From: Minisyncoccota bacterium
Lineage (GTDB): Bacteria; Patescibacteriota; Minisyncoccia; UBA6257; 2-01-FULL-56-20
Reading direction: 5' to 3'
DNA length: 64,000 bases
Assembly: GCA_041664245.1 (NCBI GenBank)
Contig: JBAYLC010000004.1
Coordinates: 16,932 to 80,931, forward strand
Shown: one piece after another, positions 1-64,000 of the stretch
Layout of the letters: every line of letters begins with the position of its first letter
Numbering within the stretch: position 1 is the stretch's first letter
Translations under genes and position numbers: made by a program
Notes under the pieces: generated by a model
What the model was told of the DNA's origin: nothing
The model's input: only the letters and a program-made list of their open reading frames with translations
The model's database searches: none

Positions 1-409
1 AACGGCCGAATTGAGGATTTTCGTGCCGGAACATCGGACCAATATAGTAAAGTTTCTGAGGCTGCCCCATTTTACTCATTCCGTGTTCAAGATAAGCTCG
101 AGCCACCGACGCCGTTCCTTCTGGTCTCATAGCCAACAAATTTCCACTCTTCGTTTTTAAAACATACATCTCCTTCTCCACAATATCGCTATCAACTCCA
201 ACCGTTCTTTGGAAAAGCTCCGCCGGCTCAAGAATTGGCGTATCGATTCGGCCAAAATTATAAAAATCAGCCAACTCCTTAGCTGTTTTTTCAATTCGAT
301 CCCACCACAACTGATCCATCGGTAAAACATCCCTCATCCCCTTCGGTGCCTGAAAAGAATTAAGCGCCGATTTATTTTTAACTTTCACAATTTTTTCTTT
401 CTTTGGCAT
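1..409 (-). CDS. hisS: Histidyl-tRNA synthetase, N-terminal part; gene continues beyond window start
   Basis: Manual translation of the minus strand from ATG at 409 gives MPKKEKIV...KGMRDVLP...MRPEGTASVARAYLEHGM...LYYIGPMFRHENPQFGR. This reading frame has no stop before the window edge. It matches the class II HisRS motifs (KGTRD, RPEGTA, YRYIGPMFRHE). The gene is absent from the ORF track because it is truncated at the window edge. Confidence 0.75.
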   Translation of the reverse strand, partial: MPKKEKIVKVKNKSALNSFQAPKGMRDVLPMDQLWWDRIEKTAKELADFYNFGRIDTPILEPAELFQRTVGVDSDIVEKEMYVLKTKSGNLLAMRPEGTASVARAYLEHGMSKMGQPQKLYYIGPMFRHENPQFGR

Positions 410-417
410 CAAATTAT

Positions 418-1029
418 TTATATCCCATACTGAGGTGCGGCAAACGCCCTTAAGGTATCAACTGGCCACAGTCGCAATCTCACTAAACCAACAATCTCCT
501 TTGACTCAAGCACTCCCCATCCCCTTGAATCAAAACTATATGGCCGGTTATCTCCTAGGGCAAAATATTGATTTGGACCTAATTTAAATTCAGAAACATT
601 ATTCATATTCGTAGTCACCGTTCCAGCTGGCAAATATTTTTCCACTAATGCTTTCTCTTCTCCGTTGCTGGTTCTTAATATATACACTTTATTCTCCTTT
701 ATCCTGACAATCTCCCCTGGTAAGCCGATCACTCTCTTTATAAAATAAACCGACTCATCTTGAGGGTTATGAAAAACCACCACCTCCCCCCGTTCCGCCG
801 GCCTAATGCGATAAGTAAGCTCATCTATCAATAGATAATCGCCGTCGGAAAAATTCGGCACCATACTCATTCCGCTAACCAAAAATGGTTGGACCAAAAA
901 CGTCCTTATAAGAAAAACAGAAACTACCGCAATTAAGGCGATTTCTCCTATTTCTAAAACTGAAATAAAAAACTTTTTCATAAAAAATTTTATCCTATTG
1001 CGCTTCCTTTTTCCCTGCCAGAAAAGCAA
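418..1029 (-). CDS. lepB: Signal peptidase I
   Basis: N-terminal TM helix; motifs SMVPNF (Ser box), KRVIGLPGE (Lys box), GDNRPYSFDSR. The true start may be the internal Met (MKKFFIS) near 981. Confidence 0.85.
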   Translation of the reverse strand: MLFWQGKRKRNRIKFFMKKFFISVLEIGEIALIAVVSVFLIRTFLVQPFLVSGMSMVPNFSDGDYLLIDELTYRIRPAERGEVVVFHNPQDESVYFIKRVIGLPGEIVRIKENKVYILRTSNGEEKALVEKYLPAGTVTTNMNNVSEFKLGPNQYFALGDNRPYSFDSRGWGVLESKEIVGLVRLRLWPVDTLRAFAAPQYGI

Positions 1030-1080
1030 ATCGCGCTAAATATTGGCGTCAATATTTAACTTATTCTATAATAGAAAACA

Positions 1081-1632
1081 ATGTCTGGCAAGTTCAACTT
1101 AGTCATTGGCCTTGGTAATCCCGGCCCTGAATATAAAAAAACCTATCATAATATTGGCTTTCTTGCCACTGATTTTATTACCACTAAGTCCGGCTTCAAA
1201 AAATTCAGCAAAAGTTCGACTAAAAAATTTGAATTTTTAGAGGTTAAAAACACAATAATCTGCCGGCCCCTCACCTTTATGAATGACTCTGGCCAAGCTG
1301 TCGTCCTAATTTTGAAATATTTTAAAATAAAACCCGAAAATATTTTAGTTATTCACGATGATAGTGACTTAGAAATTGGAAAATACAAGCTTGTCTATGA
1401 TCGCGGTTCGGCCGGCCACAAAGGGATAATCTCCGTAATCAACCACCTCAAAACAAAAAAAATCTGGCGCCTCCGGATCGGAATTCGCCCAAAACCTAAT
1501 AATAACGACACAACTCCTCAAAAAAGAATAAAAGCGGAAAAATTTGTCCTTAAGGATATAAAGCCCACCGACCAAAAAATATTTGATCACATTTTCGGCG
1601 AAATTACCGAAAAAGTTATCGGGAATGAATAA
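1081..1632 (+). CDS. pth: Peptidyl-tRNA hydrolase
   Basis: LVIGLGNPGPEYKKTYHNIGF N-terminal signature and HDDSDLEIG motif typical of Pth. Confidence 0.9.
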   Translation: MSGKFNLVIGLGNPGPEYKKTYHNIGFLATDFITTKSGFKKFSKSSTKKFEFLEVKNTIICRPLTFMNDSGQAVVLILKYFKIKPENILVIHDDSDLEIGKYKLVYDRGSAGHKGIISVINHLKTKKIWRLRIGIRPKPNNNDTTPQKRIKAEKFVLKDIKPTDQKIFDHIFGEITEKVIGNE

Positions 1633-3104
1633 TCTCCATCAGGGTCCAATGTTATCTTGGTAAACTGAAAATCGACGCTTCCAAAAAAAGGGTCGGAGTT
1701 AAACACTTTTTCCAACTTCGCAGCATCTTCTCTTGTCTTTGATTCTCCGACAAGAGTAACTGGGGTATCAAAAGAGCTAAAACTAAATTTAGTTAAAACC
1801 GAATTATTAGTCACCAGTATACTATTAATTTTCTCAAACACTGCCGCCTTCGATAACTTCACGTCTCGAATTGGAGCGATTATATCTAAAGATTTATTAA
1901 AATCCTCGGCTTGTTGTTTTAAAAACTTAACCTCATTAAATTTCTGGCTATCACCATCACTAATTTTCGATTCCCGAATTAGATCATTATTTGTTTTAGT
2001 TAAAAAACCTATCGTCAAAGCGAAAACCAATAGCAACACCCCCATTGCGATTGGTGCCGCCGCAAGCCAAAATCTCAAAAAATTAAGAATCTGCCCTCGC
2101 CGATAATTATCTTCCGCCTCTACTCCCGAAAGATTTATTTCCCTATCATCTCGTCTGGAAGCAATTGATCTAATTCCGCCCCCCAAGGCCCCAAACCATT
2201 CCGAACTAACTGGCCGATCCAGTTTTAGTTCCAGATTTTTGACCCTTAGCGAAAAATTATCCTTAATTATTTTTGTAATCTCCTCTCCTAATCCAGGCGT
2301 TGCCAGAATAACATCCTCCACCGGCTCGCTCCAATGCTGTCCGTAAAAATTCAAAACTTGTCTTAAATTTCTAACCACGACTGTTCGAAATTCAGAAATT
2401 GAAATCTCTTTGCCTCCTCCTTTCAAATCTTGCCAAGAATTGAAATACTCAAAATACATTTGTCCCCGCTTTATAATAATAAAATCCAAACTTTCATTAT
2501 CCAAACTTAAGAGAATATAAGGCCGAAAACTATCTATTCCCAAAGATTGCTCACGGAAAATTCTTGTTAGCGAAAAAGATCTTGACTCAACCGCAATTAC
2601 TAAAAAACCGGCCTCTAGCAAGGCCTTGCTAAGTTCATCAACCATCGTTCGGCCAACAAACACCGAAAGAATATCAACTTTTTTGGCCGTTTCGTCGGTT
2701 CCAACCAGTTGCCACCCTGAATAATGCTCGCCAACCTGAGAAGGAGCTACCATTTGTAAATTAAGTTTAACCGCTTCCTTCAGGGCATGGCCCTCTAATT
2801 TCGGCAAACTGAAAATCTGAGTGTAAATATTAAGCGACCCCAACGAAACTACCACTAAAATCTTTTTTTGAGGCTGGTCTTTTTTAAAAATTTCCTTCTT
2901 TAATATAAAAAGGGACTCAACAAATTTATGATAATCCAAAATTACATTGGCCTTCATAATCCCCGGCGCCAATCTGATACTAGTCATCTGCCACTCCCGA
3001 TTATTTTTTAAATAAGCAAAACGCAAAGAAAAATCAGAAATCTCCAACCCGCCGATCATCGAGTTGCCCTTTAAAAAATTTAAAACTTTTCTCAAATATC
3101 TCAT
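1587..3104 (-). CDS. pilM: Type IV pilus assembly protein, PilM-like actin-fold domain fused to a C-terminal TM plus PilN-like region
   Basis: Roughly 500 aa with a TM segment (LAAAPIAMGVLLLVFALTIGF) two-thirds of the way in, followed by a PilN-like periplasmic segment. It sits at the head of the pilus locus. The ORF-track start at 3212 overlaps the upstream pilin gene; the Met at 3104 (MRYLRKV) avoids that overlap. Confidence 0.5.
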   Translation of the reverse strand: MRYLRKVLNFLKGNSMIGGLEISDFSLRFAYLKNNREWQMTSIRLAPGIMKANVILDYHKFVESLFILKKEIFKKDQPQKKILVVVSLGSLNIYTQIFSLPKLEGHALKEAVKLNLQMVAPSQVGEHYSGWQLVGTDETAKKVDILSVFVGRTMVDELSKALLEAGFLVIAVESRSFSLTRIFREQSLGIDSFRPYILLSLDNESLDFIIIKRGQMYFEYFNSWQDLKGGGKEISISEFRTVVVRNLRQVLNFYGQHWSEPVEDVILATPGLGEEITKIIKDNFSLRVKNLELKLDRPVSSEWFGALGGGIRSIASRRDDREINLSGVEAEDNYRRGQILNFLRFWLAAAPIAMGVLLLVFALTIGFLTKTNNDLIRESKISDGDSQKFNEVKFLKQQAEDFNKSLDIIAPIRDVKLSKAAVFEKINSILVTNNSVLTKFSFSSFDTPVTLVGESKTREDAAKLEKVFNSDPFFGSVDFQFTKITLDPDGDYSFPITFSVISPKM

Positions 3105-3141
3105 TTTAAAATTACTTTCACCTTTAAAATAACATAACTCC

Positions 3142-3675
3142 TTATAAGTGTATACAAGAACCCACGCACAAACACGTCCCAATAACTGGGTCGGAACACT
3201 CAGTTTTAACATCGCCTATCTTCAAACTAACCACCTCAACTTTGCTGCTATATTTATCCACCGACAACACCCCGAAGAGCACGTATGCTTTTCCGGCAAT
3301 TGTCGCCTCCGACCTGATCACAAACTGATTTTTATCAACAGAGTAATAATCATTAATACAAACTGGTGAGGTAGAAGTTGGCGGAGCAATTCGAATCTCA
3401 AGTGTCCCTTCGGTACTCAAATTGGGATTATACGTTGAAGCGCATCCTCCGTTACTCAACTCCTTGTTTCTATTTATCCTTAAAGCCGCATCCTGAACCC
3501 CCGCTAAAGCCAGCTGTGCCGCCTTATTAACATCCCGAGAACCGTAACTGGAATAAATAAAATTAAAAACTAAAAACGCCAAAGTAATTCCTACGATAAC
3601 GATCACTCCCCCAATCAAAAGTACCAACGACAACGCCGTTTGCCCGTTTTTTTGATTGAATTTATTAATCATCAT
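3142..3675 (-). CDS. Pilin-like or pseudopilin-like protein with a noncanonical leader
   Basis: N-terminus MMINKFNQKNGQTALSLVLLIGGVIVIVGITLAFLVF resembles a prepilin leader plus hydrophobic alpha1 helix, but lacks the Glu at +5. Cys-rich C-terminus. Confidence 0.4.
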   Translation of the reverse strand: MMINKFNQKNGQTALSLVLLIGGVIVIVGITLAFLVFNFIYSSYGSRDVNKAAQLALAGVQDAALRINRNKELSNGGCASTYNPNLSTEGTLEIRIAPPTSTSPVCINDYYSVDKNQFVIRSEATIAGKAYVLFGVLSVDKYSSKVEVVSLKIGDVKTECSDPVIGTCLCVGSCIHL

Positions 3676-3714
3676 TTTTTGCTTATTACAATGTACGTGC
3701 CCCGAGACGAGACA

Positions 3715-4743
3715 CTACGGACTCCAGTTCACCGTCACTTCATCAATTCTCGGCGTTAACGCCTGGTCTGGATCTGATTTCAATCTAACCAGATACTTAA
3801 AGTATCTCTTATTAGTGAAATCAGAAACGTTGTCAATCTTCACGCGGTATACTCCCGGCGAGTCAAAAACCGTAGCGTAAGAATTATAATAAGATGAAAT
3901 CGAGCCGTTCGGCCCCAAGAAAATCCACGGTCCGCTCGTTGAATTTGCCGCGGCTAGCTTAAAGCTCACACCAGTAGTAACTGGTAAATTTCCTTTCCAA
4001 ATAATCGAATTTATTTGAACCCCTTTAACTATGCCAGTATCAATAATAGCCGACTCCAGTGTTCCGTATGTTGAAGTTGCAAACCAATCCGTCGCCACTT
4101 TATAATCAGAGCCGTTTAATAAACACTCAGAGGGAGTGCCGCAACTGAAACTAATCCAGCCGGCAATATCATTCCAAGCGTAATTATAAAAATTCGATGG
4201 CGGTTCATCAATCCCAGTTGAAGAAGACGGGTATACGCCCACTCCCCAATAAACCGTAGTAGTTGCATGCTGAATTTCATTCCAAACCGTACTGCTTCCA
4301 GCAAAACTAATCCAACCGATTGCATCATTCCACGCCCAGCCAGAAACATGGCCCCGGCCATCATTTTTAACTCCCCAATTTCCAGCCGGACCAGTGCAAT
4401 TACTAGAACCCCCAGGCGGCAAAGTTGCGCAATTTAAAACAACTTCCCCAATTGAAGAACTCGCCCAGCCCTCTAAGTATTTTGAATGAACAATAACGTT
4501 ATGAGTACTATGAAAATCTATCCAGCCAATTGGACCGCTCCAACCCCAAGAATAATTTGAATTGGAATAAAGAGTGGAAGGGCTATAAAGAGAATTAACT
4601 GTTGGGTGAATATTGGTTCCCGGGTCTGGATTGGCCTTAGTAACCCTAAAACCGGTTACTAAAAAAACCGTCAAAATAACTCCGCCCAAAACAAAAACGC
4701 TGAATATTCCGACTGTTTTATTTCCTTTAAGATACTTTTTCAT
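3715..4743 (-). CDS. Membrane-anchored secreted protein with Trp-rich GWIxF repeats; candidate pilus tip or adhesin subunit
   Basis: N-terminal anchor MKKYLKGNKTVGIFSVFVLGGVILTVFLVTGF. Repeated motifs GWIDFHS, GWAWNDAIGWISFAGSS, YAWNDIAGWISFSCGT, GWSGPIGWIDF. Confidence 0.4.
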   Translation of the reverse strand: MKKYLKGNKTVGIFSVFVLGGVILTVFLVTGFRVTKANPDPGTNIHPTVNSLYSPSTLYSNSNYSWGWSGPIGWIDFHSTHNVIVHSKYLEGWASSSIGEVVLNCATLPPGGSSNCTGPAGNWGVKNDGRGHVSGWAWNDAIGWISFAGSSTVWNEIQHATTTVYWGVGVYPSSSTGIDEPPSNFYNYAWNDIAGWISFSCGTPSECLLNGSDYKVATDWFATSTYGTLESAIIDTGIVKGVQINSIIWKGNLPVTTGVSFKLAAANSTSGPWIFLGPNGSISSYYNSYATVFDSPGVYRVKIDNVSDFTNKRYFKYLVRLKSDPDQALTPRIDEVTVNWSP

Positions 4744-4748
4744 TTATA

Positions 4749-5426
4749 TTAAATTCCTAAAATTTTTATTGAACCGTTGGCATTTGAATAATCAATATTT
4801 GATGAGGTCGAAAAATTATTGGTGCTGGTCGCAACCAATAACTCGTTCGGCCCGCCCGACCAATCCGCTTGGTCAAAAATTTTACTCCGGAAACGAACTA
4901 AAAACGTCTGCAAACTGCTCGTTGTCGCCCCCGACCAGCCGTAAGTAACAGTCAAGCGTCGAATTGATGGATCAAACACCGTAAGGGCGGGGCAAGCGGA
5001 AACCGGATTAGGAGAAATAGTAGTCGTGGCAAAATTACCCAATGCGTTTCGGCAAACTGCCTCAATTTTAAAATATCGCGTGTAAGTTGTGGTGCCGTTT
5101 ATAATTGACTCCGGCCCCGACATCGCTTTAAAAGGAGAAGTACCGGTAGTCATCGTGGTTGCCATATAATAAAAATAATTAGTCGACGTTGCCATAATAT
5201 TATCAAGATTATGCCAGTCGCTTGCCGAAAAAACCTTTACCCTTTCAATCAAATCTAGTCCTAGTCCCACCGCAAACTTTGACTCATTAGCCGTTTTATT
5301 AGTTTTTAGAGTCGGAATAATAATCGCTGCCACCGCCCCGATTAGAAGAACCCCAACTGCTATTGCTATCAAAATCTCAATCAAAGATTGCCCCCGTCGA
5401 CCATAAATTTTAAACTTTTTTTTCAT
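4749..5426 (-). CDS. Minor pilin or pseudopilin
   Basis: Prepilin-type N-terminus KIYGRRGQSLIEILIAIAVGVLLIGAVAAII (Gly cleavage site, Glu5, hydrophobic helix). Confidence 0.55.
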   Translation of the reverse strand: MKKKFKIYGRRGQSLIEILIAIAVGVLLIGAVAAIIIPTLKTNKTANESKFAVGLGLDLIERVKVFSASDWHNLDNIMATSTNYFYYMATTMTTGTSPFKAMSGPESIINGTTTYTRYFKIEAVCRNALGNFATTTISPNPVSACPALTVFDPSIRRLTVTYGWSGATTSSLQTFLVRFRSKIFDQADWSGGPNELLVATSTNNFSTSSNIDYSNANGSIKILGI

Positions 5427-5463
5427 AATTACTGCATTAAAATATCACCTGACGAAACTCTAT

Positions 5464-6735
5464 TTATTGCGCTGTTCCAAAAACAATATTTGATATCGTA
5501 GAAGTATTTCCTGCGTCATCAATCGCTTTGATGGCAAAATAATATCTAGTGCCTATAACAAGACCCGACACAGTCCACGTCTCTGGGCTTCCCGCAATTT
5601 GAGGCAAAGACAAATCCATCTCTCGGGAATAAGAAGACCAATTACTGTCAAGAATTGAAATTGGCGAAGTGGAATACCTTAAATCATAAATCGTGGCGGT
5701 GCCGCTGTTACCATCGTCGCCAGGAGCAATCCAAGTGAGCAAAACCCTACCAGTAGAACCACCGCCTCCAGCTGCGAGTGAGGAGAAAAGTGAAGCAAGT
5801 GAAACATCAGTCTGGGTAGCGGCAAAACCACCAATATCGACATTGAGACTAGCTATCGCAGCTGGCCGAGTGGTATCCAAAGCCAAAGCTTCCGTGGTGG
5901 CCGAAGCCGGAGCTGATTGACCAGAGGCATTTCCTCTAGCATCATAAGCATCAACAGTATAAGTGTAAGTGGTAGATGGACTAAGACCAGAGTTAGAATA
6001 ACCAGGGCTAAAAACAGTAGCGATTGGAACTGGATTGCCATCTCGATAAATCCGATATCCAGCAACGCCGACATTATCGGTCGAGGCCGACCAAGAGAGA
6101 TCGATTCGAGAAGAAGATATAGGAACAGCCAAAAGGTTTGCGGGAATAGTAGGTGAAATATCATCAGGCAAAGGCGGAACATAAGGAGGCGTACTCGAAG
6201 AAGGGGTTGAAAAACTTACCACCCCTATTGGCGAAACCGAAATAGTTGACGAAACATTCGGATTGCTTTTCAGAAAAACCGAAAAAGTGGCCGACGCTGA
6301 AGATCCGACAAGAAATCCTTGAGATGCGGAAAATTTAATAAGAATTTTTTTATACTGCGACAAACAGCTAGAACTAGAATTATTAAAATTAGGGGAGGAA
6401 AAATTAATATTATCAGGCAATGTATATTTATTTTTAGGAGTATTAATATTTAGTTCATCATATAAACCGAAAAATAACTGGCTTGAACTGCAGAACGGAT
6501 TTCCCAACCCAACTTGCCAAGCCCATCCGCTATCCTGAAATTTAGATTTATCTCTTGCTGTATTTAAAAGCGAAACAATTTTTTCAACGGTTGCATTAAA
6601 TTCCTTAAGCTTATTTTGTGGTAAAAGATTTAAAAAAGTCATTCCGATTAAAATCGCCATTATCACCATCACAATAATAAGTTCTATTATTGTAAACCCA
6701 TTTTTATTATTATGTTTTTTAATATTTTTAACCAT
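5464..6735 (-). CDS. Large minor pilin with fibronectin type III domains
   Basis: Prepilin N-terminus KNGFTIIELIIVMVIMAILIG. C-terminal FN3-like segments (PTIPANLLAVPISSSRIDLSWSASTDNVGVAGYRIYRDG; TWIAPGDDGNSGTATIYDLRYS). Start taken at the Met at 6735; the track gives 6780. Confidence 0.6.
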   Translation of the reverse strand: MVKNIKKHNNKNGFTIIELIIVMVIMAILIGMTFLNLLPQNKLKEFNATVEKIVSLLNTARDKSKFQDSGWAWQVGLGNPFCSSSQLFFGLYDELNINTPKNKYTLPDNINFSSPNFNNSSSSCLSQYKKILIKFSASQGFLVGSSASATFSVFLKSNPNVSSTISVSPIGVVSFSTPSSSTPPYVPPLPDDISPTIPANLLAVPISSSRIDLSWSASTDNVGVAGYRIYRDGNPVPIATVFSPGYSNSGLSPSTTYTYTVDAYDARGNASGQSAPASATTEALALDTTRPAAIASLNVDIGGFAATQTDVSLASLFSSLAAGGGGSTGRVLLTWIAPGDDGNSGTATIYDLRYSTSPISILDSNWSSYSREMDLSLPQIAGSPETWTVSGLVIGTRYYFAIKAIDDAGNTSTISNIVFGTAQ

Positions 6736-6812
6736 ATTTATATGTTTAAATTTTTTATTTAAATTTCGTATTGGCATCATTTGATTATTAATAAAAAACT
6801 TTATCTATTTAT

Positions 6813-8024
6813 TTAAGAAAATTGCGCCGTCAATTGATAAATCGGAATTATTATCGAAAGAGCCACCAGCCCCACTAATAACCCCATGAATAAAAGCAAT
6901 ATTGGCTCCAAAAAAGAAACCAGGGATTTTATCGCCGACTCGGCTCTCGAGGCATAAAACTCAGAAAGCGTCTGTAAAAGATCTTCTAAATGTCCGGCCC
7001 TCTCCGATGCCGCAATCAAATTAGTAACCAGCTTCGGGAAAACTGTTTCTTTTCTGAAAGCCTCTCCTATTGTTAACCCTTTTGCCAAACCCTCTTCGCT
7101 GATTCGAAGCAAACTCGCCCGAAATTCAAGAACATTTACCGTCTCTGCTGCTATATTGAGCGATTGTATAATCGAAAGTCCCGCCTTCATCAACGAACTG
7201 GTTGTCGTTGCAAAACGTTGCACCGCCAACTCCCGATAAACCGTTTTGACTAAAGGTAATCGGCTAAACATTCGCTGGGCCAATTTCCGCCCCACATCGA
7301 ATTTCCAAAAAAACACTGCCGAAAAAACCACAATAATAATCAGGCCCGGAATAAATAGAAGCGCATGAGCATTTATAAAAAGCCCGATCCCAAACACCAC
7401 CCTTGAGAAAAGCGGCGGATTAATTCCTCCATCGGAAAAAACTTTCGCTATCTTAGGAAGTGCGAAAGTTACCAAAAAAATAAATATTGACATTGACGTC
7501 ACGAGCAAGATGACCGGATAGACCAGCGCCGATCGGATGCTATTCCGCAACGCTGCTTCCCTGCCAAGCGACACGCTTAATTCCTCAAATGTTTGCTGTA
7601 AATTTCCTGATGCCTCTGCGGCTTTAACTAAATTTATAAACACTGGCGAAAAAATTCTTGGATACCTTGCGAAAGCCGCATAAAATGGCTGGCCCCGCCC
7701 CAAATTGTCCCGAACCTCAAGTAAAAAGTTTTTCAGGGCTGGTTTATCAAAGTCAGAAATCAAAATATTTATTGCTGAAAGCAAATCAGTTCCCACTCGT
7801 AACATCAAAGAAAGATACCGAGTCAAAAAAATCTTGTCGGTTAAATTAATATTCCCAAAAATCCGCCGTGCCCCAAAACCCTCAGATTCTTTAATCGGCT
7901 TTACCGAAATCGGCCTCAGTTCTTTACCGGCTAGATATTGGAGAGCCTGAGTGAAATCATCGACTTCCAAATCCCCCTCGCTAATTTTTCCGCTTTTATC
8001 CGTTGCTAAATAATGAAAGAGCAT
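6813..8024 (-). CDS. pilC: Type IV pilus platform protein PilC (GspF family)
   Basis: 403 aa polytopic protein with duplicated GspF-type domains, located between the pilin genes and the PilB ATPase. Confidence 0.8.
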   Translation of the reverse strand: MLFHYLATDKSGKISEGDLEVDDFTQALQYLAGKELRPISVKPIKESEGFGARRIFGNINLTDKIFLTRYLSLMLRVGTDLLSAINILISDFDKPALKNFLLEVRDNLGRGQPFYAAFARYPRIFSPVFINLVKAAEASGNLQQTFEELSVSLGREAALRNSIRSALVYPVILLVTSMSIFIFLVTFALPKIAKVFSDGGINPPLFSRVVFGIGLFINAHALLFIPGLIIIVVFSAVFFWKFDVGRKLAQRMFSRLPLVKTVYRELAVQRFATTTSSLMKAGLSIIQSLNIAAETVNVLEFRASLLRISEEGLAKGLTIGEAFRKETVFPKLVTNLIAASERAGHLEDLLQTLSEFYASRAESAIKSLVSFLEPILLLFMGLLVGLVALSIIIPIYQLTAQFS

Positions 8025-8140
8025 AATAAAAAATCACCAATTCAAACAATTAATTCGAACCAACTCTTCTTAATTATAAACTTTTCTATAAAACTAGTCA
8101 CTAAAACATCCCCAAAGGGTAAATAGTAAAATTCTCAAAG

Positions 8141-9856
8141 CTATTCCCTAATGACCCGCAAAACCTCATCAATAGTGGTCATTGCTAATTCAACTTTTTT
8201 TAGTCCGTCCTCAAACATCGAAATCATTCCGTTTTCTCTGGCAACTTTGTGCAATTTTTCCAAATTAAAATCCGGGCTAATTATGGTTTTTTTCACCTCC
8301 TCACCAACATCTAAAACTTCATATATTCCCAGCCGTCCTCGATACCCGGTCATCCCACAACTTGAACATCCTTTTCCATGAAAAAAGTTTTTTGGTAGCT
8401 TAACCTTATTTGGGTCAAGATTTAGTTGTTCTAGTTGATTCATAATCACCTTGGTAATCTCTGGACTCGGCTCGTAAGAATATATACAGGCCTGGCAAAC
8501 CCTCCGCACTAAACGTTGGGCAATAATAACATTCAAAACCGAAACCACTAGAAAAGGCGGCACTTCTAAGTCAAAAAGTCGGGGTACCACCGTTGGCGCA
8601 TCGTTAGTGTGAAGTGAGGAAAGAAGTAAGTGGCCAGTCAAAGCCGCCTGCACTGCAATTCCCGCCGTCTCCGCGTCTCTAATCTCACCAACCATTATAA
8701 TATTCGGATCTTGCCTTAAAATTGCCCTGAGACCGGAAGCAAAAGTTATCCCCGCCTGAGTATTTATCTGGGTTTGATTAACATATCGCATATTGTATTC
8801 CACCGGATCTTCGACGGTAACTATATTCACCGTCGGTCTGTTTAAAATATCCATCATTGCGTAGAGCGTTGTTGATTTTCCTGATCCCGTTGGCCCGCAG
8901 CACAAAACCATTCCGTAAGCTTTCTTTAAGTTGTCGGCGACAATTTTCTCCATATCCGGAAACATTCCGATCTCGGTAAGCGATAGTGGTTTTTGAGCCG
9001 CCTCAAGAAGCCTCATCACAATTTTCTCTCCATAAAATGTTGGCAAAACCGAGACCCGAACATCTATCACCTGGCTGCCGACCTGATAATGAAAACGTCC
9101 GTCTTGTGGTTTATAATGTTCGTCAATCTTTAACCCAGACAAAATTTTAATTCTTGCCGTGAGAGCCGCGTGAATCGCTTTCGGCATCCGCATTATTTCA
9201 AAAAGAATTCCATCAATCCGATAGCGCACAATCGTTACATCTTCCATAATTTCCATATGAACATCCGACGCTCGCGAAGCAATCGCATACGACATCAAGT
9301 TGTCCACGATCGAAACTATCGGCAGAAGCGAGGCAGACTCCTCAACACTCTTTGCCTGTCCTCTCAGTGATTCCTGAACATTATTTTCAATTAATTTCTT
9401 AAAATCTTGCGCCGACTGTGAACCGTAAATAGAAAATCCCTTATTCAAATCACTACCCGTGGCAAAAAAGGGATTTATTTTTGCGTTCAAATGCTGGGAA
9501 AGAAATTTAATTGTCTCTAAATCGCTAGGATCGCTCATTGCCACATCGAAACTTCCGTCTGGCTCTTTCTTAAAAACAATAACTTCCCGCTGCCTAGCAG
9601 CACCCTCTTCGAGTAGCTTAATCGCATCCTTGTCTATCCCCTGAACCTCAAGGTTAGCCAAAGAAACCCCCAGCATCTCCGCTAAAAGATTATTCAAATA
9701 ACTTACTTCAACAATTTTTAGAGATATCAAAGAATCAAGCAATCCTTGATTTTTTCTTCTTGAATCTTCGTAGATGGTGTCGAATCGCTCGGCCGTAATC
9801 AAACCCTCCTGCACTAATCTGTTTTTCAACTGGGGAACTGGTATTGGTATTCTCAT
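8141..9856 (-). CDS. pilB: Type IV pilus assembly ATPase PilB (GspE family)
   Basis: Walker A GPTGSGKST, Asp and His boxes, tetracysteine motif (CQAC...CSSCGMTGYRGR), N-terminal GspII-like domain. Confidence 0.9.
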   Translation of the reverse strand: MRIPIPVPQLKNRLVQEGLITAERFDTIYEDSRRKNQGLLDSLISLKIVEVSYLNNLLAEMLGVSLANLEVQGIDKDAIKLLEEGAARQREVIVFKKEPDGSFDVAMSDPSDLETIKFLSQHLNAKINPFFATGSDLNKGFSIYGSQSAQDFKKLIENNVQESLRGQAKSVEESASLLPIVSIVDNLMSYAIASRASDVHMEIMEDVTIVRYRIDGILFEIMRMPKAIHAALTARIKILSGLKIDEHYKPQDGRFHYQVGSQVIDVRVSVLPTFYGEKIVMRLLEAAQKPLSLTEIGMFPDMEKIVADNLKKAYGMVLCCGPTGSGKSTTLYAMMDILNRPTVNIVTVEDPVEYNMRYVNQTQINTQAGITFASGLRAILRQDPNIIMVGEIRDAETAGIAVQAALTGHLLLSSLHTNDAPTVVPRLFDLEVPPFLVVSVLNVIIAQRLVRRVCQACIYSYEPSPEITKVIMNQLEQLNLDPNKVKLPKNFFHGKGCSSCGMTGYRGRLGIYEVLDVGEEVKKTIISPDFNLEKLHKVARENGMISMFEDGLKKVELAMTTIDEVLRVIRE

Positions 9857-9871
9857 AAAATTATTTAAAAA

Positions 9872-10543
9872 TTACTTTCCCAAAAAAAGTCCGATAAAAT
9901 CTCCCAGAGATAATTGCCCCCAAACATATTCCAATCCAAAAATCGGAAGCAACCAAATCTTTACTATGATAGCAAAAATTGCTATCGGCAACCAAAAATA
10001 AAAAAGCGGCAGCCGTCCCTTGGAAAAAATCGTGTAGACCACGGAAAACAAAACTCCAAAAATCAGAATAGCCGCCCAAAAAAACAAAAATCCCGGATAC
10101 CCTGAGAGAAAAGTCCCGAGCGCGATAAGTTCAACTTCTTCGTTTTCAAAAAATCTATTACCAAATCTTTTATTCAAAAATTTCGCCAACCGGCTTACTA
10201 AAATAGAAGCCAGAAAAGCGACTATCCAAAAAATAAAAAAATGGACAAATACATATGACAAAAAATAAGAGATCGGGGCATAAGGCGGCAAAAGGCCTCT
10301 GCTAAGCGGATTACTCTCCCAAACTTGATACTGCTTGTAAGATATATAAACATTAACTGCTACCACAATCACAAACAAAATCAACCACAAAATCTTTAAA
10401 TACTTCTTTACCGTTTCTCGGGAAAATTTTCCTTCTCTTTTTGAGTCCAAAAATCGCCGGCCCCAAAAAATCTGTGCCGCAAAAAGCAAAATCAAAGCCA
10501 CTAAATTAAAATATTGAGCTACTGCAAACATTCTCAAAATCAA
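9872..10543 (-). CDS. pilD: Prepilin peptidase (A24 family)
   Basis: 223 aa polytopic membrane protein immediately downstream of pilA and adjacent to pilB. Size and position are typical of PilD; the assignment rests on context and topology. Confidence 0.65.
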   Translation of the reverse strand: MILRMFAVAQYFNLVALILLFAAQIFWGRRFLDSKREGKFSRETVKKYLKILWLILFVIVVAVNVYISYKQYQVWESNPLSRGLLPPYAPISYFLSYVFVHFFIFWIVAFLASILVSRLAKFLNKRFGNRFFENEEVELIALGTFLSGYPGFLFFWAAILIFGVLFSVVYTIFSKGRLPLFYFWLPIAIFAIIVKIWLLPIFGLEYVWGQLSLGDFIGLFLGK

Positions 10544-10556
10544 TTATAACACAAAA

Positions 10557-10576
10557 AGCGCCCTAAGGCGCTTTTT
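10557..10576 (-). terminator. Intrinsic terminator hairpin between pilA and pilD; probably a partial, attenuating terminator
   Basis: AGCGCC-CTAA-GGCGCT perfect hairpin flanked by an A-tract and a T-tract (aaaaAGCGCCctaaGGCGCTtttt). pilD starts right after it on the same strand. Confidence 0.55.
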
Positions 10577-10601
10577 GTTGAATAATAATTAATACTCTTT
10601 T

Positions 10602-11222
10602 CTAGAGAGCTAGACCAGGATTAGTCCCAACCTCATACAAAGTAACGCTGTTCCCCCCATCATTAACCGAACTACTCGAAAACTTCTGGCTTTCAATTCT
10701 AGTATTCACCTCATATGTGTTATTCGTTCCAGTCATATATGCGTAATAGAAATCATCACTCGTCGTAGTTACGGTAGGACCAAAAGTATTTGGCACAACA
10801 GGGTCAACTGGTAACTGCGGTAGCGGCGAACCAGTACTAATTTTAGTAAAATCAATCGGAATCCATCCGGTTCCATTAATCGCCCGAGAAGTAGTCGCTC
10901 CAACAGTTGCAGCCCCAGCCCCTAACGACGGGAAACGAAACCCGCACTGATTACCAGCAGTACCAAGCGTAGAAGAAGCGTCCAAAGAAGTGAAGCACCA
11001 TGTCGTACTTGTTCCAAGATACGCCGCCGGCACATCAGAGAGATAAAGCGCAATAGCGCTATTCAAAGTCGACAAATCCGAAAACCTGGTCGTATCCCGT
11101 GACTGCCTTAGCAACTCGGCCGGATTTAAAGTCAAAATAACGACCGTCGCGAGAATGGCAATAATACCAATAACAATCAGAAGTTCAATAAGAGTAAAAC
11201 CCTTAACTTGCTTATTTTGCAT
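10602..11222 (-). CDS. pilA: Major type IV pilin
   Basis: Canonical KGFTLIELLIVIGIIAILATVVILTL prepilin leader and alpha1 helix. Own promoter upstream and hairpin downstream. Confidence 0.8.
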   Translation of the reverse strand: MQNKQVKGFTLIELLIVIGIIAILATVVILTLNPAELLRQSRDTTRFSDLSTLNSAIALYLSDVPAAYLGTSTTWCFTSLDASSTLGTAGNQCGFRFPSLGAGAATVGATTSRAINGTGWIPIDFTKISTGSPLPQLPVDPVVPNTFGPTVTTTSDDFYYAYMTGTNNTYEVNTRIESQKFSSSSVNDGGNSVTLYEVGTNPGLAL

Positions 11223-11264
11223 TGAATTTTTTCTTTAAATTCGACCTTTTTATAACGTAAAATC

Positions 11265-11273
11265 ATTATAGCA
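11265..11273 (-). promoter_or_regulatory. Extended -10 promoter element (TGcTATAAT) for pilA
   Basis: The minus strand reads ...tttgTGcTATAATgattttacg... about 45 nt upstream of the pilA ATG, with an A/T-rich region further upstream. Confidence 0.5.
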
Positions 11274-11403
11274 CAAAGAAAATAGGCTGATTAAAAAATT
11301 GTGGATAACTCCCGATTTCCTATGAACGCAGTGAATAAAGGAAATCAAGGACCCCGCCCGCTGGTGAGATATTCATTTTCCCCATTAGCGATTTGCCATC
11401 TAG

Positions 11404-11475
11404 TGCGTGTGGAAGGAATCGAACCTTCGACCTCTGTCTTATCAGGACAGCGTTCTACCACTGAACTACACACGC
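11404..11475 (-). tRNA. tRNA-Ile (anticodon GAT)
   Basis: Minus-strand cloverleaf GCGTGTGTAGTTCAGTGGTAGAACGCTGTCCTGATAAGACAGAGGTCGAAGGTTCGATTCCTTCCACACGCA. Anticodon loop CTGATAA. No encoded CCA. Confidence 0.85.
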
Positions 11476-11499
11476 GTTCTTTTCTACCTTCCACCTTTG

Positions 11500-11571
11500 T
11501 GCGCGGTAGAAGGATCGAACTTCTGACCTCTTCGATGTCAACGAAGCGCTCTACCACTGAGCTAACCGCGC
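11500..11571 (-). tRNA. tRNA-Val (anticodon GAC)
   Basis: Minus-strand GCGCGGTTAGCTCAGTGGTAGAGCGCTTCGTTGACATCGAAGAGGTCAGAAGTTCGATCCTTCTACCGCGCA. Anticodon loop TTGACAT. Confidence 0.85.
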
Positions 11572-11681
11572 ATCCCTAAGCTTAAACTAAACAAACCCAT
11601 CCCTACCTAATAAAATCAATTTTCTAACAAAAAACGCCAACCCGAAACCAGCTACCATTAAAACCCAAAATCGAAAAAAAA

Positions 11682-11888
11682 TCAAAACCTTGGCTCAATT
11701 TGAAGTCGCTTAGCTTTTTCGATATCAAAACTGACCGACCCCCCTCCGCCGCTATTCAAATTATTCGCTATCGAAAACCCATTAGCCACCACCCTCACTG
11801 CCCAAACAAAATAAGCAACCACGATTACAAGTAAAACAACCGAAAGAATAGCTAATATTTTTTCGTAATGTTCTTTCAAAAAATTCAT
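11682..11888 (-). CDS. Small single-pass membrane protein, unknown function
   Basis: 68 aa with one TM helix (ILAILSVVLLVIVVAYFVWAV) and a Gly-rich segment. Directly downstream of the PilO/PilN-like gene. Confidence 0.35.
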   Translation of the reverse strand: MNFLKEHYEKILAILSVVLLVIVVAYFVWAVRVVANGFSIANNLNSGGGGSVSFDIEKAKRLQIEPRF

Positions 11889-11906
11889 TGTTTTTTCTTT
11901 TTAAAA

Positions 11907-12443
11907 CTACTCCTTAAAATAAACCAATCCCTTTGCGTTAAGAACATAATCATTTGAAGTTTTTGCTATATCCGCGCTTTCAAAGCTCATTAAAAACCTA
12001 GGTGATGCAGTTTCTAAATATCTTAGAAAAGCGATTAAATTAGATAGAGGACCAGTTACACTAAGCGAGAATCCAGCGTGTCCAAAGGAAGTTGGAGTCG
12101 GTTTTACCTCTACCCCTTGTTGAAAATCAAAAGTCACTCCCACTCCATAATTTGTTCCCTGATTACTTAATACTCGCGATAAATCGGAAATCAACTGATC
12201 TTTCGCTGGCACTAAGGCGCCAATTCCTTTTATATACGCGGCGGCACTATCATTGCCATTTTTTAAATCCGCCAGCACCCCATTGATATTAGAGTTTTCA
12301 TAAACCAAAAATCTTTGATTGGAAATATCCTTAGAAAGTTTCGCAATATAACTAGCGGAAAAATAAAGAATCACTCCGGAAACCAAAAACAGCCCCAAAA
12401 TAATCAACGCTTTATTCCTAAATTGTTTTTTAAAATTCTCCAT
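11907..12443 (-). CDS. Membrane-anchored periplasmic protein, possibly a PilO/PilN-like pilus alignment subunit
   Basis: 178 aa with an N-terminal TM anchor (ALIILGLFLVSGVILYF) followed by a coiled-coil-like region. Adjacent to the pilus locus. Weak assignment. Confidence 0.3.
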   Translation of the reverse strand: MENFKKQFRNKALIILGLFLVSGVILYFSASYIAKLSKDISNQRFLVYENSNINGVLADLKNGNDSAAAYIKGIGALVPAKDQLISDLSRVLSNQGTNYGVGVTFDFQQGVEVKPTPTSFGHAGFSLSVTGPLSNLIAFLRYLETASPRFLMSFESADIAKTSNDYVLNAKGLVYFKE

Positions 12444-12521
12444 TACTTTTTTAATTATAACATAAAACTAATCTACCCGAACCAATGAGACCAAAAAATT
12501 GACTTCGATTTTCCCTCCGTT

Positions 12522-13580
12522 ATGCTTATAAAAATGGACGAAAAAATTTATTACAATGCCATAAACATTGCCCTTGGCAGTGACTACCGAAAATTAGGAA
12601 AGTTGATAGAAAAGTCCGGCTGTTGGGAAATTGCTTGGGAAAATTTAGGTGTCGCCGAAAAAAATAAAATCAATCCGGAAAAACTTTGGGAGAAACTTCT
12701 AAGGTCAAAAATTGAGCTGACCTTAATAAACGAAAAAAAATACCCCTCCTTACTTCGCGAAATATCCTTTCCGCCTTTTGGAATTTATTCTATCGGCAAT
12801 TTTTCGGCTCTAAATCAAAAATATAAAATAAGCATCGTCGGTACCAGAAAGGCCACCGAGCAAGGCAAGGAAATCGCTCGAGAATTCGCCAGAAATCTCG
12901 GGCAAAACAATTTCGCCATAATAAGCGGTTTGGCTTTAGGAATTGACGCCGCTGCTCACTCCGGCGCCCTTGACGCTAACGCTCCCACCATCGCCGTCCT
13001 CGCCAACGGCCTTGATCATTTCTATCCCAGTTATAATTCTAAATTGGCTGAAAAAATAATCTCAAGCAATGGACTAATAGTTTCAGAATATCCAATAGGA
13101 AGCCCAACCCTCCCTTATCGATTTATAGAAAGAAATAGAATCATCAGCGGCCTTTCCGCCGGCACCCTTGTTATTGAAGCCCCCGAAGGGTCTGGCTCGC
13201 TCGCCACCACTAGATTTGCCCTTGATCAAAATCGGGAAATTTTTGTTACTCCCGGACCTCTAAAACATCCAAATTTCTCCGGCTCCCATAAATTAATCCG
13301 CCTTGGCGCCATCCTAGTTACCTCTCCTGAAGAAATTATTGAGTCTCTCGCCCCAGAAATTCTCGAGGGTAAAAACAGCCCACTAAACCAGCTAAATCTA
13401 TTAAATAGCCTAGAAGAAAAGAGAATATACGAAATTTTAAAAAACAGCGCTAAACCAATCACAGTTGACAAAATTATTGAACTATCTAATCTTAATGCCA
13501 AAATCATCAATCAAACTCTTACCTTCCTGACTATAAAGAATATAATCAGTGAAACTGAGGCTGGGTTTGTCGTTCTATGA
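12522..13580 (+). CDS. dprA: DNA processing protein A (Smf), competence-associated
   Basis: Rossmann-like DprA core (IVGTRKATEQG, ISGLALGIDAAAHSGAL, EAPEGSGSLATTRFALDQNREIF) plus a C-terminal winged-helix. The stop overlaps the topA start (ATGA). Confidence 0.85.
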   Translation: MLIKMDEKIYYNAINIALGSDYRKLGKLIEKSGCWEIAWENLGVAEKNKINPEKLWEKLLRSKIELTLINEKKYPSLLREISFPPFGIYSIGNFSALNQKYKISIVGTRKATEQGKEIAREFARNLGQNNFAIISGLALGIDAAAHSGALDANAPTIAVLANGLDHFYPSYNSKLAEKIISSNGLIVSEYPIGSPTLPYRFIERNRIISGLSAGTLVIEAPEGSGSLATTRFALDQNREIFVTPGPLKHPNFSGSHKLIRLGAILVTSPEEIIESLAPEILEGKNSPLNQLNLLNSLEEKRIYEILKNSAKPITVDKIIELSNLNAKIINQTLTFLTIKNIISETEAGFVVL

Positions 13581-15655
13581 ATATGAGTACAAAGCTAATT
13601 ATTGTTGAATCCCCCACTAAGGCCAAAACAATCTCTAAATTTGTCGGTTCTGGCTATAAAGTCGAATCTTCTTTCGGTCATGTTCGCGACCTTCCGAAAA
13701 GCAAGCTCGGCATTGATGTCGAAAATAATTTTGAGCCCCAATATGTCATTCCCCGGAAAATCCAACCTCGAGTCACCGCCCTTAAAAAAATCGCGGCGAA
13801 AGCTGATGAAGTGATACTAGCCACTGACGAAGACCGCGAAGGAGAAGCTATTGCCTGGCACCTCGTTACCGCCCTCAAATTAAAAAATGACTCTGACAAA
13901 CCGATAAAGCGGATTGTTTTCCATGAAATTACAAAAACCGCTATTAAAAACGCTTTAGACAATCCCCGCACAATTTTCCAAAATCTTGTTAATGCCCAAC
14001 AAGCCCGCCGCGTTCTTGACCGTCTTGTCGGTTATCAACTCTCGCCGTTCCTCTGGAAAAAAGTGGTCCGCGGCCTCTCCGCCGGCCGGGTTCAATCGGC
14101 CGCTATGCGCTTAATCGCCGCTCGCGAAGAAGAAATAAATAAATTCAAAAGTTATGAATACTGGACTATCGAAGCAAAACTCGAAACTGAAAAAAGGGAA
14201 ATTCTTGAAGCGTCTCTTTCAAAAATCGGGGACGAATCCGTTCCAAAACTAGGCATTGGAACTGAAACTGAGGCCCAAAAAATTCTTTCCGATCTGAAAG
14301 ACGCAAATTATAAAATAGAAAATATCGAACGGAATGAAACCAAAAAAAATCCCTATCCCCCTTTTATAACCAGCACCCTTCAACAAACAGCCTCTCGCCA
14401 CTTTGGTTTTTCCGCCAAACGAACAATGATGATTGCCCAATCTCTCTATGAAGGCGGCCACATCACCTACATGCGCACCGACTCCGTTAATCTCTCCAAA
14501 GAAGCCCTCGTGGCTTCAACTGAATGGATCAAAGCTCACTTACCAGAAGAATATCAAATTCCTCCGAAAAATTACGAAAACAAATCCCGGTTAGCCCAAG
14601 AAGCTCACGAAGCTATCCGGCCAACCGATCCCAACCTAGCGCCGGAAGAATGGGATGATTCTCGAAAATCAAAACTCGACAAAGACCAAGAGAAACTCTA
14701 CAGCCTCATCTGGCGCCGGTTCATCGCCTCTCAACTTCCCCACGCTAAACTCGACGCCACTAAAATAGAGGTTAGAGCCACTGCCGGAAAAAATAATTAT
14801 ATTCTAGCGGCTAACGGTAATATTCTCCGTTTTGACGGCTTTCTAAAAATCTGGCCAATTAAAATGGAAGAGAAAATTCTTCCCGAGCTTACAAAAGACG
14901 ACCCCGTCAGCCTCATTGAAGTAACGCCAACTCAGCACTTCACCGAACCGCCGCCGCGTTACAACGAAGCCAGTCTGATTAAAACTCTGGAAAAATACGG
15001 CATCGGCCGCCCATCAACCTACGCTCCGATTATTTCGGTTATTCAAAATCGCAACTACGTCGAAAAAATTCAAGGCCGCCTCCAACCCACCGAGATTGGC
15101 CTTTTAGTTGACAAGGTTCTCAAAGAAAATTTTCCGGAAATTGTTGATCTTGATTTCACCGCCAAAATGGAAAACGAACTCGATGAAATCGCTGAAGATA
15201 AAAAACAGTGGCAGGAAGTCATCAGGGAATTTTACGAACCTTTTTCTGTCCACCTTAAACAAAAATATGAAGAAGTTTCCAAAAAAGAAATCGCCGAGGA
15301 AAAAACCGACCAGAAATGCGAACTTTGCGGAAAAGATATGATCATTAAATTCGGCCGCTTCGGAAAATTTATGGCTTGCTCCGGATTTCCGGAATGCAAG
15401 AACACGAAAAATTTAAAGGATCCACCGAAACCAATCGGCCTCAAATGCCCCAAATGCGGCGAAGGCGACGTAATTGAAAGGCGGGTAAGCCGCAAAGGCC
15501 GCGCCCGCGGCAAAATCTTTTGGGGCTGTAATCGCTATCCCGATTGCGACTACGCCTCTTGGACCAACCCTTTGAATCCGGAAGAGAAAAAACCCTTAGA
15601 AATCGAAGCCCTAGAGCCCAAAACAACTGCCACAATCGAAGAAGACTCTGAATAA
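13577..15655 (+). CDS. topA: DNA topoisomerase I
   Basis: Toprim domain (LIIVESPTKAKTI...ILATDEDREGEAIAWHL), catalytic region (YMRTDS) and C-terminal Zn-ribbon repeats (CELCGKDM...CSGFPECKN; CPKCGEG...GCNRYPDC). Confidence 0.95.
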   Translation: MNMSTKLIIVESPTKAKTISKFVGSGYKVESSFGHVRDLPKSKLGIDVENNFEPQYVIPRKIQPRVTALKKIAAKADEVILATDEDREGEAIAWHLVTALKLKNDSDKPIKRIVFHEITKTAIKNALDNPRTIFQNLVNAQQARRVLDRLVGYQLSPFLWKKVVRGLSAGRVQSAAMRLIAAREEEINKFKSYEYWTIEAKLETEKREILEASLSKIGDESVPKLGIGTETEAQKILSDLKDANYKIENIERNETKKNPYPPFITSTLQQTASRHFGFSAKRTMMIAQSLYEGGHITYMRTDSVNLSKEALVASTEWIKAHLPEEYQIPPKNYENKSRLAQEAHEAIRPTDPNLAPEEWDDSRKSKLDKDQEKLYSLIWRRFIASQLPHAKLDATKIEVRATAGKNNYILAANGNILRFDGFLKIWPIKMEEKILPELTKDDPVSLIEVTPTQHFTEPPPRYNEASLIKTLEKYGIGRPSTYAPIISVIQNRNYVEKIQGRLQPTEIGLLVDKVLKENFPEIVDLDFTAKMENELDEIAEDKKQWQEVIREFYEPFSVHLKQKYEEVSKKEIAEEKTDQKCELCGKDMIIKFGRFGKFMACSGFPECKNTKNLKDPPKPIGLKCPKCGEGDVIERRVSRKGRARGKIFWGCNRYPDCDYASWTNPLNPEEKKPLEIEALEPKTTATIEEDSE

Positions 15656-15732
15656 CAATAAAACTCCCAACCCGTAGCATACTAAATAATTGCTTCCTTA
15701 TTACTATATGTTATATATGTAAAATCAAGGAG

Positions 15733-17208
15733 ATGAGTATATTAGAATCAGCGGAAAAAAATAAAAACGGCCTGATAGCCAAAGCTCTCGAGTTTGCCAA
15801 AATTGCCCACCAAGACCAGCCTCGCCTTAACGGTGAATCCTATTTTAACCACTGCCTCGAAACTGCTGAAACCCTTAATCTTTGGCACATGGACGAAGAG
15901 ACAATCGCCGCCGGCCTTCTTCATGACACTCTCAAGCACAATAAAGCCACCGAATTCGAGCTTAAGGAAAAATTCGGCGAAGAAGTCGCCTTCTTAGTTC
16001 AGGGCGTTACCAAACTCGGCCTTTTAAAATACCGCGGCACGCAAACTAAAATCGAAAACATAAGAAAAATGATTTTGGCTTTGAGCCGCGATCTTCGGAT
16101 TGTTTTTATCAAACTAGCTAACCGCCTTCACAATCTGAAAAGTCTCGACGCTCTTCCTAAAGAAAAACAAGAAGCTATCGCTTTTGAGACAAACGAAATC
16201 TACGCTCCCTTGGCTTCTCTAATTGGTATGCCTAACCTCGCCGGCGAGATGCAAGATTTTTGCTTTCCTATTCTTAACCCTGACAAATACAGCTGGCTCA
16301 TCGGGAATGTTAAAGAAAAATATGAGGAACGCCACGCTTACCTTGAAAAATTCAAACCATCCCTAGAGAAGCTTCTGGAAGAAAATAATCTCCACCCAAC
16401 CTTGGTTGATTTTCGAGCCAAACGCTATTCCAGTCTTTATCACAAGCTTTTAAGATACGATATGGATCTAGAAAGAATTCACGACCTCATCGCCACTTGG
16501 GTTGTTTTTAAAGACGTTAAAGATTGCTACAAGGCCTTAGGCGTCATTCACCAAAAATGGTCGCCTATTTCTGCCGATCGAATCAAAGACTATATCGCCG
16601 CCCCAAAACCAACCGGCTATCGCTCTCTTCACACTACCGTTGTTGGCCCCGAAAACAAAAATATCGAAATTCAAATCCACACCGAGCGAATGCACGAAGA
16701 AAACAAAAACGGCCTTGCCGCTCATTGGTTTTATAAACAATGTCCCACTAAAGATCTTCCTCCAAAATCATTCCTGCGAAAAACTATTCAGGAATTGCCT
16801 CTGATCAAGCACCTAAGACGCTGGCAAGATCCTTTAAGCGACATTGCCTCCACCAACCAAGAATTTCGCGAAACTATGAAGATAGATTTTTTTGCCGATC
16901 GCATTTTTGTAATTACTCCCAAAGGTGATGTTGTTGATCTCCCCAATGACTCAACTCCTATTGATTTTGCCTACAAAATTCACACCGAAGTCGGCGACAC
17001 CTGCGTCAAAGCGAAAGTTAATAATGAATTTAAGCCCTTAAATACAAAACTAAAATCAGCCGATCTAGTGGAAATAATTACTCAAAAAAACAAAAAACCG
17101 TCTGCCGACTGGCTGAAATTCGCCCAAACCTCTCTCGCTAAAGAACGCATCCGCTTTCTTATCAACCAAAAAAATTACCACTTAAAAAATCCGCCGTTTG
17201 CCAGCTAG
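15733..17208 (+). CDS. Short bifunctional RelA/SpoT-family (p)ppGpp synthetase/hydrolase (HD, synthetase and TGS domains; no ACT domain)
   Basis: HD motif (LLHDTLKH), synthetase core (YRSLHTTVVGP...IEIQIHTERMHEENKNGLAAHWFYK), TGS domain (IFVITPKGDVVDLPNDSTPIDFAYKIHTEVG). RBS aaggag 8 nt upstream. Confidence 0.85.
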   Translation: MSILESAEKNKNGLIAKALEFAKIAHQDQPRLNGESYFNHCLETAETLNLWHMDEETIAAGLLHDTLKHNKATEFELKEKFGEEVAFLVQGVTKLGLLKYRGTQTKIENIRKMILALSRDLRIVFIKLANRLHNLKSLDALPKEKQEAIAFETNEIYAPLASLIGMPNLAGEMQDFCFPILNPDKYSWLIGNVKEKYEERHAYLEKFKPSLEKLLEENNLHPTLVDFRAKRYSSLYHKLLRYDMDLERIHDLIATWVVFKDVKDCYKALGVIHQKWSPISADRIKDYIAAPKPTGYRSLHTTVVGPENKNIEIQIHTERMHEENKNGLAAHWFYKQCPTKDLPPKSFLRKTIQELPLIKHLRRWQDPLSDIASTNQEFRETMKIDFFADRIFVITPKGDVVDLPNDSTPIDFAYKIHTEVGDTCVKAKVNNEFKPLNTKLKSADLVEIITQKNKKPSADWLKFAQTSLAKERIRFLINQKNYHLKNPPFAS

Positions 17209-18254
17209 AAACCGCTACTCTCCTTTTCTAGTCTTTCTAATATCCCCATCAATTCCTCCTCGGAGTAAAAACTAATCATAATTCTGCCCTTGTCTCCCCT
17301 TTTCTCAATCGCCACCGGCGCACCCAGCTGGGAGGCTATTTTCTCTTGTGCGTATTTAACTTCCATCGGCAACTCCTCGAGAGTTCTATCTTTTTGAACT
17401 TGCGGCTTAGAAGGGCTGACTTTTTCTTTCAATTCCCGAGTAGTTAATTTATTGGAAATAATATCGTCAAAAAGTTTCTTCTGTGAGGCCGCGTCTTGAA
17501 CTACCAAAAGCAATCGCCCGTGAGTTTCGCTGATTAGATTTTTCCCGAGCGCTTCCTGAATGTAGGCCGGCAAATCTAACAAACGAACACTATTAGCAAT
17601 CGCCTCCCGGCTTTTTCCCAAACGAGTGGCAATCTCTCTCTGGGTCAAATTAAATTCATCTTGCAATCTGGAAAATGCTCGCGCGGTTTCAATCGGGCTT
17701 AAATCTTCTCTCTGAAGATTTTCAATAATCGCCATTTCCAACCGCTCTCTTTCAAAATCAACTCTCTTAACAATTGCCGGCACCCTTTCTAATCCTAAAA
17801 GTTTCGCCGCCATCAATCGACGTTCCCCGGCAATCAAAATATATTCCACGTCCGTACCAATCGGTGTTTCATTTTCAACTTTCGTCACTACTAAAGGTTG
17901 TAAAATTCCCACCTCTCGGATTGACGCCGCCAAATCCTTTAGCGCTTCGTCATCAAAATCTTTTCTCGGTTGATGCGGATTTGGTTTTATCTTCTCAACT
18001 TCAATTTGAAAAATCGCCTCCTGCCTTCTCCTCTCCCCCTTATTAGTCGCTGAATCATCTTCTTTCCTAGCTTTAAATTGGTCTGAAAAATTCAAAGTCG
18101 GCGCCGCCTCATCGTCTTTTTTGTTCAAATCAAAAACCAGATCTTCTTTTGGAAGATAATTCGCATCGCTGCTATTAGCATTATCGCCGTTTGCTCCGCC
18201 ATTATTGAAACCTTTATTCGGCGGTATTAATGATTCAAGTCCTTTTCCTAACAT
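17205..18254 (-). CDS. parB: Chromosome partitioning protein ParB
   Basis: ParB box GERRLMAAK, HTH region LTQREIATRLGKSREAIANSVRLL. Overlaps the relA/spoT-like gene end by 4 nt. Confidence 0.85.
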   Translation of the reverse strand: MLGKGLESLIPPNKGFNNGGANGDNANSSDANYLPKEDLVFDLNKKDDEAAPTLNFSDQFKARKEDDSATNKGERRRQEAIFQIEVEKIKPNPHQPRKDFDDEALKDLAASIREVGILQPLVVTKVENETPIGTDVEYILIAGERRLMAAKLLGLERVPAIVKRVDFERERLEMAIIENLQREDLSPIETARAFSRLQDEFNLTQREIATRLGKSREAIANSVRLLDLPAYIQEALGKNLISETHGRLLLVVQDAASQKKLFDDIISNKLTTRELKEKVSPSKPQVQKDRTLEELPMEVKYAQEKIASQLGAPVAIEKRGDKGRIMISFYSEEELMGILERLEKESSGF

Positions 18255-18268
18255 TTTGTTTATAAATT

Positions 18269-19099
18269 CTACAGTATATTAAAATTTCCGTAATCCTTGC
18301 TCACTATCGCCTCTGTGGGGTTTAGAAAATTCCTCTCTTCGGCAATAATCTCATCCGCCAAATTTTTATAAGCCAGCGCCCCAATCGAATCCGGCCGGTA
18401 AAGCATTATTGGCTTTGAGAAACTCGGCGCCTCCGCCAAAGCCACGCTCCGGGGAATCTCGGTTTTAAAAACCGGATGCGGAAAATGTCGCCGCAGATCC
18501 CTCGCCACCTCCCGACTCAACCGCTCGTTTTTGTTATACATAGTGATAAGCGCTCCCCTCACTTTCAAATCATGTCCAAGATTGTTTCGAATTAAATTGA
18601 CTGTATCTAAGAGTTGTCCTAGTCCTTCTAAGCTATAATACTCCGCCTGCACGGGAATGATCACCTCATCCGAGGCCACCAAACCGTTAACTGTTAGCAA
18701 GCTTAAGGACGGCGGCAAATCAATCAAAATATAGTCATATTGATGCCGCAACCGGTGCAAAAATTTTCGCAAAAAATATTCCCGCTCCGGCAAATTAACA
18801 AATTCAATTAGCGCTCCGGCTAAGTGCGGCGCAGCCGGAATATAGTGAAAATTAAAAAGCATCGTCGGCTTTAACACTCGCTCCGGCGGCACAGCATTTA
18901 TTATTCCATGATAGATACTCTCCTCGATCTTAGAAACCTCGCTTCCTAAAGATGAGCTCGCATTCGCTTGCGGATCAAAATCAACCAAAAGAACTCTCCG
19001 GCCAGCCGCCGCCAAATATGCTCCCAAATTAACACTTGTGGTTGTTTTTCCAACTCCCCCCTTCTGATTACAAATCGCAATAACCTTTGCCATCGCCAT
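18269..19099 (-). CDS. parA: Chromosome partitioning ATPase ParA/Soj
   Basis: Deviant Walker A KVIAICNQKGGVGKTT. Start probably at the MAMAK Met codons (19099 or 19093), not the track's 19129. Confidence 0.85.
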   Translation of the reverse strand: MAMAKVIAICNQKGGVGKTTTSVNLGAYLAAAGRRVLLVDFDPQANASSSLGSEVSKIEESIYHGIINAVPPERVLKPTMLFNFHYIPAAPHLAGALIEFVNLPEREYFLRKFLHRLRHQYDYILIDLPPSLSLLTVNGLVASDEVIIPVQAEYYSLEGLGQLLDTVNLIRNNLGHDLKVRGALITMYNKNERLSREVARDLRRHFPHPVFKTEIPRSVALAEAPSFSKPIMLYRPDSIGALAYKNLADEIIAEERNFLNPTEAIVSKDYGNFNIL

Positions 19100-19193
19100 A
19101 ATTGTATAGATTTCGAAATGATAACGCAAAAAATATCGGAGGTTTTAGCTTGATTTTAGCAACAAAAAAATAGTAAAATCCTTGTAGTAAAAT

Positions 19194-19275
19194 GCCCGGG
19201 TGGCGGAATTGGTAGACGCGCACGACTCAAAATCGTGTGAGGAAACTCATGCCGGTTCGATTCCGGCCTCGGGCA
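19194..19275 (+). tRNA. tRNA-Leu (anticodon CAA)
   Basis: GCCCGGGTGGCGGAATTGGTAGACGCGCACGACTCAAAATCGTGTGAGGAAACTCATGCCGGTTCGATTCCGGCCTCGGGCA. Long variable arm; anticodon loop CTCAAAA. Confidence 0.85.
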
Positions 19276-19386
19276 CACTTAGAAAATCTTTCCCGCCGAA
19301 AGGCGGGATTAAATTTTCAAGTGCCCTGCAGAATGCGGGGCGTCCCGAACGACTTATCCCGAGTCATGTGGGGAACCAATACCACC

Positions 19387-19938
19387 CTAAATCTCCACCT
19401 TCCTATTTTTGAGCGCCTCGAAACTCGGTCGGAAAATTTCGTGCATTAAAATCGCGCTTAAAATTCCAAAAATTGCTCCTCCTAAAATATCCATCGGCCA
19501 ATGAACTCCGACAAATATTCTCGCCGCTCCGTTTAATAGCGCGATAAGCAACGCCCAAGATCCCAATTTTTTATCAAAAAAGAAAACCGACATCGCCAAG
19601 CAAAAAAATATCGTCGCGTGGCTTGATGGAAACGATGTTCCCAAAGTTAAAACCAGCGGGTTTAATCCTAAAAATTCATACGGCCTTGGCTGCTGGAAAA
19701 AGAAATGAAAAAACTGAGTTAAAATCCCCCGCGCCAAAACGAAGGCCAATATTATTTCAATAAAAAACAAAAACTTTGGCCGCCATTCTTTCTGCCTAAA
19801 AAAAAGCAGTAAAACAAAAAAAACAATTAGGAAAGGCAAAACCTCCGCCGCAAAAACTCCAACCGCGTCCAAAAAAGAACCCTGCCTCGCAAAACCGAAA
19901 ACAAATTGAAACAGTTTCTGATTTATTTCCTGCATCAA
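19387..19938 (-). CDS. PAP2-family phosphatase (undecaprenyl-diphosphatase-like)
   Basis: Polytopic protein with PAP2 motifs PSSHAT and GVHWPMDILGGA (SRxxxxxHxxxD-like). Confidence 0.65.
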   Translation of the reverse strand: MMQEINQKLFQFVFGFARQGSFLDAVGVFAAEVLPFLIVFFVLLLFFRQKEWRPKFLFFIEIILAFVLARGILTQFFHFFFQQPRPYEFLGLNPLVLTLGTSFPSSHATIFFCLAMSVFFFDKKLGSWALLIALLNGAARIFVGVHWPMDILGGAIFGILSAILMHEIFRPSFEALKNRKVEI

Positions 19939-19998
19939 ATTACAAAATAATCTATTTTTCTATCACTTATCACCTAAAACCTACCACCTCGCCCTTAA

Positions 19999-20202
19999 CT
20001 ATCTATTAACAAACGACAAGAGCCCGAGAAAACGCGCCCTCTTAACCGCTTGCGCTAAAATCCGTTGATGCTTGGCGCAAACACCGGTGTGTTTCGGATC
20101 AATAATTTTTGCCTGCCCTGAAACAAACCGCCTCAAAAGATCAACTTCTTTGTAGTCAATCCGTTTCAAATTTTGCGAACAAAAAAAACACTGATTCATC
20201 AT
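19999..20202 (-). CDS. rpsR: 30S ribosomal protein S18
   Basis: IDYKEVDLLRRFVSGQAKIIDPKHTGVCAKHQRILAQAVKRARFLGLL matches the S18 core (IDYKD...L..FI.E.GKI.P.R.TG..AK.QR.LA.AIKRAR.L.LLP). Confidence 0.8.
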   Translation of the reverse strand: MMNQCFFCSQNLKRIDYKEVDLLRRFVSGQAKIIDPKHTGVCAKHQRILAQAVKRARFLGLLSFVNR

Positions 20203-20208
20203 AATAAT

Positions 20209-20775
20209 TTAAATCTTTTTAACTTGTAGAGAATCTAATTCCAACGCCGTATCTCGACCGAAAATCGGCACCATCACTTTAATATGCCCTCGCTCTTCAT
20301 CAACCTCGGAAATTTTTCCGTCGTAGTCTTTAAACGGCCCATCGGTTATCTTCACTAAATCTCCCACTCGCAAATCAACATTAAACTTGCTCTCATCTTT
20401 GCCCATCCTGAAAAGCAAAGAATCAACTTCCTCTTTTGAAAGCGGCGTTGGCTTGGTGCTGTCTGGTCCCACAAACCCGGTCACCCGCGGCGTATTCCGG
20501 ACCACATACCAAGAATCCGCGCTTAAAACCATTTCGATAAGCACATATCCAGGATAAATTTTCTCTTCAATTGTTTGCCGATGCCCACCTTTAACTTTAA
20601 TCTTTTTTTCTTTCGGTACGATAATTTTAAAAATCTTGTCTTCCAAGCCCAAAACTTCCACCCGTTGCTTCAAATACCTCGCCACTGCTTCTTCGTAACC
20701 GGAATAGGTATGCACCGCATACCACTGCCTTAAGCCCGTCAGATCTTTTTGTTGAATTGCTTCTTTTGGTTCCAT
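20209..20775 (-). CDS. nusG: Transcription termination/antitermination factor NusG
   Basis: NGN domain (WYAVHTYSGYEE) and KOW motif (GDLVKITDGPFKDYDGKISEVD). Confidence 0.9.
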   Translation of the reverse strand: MEPKEAIQQKDLTGLRQWYAVHTYSGYEEAVARYLKQRVEVLGLEDKIFKIIVPKEKKIKVKGGHRQTIEEKIYPGYVLIEMVLSADSWYVVRNTPRVTGFVGPDSTKPTPLSKEEVDSLLFRMGKDESKFNVDLRVGDLVKITDGPFKDYDGKISEVDEERGHIKVMVPIFGRDTALELDSLQVKKI

Positions 20776-20784
20776 AAAAATAAT

Positions 20785-20973
20785 CTAGGCCGCCACAAAT
20801 GATTTGATTATGTAAGAAAAAAGAGTGTCGAAAACACCCAAAAATATCGCCATTCCAATGGAGATTCCGATTACAACAAAAGTCAGGCGAATCGCTTCTG
20901 CCCTGGTTGGCCAATTGACGCTTTTAAACTCTTGTCTGGCGTCTTCAAAAAACTGCTTTATTTTTTTGAACAT
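20785..20973 (-). CDS. secE: Preprotein translocase subunit SecE
   Basis: 62 aa with a single TM (LTFVVIGISIGMAIFLGVFD), directly upstream of nusG as in the conserved secE-nusG arrangement. Confidence 0.7.
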   Translation of the reverse strand: MFKKIKQFFEDARQEFKSVNWPTRAEAIRLTFVVIGISIGMAIFLGVFDTLFSYIIKSFVAA

Positions 20974-21026
20974 AAATATGCCTAAAAAAAGATAACTAAT
21001 GTCCGATTAGGCTACCAAAAATCCGC

Positions 21027-23093
21027 CTAAACGTCAAGATTTTTAACCGCTAAAGCGTGCAATTCAATGAATTTCCGCCTTGGCGCCACCTCGTCGCCCA
21101 TCAGCACATCAAACAGCCTGTCCGCCTCTTCAGCATCGTCTATCGTCACATTTAAGAGGACTCTGTTCTCTGGATTCATCGTCGTCTCCCAAAGCTGTTC
21201 CGGGTTCATTTCTCCTAAACCTTTATAACGCTGGATGTTAACTCCCTTAACTTGTTCCTTGCCCGGCTCACCTTCTTCAATCACCAACTCGCTATCTTCG
21301 GTTTTTATTTTTTTATCTTCCGCCTTGTCTTTTGCTTTCTGGGCTTTTATTTTTTGTAACTCCCCCACTAACTTATCTTTCTCATTATCCGAATAAGCAT
21401 ATTGAACTTCCTTGCCGCTCTGAATTCGATACAGTGGCGGCTGGGCAATATACAAGTAACCCGATTCAATAATCCCTTTGAAGTAACGGTAAAAAAGCGT
21501 AAGAAGAAGTGTGCGAATATGAGCGCCGTCAACATCAGCATCAGTCATGATAACAATCTTATGATATCTAATTTTAGTAATATCAAATTCCTCCGCAATC
21601 GCCGTTCCCATAGCCATCACTAAAGAACGGATTTCCTGGTTCATGAGCATCTTATCCAAACGCGATTTCTCCACGTTTAAAATTTTCCCTTTAAGCGGCA
21701 AAATCGCCTGCGTTCTTCTCTCCCGGCCAGACTTTGCGCTGCCGCCGGCGCTATCCCCCTCAACGAGAAATAATTCCGACTCCTCTGGGCTTTTAGAGCT
21801 GCAATCTGAGAGTTTCCCCGGCAAAGTCATTCCCTCAAGCACCCCTTTTCGAAGCACTGTGTCCCGCGCCGCTTTTGCCGCCTTTCTCGCTTTCGCCGCC
21901 AATAAAACTTTTTCGATAATTCGCCTTGCCTCCGGCGGCCGTTTTTCTAAAAACTCCTTGAGCGCTTCACCCACCACCGCTTCTACCGCTGTCCGCGCTT
22001 CGGTGTTCCCCAGTCGCGCCTTCGTCTGTCCTTCAAATTGCGGCTCGCGGATTTTTACCGAAACAATCGCCACCAAACCCTCTCGCACATCATCGCTTGT
22101 TAAATTTTCATCTTTTTCTTTCAGGTACCCCTCACCTCGAGCGTAGTTATTCAAACTCCGAGTCAGCGCCGATCGAAACCCGGTCAAATGCATTCCTCCG
22201 TCCGGCGTAAAAATATTATTGGCGAAACTTAATTCTTTTACTTCCAAATCATCAATGTAAGTAAACGCCGCTTCCACGTTCACCCCTTCGGAATCCTTGA
22301 CCACATAAAATATTTCCTCTTGAAGCATTTTTTCCTTTCGGCATAAATGCTTTGTAAAAGATAAAAGTCCTCCTTCAAAATAAAACCCGTGGAATTGAGG
22401 GGTCTCTGATCGCCAATCAACAAAAATAATTCTGACGCCTTTCGTTAGATATGCCTGCTGGCGCAAATGCTCGGCGATTTTTTTATCGTTAAAATCGAGT
22501 GTCGAAAAAATTTGAGTGTCCGGCGAAAAAGTAATTTTTGTTCCGTCGTGATTAGAGATTCCAATTTTTTTAACTTTCGCCTCCGGCACCCCGCGTTTAT
22601 AACGCTGGAAAAAACGTCCGCCTTCGCGAGAAACTTCTGCCTCCAACCATTCCGAAAGAGCGTTCACCACCGACACACCCACCCCGTGAAGTCCGCCGGA
22701 AACTTTATACGACTCCCCTCCGAATTTTCCGCCAGCGTGAAGGGTCGTCATCACCGTTTCGAGCGCCGATTTTTTTGTCTGCTTGTGAGTTTCAACCGGA
22801 ATTCCTCTTCCATCGTCAGTCACACTTACCTTACTACCCTTAAAAATCTCCACCGTTATATTTTTGGCAAATCCAGCCATCGCTTCGTCAATGGAATTAT
22901 CTACCACTTCCCAAATCAAGTGGTGAAGCCCAATTTCGCCGGTTGAACCGATGTACATTCCCGGCCGTTTCCGGACCGGTTCTAACCCCTCTAAAACATA
23001 AATATCATCCGCGCTGTAAGAACCCGGTTTATTAACTTTTATATTCTTTTTCGCTTCCAAATTTTCCTTCGGTTTTCCTGCGTTTTTAGGCAT
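21027..23093 (-). CDS. gyrB: DNA gyrase subunit B
   Basis: GHKL ATPase motifs (HHLIWEVVDNSIDEA, LHAGGKFGG), Toprim (EGDSAGGSAK, PLKGKILNVEK), C-terminal tail. gyrA is in the same window. Confidence 0.9.
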   Translation of the reverse strand: MPKNAGKPKENLEAKKNIKVNKPGSYSADDIYVLEGLEPVRKRPGMYIGSTGEIGLHHLIWEVVDNSIDEAMAGFAKNITVEIFKGSKVSVTDDGRGIPVETHKQTKKSALETVMTTLHAGGKFGGESYKVSGGLHGVGVSVVNALSEWLEAEVSREGGRFFQRYKRGVPEAKVKKIGISNHDGTKITFSPDTQIFSTLDFNDKKIAEHLRQQAYLTKGVRIIFVDWRSETPQFHGFYFEGGLLSFTKHLCRKEKMLQEEIFYVVKDSEGVNVEAAFTYIDDLEVKELSFANNIFTPDGGMHLTGFRSALTRSLNNYARGEGYLKEKDENLTSDDVREGLVAIVSVKIREPQFEGQTKARLGNTEARTAVEAVVGEALKEFLEKRPPEARRIIEKVLLAAKARKAAKAARDTVLRKGVLEGMTLPGKLSDCSSKSPEESELFLVEGDSAGGSAKSGRERRTQAILPLKGKILNVEKSRLDKMLMNQEIRSLVMAMGTAIAEEFDITKIRYHKIVIMTDADVDGAHIRTLLLTLFYRYFKGIIESGYLYIAQPPLYRIQSGKEVQYAYSDNEKDKLVGELQKIKAQKAKDKAEDKKIKTEDSELVIEEGEPGKEQVKGVNIQRYKGLGEMNPEQLWETTMNPENRVLLNVTIDDAEEADRLFDVLMGDEVAPRRKFIELHALAVKNLDV

Positions 23094-23178
23094 TTAAGAC
23101 ATAAAAAACAAGCCAAAATAGCCTATTCCTTGCTTAAATTTTACCATAAAAAACCGTTAAAATCCACCCGGGCAATGC

Positions 23179-25491
23179 CTATTTAACTAAATTCAATTCT
23201 CTCAAAATCGGATATATACTCTCGTACCCAATTACTTTTGTAATATCAACTTTCCTCATTACTTCGATAATCTGTTCCCTTGCTAGGTCATTCTGCTTAT
23301 CAAAAAAATAAGCGATTCCCAATTTTATCCCTACTTCCGGATTTCCTGGCTCCATTTCTAAAGATTTTTTGTATAGCTCTATGGCTTCTTTCAAGTGCCC
23401 AGAATCGGCAAAAAAATTCGCCACCACCAATGGTTCATGATAATTTTTCCACTTTCTCCCAAGCTCAATTGCCCTCTTTAATTCTTTATAACTCAACTCT
23501 TGATCTCCAATGACATGCGCAAATAAACCGTAATAAAAATGTCCGTCGGCAACATTTGGGTTTAAATCCAAAGCTTTCTTAATTAACTCAATGGCCCCCT
23601 TTGTGTCACCTCTTAAAGATTTCGTCTTGGCTAATGAAAACATAACTTGTTGGCGATTCGGACTCAATTCTAAGGCGATTTTTCCCTCTTTTTCAGCTTT
23701 ATCTAAAAATTCATTCTTATTAACCTCCGAAACCTCGTTATACATATCCAATAGCGCGTAATGATTATAGGCGTCCTTTGGATGCTCCGCTGTCGCTTCC
23801 TCCATCGCTACAATTGCCATTTTTACCTCGTCAGCTGAAATTGCCTCTGGTTTGTAAAAATAATTCTCCGCCACTGCCGCCGCGTAATCTCTCTGAACAT
23901 TCCACCGGTACGGACTCCAAATATCTATCGCTTTTTTAAAACTTTCCAAAGCGCCCCCAGGATTATTTTGAATGAAATCATTCATCCCTTGATACTGAAG
24001 TTTATTAGCGATTAGACTATTTACATTCAAAACATAAACCCAAACAACTCCCCCTAAAAGAACAATTCCAATCATCACATTCTTCGCAAATATATCTGGT
24101 TCGTCTCTGCCCTTTTTAAAATCAAAACCAGGCCTCTGTTCCTTTTTTTCTTCTACCTCCTTGCTCATTCGATAAAACCCGTCGATAAATCCAGTCGTAA
24201 CAAAAAACATAATTAACGGTCCAATCGTTTCAAATAAAAACAAATTTCTTATAAAATACCCAAAAACTAGAACTATAACTACTTGGCCAAGTAATTTATC
24301 TTTAATTTTTAAAGCGGAATAAATTAGAGCTCCTAAAACAAAAACATAAGAAAGCAATAAAAGCACCCCGCCAACAACCAGATATTCTAAAACAAGATTG
24401 TGAGGTTTATCAAAACGAGTTTCCTGGTAGTTGATCGACAATAAGCTTGGGTCGTAATATTTATTCGAAACAATATTGAAATTCTCAAAACCCCATCCCA
24501 ATATTGGCTTTTCTAAGAAACCTTTCCACGCCGACTCAATTGCCACTATTCTAGGCTTTAATCCTTGGTCAGAAAACGACAAATCCTTAAAACGATTCAA
24601 TCCCGGAATTGATTCCCATATACTATTCCCCTTAGTAAACCAAAACGCTCCTCCTAAAATAATAACCAATATGAAAACAGAGGCGTAAAACTTTCGGCTT
24701 CGAAAAACTCTAGTTTTAATCTCCGGTGGTCGAAAAGCGAAAAGCCCAAAAAGTGCAACTAGCGCTACTCCAAACCCAATTATATCTCCCCTAGTTTGAG
24801 TCTGAAAGAAAGACAAAACCGTAAGCAAAATCACTACTCCAAGAAAAATAACCTCCCCCCAATTTTTATTGTCGTTATTAAACCTCTCTTTTCCCGCCCA
24901 AAATTGTTTCAATAAAAAATACAAAGCGAAAAATATATTAAAAAGCAGATAACCAGCCAAGAAGCTCGGATTGCCAAAAGTGCTGCCTGGTCTTCCCGAT
25001 GCTAAATCTCCAGCAAGTAAAAAATTCGGATTACTCAATTGAATTAATCCAATAACACTCACGATCGAAGCGGAAATTAATGAAAAATAAGCAACTTTTT
25101 TAAAACTAATTTCCTTTCCTAGCGAACTAATTACCAATCCCAGCAAAATAAAATGTAGATACGTATAAACTCCCAAGGCCCTCTCTTGAGTTCCCCAAAA
25201 GCTACGAAGCGGGTCCTCGCCAAAAATCGAATTGATTATTAAGACCAACCCTAAAGTCAGAAAAGCCCAAAATATCGGCGTTAATTTCGGCCGGTATTTT
25301 TTGTCTATTATCACTAGGGAAATCCATAAAATTATTATCAACTCGCATAAAATCTGAAAAAACAAAGTTTTCGAAAAAGTATAGGGATAAACTGCCTGCT
25401 TGAGATAAAAAAGAGGCACTACTAGAACAATCGAGTAAATCAAATATCTTATAGCTTTCAGTAAATATTGCGAAATTTTTTTGTGTTCCAT
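23179..25491 (-). CDS. O-antigen ligase (Wzy_C)-like polytopic membrane protein with C-terminal TPR repeats
   Basis: About 12 TM helices N-terminally, then TPR-like repeats (AIELIKKALDLNPNVADGHFYYGL, AIELYKKSLEMEPGNPEVGIKLGIAYF). Start reassigned to the Met at 25491; the first 26 codons of the track ORF are encoded by the upstream terminator palindrome. Confidence 0.6.
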   Translation of the reverse strand: MEHKKISQYLLKAIRYLIYSIVLVVPLFYLKQAVYPYTFSKTLFFQILCELIIILWISLVIIDKKYRPKLTPIFWAFLTLGLVLIINSIFGEDPLRSFWGTQERALGVYTYLHFILLGLVISSLGKEISFKKVAYFSLISASIVSVIGLIQLSNPNFLLAGDLASGRPGSTFGNPSFLAGYLLFNIFFALYFLLKQFWAGKERFNNDNKNWGEVIFLGVVILLTVLSFFQTQTRGDIIGFGVALVALFGLFAFRPPEIKTRVFRSRKFYASVFILVIILGGAFWFTKGNSIWESIPGLNRFKDLSFSDQGLKPRIVAIESAWKGFLEKPILGWGFENFNIVSNKYYDPSLLSINYQETRFDKPHNLVLEYLVVGGVLLLLSYVFVLGALIYSALKIKDKLLGQVVIVLVFGYFIRNLFLFETIGPLIMFFVTTGFIDGFYRMSKEVEEKKEQRPGFDFKKGRDEPDIFAKNVMIGIVLLGGVVWVYVLNVNSLIANKLQYQGMNDFIQNNPGGALESFKKAIDIWSPYRWNVQRDYAAAVAENYFYKPEAISADEVKMAIVAMEEATAEHPKDAYNHYALLDMYNEVSEVNKNEFLDKAEKEGKIALELSPNRQQVMFSLAKTKSLRGDTKGAIELIKKALDLNPNVADGHFYYGLFAHVIGDQELSYKELKRAIELGRKWKNYHEPLVVANFFADSGHLKEAIELYKKSLEMEPGNPEVGIKLGIAYFFDKQNDLAREQIIEVMRKVDITKVIGYESIYPILRELNLVK

Positions 25492-25525
25492 AACCCTAAG
25501 TATAAATAAAAATAACCTAACTAAA

Positions 25526-25554
25526 AAGCACGTCCGCCTAAGGCGGACGTGCTT
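25526..25554 (-). terminator. Intrinsic terminator of the surface-protein gene (13-14 bp perfect stem)
   Basis: aAGCACGTCCGCC-taa-GGCGGACGTGCTt followed on the minus strand by TTTTTAGTT. Lies 35 nt after the stop of the 25589..28942 gene. Confidence 0.7.
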
Positions 25555-25588
25555 TCGAATTGCAATCAATACAGAATTTCTATCGAAA

Positions 25589-28500
25589 CTAAGAACCAGC
25601 TGCGTAAGAACCAGAGAACAACTGAATCGGAATACCCACGCCAGCGATTCTTACATTAACCGTACCGCCAGATTCCGCCGTAGTGTAAGTAGCATCAGTC
25701 ACCGCATTAAGGATTGCTGAAAGTCCTTGAGCCACACCGCTTACAGCAACGGCTGTATTGCTCAAAGTATTAGCCCTAAGCGTAAATGTCTTTGTAGTAC
25801 CAGCGCTGACAATATAGTTATTGAAGTCAAACGAAACTGAAGTTGTGGTAGTTGCAGACTGAGTCACATTAGTGCCGGCAGTCGGATTAAACAACGTAAA
25901 TGTGGCAGGTAACGAAAGGCTATTAGCCGAACCGCCAATAGTAACCACAAATGACTGAAGTTTAACCGATCCAAGTGGGTCCGCCGTGAAGCTAATAGTG
26001 GCCAACTCATCAGTTGTAGCCTTAGCTCTACCAGACGTAACTCCAATCGGAGTCGCCGATACTGTAAGTTTACCTCTCACAATCGTCTGAGCATTACCAG
26101 TCGCAGCAGTGAGAGTAACCGTCGAACTGTTATTCGAGGTACTACCACGAGCCACCACTACTTCTGCCGCTGTATCAAGAAGCGGGTCAGTAGAAGTTGA
26201 CGCAGCAAGCTTAAACACATGAGTAGTGTTGTCAGACGCACCGCTCGAGCTATAGTCAGACACATCGCCCTTCAGAACCAAGGTAATTGATCCAGATTTC
26301 GGAACTACGATCGGATTCTGGAAACTAAACAGGCGGTAATAACCCACACCAGCCACATCTGAGCCCTCGGTATTGTTGCTTGTTGTCGGTTCGCCACCCG
26401 TAGCCAACAATGTATTCAAATCCCTTGAATCGTACAACTTCAAACTAGCAAAGGAAGCCTTAACCGAAGGAGAAGCAACCGTCTGGAAAAGATAAAGTTG
26501 AGAAACCTTTATATCTTCAATATTGGTTGTTTCGGAGAAACGGTAAGCGGCCAAGGTATTTCCAGTTGAACCCATCACAATCTGGTTAGCTGACGGAGCA
26601 GTGGAGTCCAATGTAACAGTCAATGTTGACTGTCCAGCCACAACCACACTTTGTCCGGTTCTTGCTGTGCAAGAAACCGCAGCATAGGTCGTCGCGCCAG
26701 ATCCCGTGCAACTCGCAAGTGTTGTAGCCGCCGTATGTGTACCAGCCACCGCAGATGAAAGTATATCAACATAAACATCCACTATCTTTGTTTGTCCAGC
26801 TGGAATATTTAGTTGACCGGTAAAATTATAGGTAGCAGCCGATAAAGTCGGTTGAACTGTCCCAAATTGAGTATTACCAACCATCAGCTTAAGGTTTTGG
26901 CTGCTAGTCGTAAGGCCACCCAATGTAACCCCAATACTCATGAGGTTCACCCCTTCCGCCGTTGAAGCCGCTATTGAGTAAGAACCAATTTTAGCGTTAG
27001 TTGTGCCAGCTGAATACGTTTGAGTTCCTACTGCGCTATTTCTAGCTGTAGTAGCTGAGCTAGTAACTCTAGTTAACACGCTGCCAGTTGCCGCGCCGCT
27101 TGATGCCGTCGCGCTTGATGTCTGGCCACGCAAGTTGCTTGACCCAGTCAACACCTTTGCCACAATCGTCGTGAAATCAGCTGTGGTTTGGATATCTCCT
27201 CGTAAGGTAAGCACCCGAGTTGTATTCGCCGGAACAATGTAGCTAATCGGAGAAGAACTCTTACCAAAACAATTTGTAGCCGTTGAAGATGCATAAGTTG
27301 CAGCACTATCAGTACAATCCACTGCTAACACTGTCGCCAAATTGGAAATTGTGCTCCCAACTTGAAAACCAGCATCATCAACTAAACTAACGTTCTTGAT
27401 TTGGCTATTTACTCCGAGAGTCGCTCCCGTGAAAGTCAAAGAAAATCCGAGCCACTGAACCTTAACTGGTTCGCCAGCCGCATAAATCTTGTATTTCAAG
27501 AGAGGTGTTGCCGATCCGCCGGCAACAATATTCCCAGTCGGTGTATCAGAAGCCAAAGTGGTTGTAAGTTGTCCAGGTTGAATAGTCACCTGCATTGAAC
27601 TTGCCGAACCGCCGTTGATAGTCACCGAAACCGGTACTCCATACTGGCTATCAACTCCCCAAACATCATACGAGTTCAAGAGGTTGAAAGTGAAATTGTA
27701 GTTTGGACTACCCGCAATGTCGGCGTAGACTTGCAAATTGCTGTTTCCGGTAGAAATAACCGCCGGAGCAGAACTGAAATCAAAAAACGCCACTCCATCA
27801 GCCGGAACCATCGCTAAGGTTTGGCCAACTTGAGTACCGTTCACAAAAAGCTTCACATTCTTAATGTCGCTCTTTGTCGCCGAACCAGTCACTTTAAAAG
27901 TAATTCCTTTAAGGTTAACTGGACTGTTCGTAGCTGTAATCGTCCACTGCGAAATCATTTGATTCTGATCGCCAGCATAAACTGATGTCTGCGGTGTACC
28001 CGAAGACACAGTTAAACTCGCAATTGACGGATTTGAGACCGTAGTCGCTGTGAAAACATTTCCACTCAAGGGAAAAGCCCCCACTGGAGTAACAGCCACG
28101 TTATTGCTGTCAACTGCCGTTATATCGGTAACCGCCATCAAACCAAAAGAGATAGTGTTTCCATCCGTAACTGTTCCTGGGTCAATAGCTAATTCAACAT
28201 TCCTGGTCTGACCGGCATTAATGCCTAATCCCAAACCATTGAATGTAATCACGCCACCAGAAAGCGAACTATACTGGGCGATTACCTTACCGTTTTCGAT
28301 TAGGTATGCCGCAGAAATACCACTATCCGAAACTATACCCAACTTCTTGAATTTCAAGTCGTTGACTGTAATTCCGCCAGCATTGCCAGCTGTAAGAGCA
28401 ACTCCTAAAACAGGCAATCGCGCCGAGGAAGCAATGAAAGAACTAACTGCAGGATTCTTCGAAGAGAGTCCTACTGAAAGACCAGAAACCGGAACCGGAT

Positions 28501-28942
28501 TTGGATTCGGGTTAGGATTTGGATTCGGATTTACTCCCATCGCGTTAACAAAAGCGCGAGTCTTTGGACCAAAATAACCAGCCGCCGGAGCGATTCCGTT
28601 GGCTGCTTGGAATTTACCCAAAGCCGCTTTTGTCATTGAACCGAAATAAGCAGTCGGAGCAGTAATATTCAAATACCCTCCTGTGATTAAGAACTGCTGA
28701 AGTGAAGTTACGTCGGCACCTCTGCTTCCAAGGGTGAGGTCCTTAGTGAAGCTGTAGGAACCAGTAACTGGAGTGCCTCCTTGAGCAGTCGCCAACTGAG
28801 CATTAAGCGCTTGAATTTGCGCCATAAGCGAATTAATCATCGCTTGAAGCTCAGCTGTTGTCTGTCCATGAGCCACTGGTGTGACGCCTGCGATAACCAT
28901 CGCAAAAAGCGCCAATGAAACTAATTTTTTTCCTATATTCAT
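25589..28942 (-). CDS. Large secreted cell-surface protein: signal peptide, peptidoglycan-binding domain, (PN)n linker, long beta-rich Ig-like repeat region
   Basis: Signal peptide MNIGKKLVSLALFAMVIAGVTPVAHG. PG_binding_1-like segment (GSRGADVTSLQQFLITGGYL...GSMTKAALGKFQAANGIAPAAGYFGPKTRAFV). NPNPNPNPNPNPVPVSG linker. Roughly 900 aa that is S/T/A/G/V-rich with no Cys. Confidence 0.6.
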   Translation of the reverse strand: MNIGKKLVSLALFAMVIAGVTPVAHGQTTAELQAMINSLMAQIQALNAQLATAQGGTPVTGSYSFTKDLTLGSRGADVTSLQQFLITGGYLNITAPTAYFGSMTKAALGKFQAANGIAPAAGYFGPKTRAFVNAMGVNPNPNPNPNPNPVPVSGLSVGLSSKNPAVSSFIASSARLPVLGVALTAGNAGGITVNDLKFKKLGIVSDSGISAAYLIENGKVIAQYSSLSGGVITFNGLGLGINAGQTRNVELAIDPGTVTDGNTISFGLMAVTDITAVDSNNVAVTPVGAFPLSGNVFTATTVSNPSIASLTVSSGTPQTSVYAGDQNQMISQWTITATNSPVNLKGITFKVTGSATKSDIKNVKLFVNGTQVGQTLAMVPADGVAFFDFSSAPAVISTGNSNLQVYADIAGSPNYNFTFNLLNSYDVWGVDSQYGVPVSVTINGGSASSMQVTIQPGQLTTTLASDTPTGNIVAGGSATPLLKYKIYAAGEPVKVQWLGFSLTFTGATLGVNSQIKNVSLVDDAGFQVGSTISNLATVLAVDCTDSAATYASSTATNCFGKSSSPISYIVPANTTRVLTLRGDIQTTADFTTIVAKVLTGSSNLRGQTSSATASSGAATGSVLTRVTSSATTARNSAVGTQTYSAGTTNAKIGSYSIAASTAEGVNLMSIGVTLGGLTTSSQNLKLMVGNTQFGTVQPTLSAATYNFTGQLNIPAGQTKIVDVYVDILSSAVAGTHTAATTLASCTGSGATTYAAVSCTARTGQSVVVAGQSTLTVTLDSTAPSANQIVMGSTGNTLAAYRFSETTNIEDIKVSQLYLFQTVASPSVKASFASLKLYDSRDLNTLLATGGEPTTSNNTEGSDVAGVGYYRLFSFQNPIVVPKSGSITLVLKGDVSDYSSSGASDNTTHVFKLAASTSTDPLLDTAAEVVVARGSTSNNSSTVTLTAATGNAQTIVRGKLTVSATPIGVTSGRAKATTDELATISFTADPLGSVKLQSFVVTIGGSANSLSLPATFTLFNPTAGTNVTQSATTTTSVSFDFNNYIVSAGTTKTFTLRANTLSNTAVAVSGVAQGLSAILNAVTDATYTTAESGGTVNVRIAGVGIPIQLFSGSYAAGS

Positions 28943-29317
28943 TTTTGTTTTTATATTTAGACTAATTTTTGTTTTTTACATCGACCTTATTTAATAAGGC
29001 CTCGACCTTTACTAAAATACTTACTTTTCTGTAAAGTCGTCACTTTTACCCCCGACAACCGCCAATCTAAGTGAGGATTAGTGGCAGTTAGATGCAAAAG
29101 TACAACCCTTAATATCAATAAAAAATCACTCGAATCGAGTGAGGTCAAAAAAACTTTATCCACAAAATCAGAGATACGACTCCGAAAACCAACCAAAACA
29201 GAAGAAACAAGGTTTAGCCTCACTTCCAAACCTTGCGCCAACTATAACAGATCAAATCAATAAACACAAAGACCGAACCCGGCCTTCCCTAGTAAAACGA
29301 GGTATCGAGTCAAAAGG

Positions 29318-30070
29318 TTACTTGCTTCCACTACTTCTTCTCATTCGATAAAAACTAGCCGGTCCTCCGCTTCCAACCCGCTCAACCGATCCCTTGTCGA
29401 TAAGTTTCTGAAGATCATACCTAAGAGTCCTCTCGCTTGATTCTGGTATAATCTCTTGAATATCCTTTAATCGGCAATACCCGCTTTGCCGAATTTTGCC
29501 CAATATTGCCGATTGCCGCATTTCTCCCCCTATCACCGATAGAGAAGAGTCATCGATGTCATTCTTTTTTGCCGGCAAAAGGCTATCAATATCAAATCTA
29601 ACTCCTTGGGAAAGCTTGATAGCGTCCCCTTTGATATTATGCTCGTCATTAACAACAACTCTACTTGGGAAAAAATCATTAGTACTTTCAGCGCTTTTTT
29701 GTTCAGAAACAGCCATCTCCAATTTTTCTTTTGAAAAAATTCCCCCTAAATCAATCACGTCATTTCTTTTCGCGTCATTAATATGCTCCTCGATTAATTT
29801 GGTAAGTCTATCTATTTCTCCATTTAAAATCTGAAAATTTTGGTCGCTTATGAGGCCCATTTCCAGGCCAATTTTTAATTTATGGCCAACACTACCCAAT
29901 ATTTTGACCACTTCCCCACAATCAAAAAAATGAGCTTTTTCTATTAGTTCTAATGAGTCTTTTTGAAGATGTCGGGAAAAATCAAAACTAGCACAACTCG
30001 CCGCCAACCGACCCAAAGCGTAACTAATCTCAAAACATTTTTTTACCAAGAAAGCTTGAAAATTATCCAC
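29318..30070 (-). CDS. Four-helix-bundle domain fused to a C-terminal DeoR-like winged-helix HTH (putative regulator)
   Basis: N-terminus FEISYALGRLAASCASFDFSRHLQKDSLELIEKAHFFDCGEVVKIL resembles the four-helix-bundle family found in 23S rRNA intervening sequences. C-terminus CRLKDIQEIIPESSERTLRYDLQKLIDKGSVERVGSGGPASFY is HTH-like. Confidence 0.4.
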   Translation of the reverse strand: MDNFQAFLVKKCFEISYALGRLAASCASFDFSRHLQKDSLELIEKAHFFDCGEVVKILGSVGHKLKIGLEMGLISDQNFQILNGEIDRLTKLIEEHINDAKRNDVIDLGGIFSKEKLEMAVSEQKSAESTNDFFPSRVVVNDEHNIKGDAIKLSQGVRFDIDSLLPAKKNDIDDSSLSVIGGEMRQSAILGKIRQSGYCRLKDIQEIIPESSERTLRYDLQKLIDKGSVERVGSGGPASFYRMRRSSGSK

Positions 30071-30123
30071 AACAAAAGAGTATAGTCAGCGCTGTTAAAT
30101 AAAGTCAACTCACCGGCAATCCC

Positions 30124-30912
30124 CTATTCTTGAACAAGCTTATTTCCCAAAAACGTTTCCGCTTTTTTTACTCCATCTAAATTTCCGCAATCAAACCTAT
30201 TTCCTTCAAATTCTATCCCGCAAACCTCCCCTCCTTGGTCCATATGCTTAGTAAATCCGATGTTAATAAACAAACAATCCTTTCCCTTCTCCGTCATCTT
30301 TCTCTCTTCTTCTTTTAGATAATCAATAATTTCTGCTGTAAGTAAATATCCGCCAATTACCGTAAAATCAGAAGGTGCCTCCTCTGCTTTTGGGTGTTCA
30401 ACAAGTCCCCGCACCCTATAAACCCTTCCTTCTTTTTGTTCTAACTGGACAACCCCATAATTCGAGATTAATTCATGTGGCATTTTTTCCAAACTGAAAA
30501 ACGGCGTTTGATATTTACGAAACAAATCACTAAAAGTTTTCAAAAGTGATGGTTGGCTAAGTAAAAGATCGTCTGGATAACGAACAATAAAAGGATCCGG
30601 ATAAACTACGTCATAAGCCTTAAACACCGCATCCCCGCTTCCAAAAGGTCCATCCTGAAATCGTAAATGGAACCTCAATTTCTTGAAGTCGTCTTTTATT
30701 TTTTTTAAATAATTCCCAATCGTCTCTTCTTGCGATTTACAAATAACCACCACTACCTCCTCAATTTCGGTGTCCAGTGTTTCTTCGAGCGCGTAGTAAA
30801 GCAATTCTTTTCCGGCCACCTTAATTAAGGCCTTTGGCGTATTAAGAGTGAGCGGCATGAGCCGCTCCCCTCTTCCCGCTACCGGCAAGACTAACTTCGT
30901 AATCTTGACCAT
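30124..30912 (-). CDS. Sugar-1-phosphate nucleotidyltransferase (UTP--glucose-1-phosphate uridylyltransferase-like)
   Basis: N-terminal LPVAGRGERLMPLTLNTPKALIKVAGKELLYYALEE nucleotidyltransferase signature. Confidence 0.7.
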   Translation of the reverse strand: MVKITKLVLPVAGRGERLMPLTLNTPKALIKVAGKELLYYALEETLDTEIEEVVVVICKSQEETIGNYLKKIKDDFKKLRFHLRFQDGPFGSGDAVFKAYDVVYPDPFIVRYPDDLLLSQPSLLKTFSDLFRKYQTPFFSLEKMPHELISNYGVVQLEQKEGRVYRVRGLVEHPKAEEAPSDFTVIGGYLLTAEIIDYLKEEERKMTEKGKDCLFINIGFTKHMDQGGEVCGIEFEGNRFDCGNLDGVKKAETFLGNKLVQE

Positions 30913-30960
30913 AAAAAATATTACTTAAATATAGAATAAAAAAAGCGAATAAGCCAGCTA

Positions 30961-31698
30961 CTACAAGCCCCAACTCGCCGCCGAAAAAATAAAAACAAAA
31001 AATGTTGCTGCGATTGAGAGTTCAATTAAAATTTTATTTCTAGAAATTGTTTCGTTATAAAAATCACTCATCATCTCCAAAAAAATAACGAAAATAAAAA
31101 ATAGTGAAAGTAATTTATAAATACTAGCCACCGGTAGGATCATTAAAGTTACTATCACCTGCCAAAGTAAAAATCCTGCCAGCCCAAAAACCATAAAATT
31201 CCTTCTCCTTCCTTCTTCCGTCACTACATTAATATGAAGCGGCGCTCTCCCTTCCGTTACAGCTACCCGAAGCGCCGTTAAACAAAAAACCACCAAAACC
31301 ACTGACCAAAAAATAAATCGGAATGACAGCCAATTATTAAAACCAAAAAACAGGACTAGCGCTCCCAAAAAGACCAACAGAAAACTAAGTAATTGAAAAT
31401 TAGTTTTTCGATCAATTAAAACTAAATCTTTAACGCCAAAAAGGAAGTACAGGGCCAAACCGAAAACCACCGCCATGAAGAAACTTCCTTGCCACAAAGA
31501 AAGGGAAGCGAAAAACATAATCGCCAAAAACGGTATTAAAAACCTCATCGGCCGAAAAGAAGGGAAAAAATAAACCGCCAGGCTTAAAATTAAAAAAATA
31601 GGGAAAGGTAGAAAAAACCAAACCAGCCCCAACGCCACCGCCTTAGCTATTAAATACCAATGCGTTCGCTTTAAAATTGACTTTAACTTTTCCTCCAT
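30961..31698 (-). CDS. Polytopic membrane protein, unknown function
   Basis: 245 aa with about 7 hydrophobic helices. The start may be further downstream, because the 5' end overlaps the clpB 3' end. Confidence 0.4.
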   Translation of the reverse strand: MEEKLKSILKRTHWYLIAKAVALGLVWFFLPFPIFLILSLAVYFFPSFRPMRFLIPFLAIMFFASLSLWQGSFFMAVVFGLALYFLFGVKDLVLIDRKTNFQLLSFLLVFLGALVLFFGFNNWLSFRFIFWSVVLVVFCLTALRVAVTEGRAPLHINVVTEEGRRRNFMVFGLAGFLLWQVIVTLMILPVASIYKLLSLFFIFVIFLEMMSDFYNETISRNKILIELSIAATFFVFIFSAASWGL

Positions 31699-34309
31699 CT
31701 TTTAACTCTCCCTTAATTATCCGATCGGCCAGCTTATCCAAGATAACCTTTTGAATCAAACGCTTTAGCGGCCGCGCTCCAAACTCCGGGCTGAATCCTT
31801 CCTTGGCTAAATATCGCCTCGCCGCTTCATCAACCGAAATCTTTATCTTGCTTTTTGAAAGCCGCTTCTCAATTAGCTTAAATTGAATATCCACTATTTT
31901 CTCGATATCTTCAAGTTTTAGCGATTCAAAAATTACAACTTCATCTATTCGATTTAAAAACTCCGGCCGAAAACCCTCTTTTAGAGCCCCCATCACCTTA
32001 TCCTTATAATCCGCATGGTCTGAATCGCCTTCTTCGCCGTCACCTGCCTTTTCCGCTCCAAAACCAAACCGCGCCGCCGAGCGGAGATACTGGCTGCCTA
32101 AATTAGAAGTCATTATAATAATTGAATTTCTGAAGTTAACAAACTTACCCTTACTATCCGTCAACCTTCCATCATCTAAAATTTGCAAGAGAAGATTAAA
32201 AACTTCCGGATGAGCTTTTTCGATCTCATCAAATAGAATTAAACTATAGGGCCTGTGTCGGAGCGCCTCAGTTAACTGTCCTCCCTCTTCATAACCCACA
32301 TAACCCGGCGGCGAGCCAATCAACCTGGCCGTCGCGTGCCGTTCCATATATTCCGACATGTCAAACCGAACCAGCGCTTTATCGTCGTTAAACATAAACT
32401 CTGCGAGCGCTCTGGCTAATTCTGTTTTTCCGACTCCGGTTGGACCCAAAAACATAAACGAACCTAGAGGCCGATTCTCGTCCGAAAGGCCGGCTCTCGC
32501 CCTTCTGAGCGCGTTTGAAACCGCTTTAATCGCCTCGGTCTGACCTACCACTCGCATTCCAAGAACCTCTTCTATTTTTGTTAATTTCTCGCCTTCTGAT
32601 TCAAGCATCCTCTGAAGTGGGATCCCCGTCCAACTCGAAACAATCGCCGCGATATCCTCTTTATCAACCATTTCTTTAAGAAACTTATCTTTACTTTTTA
32701 CTCCTTTCTTTTTTTGAGCTCCGCCGAAATGTTTTTTCTCAAAGCTTTCATACTCTTTTTGCGCTTGCGGCAATTCCCCGTAAATAATCTGCGCCACCCG
32801 CTCCAAGCTCCCACTTCGCTCCGCCACCTCCGCCTCTCTTTTTAGATTTTCAACTTTTTGCCGAAACTCATGCAAATTTTCAAAAACAATTTTTTCCGAA
32901 TGCCACTTCCCCGAGAGTTCATCATTAGTTAATTTTAGATTCTTTAATTCTTTCTCGATTTCTTTGATTCGAGAATTTTCTTCCGCCCCCTCTTTCATTA
33001 AGGCCTGTTTTTCAATTTCCAATTTTGTAATTTCGTGCCGGACCTTATCAATCTCTTTAGGCAAGCTCTCACTCTCCAGTCGCCGCGCCGCCATCGCTTC
33101 GTCAATCAAATCCACCGCTTTGTCCGGCAAAAATCGATCAGTAATATATCGAGCCGACAAATTTACCGCTTCCACAATCGCCTCGTCGCTGATTCTGATT
33201 CCATGATGAATTTCATATTTTTCTTTAAGCCCTCGCAAAATCGAGATACTGTCTTCAATTGACGGTTCATCAACCATAATTGGCTGGAACCGCCTCTCAA
33301 GCGCCGGATCTTTTTCAATATAATGTTGGTATTCCCTAATCGTTGTCGCCCCGACGGCATGAAGCTCGCCTCGCGCCAGTGCCGGCTTCAATAAATTCGA
33401 AGCGTCCACCGCTCCTTCGGCCGCTCCCGCTCCAACGATAGTGTGGATCTCATCAATAAATAGAATAATCCGTCCGCTTTCCTTTTTTACCTCCTTTATG
33501 AAGGCTTTAAGCCGATCCTCAAACTCTCCTCTAAATTTGGTTCCAGCAATAAGTGCTCCCAAATCGAGCATCACCACTTCCTTGTCCTTTAACGGCTCTG
33601 GAACATTGCCCGCCACAATTCTTTGGGCTAGACCCTCCACAATTGCCGTCTTTCCCACTCCCGGCTCGCCGATTAAAACCGGATTATTCTTTGTCCGCCT
33701 CGAAAGAACCTGGATCACTCTTCTTAATTCCTCTTCCCGGCCAATCACCGGATCCAATTCGCCCGCTCTCGCCCGCTCGGTAACATTAATCGCGTACTTC
33801 TCCAAAACTTGAAATTTATTTTCCGGAGTCTCGTCTGTCACCCGCACTGAACCCTTTAGTTGCGCCAGGATTCTCAACACTGATTCCCGCCGCAATCCGA
33901 ATTGTTTCAATATCTCCTGAGTAGAAGATGAAATTTCTAAAATCGCCAAAAGTAAATGCTCACAAGAAATAAATTCATCTTTTTGTTGTGCGGCAATCTT
34001 AGCGGCCTGGTCTAAAATCTGCATCAGCTCCTGCGAAAGATAAAGTTGGCTCACGCTTGAACCACTCACCAATTTCGGCAAGTGTTCCAACTCCGCCTCT
34101 ATCTGTTGATGAAGTTTTTCCAAATTGATTCCCGATCTAACCAAAACCGGCTGGACTAGCGATTGAGAATCCTCAAGAAGCGAGGAAAGCAAATGCAACG
34201 ATTTTAACTCGCCGTGGTTCATTCGCGCCGCTAACTCTTGCGCATTCTGCAATGATTCTTGAGCTTTAATTGTGAAACGATGAAAACTGGCCATTAATTT
34301 ATAAATCAA
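31643..34309 (-). CDS. clpB: ATP-dependent chaperone ClpB
   Basis: Two AAA+ modules (GEPGVGKT...; GPTGVGKTELARALA), coiled-coil middle domain, Clp N domain. The start is probably MASFHRF near 34294. Confidence 0.9.
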   Translation of the reverse strand: MIYKLMASFHRFTIKAQESLQNAQELAARMNHGELKSLHLLSSLLEDSQSLVQPVLVRSGINLEKLHQQIEAELEHLPKLVSGSSVSQLYLSQELMQILDQAAKIAAQQKDEFISCEHLLLAILEISSSTQEILKQFGLRRESVLRILAQLKGSVRVTDETPENKFQVLEKYAINVTERARAGELDPVIGREEELRRVIQVLSRRTKNNPVLIGEPGVGKTAIVEGLAQRIVAGNVPEPLKDKEVVMLDLGALIAGTKFRGEFEDRLKAFIKEVKKESGRIILFIDEIHTIVGAGAAEGAVDASNLLKPALARGELHAVGATTIREYQHYIEKDPALERRFQPIMVDEPSIEDSISILRGLKEKYEIHHGIRISDEAIVEAVNLSARYITDRFLPDKAVDLIDEAMAARRLESESLPKEIDKVRHEITKLEIEKQALMKEGAEENSRIKEIEKELKNLKLTNDELSGKWHSEKIVFENLHEFRQKVENLKREAEVAERSGSLERVAQIIYGELPQAQKEYESFEKKHFGGAQKKKGVKSKDKFLKEMVDKEDIAAIVSSWTGIPLQRMLESEGEKLTKIEEVLGMRVVGQTEAIKAVSNALRRARAGLSDENRPLGSFMFLGPTGVGKTELARALAEFMFNDDKALVRFDMSEYMERHATARLIGSPPGYVGYEEGGQLTEALRHRPYSLILFDEIEKAHPEVFNLLLQILDDGRLTDSKGKFVNFRNSIIIMTSNLGSQYLRSAARFGFGAEKAGDGEEGDSDHADYKDKVMGALKEGFRPEFLNRIDEVVIFESLKLEDIEKIVDIQFKLIEKRLSKSKIKISVDEAARRYLAKEGFSPEFGARPLKRLIQKVILDKLADRIIKGELKDGGKVKVNFKANALVFNS

Positions 34310-34376
34310 GTCCGAAAATCCTCGCGGCTATCCGCGATTAAATTCAAATCTGACTGTTATTTTCCTGATTATATCA

Positions 34377-35663
34377 CTATTCCGGTCTCTTGCCAAGAGT
34401 AACGCTAAGTGTTATTTCTTTCCCTCCCCGGTTTATTTTTAAAGTAACTCGGTCGCCAACATTGAACTCCGAAATTAAATCACTAAAAACATGGTCTTTA
34501 TCTATCTTTTTTCCGTTCGCCTCCAAAATAATATCTTCCGCCTGAATTCCCGCCTTAGCTCCCGGTGAGTTTAGCTCCACCGCTGGTCCGTCTTCGTTGC
34601 CTCTAACCAACGCTCCGTAATCAACCGGCAATTTATTTTTAGTCGCTAAATCTGTTGTTACTGTCATATATCTCACTCCCACATACGGCGCTTGAATCGT
34701 CCCGCCTGATTTTACCGATTGAATGTCTCTCTTGGCTCTATTAATAGGAATCGCAAAGCCGATGTTTTGGGCGTCTGAAGCAATCGCCGTATTTATTCCA
34801 ACTACCTCACCTCGCAAATTCAAGAGCGGTCCGCCGGAATTTCCCGGATTGATTGCCGCATCGGTTTGAATCACTCCGGAAATTGTCTCTGTCGTTCCCC
34901 CCCCCGAAGCCGTCACCGTTCGTGCTAAACCGGAAATTACCCCAGAAGAAACCGTATTTCTAAATTCGCCAAGCGCGTTTCCAATTGCAATCGCCGTCTG
35001 GCCAAGCTGCAAACTATCCGAATCACCGATAGTCACAGTTGGCAGTCCGCTCGCGTTAATCTTTACCACCGCCAAATCTTGCGCCGGATCTCGAGCTAAC
35101 ACCGTCGCGTCATATTTTTTCCCGTCATTGGTAAAAACTGTGTATGAAGCCTTTGTGTCTGCCACTACATGCTTATTGGTTAAAATCAAGCCGTTTGAAG
35201 AAATAATAAACCCGCTCCCACCTCCTACCTCCTGAAATTTGGTTCCTTTCTGGCAGGGCTGGGAAAATTGCGGAAAATCATTGCCAAAAAACTGCTGGAA
35301 CTCCGGTGGCAATCCTCCAAACGGATCCACCGGACAATTTTCAATAATCGGCACATTTTTCGAAACCGTAATCGCCACGACCGCCGGTGACGTCTTTTTA
35401 ACCGCTGCCACCACCGCTTGTTCATAATCAAGCGCCGGTTTATAAAGCGGAACCTGCACCCCCGAATTAGATGAATTATCGCCATTAGTAGTCTGTTCTG
35501 TCTGATTGCCTCCAGAAAAAGGTTTTGTCACGCTATTCCATAAATTCGAAAAGAAGTCGGCTCGCGCCATCGGCGCCCCGACGGTTGAGCCAATTAAATA
35601 ACTAATCAAAAGGAGCGCCACCACCACTCCTAACGCTTTTAAATTTGGTGAAATTTTATTCAT
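34377..35663 (-). CDS. htrA: HtrA/DegP-family serine protease with PDZ domain
   Basis: Signal/anchor, catalytic triad context (TNKHVV...; DLAVVKI; GNSGGPLLN) and a C-terminal PDZ domain. Confidence 0.85.
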   Translation of the reverse strand: MNKISPNLKALGVVVALLLISYLIGSTVGAPMARADFFSNLWNSVTKPFSGGNQTEQTTNGDNSSNSGVQVPLYKPALDYEQAVVAAVKKTSPAVVAITVSKNVPIIENCPVDPFGGLPPEFQQFFGNDFPQFSQPCQKGTKFQEVGGGSGFIISSNGLILTNKHVVADTKASYTVFTNDGKKYDATVLARDPAQDLAVVKINASGLPTVTIGDSDSLQLGQTAIAIGNALGEFRNTVSSGVISGLARTVTASGGGTTETISGVIQTDAAINPGNSGGPLLNLRGEVVGINTAIASDAQNIGFAIPINRAKRDIQSVKSGGTIQAPYVGVRYMTVTTDLATKNKLPVDYGALVRGNEDGPAVELNSPGAKAGIQAEDIILEANGKKIDKDHVFSDLISEFNVGDRVTLKINRGGKEITLSVTLGKRPE

Positions 35664-35713
35664 ACTTATATTTCATTCGAACGTTTCGAACAACTCGAAC
35701 TTCGAACAATTGT

Positions 35714-37039
35714 TTATTTTTTCAGCCGACTAATTAAATTTTTAAAAATCTTTATGGTTGTGTCAATCTCTTTTTTTGTGGTTGGCCACCCCAGGCTAAA
35801 TCTTATGCTCCTTCGCGCCCTCTCCTCACTATAACCCAACGCTGTAATCACATGAGAAACTTTTGCCGCCCTACTAGAACATGCCGAACCCGAAGAAACC
35901 GCCACTCCCGCCAAATCAAATCCAATCATTACCTCTTCCGCCTTATAATCCGGAAAATAAACATTCAATATATTCGGCAACTGACCGAAATTTTTTATCT
36001 TCGTGTCATTCGCGTTTTTTCGTGTCATTCGTGTCGGAACACCATTAATTTCCGCCTTCGAATAGATCTTCTTAATCCCACTCCATAAACGTTTTTTCAA
36101 TTCTAAAATCCGCCTCACTTCTTTCTCTCTATTTTTTTCCACCAACTCTACCACCTTTCCAAAACCAACAATATTCGGCACATTCTCCGTCCCCGATCTA
36201 AGTCCGAATTCCTGCCCTCCCCCGCTTACAATCGCCGAAATGAAAGGGTTCCCTAAATTATTATTTTTTATATAGAGCGCTCCGACTCCCTTCGGCCCAT
36301 AGATCTTATGCGCCGAGATAGTCATCAGATCCACTCCTAAATTATTTACGTTACAGTCTAAAAATTGTAACGCTTGAACGGCATCGGTATGAAAAAACGG
36401 GAATAATGAATTATGAATCTGGAATTTAGAATTTCCCACTGATTCTTTATTCCTAATTCCCAATTCTTCGCGGAAATCTCCGATGATTCTTGATATTTCC
36501 ACAATCGGCTGAATCGTCCCAATCTCGTTATTCGCATACATTATAGAAACAAAAACCGTTCGCTCATTTAGAATCTCTTTCAACTTCTTTAAATCCACAA
36601 TTCCGTTTTTATTAACTGGAATAATAATCACTTCTACCCCTTTTTTTTCGAGCGCTCGCACCGTCTCTAGAACTGATTCATGCTCAACCGCCGAGATTAT
36701 CAATCGCGGCTTCCAATCACCTGACACATGATACTTGATACCTGATACTAAACCTCGCAACACAAGATTGTTCGCCTCCGTCGCCGATCCCGTAAAAACA
36801 ACCTCCCGGAACTCGGCGCCAATCGCCTTGGCGATTATCTCTCGGCTCAAATCAACCGCCCCAATCGCTTCTTGTCCGAAACTATGAAGCGAACCCGGAT
36901 TCCCAAACTTCGCGCCAAAATACGGCCTCATTGCTTGAAACACTTTTTCGTCCACCGGCGTCGTCGCCGCATAATCTAGAAAAATCCTTCTTACGTTAGA
37001 ACCAATCTCCTTCATAAAAGCGGTGTTATATAGAGACAC
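35714..37039 (-). CDS. Cysteine desulfurase (class V aminotransferase, IscS/NifS-like)
   Basis: PLP-Lys motif ISAHKIYGPKGVGALY and catalytic Cys loop SSGSACSS. Contains a short low-complexity insertion encoded by a 19-nt-spaced direct repeat at 36001..36031. Confidence 0.85.
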   Translation of the reverse strand: MSLYNTAFMKEIGSNVRRIFLDYAATTPVDEKVFQAMRPYFGAKFGNPGSLHSFGQEAIGAVDLSREIIAKAIGAEFREVVFTGSATEANNLVLRGLVSGIKYHVSGDWKPRLIISAVEHESVLETVRALEKKGVEVIIIPVNKNGIVDLKKLKEILNERTVFVSIMYANNEIGTIQPIVEISRIIGDFREELGIRNKESVGNSKFQIHNSLFPFFHTDAVQALQFLDCNVNNLGVDLMTISAHKIYGPKGVGALYIKNNNLGNPFISAIVSGGGQEFGLRSGTENVPNIVGFGKVVELVEKNREKEVRRILELKKRLWSGIKKIYSKAEINGVPTRMTRKNANDTKIKNFGQLPNILNVYFPDYKAEEVMIGFDLAGVAVSSGSACSSRAAKVSHVITALGYSEERARRSIRFSLGWPTTKKEIDTTIKIFKNLISRLKK

Positions 37040-38063
37040 AATAGTGCTTCAAGTTATCAGAACAATCAAGCCCCATAAAATCTGGTTTATTTATACTGCT
37101 CTCCCTTTGGAAATTTAAAGTAGCCCTTAAAACGTAATGTTTACCATCTTCACCCAGAACATAATCAAAATTACGCTCCGGAAAATAAGCTATGCCAATA
37201 TCGCTGCCCTTTAAAATTATCCCCAATTCACTCGCATTAATTGATTGGCCATCAAAACCCAAGCACGTTCCCGTTGTTTCTTTAAAACCGGGATAGTACT
37301 CACATTTTGAAAAATAAAGTTCCAAGCCGTTTTGAATTTGTCTTAAATCAGAAACCGCTCGGGCGTCCTGACGCTTAAGTGGTTCGTCCTTATTTTGCTT
37401 AGCTAAAAAAGTTGCAAAAATAAAAAGAATGACAACAGCGCCGATAAAACAAAATATCTTAAACAATTTTCTATATCTATGCCCACCTATCCCCCCTATA
37501 TTGTCGTTTTCTTTTTTTGTTTTGAGAAAATCCAACAAACCTCGGTCGATAAAATAATAAATTACCAAAAATGCCAATATAATACTTGGAAAAATAAAAA
37601 AATCCGAAAACGCGAAAACAATCAAAAAAACGTAGGAAAGAATATTTATTTTCAAATCTATTCTTAATATCTCCGATATTTCTTTCTCTTTGTAAAAAAA
37701 CCATAAAATAACTCCTTCAATCAATACAGTCATTAGAAAAAGAATAAAAATTCCCTCGCTTTTCAAAAACCAAAGATTGGTGGAATAAATAATTATAGAC
37801 AACACCCCGATTAAACTCGACACAAAATTAATTAAAAAGGCAATCAGAAAACCCCGTCGATGATTTTCCTCAAATGACTTATTAATCAAGATTGCTTCAA
37901 TAATCCAAACTCCTAAAAATGCCAAAATTCCAAAAAATATTGGCAACCCCCAAAAAAATCCGACCATCATATCGGCTCTTGCAACAGACGGGAAAATCAA
38001 CCCAACAAAAATAACCGACACGATTCCAAGAAATCCAAAGTTTCTTTTGCTCATATTATCCAT
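37026..38063 (-). CDS. Polytopic membrane protein ending in a type IV pilin-like globular domain (no prepilin leader)
   Basis: About 6 TM helices, then a final hydrophobic helix running into DARAVSDLRQIQNGLELYFSKCEYYPG (pilin alpha1-C-like) and a C-terminal domain with two Cys pairs. Confidence 0.4.
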   Translation of the reverse strand: MDNMSKRNFGFLGIVSVIFVGLIFPSVARADMMVGFFWGLPIFFGILAFLGVWIIEAILINKSFEENHRRGFLIAFLINFVSSLIGVLSIIIYSTNLWFLKSEGIFILFLMTVLIEGVILWFFYKEKEISEILRIDLKINILSYVFLIVFAFSDFFIFPSIILAFLVIYYFIDRGLLDFLKTKKENDNIGGIGGHRYRKLFKIFCFIGAVVILFIFATFLAKQNKDEPLKRQDARAVSDLRQIQNGLELYFSKCEYYPGFKETTGTCLGFDGQSINASELGIILKGSDIGIAYFPERNFDYVLGEDGKHYVLRATLNFQRESSINKPDFMGLDCSDNLKHYCVSI

Positions 38064-38069
38064 TATACC

Positions 38070-38654
38070 CTAAAACAACTTCGCCTGATTATCCGCCGGC
38101 CGCAAAGCCACCCTTTGAATCTCCCCCGTTTGTCGGTCCGGAATCAAAAACGCCCCGTTTTTTAAATATAAATCATAAAGCTCTTTCGTCAGCCGAACAT
38201 CCTCTAGGCAATACTTTTTTAACTCTTCCATCTCTCCATTTTTATAAAGCTCAATTGCCTCTGCTCCCGATCTAGTTTTTGCCGTCCCCAAGTTCGCTTC
38301 CGCCAGTCGGCTTAAACTTATTCTTCTCCCAGTCGCCATCTCAATTTCATCTAATAAATCAACTCGGTCTTTTTGCCACAAATCAATATCCCTAGTCTCC
38401 GCTAAAGCTAAAAAATGATTTTGCAAAACCGGCACGTCGTATCGATTCGAACTAAAGCCGACTATCCGCCTAGCATTCCTAAAAATATCGCCCATTTGCT
38501 TCAACTCATTTTCGTCAAAACAAAAATACCTGTCTTGTATATAGGAATAAACTCCCACCACCGAAATCTGTAGCGCCTCAAAATTATTCCACCCCACCCC
38601 CGGGTCGGTAAAAAAATTCTTCGTTTCAATATCGAATACTAAAGTATCATTCAT
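38070..38654 (-). CDS. DEDDy-type 3'-5' exonuclease (RNase D / Pol I exonuclease-like fold)
   Basis: Exo I FDIETKNF, Exo II FSSNRYDVPVL, Exo III YCLEDVRLTKELY (Y-x3-D). Confidence 0.55.
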   Translation of the reverse strand: MNDTLVFDIETKNFFTDPGVGWNNFEALQISVVGVYSYIQDRYFCFDENELKQMGDIFRNARRIVGFSSNRYDVPVLQNHFLALAETRDIDLWQKDRVDLLDEIEMATGRRISLSRLAEANLGTAKTRSGAEAIELYKNGEMEELKKYCLEDVRLTKELYDLYLKNGAFLIPDRQTGEIQRVALRPADNQAKLF

Positions 38655-38677
38655 AAGTAAAATTCAAAAGGCGAAAA

Positions 38678-39169
38678 TCAAACATGGCGATCCGCCACAT
38701 TCGACGCCGCATAGCTCATTGGCTTTGTTTTCGGCTCAAAATTGTAGGCCCTAATCATCCCCACCACTTCTTGCATCATCGCTTTGGTCGGCCCCTTCTC
38801 GCCAATATCGGCGTGAATTTCAAAATCAAAATCAACCGCTTTAAACTTTTGAAATTCTTCCAATAACTTTTGGGCTGCCTCTAATGAAATCATCACCTCT
38901 TTTATTATTCTATCCCGCAAGTTATAAAACTTCCCCAATTCTATTCGCCGCCAGAAATACCGCCCGCCGTTTCCTACTCGGTGGACTACAATTGCCGTCA
39001 CAAAATCCGCCTGCTTGTTACTAAGTAAAAGCGAATCGGTCCCGATTGTAATTTTATAGCGTCGTTTCTGGTCAGCCTCCATAAATCGGATAATTTCTAG
39101 AACCACCTGATTTACAGAAAACCTTAGACCCAACGAGCTATTAAATAATAGTTCCTTCATTTCTTTCAT
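38678..39169 (-). CDS. YkuK/DUF458-like RNase H-fold protein (tentative)
   Basis: ITIGTDSLLLSNKQADFVTAIVVHRV resembles the IGTDS core of the YkuK family. Weak, memory-based assignment. Confidence 0.35.
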   Translation of the reverse strand: MKEMKELLFNSSLGLRFSVNQVVLEIIRFMEADQKRRYKITIGTDSLLLSNKQADFVTAIVVHRVGNGGRYFWRRIELGKFYNLRDRIIKEVMISLEAAQKLLEEFQKFKAVDFDFEIHADIGEKGPTKAMMQEVVGMIRAYNFEPKTKPMSYAASNVADRHV

Positions 39170-39274
39170 TTTACATACTATATAACCTACCTTCTGATGT
39201 AAATAAAAGGAGCCCGCGTGTGAAGAATCGAGGACTCCCTAAAAGAAAACCAGTTACTCATCCCTAAGGATCTC

Positions 39275-39658
39275 CTATCTTTTGACTCCAGATTCCTGCG
39301 ACAAGGCATCGAACTCCCACTTCTCCAATAACTCATCAGCTACTATAACGCCTCCACTCGCCAATAATCTTAAATCCTTAAGAATATCAGCTGGTTTCAG
39401 TTGTTTAGCTTTAATTCTTTGGAGTAAGTCATCAATCGAGATTTCACAGTCTGGAATTACCAGTTCGTCATTGCCAACCTTACTCGCATCCGTCACTAAC
39501 TTATTCAGTCTGCGACGGGATTCAACCAGGTCCAGCTTCCCGTTGAACAATTCGAATAAAACTTTACCGAGATCGCTAATGTTGATTTTTTTGAGTCCGA
39601 TCAACACAACGATTCTCTGGATCAGATCCGTAAAGAAAACTTCTGGCATTTCTCTCAC
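39275..39658 (-). CDS. Hypothetical protein (127 aa, soluble)
   Basis: ORF with a terminator-like hairpin after its stop (GGAGUCC...GGGCUCC then UUUUAUUU on the minus strand). No recognisable motifs. Confidence 0.35.
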   Translation of the reverse strand: MREMPEVFFTDLIQRIVVLIGLKKINISDLGKVLFELFNGKLDLVESRRRLNKLVTDASKVGNDELVIPDCEISIDDLLQRIKAKQLKPADILKDLRLLASGGVIVADELLEKWEFDALSQESGVKR

Positions 39659-39850
39659 CTCCTTTCTAGTTGTTATGGCGGTTGTATAAATTTCTATTCT
39701 CAGGTTACCACTCTTTCTAAAGACGTCAAGAAATAGAACTTTTTTAAATTATAAAGTTACAAACTTAAGGTGTAGCATACTAGCCTACGAACACCAAAAA
39801 AATAGGAAGTGAAAAAACGATCAGAATAATAAAATTTCTATGTAACTGAT

Positions 39851-42052
39851 CTAAAGTCCAGTATACAAATAATCCCCGTAAATTTTTTTAGTCTTATCAT
39901 AAATAGCTTTCCTAAAATCAGCCGGGATTTTTTGGTCGTATGAAGTTGTTATCTCTCCGGAGTAGTGAACCAGAATATCCATGTATCGCAAGCACTTTTC
40001 TCTATTGTCGCCGTTGCTATAGCCCCTAAGCTTAGCATCAGTACCGGATTTTCTAATTTGAACAAACATGTTTTCAAAAGCCAAATATGTAGCATCTCCG
40101 GTAAAACGAACATCTTCTAGGCTAGAAAAATCAAGCTCTGGCATGGCTTCTCTGAAAATTTCCTTCGCGTCACCAACGGCTATGAGTCCTTCTTTAAGGG
40201 CTAAAACAACACCAAGATAATAAAGATCTATTTTATCCCGCTTAACTTCACCCTGCGCTTTTTCAGCAAGAAGTTTTACTGGATCTGGTTCGCTCTCGTT
40301 ATAGTAAGTTATATCCACCCGTTCGTAATAACGATAAACAATTCTGCATTCTTTAAATATTTCTTCTAAATAATCGGCCATTGTCTGTTTTTTTAAAAAG
40401 AGATGCGCCGCCAAAGCCGATGCAATAATTGAAGCCTCACCGGCACTTTTTTCTCTCATCACAATCGCCTTCCTTCCGCCGCGACTCTGAACTATATTTT
40501 CCGGACCGATAATCATACCTCCGCTTTCCTCGCCCGTAAAAATAATCCTAGGATCCACTCCTAAGTTTATTCCTTTTGTCCAAATATCATTTACAATCAC
40601 TTCCTTGTCCGGCTCTGAAAATAGCTTTTTCTCCGCCTTCTTTATTATTGTCGCAATCTCCTTAAACCCTACCGGCGTTGTCAAAATTTTAACTCCCTGC
40701 GCCCTTCCCCACTCATTCCAAGCCCGTGAGCATGGCGTCGTCACAATCATAAACCTCGGATGATCACTCCATCTTCCTGAGTTTTTAAGCTGCTTGGCAT
40801 AAAAATCCATCACCATTAAAAAAGAAAATGTGGGATGATAAAACGAAGCTATCCTTTTTTCATCGATCGGAATGCAGTAAACACCTAAACTTCTTAAATT
40901 TTCCGCATTTGAAGCCTCCTCAATCTGTCCCATTGTTAGCCGATCGCCATCAGGATCGGTAATAAGAAAAACATATCCAATCGGCTTTTCTTTTAAAAAA
41001 TAATCATAAGACATCGTCTCTTGTACTTCCGGCAAAGATGCATCACAAGAAAGATCAAAAAATTCCTCTTTCCCGGTTTTGGGATTAGCTTTCTTAGTTT
41101 TACCTACTCCGTGAAAAAATGGATCTTCTAATTGGTTGTTCCACTCAAACGCTTCAAAAATTCCAAAATATTTTAAAAGTGGCACCATTGTCCTATACAT
41201 ACAACCACCCACTGTTTCGAACATGAGCCTCATACCATTACTTGTCGCATTTTTTATAAGACTCAAATTCTCCTCAGATGCAATTCCTTGTCTTAGATAA
41301 TTAGCATATGCCTCTATACCATCAACGTCCTGAACTACAAATGAATTTGTTTTTGGTGAAAGAGTGATAATGTAACCTTCCGGTGATTCTTTCGCTACTT
41401 TAATAATTCCCTCAATCTTGTCTATAAAAGCCATCGACATCTCCGGCAGAAACTGACTCCCTTGATTATCAAGATCCTTTGTAGCCGTCTTGCCACTTAT
41501 GGCGTGGCTTGAAGTCACGAACTCCCCGCCGTCATAATCCATCATGAAAATTAAAAACGAGGTGAGCCAAATTGCCACAACTTGATTATCAGAAGTCTGA
41601 TGAGTGTAGATACCTTGCGCCGAGTGAATCCTCGAAATTAACTCTATGTACTGTTTGGTATTATATCTTACCTCCCCAGCCACCAATTTATTAATTTCCC
41701 GATCTTTAATTCTGTCTTTTAAAACTAGGCTCTTCCCTAGGGTCGCTAAAACTACGCCTATTTGATTCAACGGAAACCTTGAGTCCCACGGATATAAAAC
41801 ATTTTGAGGACCCCTAATACCGCCAGTTGAATGCATTGCTTCTTTTTTGTAATTCTCCAACCATCCTTCAAGATTATATTTCTCCACAAATTCTCTATTT
41901 ATAATCAGCTTAATTTCTCCCTCATCCCTAAGATTGAATATCGGATTTTTCTTAATCCACTCCGGCGTAGCTCCCTCCACTCTTTCGTAATATTCTTCTT
42001 TTAAAGCTTGTAGAAACCCCTCCCGATCTTCTTTACTCTTAAAAATTTTCAT
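39851..42052 (-). CDS. Alpha-D-phosphohexomutase superfamily protein (phosphoglucomutase/phosphomannomutase-like, unusually long at 733 aa)
   Basis: Phosphoserine loop FVTSSHAISGK, metal loop ITDPDGDRLTMG, sugar-binding loop FTGEESGGMIIG. Confidence 0.7.
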   Translation of the reverse strand: MKIFKSKEDREGFLQALKEEYYERVEGATPEWIKKNPIFNLRDEGEIKLIINREFVEKYNLEGWLENYKKEAMHSTGGIRGPQNVLYPWDSRFPLNQIGVVLATLGKSLVLKDRIKDREINKLVAGEVRYNTKQYIELISRIHSAQGIYTHQTSDNQVVAIWLTSFLIFMMDYDGGEFVTSSHAISGKTATKDLDNQGSQFLPEMSMAFIDKIEGIIKVAKESPEGYIITLSPKTNSFVVQDVDGIEAYANYLRQGIASEENLSLIKNATSNGMRLMFETVGGCMYRTMVPLLKYFGIFEAFEWNNQLEDPFFHGVGKTKKANPKTGKEEFFDLSCDASLPEVQETMSYDYFLKEKPIGYVFLITDPDGDRLTMGQIEEASNAENLRSLGVYCIPIDEKRIASFYHPTFSFLMVMDFYAKQLKNSGRWSDHPRFMIVTTPCSRAWNEWGRAQGVKILTTPVGFKEIATIIKKAEKKLFSEPDKEVIVNDIWTKGINLGVDPRIIFTGEESGGMIIGPENIVQSRGGRKAIVMREKSAGEASIIASALAAHLFLKKQTMADYLEEIFKECRIVYRYYERVDITYYNESEPDPVKLLAEKAQGEVKRDKIDLYYLGVVLALKEGLIAVGDAKEIFREAMPELDFSSLEDVRFTGDATYLAFENMFVQIRKSGTDAKLRGYSNGDNREKCLRYMDILVHYSGEITTSYDQKIPADFRKAIYDKTKKIYGDYLYTGL

Positions 42053-42123
42053 AGTGTTTTAATTTTAATTGATAAGTTTGTATTTTTCCAATATTTATAA
42101 GAAAATAAGAGGGTTAATCGGAT

Positions 42124-44250
42124 ATGGCTAAACAAAAAAGAAAGAAATTCGACGAAGAGGAAGAAACCGAAGACGAAGATAACGGCAATCGTTATCTCCA
42201 TCCCGACACCAAAAATAGCATCTGGGGCATCATTTTTTTTGCCCTCGCGGTAATTTTAATTCTCGCCGGCATCCACAAAGCCGGTTCAGCGGGCGAATCA
42301 ATTTTTAGTTTTTTCACCACCCTCTTCGGCTGGGGTTACTTTATCTTGCCGGTCAGCTTAATCCTTATTGCCGGTGTTTTCCTCCTCTCCCATCGAAAAA
42401 AAATGGCCTGGTTAACTTTCCTCGGCGCCGGACTTTTTGTTTTTTCTTTTTTGGGCTTGATAGAAATCTTTAAAACCGATAAAGGCGGCTGGCTCGGCAA
42501 AGCTTTTGGCTCCTTAAAGAATCCTTTTGGTGATGTTGCCGCCACCGTCATTAATATTGCTATCTTTCTTATCTCTATTCTTATTACTCTGAACCTGCCC
42601 CTAAAAATAAAATTGCCAAAGTGGGATAAAAAACAAAAAATCACCGGTGAAAATAAAAATGAAGAAGTTGATAAAGAAAAACCCGAAGAAGAGGCAGGCG
42701 ATGAAGAAGAGAATGAAGAGGAAGACGAACCCGAAGAAGAGCCAAAAGAAGAAAAAAATCTTATCAAAACCTTCGGCCTTTTTCCGCCTAAAACAAAAAA
42801 GACTGTCGCCAAAATTAAAAACTACGTTCCCCCGCCCCTTGATCTTCTTAGATCCTCTGCCGAAAAGCCAACCACCGGCGATCTTCGCGCCAACGCCAAC
42901 ATAATCAAACGCACCTTAGAAAGTTTCGGTATTATGGTTGAAATGGGTGAAATAAATATTGGCCCCAAGGTTACCCGCTACACCCTGAAACCCGCCGAAG
43001 GCATTAAACTCTCTCGAATCACCGCCCTAAACCAAGACCTCTCTCTTGCCCTTGCCACTCATCCGATTCGCATCGAAGCTCCAATCCCCGGCCGATCTTT
43101 AGTTGGTATCGAAGTTCCGAATAAAGCCGCCGCCTTAGTTCGATTGGGCAGTTTAATCATCTACCCCGAATTCCAGCAGGTCGGCCACCTCGGTTTTGCT
43201 CTCGGCCGCAATGTGAGCGGCGAACCAGTCTTTGCTTCAATTGAAAAAATGCCCCATCTTTTAGTTGCCGGTGCAACCGGTTCTGGCAAATCAATTATGA
43301 TCCATTCCATTATCGTTTCTCTTCTTTACCGCAACTCTCCTGCTACTCTAAAGATGATTTTAGTCGATCCCAAAAGAGTTGAGCTTTCCGTCTACGAAGG
43401 CCTGCCTCATCTCGCCACTCCCGTTATCACCGAAAACAAAAAAGCGATTAACGCTCTTCGCTGGGCTTTGGCCGAAATGGATCGCCGTTACGACATTCTT
43501 CTAAAAGCCGGCCGTCGAGACATTAAGGGTTACAACGAAACTAAACCCGAAGAACCGCTTCCCTATCTACTCATCGTTGTTGATGAACTTGCCGACTTGA
43601 TGACCACCTACGGCCGCGATGTCGAAGGCTACATCGTCCGTCTTGCTCAAATGGCGCGCGCTACCGGTATCCACTTAATTCTTTCTACTCAACGGCCCTC
43701 GGTTGAAGTCATCACCGGCTTAATCAAAGCCAACATCACCAGCCGCATCGCCCTCCAGGTCGCCAGCCAAATCGATTCTCGAACAATCCTCGATACTGCT
43801 GGCGCGGAAAAACTTCTAGGCGGCGGTGACTTATTATTCGTCTCATCTGAATTATCCAAACCAAAACGCATCCAAGGCGCTTACATTCCTGAAGAAGAAG
43901 TTACCAAAGTAGTGGAATTCATAAAAGAAAATAACCAGCCGGAGGAAAGCGAAGAAGAAATTAATCTAGAAAATAACAACCATTCTCTAAATCAAAAAGA
44001 TGTTCTAGACGGTTATAGCGAGGAAGGCAGCGATGATGAACTCTACCTTGAGGCCATCGAAGTAGTGCGAGAAGCCAAAAAAGCCTCCGCCTCTCTTCTT
44101 CAACGCCGGCTCAAGGTCGGCTACGCTCGCGCCGCTCGGCTTTTAGACTTAATGGAAGAAAACGGCGTTATTGGCCCCGGTGACGGCGCCAAGCCTAGAG
44201 ATGTTTATCTTGATGATAAAATCGGCGGAGATTTTCCAGGGTCAAATTAA
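42124..44250 (+). CDS. ftsK: DNA translocase FtsK/SpoIIIE
   Basis: N-terminal TM helices, acidic low-complexity linker, motor domain with Walker A GATGSGKS and Walker B LLIVVDELADL, C-terminal gamma winged-helix (LLQRRLKVGYARAARLLDLMEENGVIGP). Confidence 0.9.
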   Translation: MAKQKRKKFDEEEETEDEDNGNRYLHPDTKNSIWGIIFFALAVILILAGIHKAGSAGESIFSFFTTLFGWGYFILPVSLILIAGVFLLSHRKKMAWLTFLGAGLFVFSFLGLIEIFKTDKGGWLGKAFGSLKNPFGDVAATVINIAIFLISILITLNLPLKIKLPKWDKKQKITGENKNEEVDKEKPEEEAGDEEENEEEDEPEEEPKEEKNLIKTFGLFPPKTKKTVAKIKNYVPPPLDLLRSSAEKPTTGDLRANANIIKRTLESFGIMVEMGEINIGPKVTRYTLKPAEGIKLSRITALNQDLSLALATHPIRIEAPIPGRSLVGIEVPNKAAALVRLGSLIIYPEFQQVGHLGFALGRNVSGEPVFASIEKMPHLLVAGATGSGKSIMIHSIIVSLLYRNSPATLKMILVDPKRVELSVYEGLPHLATPVITENKKAINALRWALAEMDRRYDILLKAGRRDIKGYNETKPEEPLPYLLIVVDELADLMTTYGRDVEGYIVRLAQMARATGIHLILSTQRPSVEVITGLIKANITSRIALQVASQIDSRTILDTAGAEKLLGGGDLLFVSSELSKPKRIQGAYIPEEEVTKVVEFIKENNQPEESEEEINLENNNHSLNQKDVLDGYSEEGSDDELYLEAIEVVREAKKASASLLQRRLKVGYARAARLLDLMEENGVIGPGDGAKPRDVYLDDKIGGDFPGSN

Positions 44251-44273
44251 AAAAATATTTAGAATAGGAAAAA

Positions 44274-44987
44274 ATGGATTTTCAAATTTTCTTTGCCAAA
44301 AAACTAAAAGAGTCAGGGCTAACTCTTAAAAAACTCTCTGAACTCTCCGGCATCAGCCTTAAGCATCTCGAAAATATGAATTCGGGAAATTGGAACAATC
44401 TTCCGCCTGCTCCCTATCTCCGCGGCTATTTTTTAAAACTCGGGCAAATCCTAGAATTTAACGGCGAAGAACTCTGGGAATACTTTCAAAAAGAAACCGA
44501 AGTCTCCATCTCCGGCCCAAACGACACTTTACCAAAAAACCGATTCGTCAAAAAATCTTCTCTCAAAAAAATTTGGCTCGTCGTTATAGCGGTAATTATC
44601 TTAGGGTTTTTAGGTTATCGTCTTCCTAAAATTTTAGGCCGGCCGCAAGTCACCGTTTTTTCTCCGACCGATGAAACCACAATTATCACCAGCTCCACCT
44701 ACACTCTAAGCGGCAAAATTTTAAACGGCGACAAACTAACAATCTATCAAAACAGCGCCGATAACGGCGAAGTTGTCGGCTTGGCTAACGACGGCACCTG
44801 GCAAAAAGAAATTCTCCTTCAGCCCGGCCCCAATCAGATAAATATTATTGGCTCAAAATTCTTGGGCCGGCAAACCGAAGTTATTCGCCAGATTATCTTC
44901 GATGAACAAAAAGGAACTTCCAGTTTAAAAAATATCGATTCCCAATCATCTTCAACTATCACTTCTTCCACCCCCTCTTCAACTTAA
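44274..44987 (+). CDS. RodZ-like HTH membrane protein
   Basis: N-terminal HTH (LTLKKLSELSGISLKHLENMNSG), TM helix (IWLVVIAVIILGFLGY), Ser/Thr-rich C-terminus. Confidence 0.5.
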   Translation: MDFQIFFAKKLKESGLTLKKLSELSGISLKHLENMNSGNWNNLPPAPYLRGYFLKLGQILEFNGEELWEYFQKETEVSISGPNDTLPKNRFVKKSSLKKIWLVVIAVIILGFLGYRLPKILGRPQVTVFSPTDETTIITSSTYTLSGKILNGDKLTIYQNSADNGEVVGLANDGTWQKEILLQPGPNQINIIGSKFLGRQTEVIRQIIFDEQKGTSSLKNIDSQSSSTITSSTPSST

Positions 44988-45000
44988 AAAGTTATATCTA

Positions 45001-45037
45001 TTAAAATAAAAAGCCGGAAGTCCTTACAACCTCCGGC
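45001..45037 (-). terminator. Intrinsic terminator ending a minus-strand transcript from the 45.0-45.6 kb noncoding region
   Basis: Minus strand: GCCGGAGG-uuguaagga-CUUCCGGC (8 bp including one GU) followed by UUUUUAUUUUAA. No U-tract on the plus strand. Confidence 0.55.
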
Positions 45038-45591
45038 TCATCCTCCACCCTGGAGAGCGGTGAACTGTGCGAATCATCAACCATAAAACGTAAAGTTGCT
45101 CTCCATTATCCCCAAAAAGCCCTACGGTCCCGTAGTACCATCGCCCAAAGCTTTCCGCATCTTCATCCTCCCTCTCCCGGGTATCGTGGCCGATTCGGTT
45201 CTGCTGGATCAAATAATTTCTGCATCATCAACCTCCATCGGACGGTTGTAGTAAAATCAACCTCCGCCTATCAGGATCGCCAATGTCCACTTGACTACCC
45301 CCTGCATAAATATCGAGGCTGTTCATTTCTTCCGTAATTACCTCCCATAGGAAATTTAACCACGATTATTCACCAGAGAATTTTGTAATTCCCCGAAAAG
45401 TTCTCTCATGATCACCCCCTTCAATCGCTTTCAGTAAGGTCAAGCTCCCGGCAACAACCTAGTGGAATGATCACAATTACTCTCATTACCTTATCACCTC
45501 CTTTATAAGAACCTCACTTGCCAAAATCAAGTTACTACTTTCAAATTATCATAAATTTGCCCCAATTTCAAAACTTCCCTAAAATTAACCT

Positions 45592-46641
45592 ATGCCAAAA
45601 AAACAAGCTAAGGACGAAAAAAACCAAAATAAAAATCAACTCGAAGGGCTTCTCGCTTCGCTCCGCGAAAAATTCGGCGATGGCGCAGTTATGATGCTCG
45701 GCGACGCCAGAAAAGTAGACGTGGCCGTCATCCCCACCGGCTCCTTCTCTCTCGATATTGCTCTCGGTGTTGGCGGTCTCCCTCGCGGCCGGATTGTGGA
45801 AATATTCGGCCCCGAAGGCAGCGGCAAAACCACCCTTGCCCTTAACGTTGTTGCTCAAGCCCAAAAACAAGGCGGTAAAGCCGCCTTCATTGACGCCGAG
45901 CATGCTCTTGATCCCGAATACGCCTCCCGGCTCGGCGTAAAAATAAACGACCTCCTTATCTCTCAGCCAGATAACGGCGAGGAAGCGCTGAACATCTTAG
46001 ACTCTCTTGTCCGCTCTGATATGATTTCGGTAATTGTCGTTGATTCGGTGGCCGCTCTCACTCCCAAAGCCGAAATTGAAGGCGAAATGGGTGCCCAATT
46101 CATCGGTCTCCAGGCGCGGATGATGTCTCAAGCGCTCCGCAAATTAACCGCTATCTCTGCTAAATCCCAAACCCTAATTATTTTCATCAACCAAATCCGA
46201 ATGCAAATCGGCATGATGTTCGGCAATCCCGAAACCACTCCCGGCGGCCGAGCGCTTAAATTTTACGCTTCGGTTCGCATCGACGTTCGCCGCATCGCTC
46301 AAGTCAAAAAAGGCGAAGACATCGTCGGCTCGCGCGTAAAAGCCAAGGTGGTCAAAAACAAAGTCGCCGCACCGTTTAAACTGGCTGAATTTGATATTAT
46401 GTTTGGCACCGGCATTTCTTATGAAGCCGATGTTTTAAATGCCGCCATCAAACACGGCGTCGTCAAAAAATCCGGCGCCAGTTATAGTTTTGAAAATGAA
46501 CGACTCGGCACCGGCTTCGACAATATTCGCGAAAAACTAAAGGGTGATAAAAAACTCCTCAAAGAAATTGAGAAGAAAGTTGAATCCGTACTTAAAAATA
46601 AAATCATCATAGAAGAACCCGCCGCCGAAACCCCCGCCTAA
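45592..46641 (+). CDS. recA: Recombinase RecA
   Basis: [12 protein letters not shown] Walker [13 protein letters not shown]1/L2 loop context, C-terminal acidic tail. Confidence 0.95.
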
Positions 46642-46683
46642 TTAAAAGTCAGACTTTTTTTCGAATTATAATTCAACAAATAT

Positions 46684-47664
46684 TTAAAGTTTCGAAAGCG
46701 CCGCTCTTAAGCCTTCCTCCGACGTCGAAATAACAAAGTACTTACTATTAAACCAGCCATAAGTTAAACTTAAGCTCTGATTTTGAAACCGCAAAATTCG
46801 AGTTGGCTGACCGCTCTCCAAAACATCCCCAAAATTTCCGCTCGGCGAACCGGGATCATTCATAAATAAATAATTTAAATTTGGCGATTTCTCCAGTTTC
46901 GCTATTTCGGATTTCAAATACATCCAATTTTTGTCAGTCGCCAACTTGGCAATTATTCCCAGCCAAACGCCACTTTTGTTTTGGTAAGCGAACAAGGTAA
47001 AATCCGGTTCAAAATTAGTCGCCAAAAAATCTTCCGAGAGAATTTTTGAATTTGTTAAATAAAAAAATTCCGATATTGCTAAAGTTTGTCCTGGAATTTT
47101 TTCTAGATTGATCTCCAAAAAATCAGCGCTTTTATTTTGATTCGCGGCATCCTGAATCTTTGATTTTACTACACCGAAATCAGTCATTTTGGTTGGTGTA
47201 AAATCAACCGGAATCTTCACGATTTTAGCGCTGTTAATTTTTAAATATGAAATGTGATTGAACCTCGGCACCACTAAACTAGACGGCGTTACCGGAAGTG
47301 TTGGTGTTGTCGTTGAATTATCAACCACAACCGGCGGCGTTACCACTCCGTTATTTTGATCTTTAAATAAAATCGGATAGATAAACCAGCCCGCCGCTCC
47401 CACAAAAATTAAAGCCACTAATATAATCAGAAAAATTTTTAGTCCGTGGCTCTCTGGCTTATTCTCTTCTCTTATCAGCGGCGCCGCCTCCTGGCTCGGC
47501 GATTTTACATAAACTTTCTGCCCCTGAACAAAACCGCCGCCCGAAAGCGCCATTGCTTTTATATCCGAGCCCATTGTCCTAATAACCACCTCACTTGGCG
47601 GTGGTGCCACATAATCCCCCGCCACTTTATTATTTTGATTTTGTAATCCAGATACCTCTCCCAT
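46684..47664 (-). CDS. Single-pass membrane protein, unknown function
   Basis: 326 aa with one TM (IFLIILVALIFVGAAGWFIY) and a large extracytoplasmic C-terminal domain. Confidence 0.4.
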   Translation of the reverse strand: MGEVSGLQNQNNKVAGDYVAPPPSEVVIRTMGSDIKAMALSGGGFVQGQKVYVKSPSQEAAPLIREENKPESHGLKIFLIILVALIFVGAAGWFIYPILFKDQNNGVVTPPVVVDNSTTTPTLPVTPSSLVVPRFNHISYLKINSAKIVKIPVDFTPTKMTDFGVVKSKIQDAANQNKSADFLEINLEKIPGQTLAISEFFYLTNSKILSEDFLATNFEPDFTLFAYQNKSGVWLGIIAKLATDKNWMYLKSEIAKLEKSPNLNYLFMNDPGSPSGNFGDVLESGQPTRILRFQNQSLSLTYGWFNSKYFVISTSEEGLRAALSKL

Positions 47665-47745
47665 TTCCTAATTTTATCACGATAAACAAAAAGTGCCCAT
47701 CATCTTAGGCACTTCTTTATTTTCAAATTCTCTATTCTAAATTCT

Positions 47746-49860
47746 TCATTCCTTGTCCCCTTCTCCCAGCTGCTTAATCGACAGGCCGATATGCCCGTCT
47801 GTATCCACCCTGATAATCTTTGCTCTAACAAAGTCTCCCGCCTTTACCACATCCGAAACATTCTTCACAAAACCGTCCTTCAATTCCGAAACATGGACCA
47901 TTCCGTCTTTTCCGCCGCCCAAGTCAACAATCGCTCCAAAATCCAAAAGCTTTATAACTTTTCCCTCGATAATTTCTCCAGCTTTATACTCCTTCGTTAA
48001 CGCCCCTATTTCCAAAAGAGCAGTCTCTACTTTTTCATAAGAATCAGCCGAGACAAAAACCCGTCCGTCTTCTTCGATATCAATGCTCGTCAAGCCAAAT
48101 CGCTCAATCATTCCATTGATCGTCTTTCCGCCGGGCCCGATTACTAGTCCTATCTTATCTGGATTAATCGTAATTTTAGATATAATCGGCGCATACTTGG
48201 ATAATTTTTCCCTCGGCTTCTCCAAAACCGTTTTAATAAATTTCAAAATATGGAGCCGGGCTTTTTTTGTTTGCTCGAGCGCTTTCTCTAAAATTTCCAA
48301 AGAAAGGCCATCCACCTTAACGTCCATTTGGATTGCCGTAATTCCATCTTCTGTTCCGGCCACTTTTAAATCCATATCGCCGTGATGATCTTCCGGTCCC
48401 TGGATGTCGGTCAAAACTTTGTAATTGCCCTTTTCGTCCATCATCAACCCCATCGCGATTCCCGCCGCCGGTTTTTTTATCGGCACGCCTGCTTCCATCA
48501 AAGACAAAGATGAAGCGCAAACCGTTGCCATCGAAGACGACCCGTTAGAAGACAAAATTTCCGAAACCACCCGAATGGTGTAAGGAAAATCGTCTTTTGA
48601 AGGAATGAGCGGCAAAAGCGCTTTTTCTGCTAGGGCGCCATGGCCGATTTCTCGCCGTCCCGGTCCGCGGAAAGATCCTATCTCGCCAACCGAATAAGGC
48701 GGAAAATTATAGTGGAGCATAAACCGGCGCTTGCCCGTGAGTTCCATCGTTTCGATTAATTGCTCGGCATTAGGCGGAGCTAAAGTTACTACTGCCAAAG
48801 ATTGCGTGTTGCCGCGCTGAAAAAGCGCTGAACCGTGAGTCCGCGCAAAAAGCCCCACCTCGCCGGAAAGCTCTCGCACCTCATCAAGCGCCCGTCCGTC
48901 CGGCCGCTTTTCTTTTTCTAGGATATTTTTATGGACCAATTTATCAATCGCCTCGTCAAAAAGAAAATCAATTGCTTTAAAATTAATTATTTTCCCGTCT
49001 GTTTCAAAATTTTCTTTTGCATAAGCCACTAACTCCGCTTTCAACGCTCCTAAATTTTTATGGAACTCGGCTTTATTGGGATGGTAAACCGCCGCCTCTA
49101 ATCTTGTTGATAAAAATTTTTCTACGCCGGCTCTGATTTCTGGATCAATTTCCGCCATCGCTACTTCCTCTTTCGGCTTGCCCACCTCCTTGATAATATT
49201 CTTTTGAAAATTAATAAGCTTATTAATTTCTTCTTTGGCGATTCCAAAAGCCTCGAGCACCTCTTTCTCTTGAGCTTCGTTGCCACCGAGTTCAATCATA
49301 TTAATTTTATCTTCCGATCCAGACACAAAAGTTTCAAAAACTGTTTCCGATCCTAAAAGTTCCGAACGGTTTGGATTAATCACGTACTTGCCTCCAATTT
49401 TTGCCACTCTCACTCCGCTAACCGGCCCGCTCCATGGCACCTCGGAAATTCCTAAGGCTGCCGAAGCGCCTAATAGTCCGACAAAGTCCGGGTCATTTTC
49501 TTCGTCAATCGCCAAAACTGTCACCACCACCTGAATTTCCCGTCTGATTCTATTATCAAAAAGCGGGCGGATTGTTCGGTCAACCAATCGGCCAGAAAGG
49601 ATTGCCTCTTCCGACGGTCGTCCCTCTCGGCGGATGAATCGGCTGCCAATAATTTTTCCCGCCGCATAAAATCTTTCTTCGTAATCAACTTTGAGCGGCA
49701 TATAGTCGAGATTAACGTCGTTTTTTGACATCACCACCGTGACCAAAACCACCGTCTCGCCATATTTAGCTAAAACCGCCGAGTTGGCTTGCTCGGCTAA
49801 ATGTGAAACTTCTAAAACTAATTCTTTTCCTCCTACTTGGGTTTTAAATTCTTTTTTCAT
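47746..49860 (-). CDS. pnp: Polyribonucleotide nucleotidyltransferase (PNPase)
   Basis: Two RNase PH domains, KH (KINPDKIGLVIGPGGKTIN) and S1 (GKVIKLLDFGAIVDLGGGKDGMVHVSEL) domains. Confidence 0.95.
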   Translation of the reverse strand: MKKEFKTQVGGKELVLEVSHLAEQANSAVLAKYGETVVLVTVVMSKNDVNLDYMPLKVDYEERFYAAGKIIGSRFIRREGRPSEEAILSGRLVDRTIRPLFDNRIRREIQVVVTVLAIDEENDPDFVGLLGASAALGISEVPWSGPVSGVRVAKIGGKYVINPNRSELLGSETVFETFVSGSEDKINMIELGGNEAQEKEVLEAFGIAKEEINKLINFQKNIIKEVGKPKEEVAMAEIDPEIRAGVEKFLSTRLEAAVYHPNKAEFHKNLGALKAELVAYAKENFETDGKIINFKAIDFLFDEAIDKLVHKNILEKEKRPDGRALDEVRELSGEVGLFARTHGSALFQRGNTQSLAVVTLAPPNAEQLIETMELTGKRRFMLHYNFPPYSVGEIGSFRGPGRREIGHGALAEKALLPLIPSKDDFPYTIRVVSEILSSNGSSSMATVCASSLSLMEAGVPIKKPAAGIAMGLMMDEKGNYKVLTDIQGPEDHHGDMDLKVAGTEDGITAIQMDVKVDGLSLEILEKALEQTKKARLHILKFIKTVLEKPREKLSKYAPIISKITINPDKIGLVIGPGGKTINGMIERFGLTSIDIEEDGRVFVSADSYEKVETALLEIGALTKEYKAGEIIEGKVIKLLDFGAIVDLGGGKDGMVHVSELKDGFVKNVSDVVKAGDFVRAKIIRVDTDGHIGLSIKQLGEGDKE

Positions 49861-49921
49861 AAATTTTTTAATCTCTATTTGTATTTCATTTTCTCTATTC
49901 TCTATTCCGTATTCTATTTTT

Positions 49922-50476
49922 CTACCTTCTCAAAATCGCCCGCGGTATCTCTTCAATATTTATAAATCGATCAGCAACTTCTTGAATTTTAGAAGAAGCG
50001 CTCCGTCTAAAAGCAGCCACTTCTACCAATCTTCCCATTCCCCATTTTAAATAATCAACCAGCGGAATAAAATCACCATCGCCGGTGACTAAAATCACCA
50101 CATCCAAAAAACTTGCCATCCTTATCGCGTCCACCGCCATCCCCACATCCCAATCGGCTTTTTTAAGTCCATCGGCATAAATTTGTAAATCCTTCACCCG
50201 CAGCTCTAACCCAGACTTTTCCAAAGCTTCAAAAAAAGCCGCCTCCGGCGTCGCCACCGAGCTACCTCTCGATTCTGGCCGAGGAGTCTCAATCACCGTA
50301 TCGCTTTTGACCACATAGGCCATTGACCGGATCAATTGCCGTCCGCCCACTAAATTTTTTATCAATTCCGGGTAATTAACCCGGGCGTGATACAAATTCT
50401 TTGCCGAATGGTAAAGATTTTGAACATCAATAAAAATTCCAACTCGCTGATTATAAAAATTACTTGTCGCCTTCAT
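49922..50476 (-). CDS. NYN/LabA-like (PIN-like) nuclease domain protein
   Basis: VGIFIDVQNLY and VILVTGDGDFIPLV motifs are typical of NYN/YacP-like domains. Confidence 0.55.
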   Translation of the reverse strand: MKATSNFYNQRVGIFIDVQNLYHSAKNLYHARVNYPELIKNLVGGRQLIRSMAYVVKSDTVIETPRPESRGSSVATPEAAFFEALEKSGLELRVKDLQIYADGLKKADWDVGMAVDAIRMASFLDVVILVTGDGDFIPLVDYLKWGMGRLVEVAAFRRSASSKIQEVADRFINIEEIPRAILRR

Positions 50477-50515
50477 TCTTATTATTCCTCGTTCTTTATT
50501 CTGTATTCCAAAACC

Positions 50516-50782
50516 CTACTTCTTAAGCCCAAGTTTTTTGATTAACTTCGTATAAGCTTCCGGCTCTTTCTTGCCGAGATAGCTCAAAAACTTCCTCCGT
50601 TGATTAACCATTTTCAGAAGACCTCTTCGTGAATGATTATCTTTGGGATTTTTTTTCAAATGCTTCGCTAATTCGTCAATCTGGCGGCTCAAAACCGCCA
50701 CCTGAACCTGTGCCGAACCAGTGTCTTTCTCGTGCTTCTTGTGCTCGCCAATTACTTTCGATTTAACTCGCTTTGTAAGCAT
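50516..50782 (-). CDS. rpsO: 30S ribosomal protein S15
   Basis: TGSAQVQVAVLSRQIDELAKHLKKNPKDNHSRRGLLKMVNQRRKFLSYL matches S15. Start reassigned to the Met at 50782 (MLTKRVKSK). Confidence 0.85.
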   Translation of the reverse strand: MLTKRVKSKVIGEHKKHEKDTGSAQVQVAVLSRQIDELAKHLKKNPKDNHSRRGLLKMVNQRRKFLSYLGKKEPEAYTKLIKKLGLKK

Positions 50783-50904
50783 TAGTAACCATTCTACCGT
50801 AACTGCCTCAAAAAAGCAACCGTAAGCCAGCAACCATAATCTGTCGCAAAATATTGTATAATTAAATCAAAATAATTCGCAATTTGTAGATTGGCATTAC
50901 CCAT

Positions 50905-51798
50905 ATGAACATAAACAACGCCCTCAATGACTATCTCAATTATCTCGAAATAGAAAAAAACCGTTCCCCTAAAACTCGCGAAAATTATAATCGCTATCTT
51001 TTAGAATTTCTTAAATTTGCCAAAATAAAATCCCCGGAAGATATCACCGAAGACATCGTCCGTAATTTTCGTGTTGCCCTCGCCCGAAAAAACATCAAAA
51101 AAATAACCCAAAGCTATTACGTCATTGCCCTCCGTAATTTTCTAAAATATCTCATTAAAAGAAATCTCGAAGTTCTCGCTCCGGACAAAATCGAACTTCC
51201 CAAAGTTTCCCGCCGCCAAATCGAGATTTTAGAATACCAAGACCTTGAACGGCTCATCTCCTCTCCTTCCGGCTCCGACCTTAAATCTCTCCGCGACCGG
51301 GCTATCTTAGAAACTTTTTTCTCAACCGGACTTCGACTCTCCGAACTTTGCGCTCTTGATCGCTTTCTCGATCTAAATCGCGAAGAAATATCCGTCCGCG
51401 GCAAAGGCGAAAAAATCCGTGTTGTCTTTCTCTCCAAAACCGCCATCGCCGCTATTAAAAAATATTTAGAAAAAAGAAGCGACGCCGAACAGGCTTTGTT
51501 TGTAAGTTTCACTAAAGCCAAAAATCCAAAAGTAATCGGCCGCATCACTCCCCGTGCCGTCGAACGCCTCGTGGCTTTCTACGGAAAAAAAGCCGGCATT
51601 CCAGCCAGCAAAATCAGTCCCCATAAAATCCGCCACCAGTTTGCCACCGATCTTCTTTTAAACGGCGCCGACCTTCGTTCGGTTCAGGAAATGCTCGGCC
51701 ACGCCAATATCTCTACCACTCAAATTTACACTCACCTCACCAATAAAGAGCTAAAAGAAATTCATTCGGCTTTTCACGCTCGCCGCCGGAAAAAATAA
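50905..51798 (+). CDS. Tyrosine recombinase XerC/XerD-like
   Basis: 297 aa with RHQFAT, LGHANISTTQIYTH (catalytic Tyr) and an N-terminal SAM-like domain. The size fits the Xer family rather than phage integrases. Confidence 0.8.
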   Translation: MNINNALNDYLNYLEIEKNRSPKTRENYNRYLLEFLKFAKIKSPEDITEDIVRNFRVALARKNIKKITQSYYVIALRNFLKYLIKRNLEVLAPDKIELPKVSRRQIEILEYQDLERLISSPSGSDLKSLRDRAILETFFSTGLRLSELCALDRFLDLNREEISVRGKGEKIRVVFLSKTAIAAIKKYLEKRSDAEQALFVSFTKAKNPKVIGRITPRAVERLVAFYGKKAGIPASKISPHKIRHQFATDLLLNGADLRSVQEMLGHANISTTQIYTHLTNKELKEIHSAFHARRRKK

Positions 51799-52913
51799 TT
51801 TCTAACATCTTTAACCCCCCCTGTCATATATTTCAAAAAACCTCGATAATCTTCTTGAATATAATCGATAATTCTAAGCGGCGGCCCGCCTTTATAGTAT
51901 TTTTTCTCTAAGGCCAAAAGCATTTCTGTAACCGCTATCGCCAAAATAGCCACCACCAGGCCAGCGAAAATATCCACGGCGTAATGTTCGCCCGTATAAA
52001 CCGCCCCGATCATCTGGAAAATCATCCACGGCGCCAAAAATAACAAAAGTGGCGGCCAAAGCTTGGCGCCGTAATACAAGACTCCCGTTCCCCAGCCCGC
52101 GTGCATACTCGGTATCGTTGTCAGGTCTAGATAACTATTCGCCTGGTTTTGATATCCATCCACTTGCTCCAAAAAACCCAAGAGTTTTTCGTTCGGCTGA
52201 AAATCTTTCGCCGCCATCGAAATTCTATTCGGCAATTTCGCCCCAATCGAATTTCTAATATACATGTTATAAGGCGAGAGCGCCGGCAATGCATACCAGA
52301 TTGGAAAACTGATAATCTGGCTCACAAAGAAAAATAAAATAAATTTCCGGGCGATCGCTTTTTTAAAAAATATAAAGACGAGCAAAAAAACCGGCAAAAT
52401 GATTGATAGCCAGTTATAAGCCCACAAAAAAATTGCGCTCCAAAATCCTCCAATCGCGCTCAAAGAAAAAAACGGATATTCTCCAAAAATCGAAAAATCC
52501 AAATTCATTAAAAAATTACTAGTTGAAGCAATTCTCTCGATTTGACTGGAGTTAGAAAGATTGCTCACCAAAACCGCCGACAGGAACGACCCCAAGGCTA
52601 GAATCAATAAAAAAAACAACTGACTTTTTGCAAGCTTTAGTACTCGCTTCCCCGTCTCTTTTTTATTCGTTTCGTGAAGAAAAAATCCCTTGCCTAAAAC
52701 AATTAAAATTTTTGCCAAAAAATATAAATTAATTAACGAAAGCGCGATAATCAAAAAACTGCCGCCGAACAAAAAATAATAAATTAGAGTGCTGAGATAC
52801 CTTCCCGAAAAAAGCGCGCTCGCGTGGCCAGAAAAAATAAAAATCCCTGCCGTCAAAATCGGCAGCCCAATCAAAACATAAACTTCTATCGGCCAATTCT
52901 TAAATAATTTCAT
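51774..52913 (-). CDS. Polytopic membrane protein with PAP2-like motifs
   Basis: PSMHAGWG and GEHYAVDIFAGLV (H...D) near the C-terminus. About 9 TM helices. Confidence 0.4.
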   Translation of the reverse strand: MKLFKNWPIEVYVLIGLPILTAGIFIFSGHASALFSGRYLSTLIYYFLFGGSFLIIALSLINLYFLAKILIVLGKGFFLHETNKKETGKRVLKLAKSQLFFLLILALGSFLSAVLVSNLSNSSQIERIASTSNFLMNLDFSIFGEYPFFSLSAIGGFWSAIFLWAYNWLSIILPVFLLVFIFFKKAIARKFILFFFVSQIISFPIWYALPALSPYNMYIRNSIGAKLPNRISMAAKDFQPNEKLLGFLEQVDGYQNQANSYLDLTTIPSMHAGWGTGVLYYGAKLWPPLLLFLAPWMIFQMIGAVYTGEHYAVDIFAGLVVAILAIAVTEMLLALEKKYYKGGPPLRIIDYIQEDYRGFLKYMTGGVKDVRNYFFRRRA

Positions 52914-52918
52914 AAAAG

Positions 52919-53001
52919 TGCTCCCGAGAGGATTTGAACCTCTAACCCTTTTGGGGACAGCGTCCTAAGCGCTGCGCGTATGCCAATTCCGCCACGGGAG
53001 C
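52919..53001 (-). tRNA. tRNA-Leu (anticodon TAG)
   Basis: Minus-strand GCTCCCGTGGCGGAATTGGCATACGCGCAGCGCTTAGGACGCTGTCCCCAAAAGGGTTAGAGGTTCAAATCCTCTCGGGAGCA. Anticodon loop CTTAGGA; long variable arm. Confidence 0.85.
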
Positions 53002-53107
53002 AAAAATCAATTGATTCCTAAAACCTATCATTTCAAACCTATATTTATCAACTAAAAACCCTTATAAAATAAGGCTTCTCAGGCCATTATATCCCATCCT
53101 TCCATAT

Positions 53108-53136
53108 TTGACAAATCGCAAATTCTATGCTAGAAT
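53108..53136 (+). promoter_or_regulatory. Near-consensus sigma70 promoter (TTGACA-17-TAGAAT) for the 53216..55323 operon
   Basis: atTTGACAaatcgcaaattctatgcTAGAATatatcc, with purine-rich RBS agaaagagagaaaaaa before the ATG at 53216. Confidence 0.55.
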
Positions 53137-53215
53137 ATATCCATAAACTTCAATAGTGTTAATTGAGGTTTTAGCAATTTGAAAATTGAAAATAATCATA
53201 GAAAGAGAGAAAAAA

Positions 53216-53821
53216 ATGCCTACTATTAGTTTCCAACCGAACCCAGGAAATTCGAGGTTGAGTTTGGATCTAACCGAACCAAACAAGACCGAAGAATTAT
53301 GGGAAATCACCGTCACTGCTATTGTTTCCGACGATGGCAAGCCGGCACCAGGAATACAAGTTCAGCTCTACCATAATGGTCGAGCTATCGATTCTCCCTA
53401 TCTCACCGATGGAGAAGGAAGAACCGAGCCAAGAACCTTTTCTGATCTTGAAAAAGGTACTCACACCTTTGAAGCCATAATAGTCAGCACGAGCATTAAG
53501 GCTCGCCGAACTGTTAAACTCAAAGATGAAAGGCCAAAAAAACCGGCAAAGCTCATCGTCGATAGAGAATATGCGGGAGGCAGCAATGATAAGGTAATTG
53601 TCTTCTGCACCGTCTTAACCGACGATAACGTTCCGGTTAAAGGAATCGATATCAGAATCCTTGGGCTAACTAACCCGACATTAGCGACAACCGACAAAAG
53701 CGGCGTCGCCACCATGAAGATTAAACTGGAGAAAAATCACCGTGTGGTCGTCTTCATAGTAAAAGGAAGTCCAATTCAAAAAAGAATCCATCTATTCAGA
53801 AAGACAGGAAAAACATCATGA
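53216..53821 (+). CDS. Protein with two prealbumin-like (CarboxypepD_reg / Cna-B-like) beta-sandwich domains
   Basis: VTAIVSDDGKPAPGIQVQLYHNGRAIDSPYLTDGEGRTEPRTF and VIVFCTVLTDDNVPVKGIDIRILGLTNPTLATTDKSGVATMKI fit the D..G.P..G..V.L...TD..G motif. The track ORF begins at a TTG (53186); the ATG at 53216 is preferred. The stop overlaps the next gene's start. Confidence 0.4.
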   Translation: MPTISFQPNPGNSRLSLDLTEPNKTEELWEITVTAIVSDDGKPAPGIQVQLYHNGRAIDSPYLTDGEGRTEPRTFSDLEKGTHTFEAIIVSTSIKARRTVKLKDERPKKPAKLIVDREYAGGSNDKVIVFCTVLTDDNVPVKGIDIRILGLTNPTLATTDKSGVATMKIKLEKNHRVVVFIVKGSPIQKRIHLFRKTGKTS

Positions 53822-55323
53822 GTGTTAAATCATTTTTTGTTGGTTTGGCTGGCGATCTAGGCCTTGATTTCTTGGTCCATTCATGGCTGACCAAGCATGG
53901 GGCCGATGCCTTCCAGCATGTCGTTGAAAAGGTCACCGACGATGTTCGTGTCGAAGTGCTTTCTTACATCCAAAGTCTTCCCGACGAAGAAGCCAGAAAA
54001 AACTGGTGGAGACGTTACAAAAAGACAAATAGAAGTGGAGAGCCAATCGATACTGAAAATCGATTTATGAACCTTGCTTCGCGGATCTACCTTGCTCTTA
54101 AAGATGATCCCGATGAGCTTGAGGGGATGTTCATCCTTCTCGGCCGAATGAGCGATAATGATTTTGAAGAGTCGCTGAAAGCCGTCGAAAACGACAGCGT
54201 CAAAGTTTTCTTCAAAAAAGTGGGCGAAGCCTTCAAAAAATTCGCCCAACCAATCACCGACTCCCTAAACTCTCTCAGTACTAATCTGAAAAAAAGAAAC
54301 AACTCCAACAGAAGGAGAAAAGGCTACAAATACCAACGTAGCCGCAAGCCAGCATCAGGACTTTTCGGTTCTATTTTGGAAACAATCCGAGAAATCGGCC
54401 GGGAAATAATTTACGATGCGGCCGAACTCTCCCATCTTACCACTTGGGTATCGCGTCATGATCGCTCGGCCTTAGAAGTCTACCTCCGTAATCTAGCGGT
54501 AATCGCCGGCTTCATCATTCTTTTCCCGTTTGTCCCATTGATTATTAGAACATTGGGCGGACCGGGATGGATAGTTTCTTTTGCCGGGCTTTTCCTCGCC
54601 CTGTGTACATTTTGGTTGGCTCTAATAGCTACCCCATTAGCGATTGTGCTAGGCGCAATCCAACACGGCATTAAGGGTACCGTATCCTTGATTAAAGACG
54701 GCCCGGGAGACCTGGGGAAACGGTATGTACATTTTGTACTATGGTTCTTCTTGATTGAAACCTTCGCCTTTTTGAGCCTTTCGATCATCCCAATCTATAA
54801 CAATCCAAAACTCGTCCCGATTATTCTGTTGGCGGTGTTGGTCATTGTTACTGTCAACCTGATATTGGGAGTTGGAAACTGGTTCAAGAAATTTGCCCGG
54901 TTTTCATCGGTAGCCGTAGTCATTATCCTTATTCTCTCTCTCGTTTTTCCCCAAACAACCAATAGTCTTCTAAAGATCGAGGTTGACAAAGGAATAGCCG
55001 AGACCGTAGATACTATGAGAAATTCCTCAATCACCTCTACCGCCCAAGCTGCCCCCATCCCAAAGATAAAGAAAGTGGTGGCTAAAGCGAATCAGTGGTC
55101 GGACAAAGTTACCAATGACGATGTCCCGGCCAACTGGGAGCGTTGGATCTATTCCTCCGAAAAAACTCTAATTCGTTTTTCGGATGGGACAATCGGTCCC
55201 GCGCTAGGCAGTTATGGAGTAAGACCAGGTGCTGTTGATTTTATGTGTCCCACAGGAGAGGACACTGTAACAGTCCTGTTTCTTCAGAAAGGCATTGCCC
55301 CGCCTTCGGAAGCACCTAAATAA
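53818..55323 (+). CDS. 501 aa polytopic membrane protein with a cytoplasmic N-terminal domain and an extracytoplasmic C-terminal domain; unknown family
   Basis: About 200 aa charged N-terminal domain, a cluster of about 6 TM helices (450-900 nt into the ORF), and a C-terminal soluble domain. Translationally coupled to the upstream gene. Confidence 0.45.
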   Translation: MSVKSFFVGLAGDLGLDFLVHSWLTKHGADAFQHVVEKVTDDVRVEVLSYIQSLPDEEARKNWWRRYKKTNRSGEPIDTENRFMNLASRIYLALKDDPDELEGMFILLGRMSDNDFEESLKAVENDSVKVFFKKVGEAFKKFAQPITDSLNSLSTNLKKRNNSNRRRKGYKYQRSRKPASGLFGSILETIREIGREIIYDAAELSHLTTWVSRHDRSALEVYLRNLAVIAGFIILFPFVPLIIRTLGGPGWIVSFAGLFLALCTFWLALIATPLAIVLGAIQHGIKGTVSLIKDGPGDLGKRYVHFVLWFFLIETFAFLSLSIIPIYNNPKLVPIILLAVLVIVTVNLILGVGNWFKKFARFSSVAVVIILILSLVFPQTTNSLLKIEVDKGIAETVDTMRNSSITSTAQAAPIPKIKKVVAKANQWSDKVTNDDVPANWERWIYSSEKTLIRFSDGTIGPALGSYGVRPGAVDFMCPTGEDTVTVLFLQKGIAPPSEAPK

Positions 55324-55344
55324 AGTGTGATTCTAAAAGGGTAA

Positions 55345-55392
55345 ACCAAAAACCCCTGGAGAAACTTCTCTCCAGGGGTCTTTTTTTATTTT
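55345..55392. terminator. Bidirectional intrinsic terminator between convergent genes
   Basis: CCCCTGGAGA-aacttc-TCTCCAGGGG perfect 10-bp stem, flanked by aaaaa on the left and tctttttttatttt on the right. Confidence 0.75.
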
Positions 55393-55400
55393 AATAAATA

Positions 55401-55841
55401 TTAACCGTTTATGTCTCCCAGCACATTATAATCACCATATGGAGTTCCTCCACCCCCGGGCGTCCCGCCAGAATCACCCGAAAGAAAATTCTCAACCAAT
55501 GCTGGCAATCCCCAGGCCATTAGTCCAATCGCCATTGCCACCACCGCATAAAGTAATTGCGTCTTCGCTTTTTTTACCCGTTCTGGATCAGCCGAAGAAC
55601 CGAGATAAAGAAACCCGGCGTAAAAGACTGCCATTATCGCCGCAATCCAGAATATCCTTGCCATCCAAGTGAGAATCGTTCCAGCTAAATTAACGATTCC
55701 GGAAACGCTGGTAATCGGCGCCGTAGGCGGCGGATCAAGCGCCAGCACTCCTGTAGGAAAAATAACCCACCCAGCAAGAAGCAGTAATACTAAAACCAAT
55801 CCGTATTTTTTGAAAAACTTTGCCAATTTATTTTTCATCAT
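55401..55841 (-). CDS. VirB2/TrbC-like secretion-pilin-type small membrane protein, paralog 3
   Basis: Signal peptide (MMKNKLAKFFKKYGLVLVLLLLAGWVIFPTGVLA), then helix-loop-helix: ILTWMARIFWIAAIMAVFYAGFLYLGSSADPERVKKAKTQLLYAVVAMAIGLMAWGL. Gly-rich tail. Start taken at the Met at 55841; the track's 55994 would read through the intergenic palindrome. Confidence 0.45.
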   Translation of the reverse strand: MMKNKLAKFFKKYGLVLVLLLLAGWVIFPTGVLALDPPPTAPITSVSGIVNLAGTILTWMARIFWIAAIMAVFYAGFLYLGSSADPERVKKAKTQLLYAVVAMAIGLMAWGLPALVENFLSGDSGGTPGGGGTPYGDYNVLGDING

Positions 55842-55885
55842 AAAAAAATCAATTCCCTTCAACCCGACTTCTAATTTTTCTTTAT

Positions 55886-55910
55886 CTTGGGCGGCTATAG
55901 CCGCCCAAGA
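55886..55910 (-). promoter_or_regulatory. Perfect 11-bp inverted repeat (stem-loop) between pilin-like paralogs 2 and 3
   Basis: TCTTGGGCGGC-tata-GCCGCCCAAGA, 14 nt after the stop of 55924..56328 and 45 nt before the start at 55841. No strong U-tract, so it looks like an mRNA processing or stability element or a partial terminator. Confidence 0.5.
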
Positions 55911-55923
55911 TAAATACTTATCA

Positions 55924-56328
55924 CTATTGTCCGCTAAGACCAGTGCCAACAAGCTTCGGAATACCATAAGCCATAAGTCCAATAACAATCGCAATTACGG
56001 CGTACAAAAGAGTGTGGCTCGCTTTCTTCACTTTTTCCGGATCGCCAGCCGCCGTAAGATAAAGAAACGCTGCCCAAAAGATAAACAAAATTGCCGCTAT
56101 CCAGAATATTCTTGCCACCCAAGTAAGAATGGTTCCAAACCAATCGATTGCTCCTCCAACGCTGCTCGGTCCGGGCGTCGTGCCAATGGGCGGATTAACT
56201 TGGGTTATATCCTGAGCCATCACTGCCACCGGTCCGGCAAAAATAACCATCAAAAAGATTATCGCGCCTACCTTTAATAAATTTTTCTGCATTATTCCTA
56301 TTTTTTCTTTCTTAATATACTTCCACAA
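55924..56328 (-). CDS. VirB2/TrbC-like secretion-pilin-type small membrane protein, paralog 2
   Basis: Signal peptide (MQKNLLKVGAIIFLMVIFAGPVAVMA), then ILTWVARIFWIAAILFIFWAAFLYLTAAGDPEKVKKASHTLLYAVIAIVIGLMAYGI. Confidence 0.45.
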   Translation of the reverse strand: MWKYIKKEKIGIMQKNLLKVGAIIFLMVIFAGPVAVMAQDITQVNPPIGTTPGPSSVGGAIDWFGTILTWVARIFWIAAILFIFWAAFLYLTAAGDPEKVKKASHTLLYAVIAIVIGLMAYGIPKLVGTGLSGQ

Positions 56329-56394
56329 ACAACAGTGTGGAAAAATCGACCTTTCAAAACATCTGCTTAATTATAAAAAATTATCACCTTATCA

Positions 56395-56835
56395 TCAACC
56401 CGTGCATTGCAGATTAAAAATACTGCAAACAATTGGCACCACCCCGCCGGCAATAAGTACTACCGCGAATCCAATCACCGCGTAAAGCAGGGTTTTTTTG
56501 CCACTTTTGAACTTCTCTGGGTTCCCAGCAGCTGTAAGTATTTGAAAAGCACCTATTATCACCATTATTCCCGTGAGTGGCACCGCGATCCAGAAAAGCG
56601 TGTTCATAATATTTTTAAACACGCAAGAAAAATTTGTGCAACCAATTGGGGTCGTTAGATTTATTGTAACGCTCCCCCCGGGCCCAGTATTACTATTCCC
56701 GGGGCCACCAGTATTACTGTTTCCTTGCGCCCAAACAGTCGTATAAAAACTCAAAACCACTACCACGCTTAGCACCAAACAAATACTTAATAAAACTTTT
56801 TTCATATTTCTAAAAATTATTTTCAACTTTACCAA
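56395..56835 (-). CDS. VirB2/TrbC-like secretion-pilin-type small membrane protein, paralog 1 (more divergent)
   Basis: Signal peptide (MKKVLLSICLVLSVVVVLSFYTTVWA), Cys pair (CTNFSC), then LFWIAVPLTGIMVIIGAFQILTAAGNPEKFKSGKKTLLYAVIGFAVVLIAGGV. Start possibly at the Met at 56805. Confidence 0.45.
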   Translation of the reverse strand: MVKLKIIFRNMKKVLLSICLVLSVVVVLSFYTTVWAQGNSNTGGPGNSNTGPGGSVTINLTTPIGCTNFSCVFKNIMNTLFWIAVPLTGIMVIIGAFQILTAAGNPEKFKSGKKTLLYAVIGFAVVLIAGGVVPIVCSIFNLQCTG

Positions 56836-56856
56836 CTCTAGAATTATAACATTTTC

Positions 56857-57894
56857 CTAACCCCCTGTTTGGCAATTATACAAATGTCCCCAACAAAGAT
56901 GCCAATGATCAACTTCCCAATAATAATTCACTCCGTCGTTGCCCGTATACCAAGTATTCGGAACCGGAGTGCTTAAACCGATTTGAGAATACACGTAATT
57001 ATTAACGGACGGAGTGTTATCTATATCCACTCTGGCCTTTCCTGGTCCGTGGGTATTATGACCCACCTCCGTTCCGCCCGTCACAATTAAATCGCAACTC
57101 GGGCAAGCGTTTTTAATCGCCTTAAGTCCGTCAACTGCCGACCATGGCAATCCCAGCAAACTCGTACAACTAGGATTACTGATATCATTACAATTACCGC
57201 TACTATGGATTTTGATCCCCGCCGCCGTAAGTATCGCTCTAATCGTTGCGTCATCATTACCAGTCCCTCCAGGCAACTGCCCTGTTCCCGTTGCATTATT
57301 TCCCGTGCCGTTATTTCCAGTACCATTATTCCCCGTGCCATTATTTCCGGTGCCCGCCCCACCTAAACCACCGCTCCCCATCGGCGGCGGGGTACAAACA
57401 ACCGTTCCCCAACCGATCTTTCCTTGCCCCTGCCCAGCAAAAAGACCCAAACCCCAAATAAATGTATTAATAATTAAAAATGAACCTACACCAAGCGCCG
57501 CTCCAATAATCGCTCCAGTCAAAATTTTCTTTCCTCGCGATATCCCCGCTGGTGATCCCTTTTTCCCGCCCTCTAAAATAGTTGACGCTCCGCCACTTGT
57601 TAAAATTGTGAGTCCTCCCCACATCACCATGATCGGCACAATAATAAAAAGAAGAATGGTAAGCGCGAAATAAACCACTCTTTGCCCCAAATCCATCAAG
57701 TCGCATAAGCTCTGGCAAGATTGCTCTTGGCACTGCGGCGGCACCAAACCGTCAGTTGCCCAAAATCCGGCCGGCCAAAGAGAAACCTCTCCGTGCGCCA
57801 CTTGCGGCACTATCAAAAAAACCAGGAAAAAAATTCCGGTGAGCACTAAAGGAAAAAACTTCCAAAATTTTCCCATTAATATAAATTGTAGCAC
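56857..57894 (-). CDS. Fusion protein: N-terminal secretion-pilin-like domain, (GTGNN)4 linker, C-terminal Cys-rich LAS-type (M15/M23-like) Zn-peptidase-like domain; putative peptidoglycan hydrolase
   Basis: N-terminal signal plus helix-loop-helix (VVYFALTILLFIIVPIMVMWGGLTILTSGG...GKKILTGAIIGAALGVGSFLII). GTGNNGTGNNGTGNNGTGNNATGTG linker encoded by 15-bp tandem repeats (57280..57345). C-terminal HNTHGPGKARVDID and EVDHWH motifs, reminiscent of the HxxGxAxD and HxH zinc ligands, plus Cys pairs. Confidence 0.45.
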   Translation of the reverse strand: MLQFILMGKFWKFFPLVLTGIFFLVFLIVPQVAHGEVSLWPAGFWATDGLVPPQCQEQSCQSLCDLMDLGQRVVYFALTILLFIIVPIMVMWGGLTILTSGGASTILEGGKKGSPAGISRGKKILTGAIIGAALGVGSFLIINTFIWGLGLFAGQGQGKIGWGTVVCTPPPMGSGGLGGAGTGNNGTGNNGTGNNGTGNNATGTGQLPGGTGNDDATIRAILTAAGIKIHSSGNCNDISNPSCTSLLGLPWSAVDGLKAIKNACPSCDLIVTGGTEVGHNTHGPGKARVDIDNTPSVNNYVYSQIGLSTPVPNTWYTGNDGVNYYWEVDHWHLCWGHLYNCQTGG

Positions 57895-57896
57895 AT

Positions 57897-59204
57897 TTAA
57901 CTGCCCAACCTCGCCGCTTTCATCACCGCATTGATCTGATCCTGCGCCTGGCCCAAAGCCCTAAAAGAATCCGTTTGCCCCATTAGGACATTCGCAATCG
58001 CTCCTGAAAAAATATTTTTTATCTGCCGGTCATCGGCTTGCGCCCAAGAACGGGCAATGAGGGCTTGGCGGGCAAAAATTCCGATATCCGGATCATTTTT
58101 TTTCTCGTCAATAATTGATTTCAAAGCTGGCGACCGATTAGTGCCGCTAAGATAATCATGGGAAACCGCCGGCGTTGTGGCCAGATAAATAATAAAATCC
58201 CAAGCCGCCGCCGGCGCCCGGCTCTGTTTAGAAACAGTCAGTCCTCTATAGTTAGCATAAGCAATCGATCTTTCCGCTCCCGTCGGTTGGGGCGCCGCCG
58301 CGGCCGCAAAATTAAGAAATGGATTTTTATTCTTCACTAAATTAAACGTGCTTTGATATCCGAAAATCATCGCCGTTCCCTCGCTCGAAAAACTATCAAT
58401 CGCGTTTGGCTGGGTGTCACCCCATGTATAAAACTGGGAATAAGGATTAGCAAAGCTTAAATAAAAATTAAAAGCCGCCATCCCTTTCCCGTTCTTTCCA
58501 CCATCAGAAAAAACCGCCGCGTATCCCTTTTGGTCTAACATCTCGGTGCCATTTTGGAGCATAAGTAAATTTAGTAAATCCACTGCTCCCGGAATAGTTT
58601 TTTCTGACCCCCCAATTGCCGCGCCGGCTATTTTAATCCGGTCGCCGCTCTCAATTTTTCTAAGCGCCGCCACGTCCGATTGAAACTCATCCCAAGTTTT
58701 CGGCGGATAAACAATTCCTGCCTGGTCAAAAAAATCCTTGTTATATAGAAGCGAAAGCGTATCGATATAAAGCGGCAAAGCCCATATTCTTCCGTCTTGA
58801 ACAAAATCCTGCTCCACCACTTGCGGAAAATCCGATCTTAGCTGGGTCAGCAAATACTGTGTCGCCGCCGCTGGTTGCATTTTATTTTTTTGCCTTGCCA
58901 CCGATCGATTACCAACCATAAAGATATCCGGCCCAGTCCCGGCCGCTAACGCGTCAATAAGCAGGCTATCATAGTTAGTCTCGCTCACTTTTTGATACTT
59001 AACTTTTATGCCGGTGCGAGATTTTTGGTAGGATTCAATGGCTTTATCAAAAACCGGCTTATCATCAAAACCCCACATCAAAAGATTGGCCGGCGGCAAA
59101 ACCGGTCCGTTCTGGCGCAAATTAGAAAAAACAACTATCAGCAAAACAATGATAAAAATAAAAACTCCTCCAATAATCAAAACTTGTTTTTTCGAAAACT
59201 TCAT
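57897..59204 (-). CDS. ABC transporter extracellular solute-binding protein (family 1, sugar-type)
   Basis: N-terminal membrane anchor/signal, about 430 aa periplasmic binding-protein fold (WGFDDKP...LPLYIDTLSLLYNKDFF). Confidence 0.65.
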   Translation of the reverse strand: MKFSKKQVLIIGGVFIFIIVLLIVVFSNLRQNGPVLPPANLLMWGFDDKPVFDKAIESYQKSRTGIKVKYQKVSETNYDSLLIDALAAGTGPDIFMVGNRSVARQKNKMQPAAATQYLLTQLRSDFPQVVEQDFVQDGRIWALPLYIDTLSLLYNKDFFDQAGIVYPPKTWDEFQSDVAALRKIESGDRIKIAGAAIGGSEKTIPGAVDLLNLLMLQNGTEMLDQKGYAAVFSDGGKNGKGMAAFNFYLSFANPYSQFYTWGDTQPNAIDSFSSEGTAMIFGYQSTFNLVKNKNPFLNFAAAAAPQPTGAERSIAYANYRGLTVSKQSRAPAAAWDFIIYLATTPAVSHDYLSGTNRSPALKSIIDEKKNDPDIGIFARQALIARSWAQADDRQIKNIFSGAIANVLMGQTDSFRALGQAQDQINAVMKAARLGS

Positions 59205-59244
59205 AATTTAAATTTTCAATACCTAATATCTATAACCTAAACAT

Positions 59245-61686
59245 TTAAATAACCACCACCCCCGCCAACCTATCTCCAGATTTTAGATTCATAATTTTCA
59301 CTCCTTGAGCCGCTCGGCCGGTATTTCTAACGCTTTTAAGCGGTGTTCTTATAATCTGCCCCTTCGCCGAAAGCGCCAAAATTTCTTCCTCGTTAGTTAT
59401 CACTTTACTGGAAACCACTATTCCTGTTTTTGAAGTTATCTTTGCTGTCTTAATGCCCGAACCTCCTCGGCTCTGCACTTTATACTCCGAAAGCTTTGTC
59501 TGCTTAGCGAACCCATTTGCCATCACCACCAAAAACCGCGCTGTTTTCATTGCCTCCTTATCCTCCTCGTTAATTATATCAAACCCAGCCACCACGTCGC
59601 CTTTTCTCAAACGCACCGCTCTCACGCCCGCTGCTGTTCTTCCCATCGCCCTTATTTGTGATTCCTTGAATCTTATCGCCTGCCCATTCTTAGTCGTCAA
59701 AATAATCTGATCCTTTCCGCTTGAAATTCTCACCCAACCCAAAAAATCGTCTTTTTTAAGATCAATCGCAATTATTCCCGTCCTCCGAATATTTTGAAAA
59801 TCCGCCACCCTCGTTTTTTTAACCAGCCCGTCTTTTGTGACCATCACCAAAAATCCGCCGCTATCTTTTCCGCCCTTGATATCTGAATAGCTCACAATCG
59901 CGCTTACCTTTTCCGTTGTCGGTAGTTCAAGAAAATTATGGACGGCTTTCCCTTTTGACGTCCGGCTGGCCACCGGAATATCATAGGCTTTAGTTTGGAA
60001 AACTCTCCCCCGGTCAGTAAAAAACAAAAGATTGTCGTGCGTGTTAGCGCCCAAAAAATGAGTTAAGAAATCGTCTTCTGCCACCTCTGAACCGATTAAT
60101 CCTTTGCCGCCTCGATGTTGACTCTTAAACGAAGTCGGTGGCATCCGTTTTATATACCCCCCCGCGGAAAGCGAAATCACCGCTTCTTCCTGTGGCACTA
60201 AATCTTCTTCTCTAAAAGCGGTGACGCCCGCTCCAACCACTTTCGTCCTCCGCTCGTCGCCATATTTTGATTTCAATTCCGCTAATTCTTCCTTGATAAT
60301 TTTCAAAATCCGCGTTGGACCCTTTAAAATTAAATTCAACTCTTTTATTAGCTCCAATTTTTCTTTAAGCTCGCTCTCAATTTTCTCCCGCTCCAACGCC
60401 GCTAATGCTTGCAACCTCATTTCCAAAATCGCCACCGCTTGAATCTCGGAAAATTTAAAATTCTTTATTAAGTTAACTTTTGCCTCTTCCCGATTCGCTG
60501 ATCTTTTAATCGTTGAGATAATTTTATCAATCGCATTAAGCGCCATCGCTAAACCAGTTAAAATATGTGCCCGCTCTTCCGCTTTCCTCAAATCAAATTC
60601 CGTTCGGCGCCGAACGACAATTTTTCTATAAGCCAAATAATAATTAAGAATTTCCGCAAGTGATAAAAGTCGCGGCTGAATTCCATCAACAAGTGCAATC
60701 ATATTCAAATTAAAATTCTTCTGAAGGTCGGTGTGTTTGTAGAGTTGGTTTAAGATTTTCTGCGGTGGCACATCATTTTTAAGCTCAATCACGATCCTTA
60801 GGCCTTCTCTCCCTGATTCGTCCCGAAGATCTCGAATCCCCTCAATTTTTTTATCAGTTACCAACTCCGCCATATGTTTGATCAACTCCGACTTGTTTAC
60901 TTGGTAAGGAATTTCAGTAATCACAATCTCGCAACTTCGGCTCTTTTTTTCCACCACCTCCGCCACCGCCCGAGTCATGATCGACCCCTTGCCGGTAACG
61001 TAAGCTTCCCTAATCGCCCCCGAGTCAAAAATTATCCCTCCAGTTGGAAAATCCGGCCCCTTCACAAATTTAAGCAAGTCCTCCGAAGAAGCCTCCGGAT
61101 TTTCAATCAAAAAATTAATTGCTTCGATTATTTCGCTTAAATTATGAGGCGGAATATTAGTCGTCATTCCAACCGCAATTCCCAAACTTCCATTTAAAAG
61201 CAAATTAGGAAGTTTCGCTGGCAATACTTTCGGTTCTTGCCGGCTGCCGTCATAATTCGGCTGCCAATCAACCGTTTCTTTTTCAATATCAATAAGAAGT
61301 TCTTGGGAAATTTTAGCCAGCTTCGTTTCGGTATACCTCATCGCCGCCGCCGAATCACCGTCGATTGAACCAAAGTTTCCCTGTCCCTGAATCAACGGAT
61401 ACCGCAAAGAAAAATCCTGTGCCATTCGAACCAAAGTATCATAAATCGCCATATCGCCGTGAGGATGATATTTACCCATTACTTCACCGACAATGTTGGC
61501 CGATTTTTTGAATTTCGCGTCCGCCGTAGAACCGCTATCCCACATTCCCCAAAAAATTCTCCGCTGGACCGGTTTTAATCCGTCCCGCACATCCGGCAAA
61601 GCGCGGCTCACGATAACCGACATCGCGTAATCCAAATACGACTCTTGGAGCTCTTTAACTATTTCTCTTTTATCAATTCTTCCCAT
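59245..61686 (-). CDS. gyrA: DNA gyrase subunit A
   Basis: Active-site region AAMRYTE(T) and QRR motif, with a C-terminal beta-pinwheel repeat domain (813 aa). Confidence 0.95.
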
Positions 61687-61735
61687 TTGTTTTTTTAAAA
61701 ATAATTTTCATTAATTGTTGATTATCAATCATTCG

Positions 61736-62023
61736 TTACTTAATAATATATTCCCGGGGTTGGCTAAAAATATTCCCTATCAAACTTCTCGCTGTATCAA
61801 AAACGGCTGCCACCGCATTCTTTGCTGTTTCCAAGAAAGAGAAGCCCCCGATTTTCTGGAGCGGTGGCTCCTGAGGCAAACTAAGTGTGAAGATAAGATT
61901 GTTAAAATAACCAATCCAAATATAAATTACAATCGCGATGATCACTGTTGCGCTTCCAATCATCCAACGCTTTTTTGTTTGGTCATCTGACGACTGAAGT
62001 CTTTCTAAGAATTTTCTAAACAT
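61736..62023 (-). CDS. Small membrane protein, unknown function
   Basis: 95 aa with one TM helix (MIGSATVIIAIVIYIWIGYF). Confidence 0.35.
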   Translation of the reverse strand: MFRKFLERLQSSDDQTKKRWMIGSATVIIAIVIYIWIGYFNNLIFTLSLPQEPPLQKIGGFSFLETAKNAVAAVFDTARSLIGNIFSQPREYIIK

Positions 62024-62037
62024 TTCTATTTATAAAA

Positions 62038-62616
62038 CTAAACGTTCTCTTTTAGTAAAATTACCTGCATCTTCCCTAACTCCAAATCTTTTTTCTTAAA
62101 AACAAATTTATCCTGCGTTGTTATGTTCTGGCCAAAAACTTTGGAAACCAGTTTTTCATCAGCCGAAAAAGTTGGAATTACCACCGCTGGCTCCAATTGC
62201 TTCACCATTTTCAAAACATCTTCCTGATTTAAATAACTTCCGCCAAAAGGAACAAAAACAATACTAGGATCATTGAAATTTTCTAAAATTTCCGCCGACG
62301 GCATTTTTTTAGTCGCCCCCAAAAACACAAAACTAATATCCTCCCACTTAATCAAATAAGCGGTCTTTATTGATTTTTGATTTGACTCATCCGGAATCAT
62401 CCACCCAGTAATTTCAATTCCCTGAACCTCGTATTCTCCGGGAACGGTTATCTCACCTATTTGATTAAGATTTAAGTGCGCCAAATCAGTCTCCGTTTTT
62501 AAAACCACATCGGCTTTTAAGCGATTATTTGGAGGGTTAATTAAAACCGATAAACTGCCGTTTTGAAGGCGAAAACCGCCTTCACCGCAATAATTTATAA
62601 CCATCAGTTCCATCAT
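62038..62616 (-). CDS. Hypothetical soluble protein (possibly MBL-fold hydrolase-like)
   Basis: 192 aa with no clear motifs. The assignment is weak. Confidence 0.3.
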   Translation of the reverse strand: MMELMVINYCGEGGFRLQNGSLSVLINPPNNRLKADVVLKTETDLAHLNLNQIGEITVPGEYEVQGIEITGWMIPDESNQKSIKTAYLIKWEDISFVFLGATKKMPSAEILENFNDPSIVFVPFGGSYLNQEDVLKMVKQLEPAVVIPTFSADEKLVSKVFGQNITTQDKFVFKKKDLELGKMQVILLKENV

Positions 62617-62694
62617 TTTATCAGAGAAAATCGCCTTTGGGAAGCCGAAATTGACTATCCCGATTCAATAACCTATAATCAGCTAATCTAAAAA

Positions 62695-63786
62695 ATGATA
62701 GCTAACAACAAAAAGATTTCCCCCGTCATCAACCAACTTCTCAAATCGGGAACAGTTAATTTAAACGGCCCCCGGGAAGGCGACGTGGTGGAAGCCGAAC
62801 TCATCTCTAAAGATGGCCGCCAGGCATTTTTTGACATTGGGAGCTTCGGCACCGGCATTATCTACGGCTCCGAATTTTCCAATGCTAAAAATATAATCAA
62901 AAATCTCCAGCCCGGCGACCGCCTTCCGGCTAAAATTGTTAACCTTGACGGCGAAGCCGGCTATGTTGAACTCTCACTTTCTGAAGCCGACAAACAACAA
63001 ATTTGGCAGCAAATCAAAGAACTTCAAGAATCGGGCGAAATCGTAAAAACCAAGGTTACTGGAGTAAATAGCGGCGGCTTAACTGTGAACATTCTCAATC
63101 TCAAAGCCTTTCTTCCGGTTTCCCAACTCTCAAATAATCACCAACCTAAAGTAACCGACGGCGATAAGCAAAAAGTAATCGAGGAGCTCAAAAAAATTAT
63201 CGGCGAAGAGTTGAGCGTCAAAATAATTGACGTTAACCCTCGCGGTAATAAGTTAATAGTTTCAGAACGGGAAACCGCCAGCGTTAATGTTAAAGAACTG
63301 CTCACAAAATACGAAATCGGCCAAGAAGTTGACGGACTAGTTTCCGGCATTGCCGACTTCGGAGTTTTCGTTCGCTTTGTCGACAATCCAGACATTGAAG
63401 GCATGATTCATATTTCCGAATTGAGCCATCACTTAGTTGATAATCCAAAAGAAATAGTTAAATTAAACGACGCCATTCGGGTAAAAATCATCAACATTCG
63501 AGACGGTCGCGTTCTCTTGTCACTAAAAGCGCTCCAGTCAAATCCTTGGGAAAAAATAACCGAAGAATATGAGGCTGGAAAAGAAATAGCAGGTCAGGTC
63601 TATAAATTCACTCCTTTCGGCGCGATAATCAATTTAGGTAAAGAAATTCAAGGCATGATTCACGTTTCCAAATTCGAAAGTTCTGAGGATATGAAAAATA
63701 AACTCGCCCTAAATCAAGATCATAAATTTATAATCGAATCAGTTAATAAGGAAGAAAAACGCCTCACCTTGGATTTGAAAAAGTAG
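62695..63786 (+). CDS. S1 RNA-binding domain protein (ribosomal protein S1-like, four S1 repeats)
   Basis: Repeated S1 signatures (GDVVEAELISKDGRQAFFDIGSFGTGIIY; GEIVKTKVTGVNSGGLTVNI; GQEVDGLVSGIADFGVFVRF; GKEIAGQVYKFTPFGAIINL). Confidence 0.75.
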   Translation: MIANNKKISPVINQLLKSGTVNLNGPREGDVVEAELISKDGRQAFFDIGSFGTGIIYGSEFSNAKNIIKNLQPGDRLPAKIVNLDGEAGYVELSLSEADKQQIWQQIKELQESGEIVKTKVTGVNSGGLTVNILNLKAFLPVSQLSNNHQPKVTDGDKQKVIEELKKIIGEELSVKIIDVNPRGNKLIVSERETASVNVKELLTKYEIGQEVDGLVSGIADFGVFVRFVDNPDIEGMIHISELSHHLVDNPKEIVKLNDAIRVKIINIRDGRVLLSLKALQSNPWEKITEEYEAGKEIAGQVYKFTPFGAIINLGKEIQGMIHVSKFESSEDMKNKLALNQDHKFIIESVNKEEKRLTLDLKK

Positions 63787-63853
63787 GTTTCTATTCTCGT
63801 CCTCTTTATTGGGGGTTCACTTATTCGAAACTATAGAGTAAAATTTTCGCTAG

Positions 63854-63928
63854 GCCTGGGTAGCTCAGTGGCAGAGCGCAGCCCTGAAGAGGCTGGCGTC
63901 CGGTGTTCGATTCACCGCCCAGGCACCA
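63854..63928 (+). tRNA. tRNA-Phe (anticodon GAA), CCA encoded
   Basis: GCCTGGGTAGCTCAGTGGCAGAGCGCAGCCCTGAAGAGGCTGGCGTCCGGTGTTCGATTCACCGCCCAGGCACCA. Anticodon loop CTGAAGA. Confidence 0.85.
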
Positions 63929-63935
63929 ATAAAAA

Positions 63936-63966
63936 AACAACCCTTTGATTGGGGTTGTTTTTTTAT
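63936..63966 (+). terminator. Intrinsic terminator after tRNA-Phe
   Basis: aaCAACCC-tttgattg-GGGTTGtttttttatt. Confidence 0.7.
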
Positions 63967-64000
63967 TGCCTAGATTATCCTGTTAAATTTTCGGCTTTCT

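Follow-up and report, generated by a model that had tools for sequence, protein, structure and literature searches.

A VirB2-like pilin array with a pilin-peptidase fusion as a probable chromosomal satellite of a Patescibacteria type IV secretion system

We propose that six genes of a Candidatus Paceibacterota (CPR) MAG, located together in a 64-kb stretch of its DNA (hereafter the window), form a chromosomal satellite of a Patescibacteria type IV secretion system (T4SS), a reading that we consider probable together with the mechanism outlined below. The six ORFs, here called A, B, C1, C2, C3 and D, have likely starts that agree with the public gene calls. An earlier note had described them as a candidate novel envelope module, belonging either to a T4SS-like apparatus with its ATPases elsewhere or to a lineage-specific surface system, and that interpretation is partly supported. 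The T4SS reading is supported as the better of the two, since homologues of the pilin-peptidase fusion D occur downstream of virB4 in 14 CPR loci. The description of the locus as novel and "unusual either way" is not supported: 441 Patescibacteria VirB2-like arrays of 2-11 genes each, many of them away from virB4, have been published (Quinonero-Coronel et al. 2025, PMC12102498), a six-gene PF18895 array of S. epibionticum (SEML1_0014-0019) was essential in Tn-seq (Wang et al. 2023, PMC10633639), and the fusion itself is shared by at least 26 genomes at the species level.

The pilin array comprises three minus-strand genes, C1 (146 aa, 55401..55841), C2 (122 aa, 55924..56292) and C3 (136 aa, 56395..56805), the products of which match PF18895 (T4SS_pilin; VirB2/TrbC superfamily) with 28.8, 33.4 and 39.2 bits, respectively, all above the curated gathering cutoff of 26.6 bits. 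These scores support the proposal that the small proteins are VirB2/TrbC-superfamily pilins. The common layout claimed for them, namely a signal peptide and two hydrophobic (TM) helices, with a D/N-PE-K/R..KK loop followed by LLYAV, was confirmed by hydropathy and by sequence, and the topology predicted from it fits that of VirB2. Inspection of C1-C3 and of the N-terminal part of D, together with a hydropathy scan, revealed the basic loops DPERVKKAK, DPEKVKKAS and NPEKFKSGKK. The paralogs share 31-48% pairwise identity (48% between C1 and C2), and the mature N-terminus of C3 is rich in Gly, Asn and Thr.

The fourth minus-strand gene, D (339 aa, 56857-57876), joins a divergent pilin domain to a domain of about 130 aa that is predicted to be extracellular. 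Its N-terminal part (aa 1-150, 57427..57876) contains a signal peptide and a divergent VirB2-like two-helix domain, the TM helices of which the hydropathy scan places at aa 60-96 and 117-148. D has no Pfam match of its own; however, an HMM trained exclusively on stand-alone pilins from other loci gives it 19.7 bits (E 4e-8 for a single target), and homologues aligned over its pilin region carry PF18895 or PF04956. A Gly-rich linker follows (about aa 151-207, 57256..57426), in which a 15-nt tandem repeat present in 4.7 copies (57285-57354) encodes GTGNN repeats. The C-terminal domain (about aa 208-339, 56857..57255) models as an enzyme fold, a LAS-type (Hedgehog/DD-peptidase) putative zinc peptidase resembling M15 with conserved candidate metal-site residues, and the model agrees with the earlier view of this gene as a pilin-enzyme fusion. 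Because the peptidase domain comes after the second helix, the predicted topology would place it outside the membrane.

Five residues (in the numbering of full-length D) are invariant among the D homologues as judged from their alignment: Glu270, His273, His276, Asp284 and His324, the last within an HWH/HWD motif. In CPR the His-Asp motif takes the form HxxGxAxxD; in Actinomycetota, where the spacing is x6, it is HxNGYKxD. The pattern searched for as indicative of metal ligands, His-x(3-6)-Asp plus a C-terminal His in HxH or ExxH, appears to be present in D, and the LAS-like domain of the family additionally possesses an invariant TGGTExGH motif and a conserved pair of Cys residues. Elsewhere this domain occurs in fusions with PG_binding_1/3, GH25 and SLT domains, a context that hints indirectly at peptidoglycan peptides as its substrate. 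No peptidase-domain family was matched when D and 26 homologues were compared with Pfam, NCBIfam and PHROG at E-values up to 0.1-1, the LAS-like domain gave no match to curated M15, M23 and VanY models, and D found no match among PDB sequences. The suggestion of a VirB1, M23 or CHAP hydrolase thus finds no backing, as no Pfam peptidase model matches D. We also considered D as a VirB1-type enzyme; it contains no SLT/lysozyme-like or CHAP Pfam domain, and its fold matches are of the LAS type. Nonetheless, it may do the same job as the VirB1-type hydrolases without being a member of their family.

Convergent with the array is the plus-strand operon A-B. Protein A (201 aa, 53216..53821) was correctly taken for a protein of two Ig-like/prealbumin-like beta-sandwich domains: it matches Big_1 with 37 bits (cutoff 34.9) and, below threshold, bMG3, MG4 and CarboxypepD_reg. 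The hydropathy scan detected neither a signal peptide nor a TM segment in A and its homologues; there is thus no clear reason to place A in the envelope, and the idea of A-B as an envelope partner of the array is not supported, given this want of an export signal. Protein B (501 aa, 53818..55323), the ATGA start of which overlaps the end of A, is indeed a large membrane protein, in which a helical N-domain on the cytoplasmic side (aa 1-180) is followed by about five TM helices (aa 217-385) and, predicted outside, a small beta domain at the C-terminus, but it is not without family, as an exhaustive search found 132 relatives. Profile searches revealed no similarity of B to VirB6 or TrbL, so that it does not qualify as a VirB6, TrbL or PrgH protein, and Pfam detected no NTPase domain in it. 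Homologues of A occupy the same position in loci L095 (63% identity, E 2e-77), L012 (E 2e-20) and L093 (E 3.5e-10), the convergent arrangement of A-B and a pilin array is shared by L006, L012, L093 and L095, and L009 has part of it, and in L094 and L099 a B-family membrane protein is encoded immediately before a VirD4-like coupling protein. Our best guess is that A-B serves this T4SS as an accessory membrane adaptor. However, its conservation was observed at a single chromosomal position within one clade and could reflect inherited gene order instead of a functional link.

As to the rest of the machinery, the scan of the 64-kb window detected no VirB4, VirB6, PrgI, TraC-like protein, coupling protein (T4CP) or relaxase. 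Searching related genomes for VirB4, VirB6 and coupling proteins, as had been recommended, was productive: in 14 CPR loci (L003, L017, L022-L026, L028, L029, L032, L033, L043, L044 and L074; L003 is from Niyogibacteria and has two additional copies, L004 and L005) genes for VirB6-like, PrgI, TraC-like and VirB4 proteins are followed on one strand, after 1.0-3.3 kb, by the pilin::LAS fusion. It could be argued that the locus is instead a self-contained, lineage-specific pilin surface system that works independently of any T4SS, with B as its platform, A as a cytoplasmic partner and D as a wall-opening enzyme. Such a system would account for the lack of T4SS ATPase and channel genes in the window, for the eight fusion loci that, like the window, display no VirB4 even though their upstream sequence extends for 6.8 kb or more, and for the persistence of xerC, A-B and the convergent pilins-D-SBP-gyrA as an intact block in L006, L012, L093 and L095. 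To our knowledge, however, every known VirB2-type pilin requires a VirB4-family ATPase, while B contains no NTPase domain; moreover, members of this fusion family lie within the VirB4 clusters of the 14 loci, and B-family proteins adjoin VirD4-like T4CPs, which are T4SS parts. We therefore regard a self-contained system as unlikely.

It is about equally improbable, in our opinion, that there is no filament at all, the PF18895-like proteins being simply small two-helix membrane proteins and D a hairpin-anchored autolysin that serves growth or division of the cell's own wall. The PF18895 scores are modest (29-39 bits), ordinary wall-associated PG_binding or GH25 proteins outside CPR contain the LAS-like domain without a T4SS context, and our search of the literature returned no experimental sighting of a CPR T4SS pilus. 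Against this stand the repeated and tight placement of the fusion downstream of virB4 across CPR classes, the paralog diversification typical of surface-exposed subunits, and the essentiality of T4SS-cluster pilin arrays in S. epibionticum (PMC10633639).

The features claimed for the locus, i.e. six genes, a TTGACA-17-TAGAAT promoter and an ATGA overlap between A and B, are all present. Judged by its consensus match, the promoter (53108..53136, plus strand, upstream of A-B) is of the sigma-70 type, agrees with the consensus at 11/12 positions and includes a TG extended -10 element; a scan of 6.4 kb found two sites at 11/12, and TG in the A-B promoter only. A tRNA-Leu(tag) gene does lie next to A-B (52918-53001), but on the minus strand and divergent from A, and the sequence scan provides it with a promoter-like site of its own (TTGTCA-17-TATAAT, 53114..53086, minus strand). 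A-B and D-C3-C2-C1 are separated by a hairpin resembling a strong bidirectional intrinsic terminator (55352..55379; 11-bp stem with 7 GC pairs, A-run 5', T-run 3'). The minus-strand operon runs from 57876 to 55401 and may be a continuation of gyrA-SBP: 20 nt separate the start of D from the end of a minus-strand gene for a 435-aa solute-binding-type protein (57897..59204; Pfam SBP_bac_1, E 3.6e-27), which may be co-transcribed with D, although its membership in the module is uncertain. The block is flanked by the housekeeping genes gyrA and PNPase. Synteny in relatives, which had been suggested as a check, bears out the unit, with A-B and the array conserved together in four or five of them and the order gyrA-SBP-D retained in L006, L012 and L093. 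That the locus is what remains of an integrated conjugative element (ICE), as the adjoining tRNA-Leu and tyrosine recombinase gene (50905-51798) and the proximity of C1-C3 to NF045849, the ICE pilin-like family of NCBIfam, might suggest, is very improbable, given that the recombinase is XerC/D-like and retained in the same order with S15-PNPase in L012, L093 and L095, that the GC content of the block (0.41-0.45) is inside the range of the window, that relaxase, T4CP and VirB4 are all missing from the window, and that the flanks are housekeeping genes in an order conserved in relatives.

In the satellite reading that we prefer, C1-C3 and D each have a Sec-type signal peptide and a two-helix membrane hairpin, whose short basic loop is cytoplasmic by the predicted topology. 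From what is known of T4SS biology and from the CPR literature, such pilins would form a membrane pool, from which a VirB4/VirB6/PrgI machine, assumed to be encoded elsewhere in the genome, would extract and polymerise them. The pilin-anchored peptidase would open peptidoglycan where the apparatus is assembled or makes contact, by cutting peptide stems or cross-links, and so perform the role held by VirB1-type hydrolases in other T4SSs, and the pilin paralogs could provide structural or host-range variation. A, with its two Ig domains presumably in the cytoplasm, and B, with a predicted cytoplasmic domain, five TM helices and an outside beta domain, are the products of a conserved companion operon. 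It is tempting to go further and to consider the fusion as a true pilus subunit (e.g. at the tip or base) and A-B as an unrecognised accessory module, but to this joint reading we give rather little credence. If it were true, a pilus containing D would carry a peptidoglycan-cutting enzyme to the host cell wall, the essential CPR T4SS would be a wall-breaching device for epibiotic feeding, and A-B would combine a cytoplasmic Ig-domain protein with a 5-TM adaptor of a family that also pairs with VirD4-like coupling proteins.

Compared with known systems, the array is mostly ordinary, being of the kind already published for Patescibacteria, while the pilin-LAS fusion and the A and B genes have no description in the literature consulted. 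Like the published arrays, it consists of tandem divergent PF18895 genes in the chromosome of a monoderm CPR genome, without a relaxase; nor is its separation from virB4 exceptional, as the pilin gene is not near virB4 in 813/1,948 Patescibacteria assemblies (PMC12102498). The identity of its paralogs (31-48%) compares with a mean of 25% and a maximum of 54% in published arrays, which are most abundant in Microgenomatia and Saccharimonadia rather than Candidatus Paceibacterota (PMC12102498). Unlike them, it is headed by a pilin-peptidase fusion and lies between gyrA-SBP and the A-B operon instead of beside dnaA/virB4. The pilin-like conjugal transfer proteins Mbov_0395 and MMCAP2_0565 of Mycoplasma ICEs (NF045849) are also small, two-helix and VirB2-like and come from wall-less or monoderm bacteria; however, C1 (37.2 bits) and C2 score 36-37 bits against the NF045849 cutoff of 40, and the window offers no ICE context.

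In S. epibionticum, the T4SS cluster also holds prealbumin-like and Ig-like small proteins that were essential in Tn-seq, as well as SEML1_0007, an essential 1113-aa protein whose gene immediately follows that of VirB4 and whose C-terminus is formed by an ECOD Hedgehog/DD-peptidase domain (PMC10633639). SEML1_0007 belongs at its C-terminus to the fold class modelled for D and occupies the same position relative to virB4 as the D homologues in the 14 CPR loci, but it is three times longer and shows no pilin domain in the tables of that study. By analogy, D would share a local peptidoglycan-opening job with VirB1 (SLT) and with the Gram-positive PrgK, TraG(pIP501) and CD419 (lysozyme-like plus CHAP), all of which are encoded with T4SS genes. 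Those enzymes, however, are lytic transglycosylases, muramidases or CHAP hydrolases that have a simple TM anchor or are soluble, whereas the enzyme of D is fused to a pilin hairpin and its modelled fold points to LAS metallopeptidase chemistry. The best structural matches of the modelled D domain are LAS metallopeptidases (MEROPS M15 VanX/VanY/DD-carboxypeptidase, MepA M74 and the Hedgehog N-domain), with which it shares the His...Asp motif (HxxGxAxxD), the terminal HxH/D and the association with peptidoglycan-binding modules. It differs from them by the absence of a Pfam M15/M23 profile match, by TGGTExGH and the Cys pair, and by a His-Asp spacing of x7 in the CPR type as opposed to x6 in M15 enzymes.

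The locus is best read as a satellite of the CPR (Patescibacteria) T4SS, in which a VirB4 machine whose genes lie at another place in the genome would serve a pilin-anchored wall peptidase and three variant pilins. All six open reading frames were borne out, with start sites consistent with the public gene calls: on the plus strand A (53216-53821) and B (53818-55323), which do overlap by ATGA, and on the minus strand the small pilin paralogs C1 (55401-55841), C2 (55924-56292) and C3 (56395-56805), together with D (56857-57876), a 339-aa fusion of a pilin with a putative peptidase domain. The public proteins WCX12_03350 and WCX12_03370 match B and D, respectively, at 100% identity; the window is the terminal part of a 272-kb contig from a MAG that carries the NCBI label Candidatus Paceibacterota bacterium and belongs to CPR/Patescibacteria. 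A putative TTGACA-17-TAGAAT promoter with a TG extended -10 element (53108-53136) is directed towards A-B, and a strong bidirectional terminator hairpin (55352-55379) lies between the convergent operons. The minus-strand tRNA-Leu(tag) gene (52918-53001) points away from A, with a promoter-like site to itself; two near-consensus sites are placed back-to-back within the same 50 bp (53086-53136), one facing A-B and the other, TTGTCA-17-TATAAT, facing the tRNA. In a search of the region for structured RNAs or leaders, Rfam identified just the tRNA, with sub-threshold matches on the terminator hairpin, and a reading of the locus as a defence system was rejected, as PADLOC gave no matches.

The surroundings are of housekeeping character (gyrB, topA, clpB, ftsK, recA, PNPase, S15, xerC-like, gyrA), and the GC content of the locus (0.41-0.45) is unremarkable compared to the rest of the window. 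A solute-binding-type gene (SBP_bac_1, 57897-59204) ends 20 nt before D, and its place between gyrA and the fusion is conserved in the loci L006, L012 and L093 of other genomes; neither of its flanking genes (gyrA, D) encodes an ABC-transporter permease. The window also contains a separate minus-strand type IV pilus cluster (5464-9856, probably 1587-10543), unrelated to the VirB2-like pilins of C1-C3 and D, with an ATPase of the PilB type (8141-9856, T2SSE, E 5e-119), a platform protein of the PilC type (6813-8024, T2SSF) and a protein of 438 aa that combines an N-terminal methylation motif with fn3 domains (5464-6780). Two further large envelope proteins are encoded by adjoining genes: a 796-aa Wzy_C (O-antigen ligase-like) and TPR protein (23179-25569) and an 1117-aa protein (25589-28942), whose sole recognized domain is an N-terminal PG_binding_1 and which does not match the LAS-domain HMM.

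C1, C2 and C3 belong to the T4SS_pilin family PF18895, with 28.8, 33.4 and 39.2 bits, respectively, against the curated cutoff of 26.6, and fall slightly under the cutoff of NF045849, the NCBIfam model of a Mycoplasma ICE pilin-like family. Each consists of a signal peptide and two hydrophobic helices with a short basic loop, and their pairwise identity is 31-48%. Full-length D matches no Pfam model; a pilin HMM built solely from stand-alone pilins of other loci gives 19.7 bits for its residues 55-150, and in most D homologues the precomputed annotation places PF18895 or PF04956 over the aligned region. The family membership of C1-C3, their topology and the architecture of D are read directly from the sequence and the predicted topology, and it is improbable that these are non-filament membrane proteins accompanied by an autolysin. 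The Gly-rich linker of D contains a 15-nt tandem repeat (57285-57354, 4.7 copies) encoding GTGNN, and similar Gly/Asn/Thr-rich repeats occur at the mature N-terminus of C3 (residues 27-44) and of its homologue in L006 (3790-4206); such stretches are possibly surface segments subject to variation or modification.

The C-terminal domain of D (about residues 208-339) should face the outside of the membrane, because in the predicted topology it is placed after the second pilin helix. Residues Glu270, His273, His276, Asp284 and His324 (numbered in the 339-aa D) are invariant across CPR, Actinomycetota and Deinococcus; the domain ends in an HxH or HxD motif, possesses a conserved Cys pair and in other proteins is joined to PG_binding_1, PG_binding_3, GH25 lysozyme or SLT domains. 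Among its lower-ranked matches are phage L-Ala-D-Glu peptidases and LdcB. Nothing was found in single-sequence and profile searches against PDB sequences, in Foldseek against the PDB, in Pfam for 27 homologues, or in NCBIfam and PHROGs, which counts against a LAS assignment, or at least gives it no backing from these methods; therefore we regard the domain as a likely, not an established, peptidoglycan peptidase of the LAS type (the Hedgehog/DD-peptidase fold class); it is with this grading that the pilin-enzyme fusion proposed in the earlier note stands. With tblastn, phages gave no match, and the plasmid matches were confined to Streptomyces and Deinococcus proteins named "hypothetical" or "peptidoglycan-binding".

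With one genome per species scanned and a query alignment of six sequences, the domain is encoded at no fewer than 459 places, the best 80 of which were analyzed for context with local HMMs. Among these 80, every one of the 26 CPR loci has it joined to a pilin, and the loci of Actinomycetota and Deinococcus have it either as a free-standing protein (about 170-200 aa) or as part of wall-binding proteins. Outside CPR the domain is widespread (L030-L091), with hosts that include Streptomyces, Kribbella, Nocardioides, Amycolatopsis and Deinococcus; their proteins (e.g. L069 9869-10381, L079 7892-10402, L063 8672-10399) have 170-200 aa or are fusions with GH25 and PG_binding_1/3, and are named "hypothetical" or "peptidoglycan-binding" in RefSeq. 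Judging directly from gene order, the D family is placed beside virB4 in relatives: 13 of the 26 CPR loci and L003 of Niyogibacteria carry, on one strand throughout, VirB6-like, PrgI, TraC-like and VirB4 genes and, after 1.0-3.3 kb, the pilin-LAS fusion. CPR-type fusions also occur in MAGs of "uncultured Bdellovibrionales bacterium" (L017-L020, L027, L034), of which L017 shows VirB6/PrgI/TraC-like/VirB4 in the complete CPR-like order; these assemblies may have been labelled with the wrong taxon. As in the window, no VirB4 precedes the fusion in eight loci whose upstream sequence extends over 6.8 kb or more, and several of them have more pilin genes after it (five in L036). Pfam on large ORFs and phmmer with CPR queries detected no VirB4, VirB6-like, PrgI, TraC-like or T4CP (VirD4-like coupling protein) gene within the 64-kb window, and there is a small chance that the array is an independent pilin system using B.

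The family of B has its own connection to T4SS. B matches no family library, and its predicted model resembles generic helical bundles only; a word-indexed search returned B alone, and an exhaustive search 132 relatives. Most of these have separate genes for the N-domain (about 160-200 aa) and the membrane part (about 310-340 aa), and a few are fused as in B. Hydropathy and the positive-inside rule place the N-domain in the cytoplasm, followed by five predicted TM helices and a C-terminal beta domain outside. In L094 (10001-14599) and L099 (1040-6020), B-family membrane proteins (481 and 644 aa) immediately precede VirD4-like coupling proteins of 1008 and 1022 aa (TrwB_AAD_bind, TraG-D_C), with overlapping genes in L099; this adjacency, in two loci only, is a second, independent tie to T4SS. 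The neighbours of L094 (HTH, RuvC, methyltransferase) have a mobile-element look. A comprises two beta-sandwich domains, for which the Big_1 score exceeds the cutoff and those of bMG3, MG4 and CarboxypepD_reg stay under theirs. Signal peptides and TM segments are missing from A and from its syntenic homologues in L012, L093 and L095, an odd feature given that Big_1/MG-type domains normally lie outside the cytoplasm; A may reside in the cytoplasm or leave it by a non-Sec route.

The arrangement of xerC, A, B, convergent pilin array, pilin fusion, SBP and gyrA is found again in several relatives: in L006 (D 51% identical; a B fragment 34% identical, E 5e-33), in L012 from xerC to gyrA, in L093 (a run of eight gene calls, no fewer than five of them small pilin genes positive for PF18895; two long pilin-domain proteins), in L095 (A 63% identical; B split) and partially in L009. 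In L095, a close relative, a LAGLIDADG-type gene (8687-9337) lies just ahead of A and a GIY-YIG gene (12856-13113) interrupts the pilin array; both look like homing-endonuclease-like insertions in the module. Since the flanking order is conserved and relaxase and T4CP are absent from the window, we reject the very remote prospect that the locus is an ICE remnant. The T4SS interpretation of the earlier note is supported, and for the proposed satellite we infer pilus formation, peptidoglycan cleavage and, in this genome, dependence on a distant VirB4.

Of the Patescibacteria assemblies with VirB4, 1,948 have VirB2-like pilins (PF04956 or PF18895), located near virB4 in 1,135, and Quinonero-Coronel et al. 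(2025) described 441 arrays of 2-11 pilin genes each, with a mean identity of 25% (PMC12102498). The novelty claimed earlier does not hold: the locus is one more case of a published phenomenon and adds little by itself. It is the families that deserve follow-up, namely the conserved pilin-LAS-peptidase fusion, for whose domain, unmatched by Pfam, NCBIfam or PHROG models, a new family model would improve annotation, and the A-B companion operon with its coupling-protein link; a limited text search of papers found no mention of either, which falls short of proving novelty. The T4SS is essential in the only genetically tractable Patescibacterium, and its role is unknown according to reviews (PMC11665869). 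In S. epibionticum, Wang et al. (2023) found the T4SS cluster and the pilin series essential (PMC10633639), as repeated in a 2025 review (PMC12857230); the essential genes of the cluster encode prealbumin-like SEML1_0004, Ig-like exported SEML1_0005, the lysozyme SEML1_0006, SEML1_0007 (1113 aa, C-terminal Hedgehog/DD-peptidase, directly downstream of VirB4), PrgI (SEML1_0010) and the PF18895 pilins SEML1_0014-0019 (PMC10633639 supplementary tables). It has been pointed out that the peptidase and lysozyme homologues encoded after virB4 are essential in this species, and that most VirB4-bearing Patescibacteria genomes have no VirB1 homologue (PMC12102498). A pilin-anchored peptidase beside virB4 across CPR classes would fill the "missing VirB1" role of Quinonero-Coronel et al., and the fusion is a concrete candidate for the opening of the wall by CPR cells, either their own or that of the host. 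The His-Asp stretch of its C-terminal domain, HxxGxAxxD in CPR and HxNGYKxD elsewhere, closely resembles the M15 signature HxxGxAxD.
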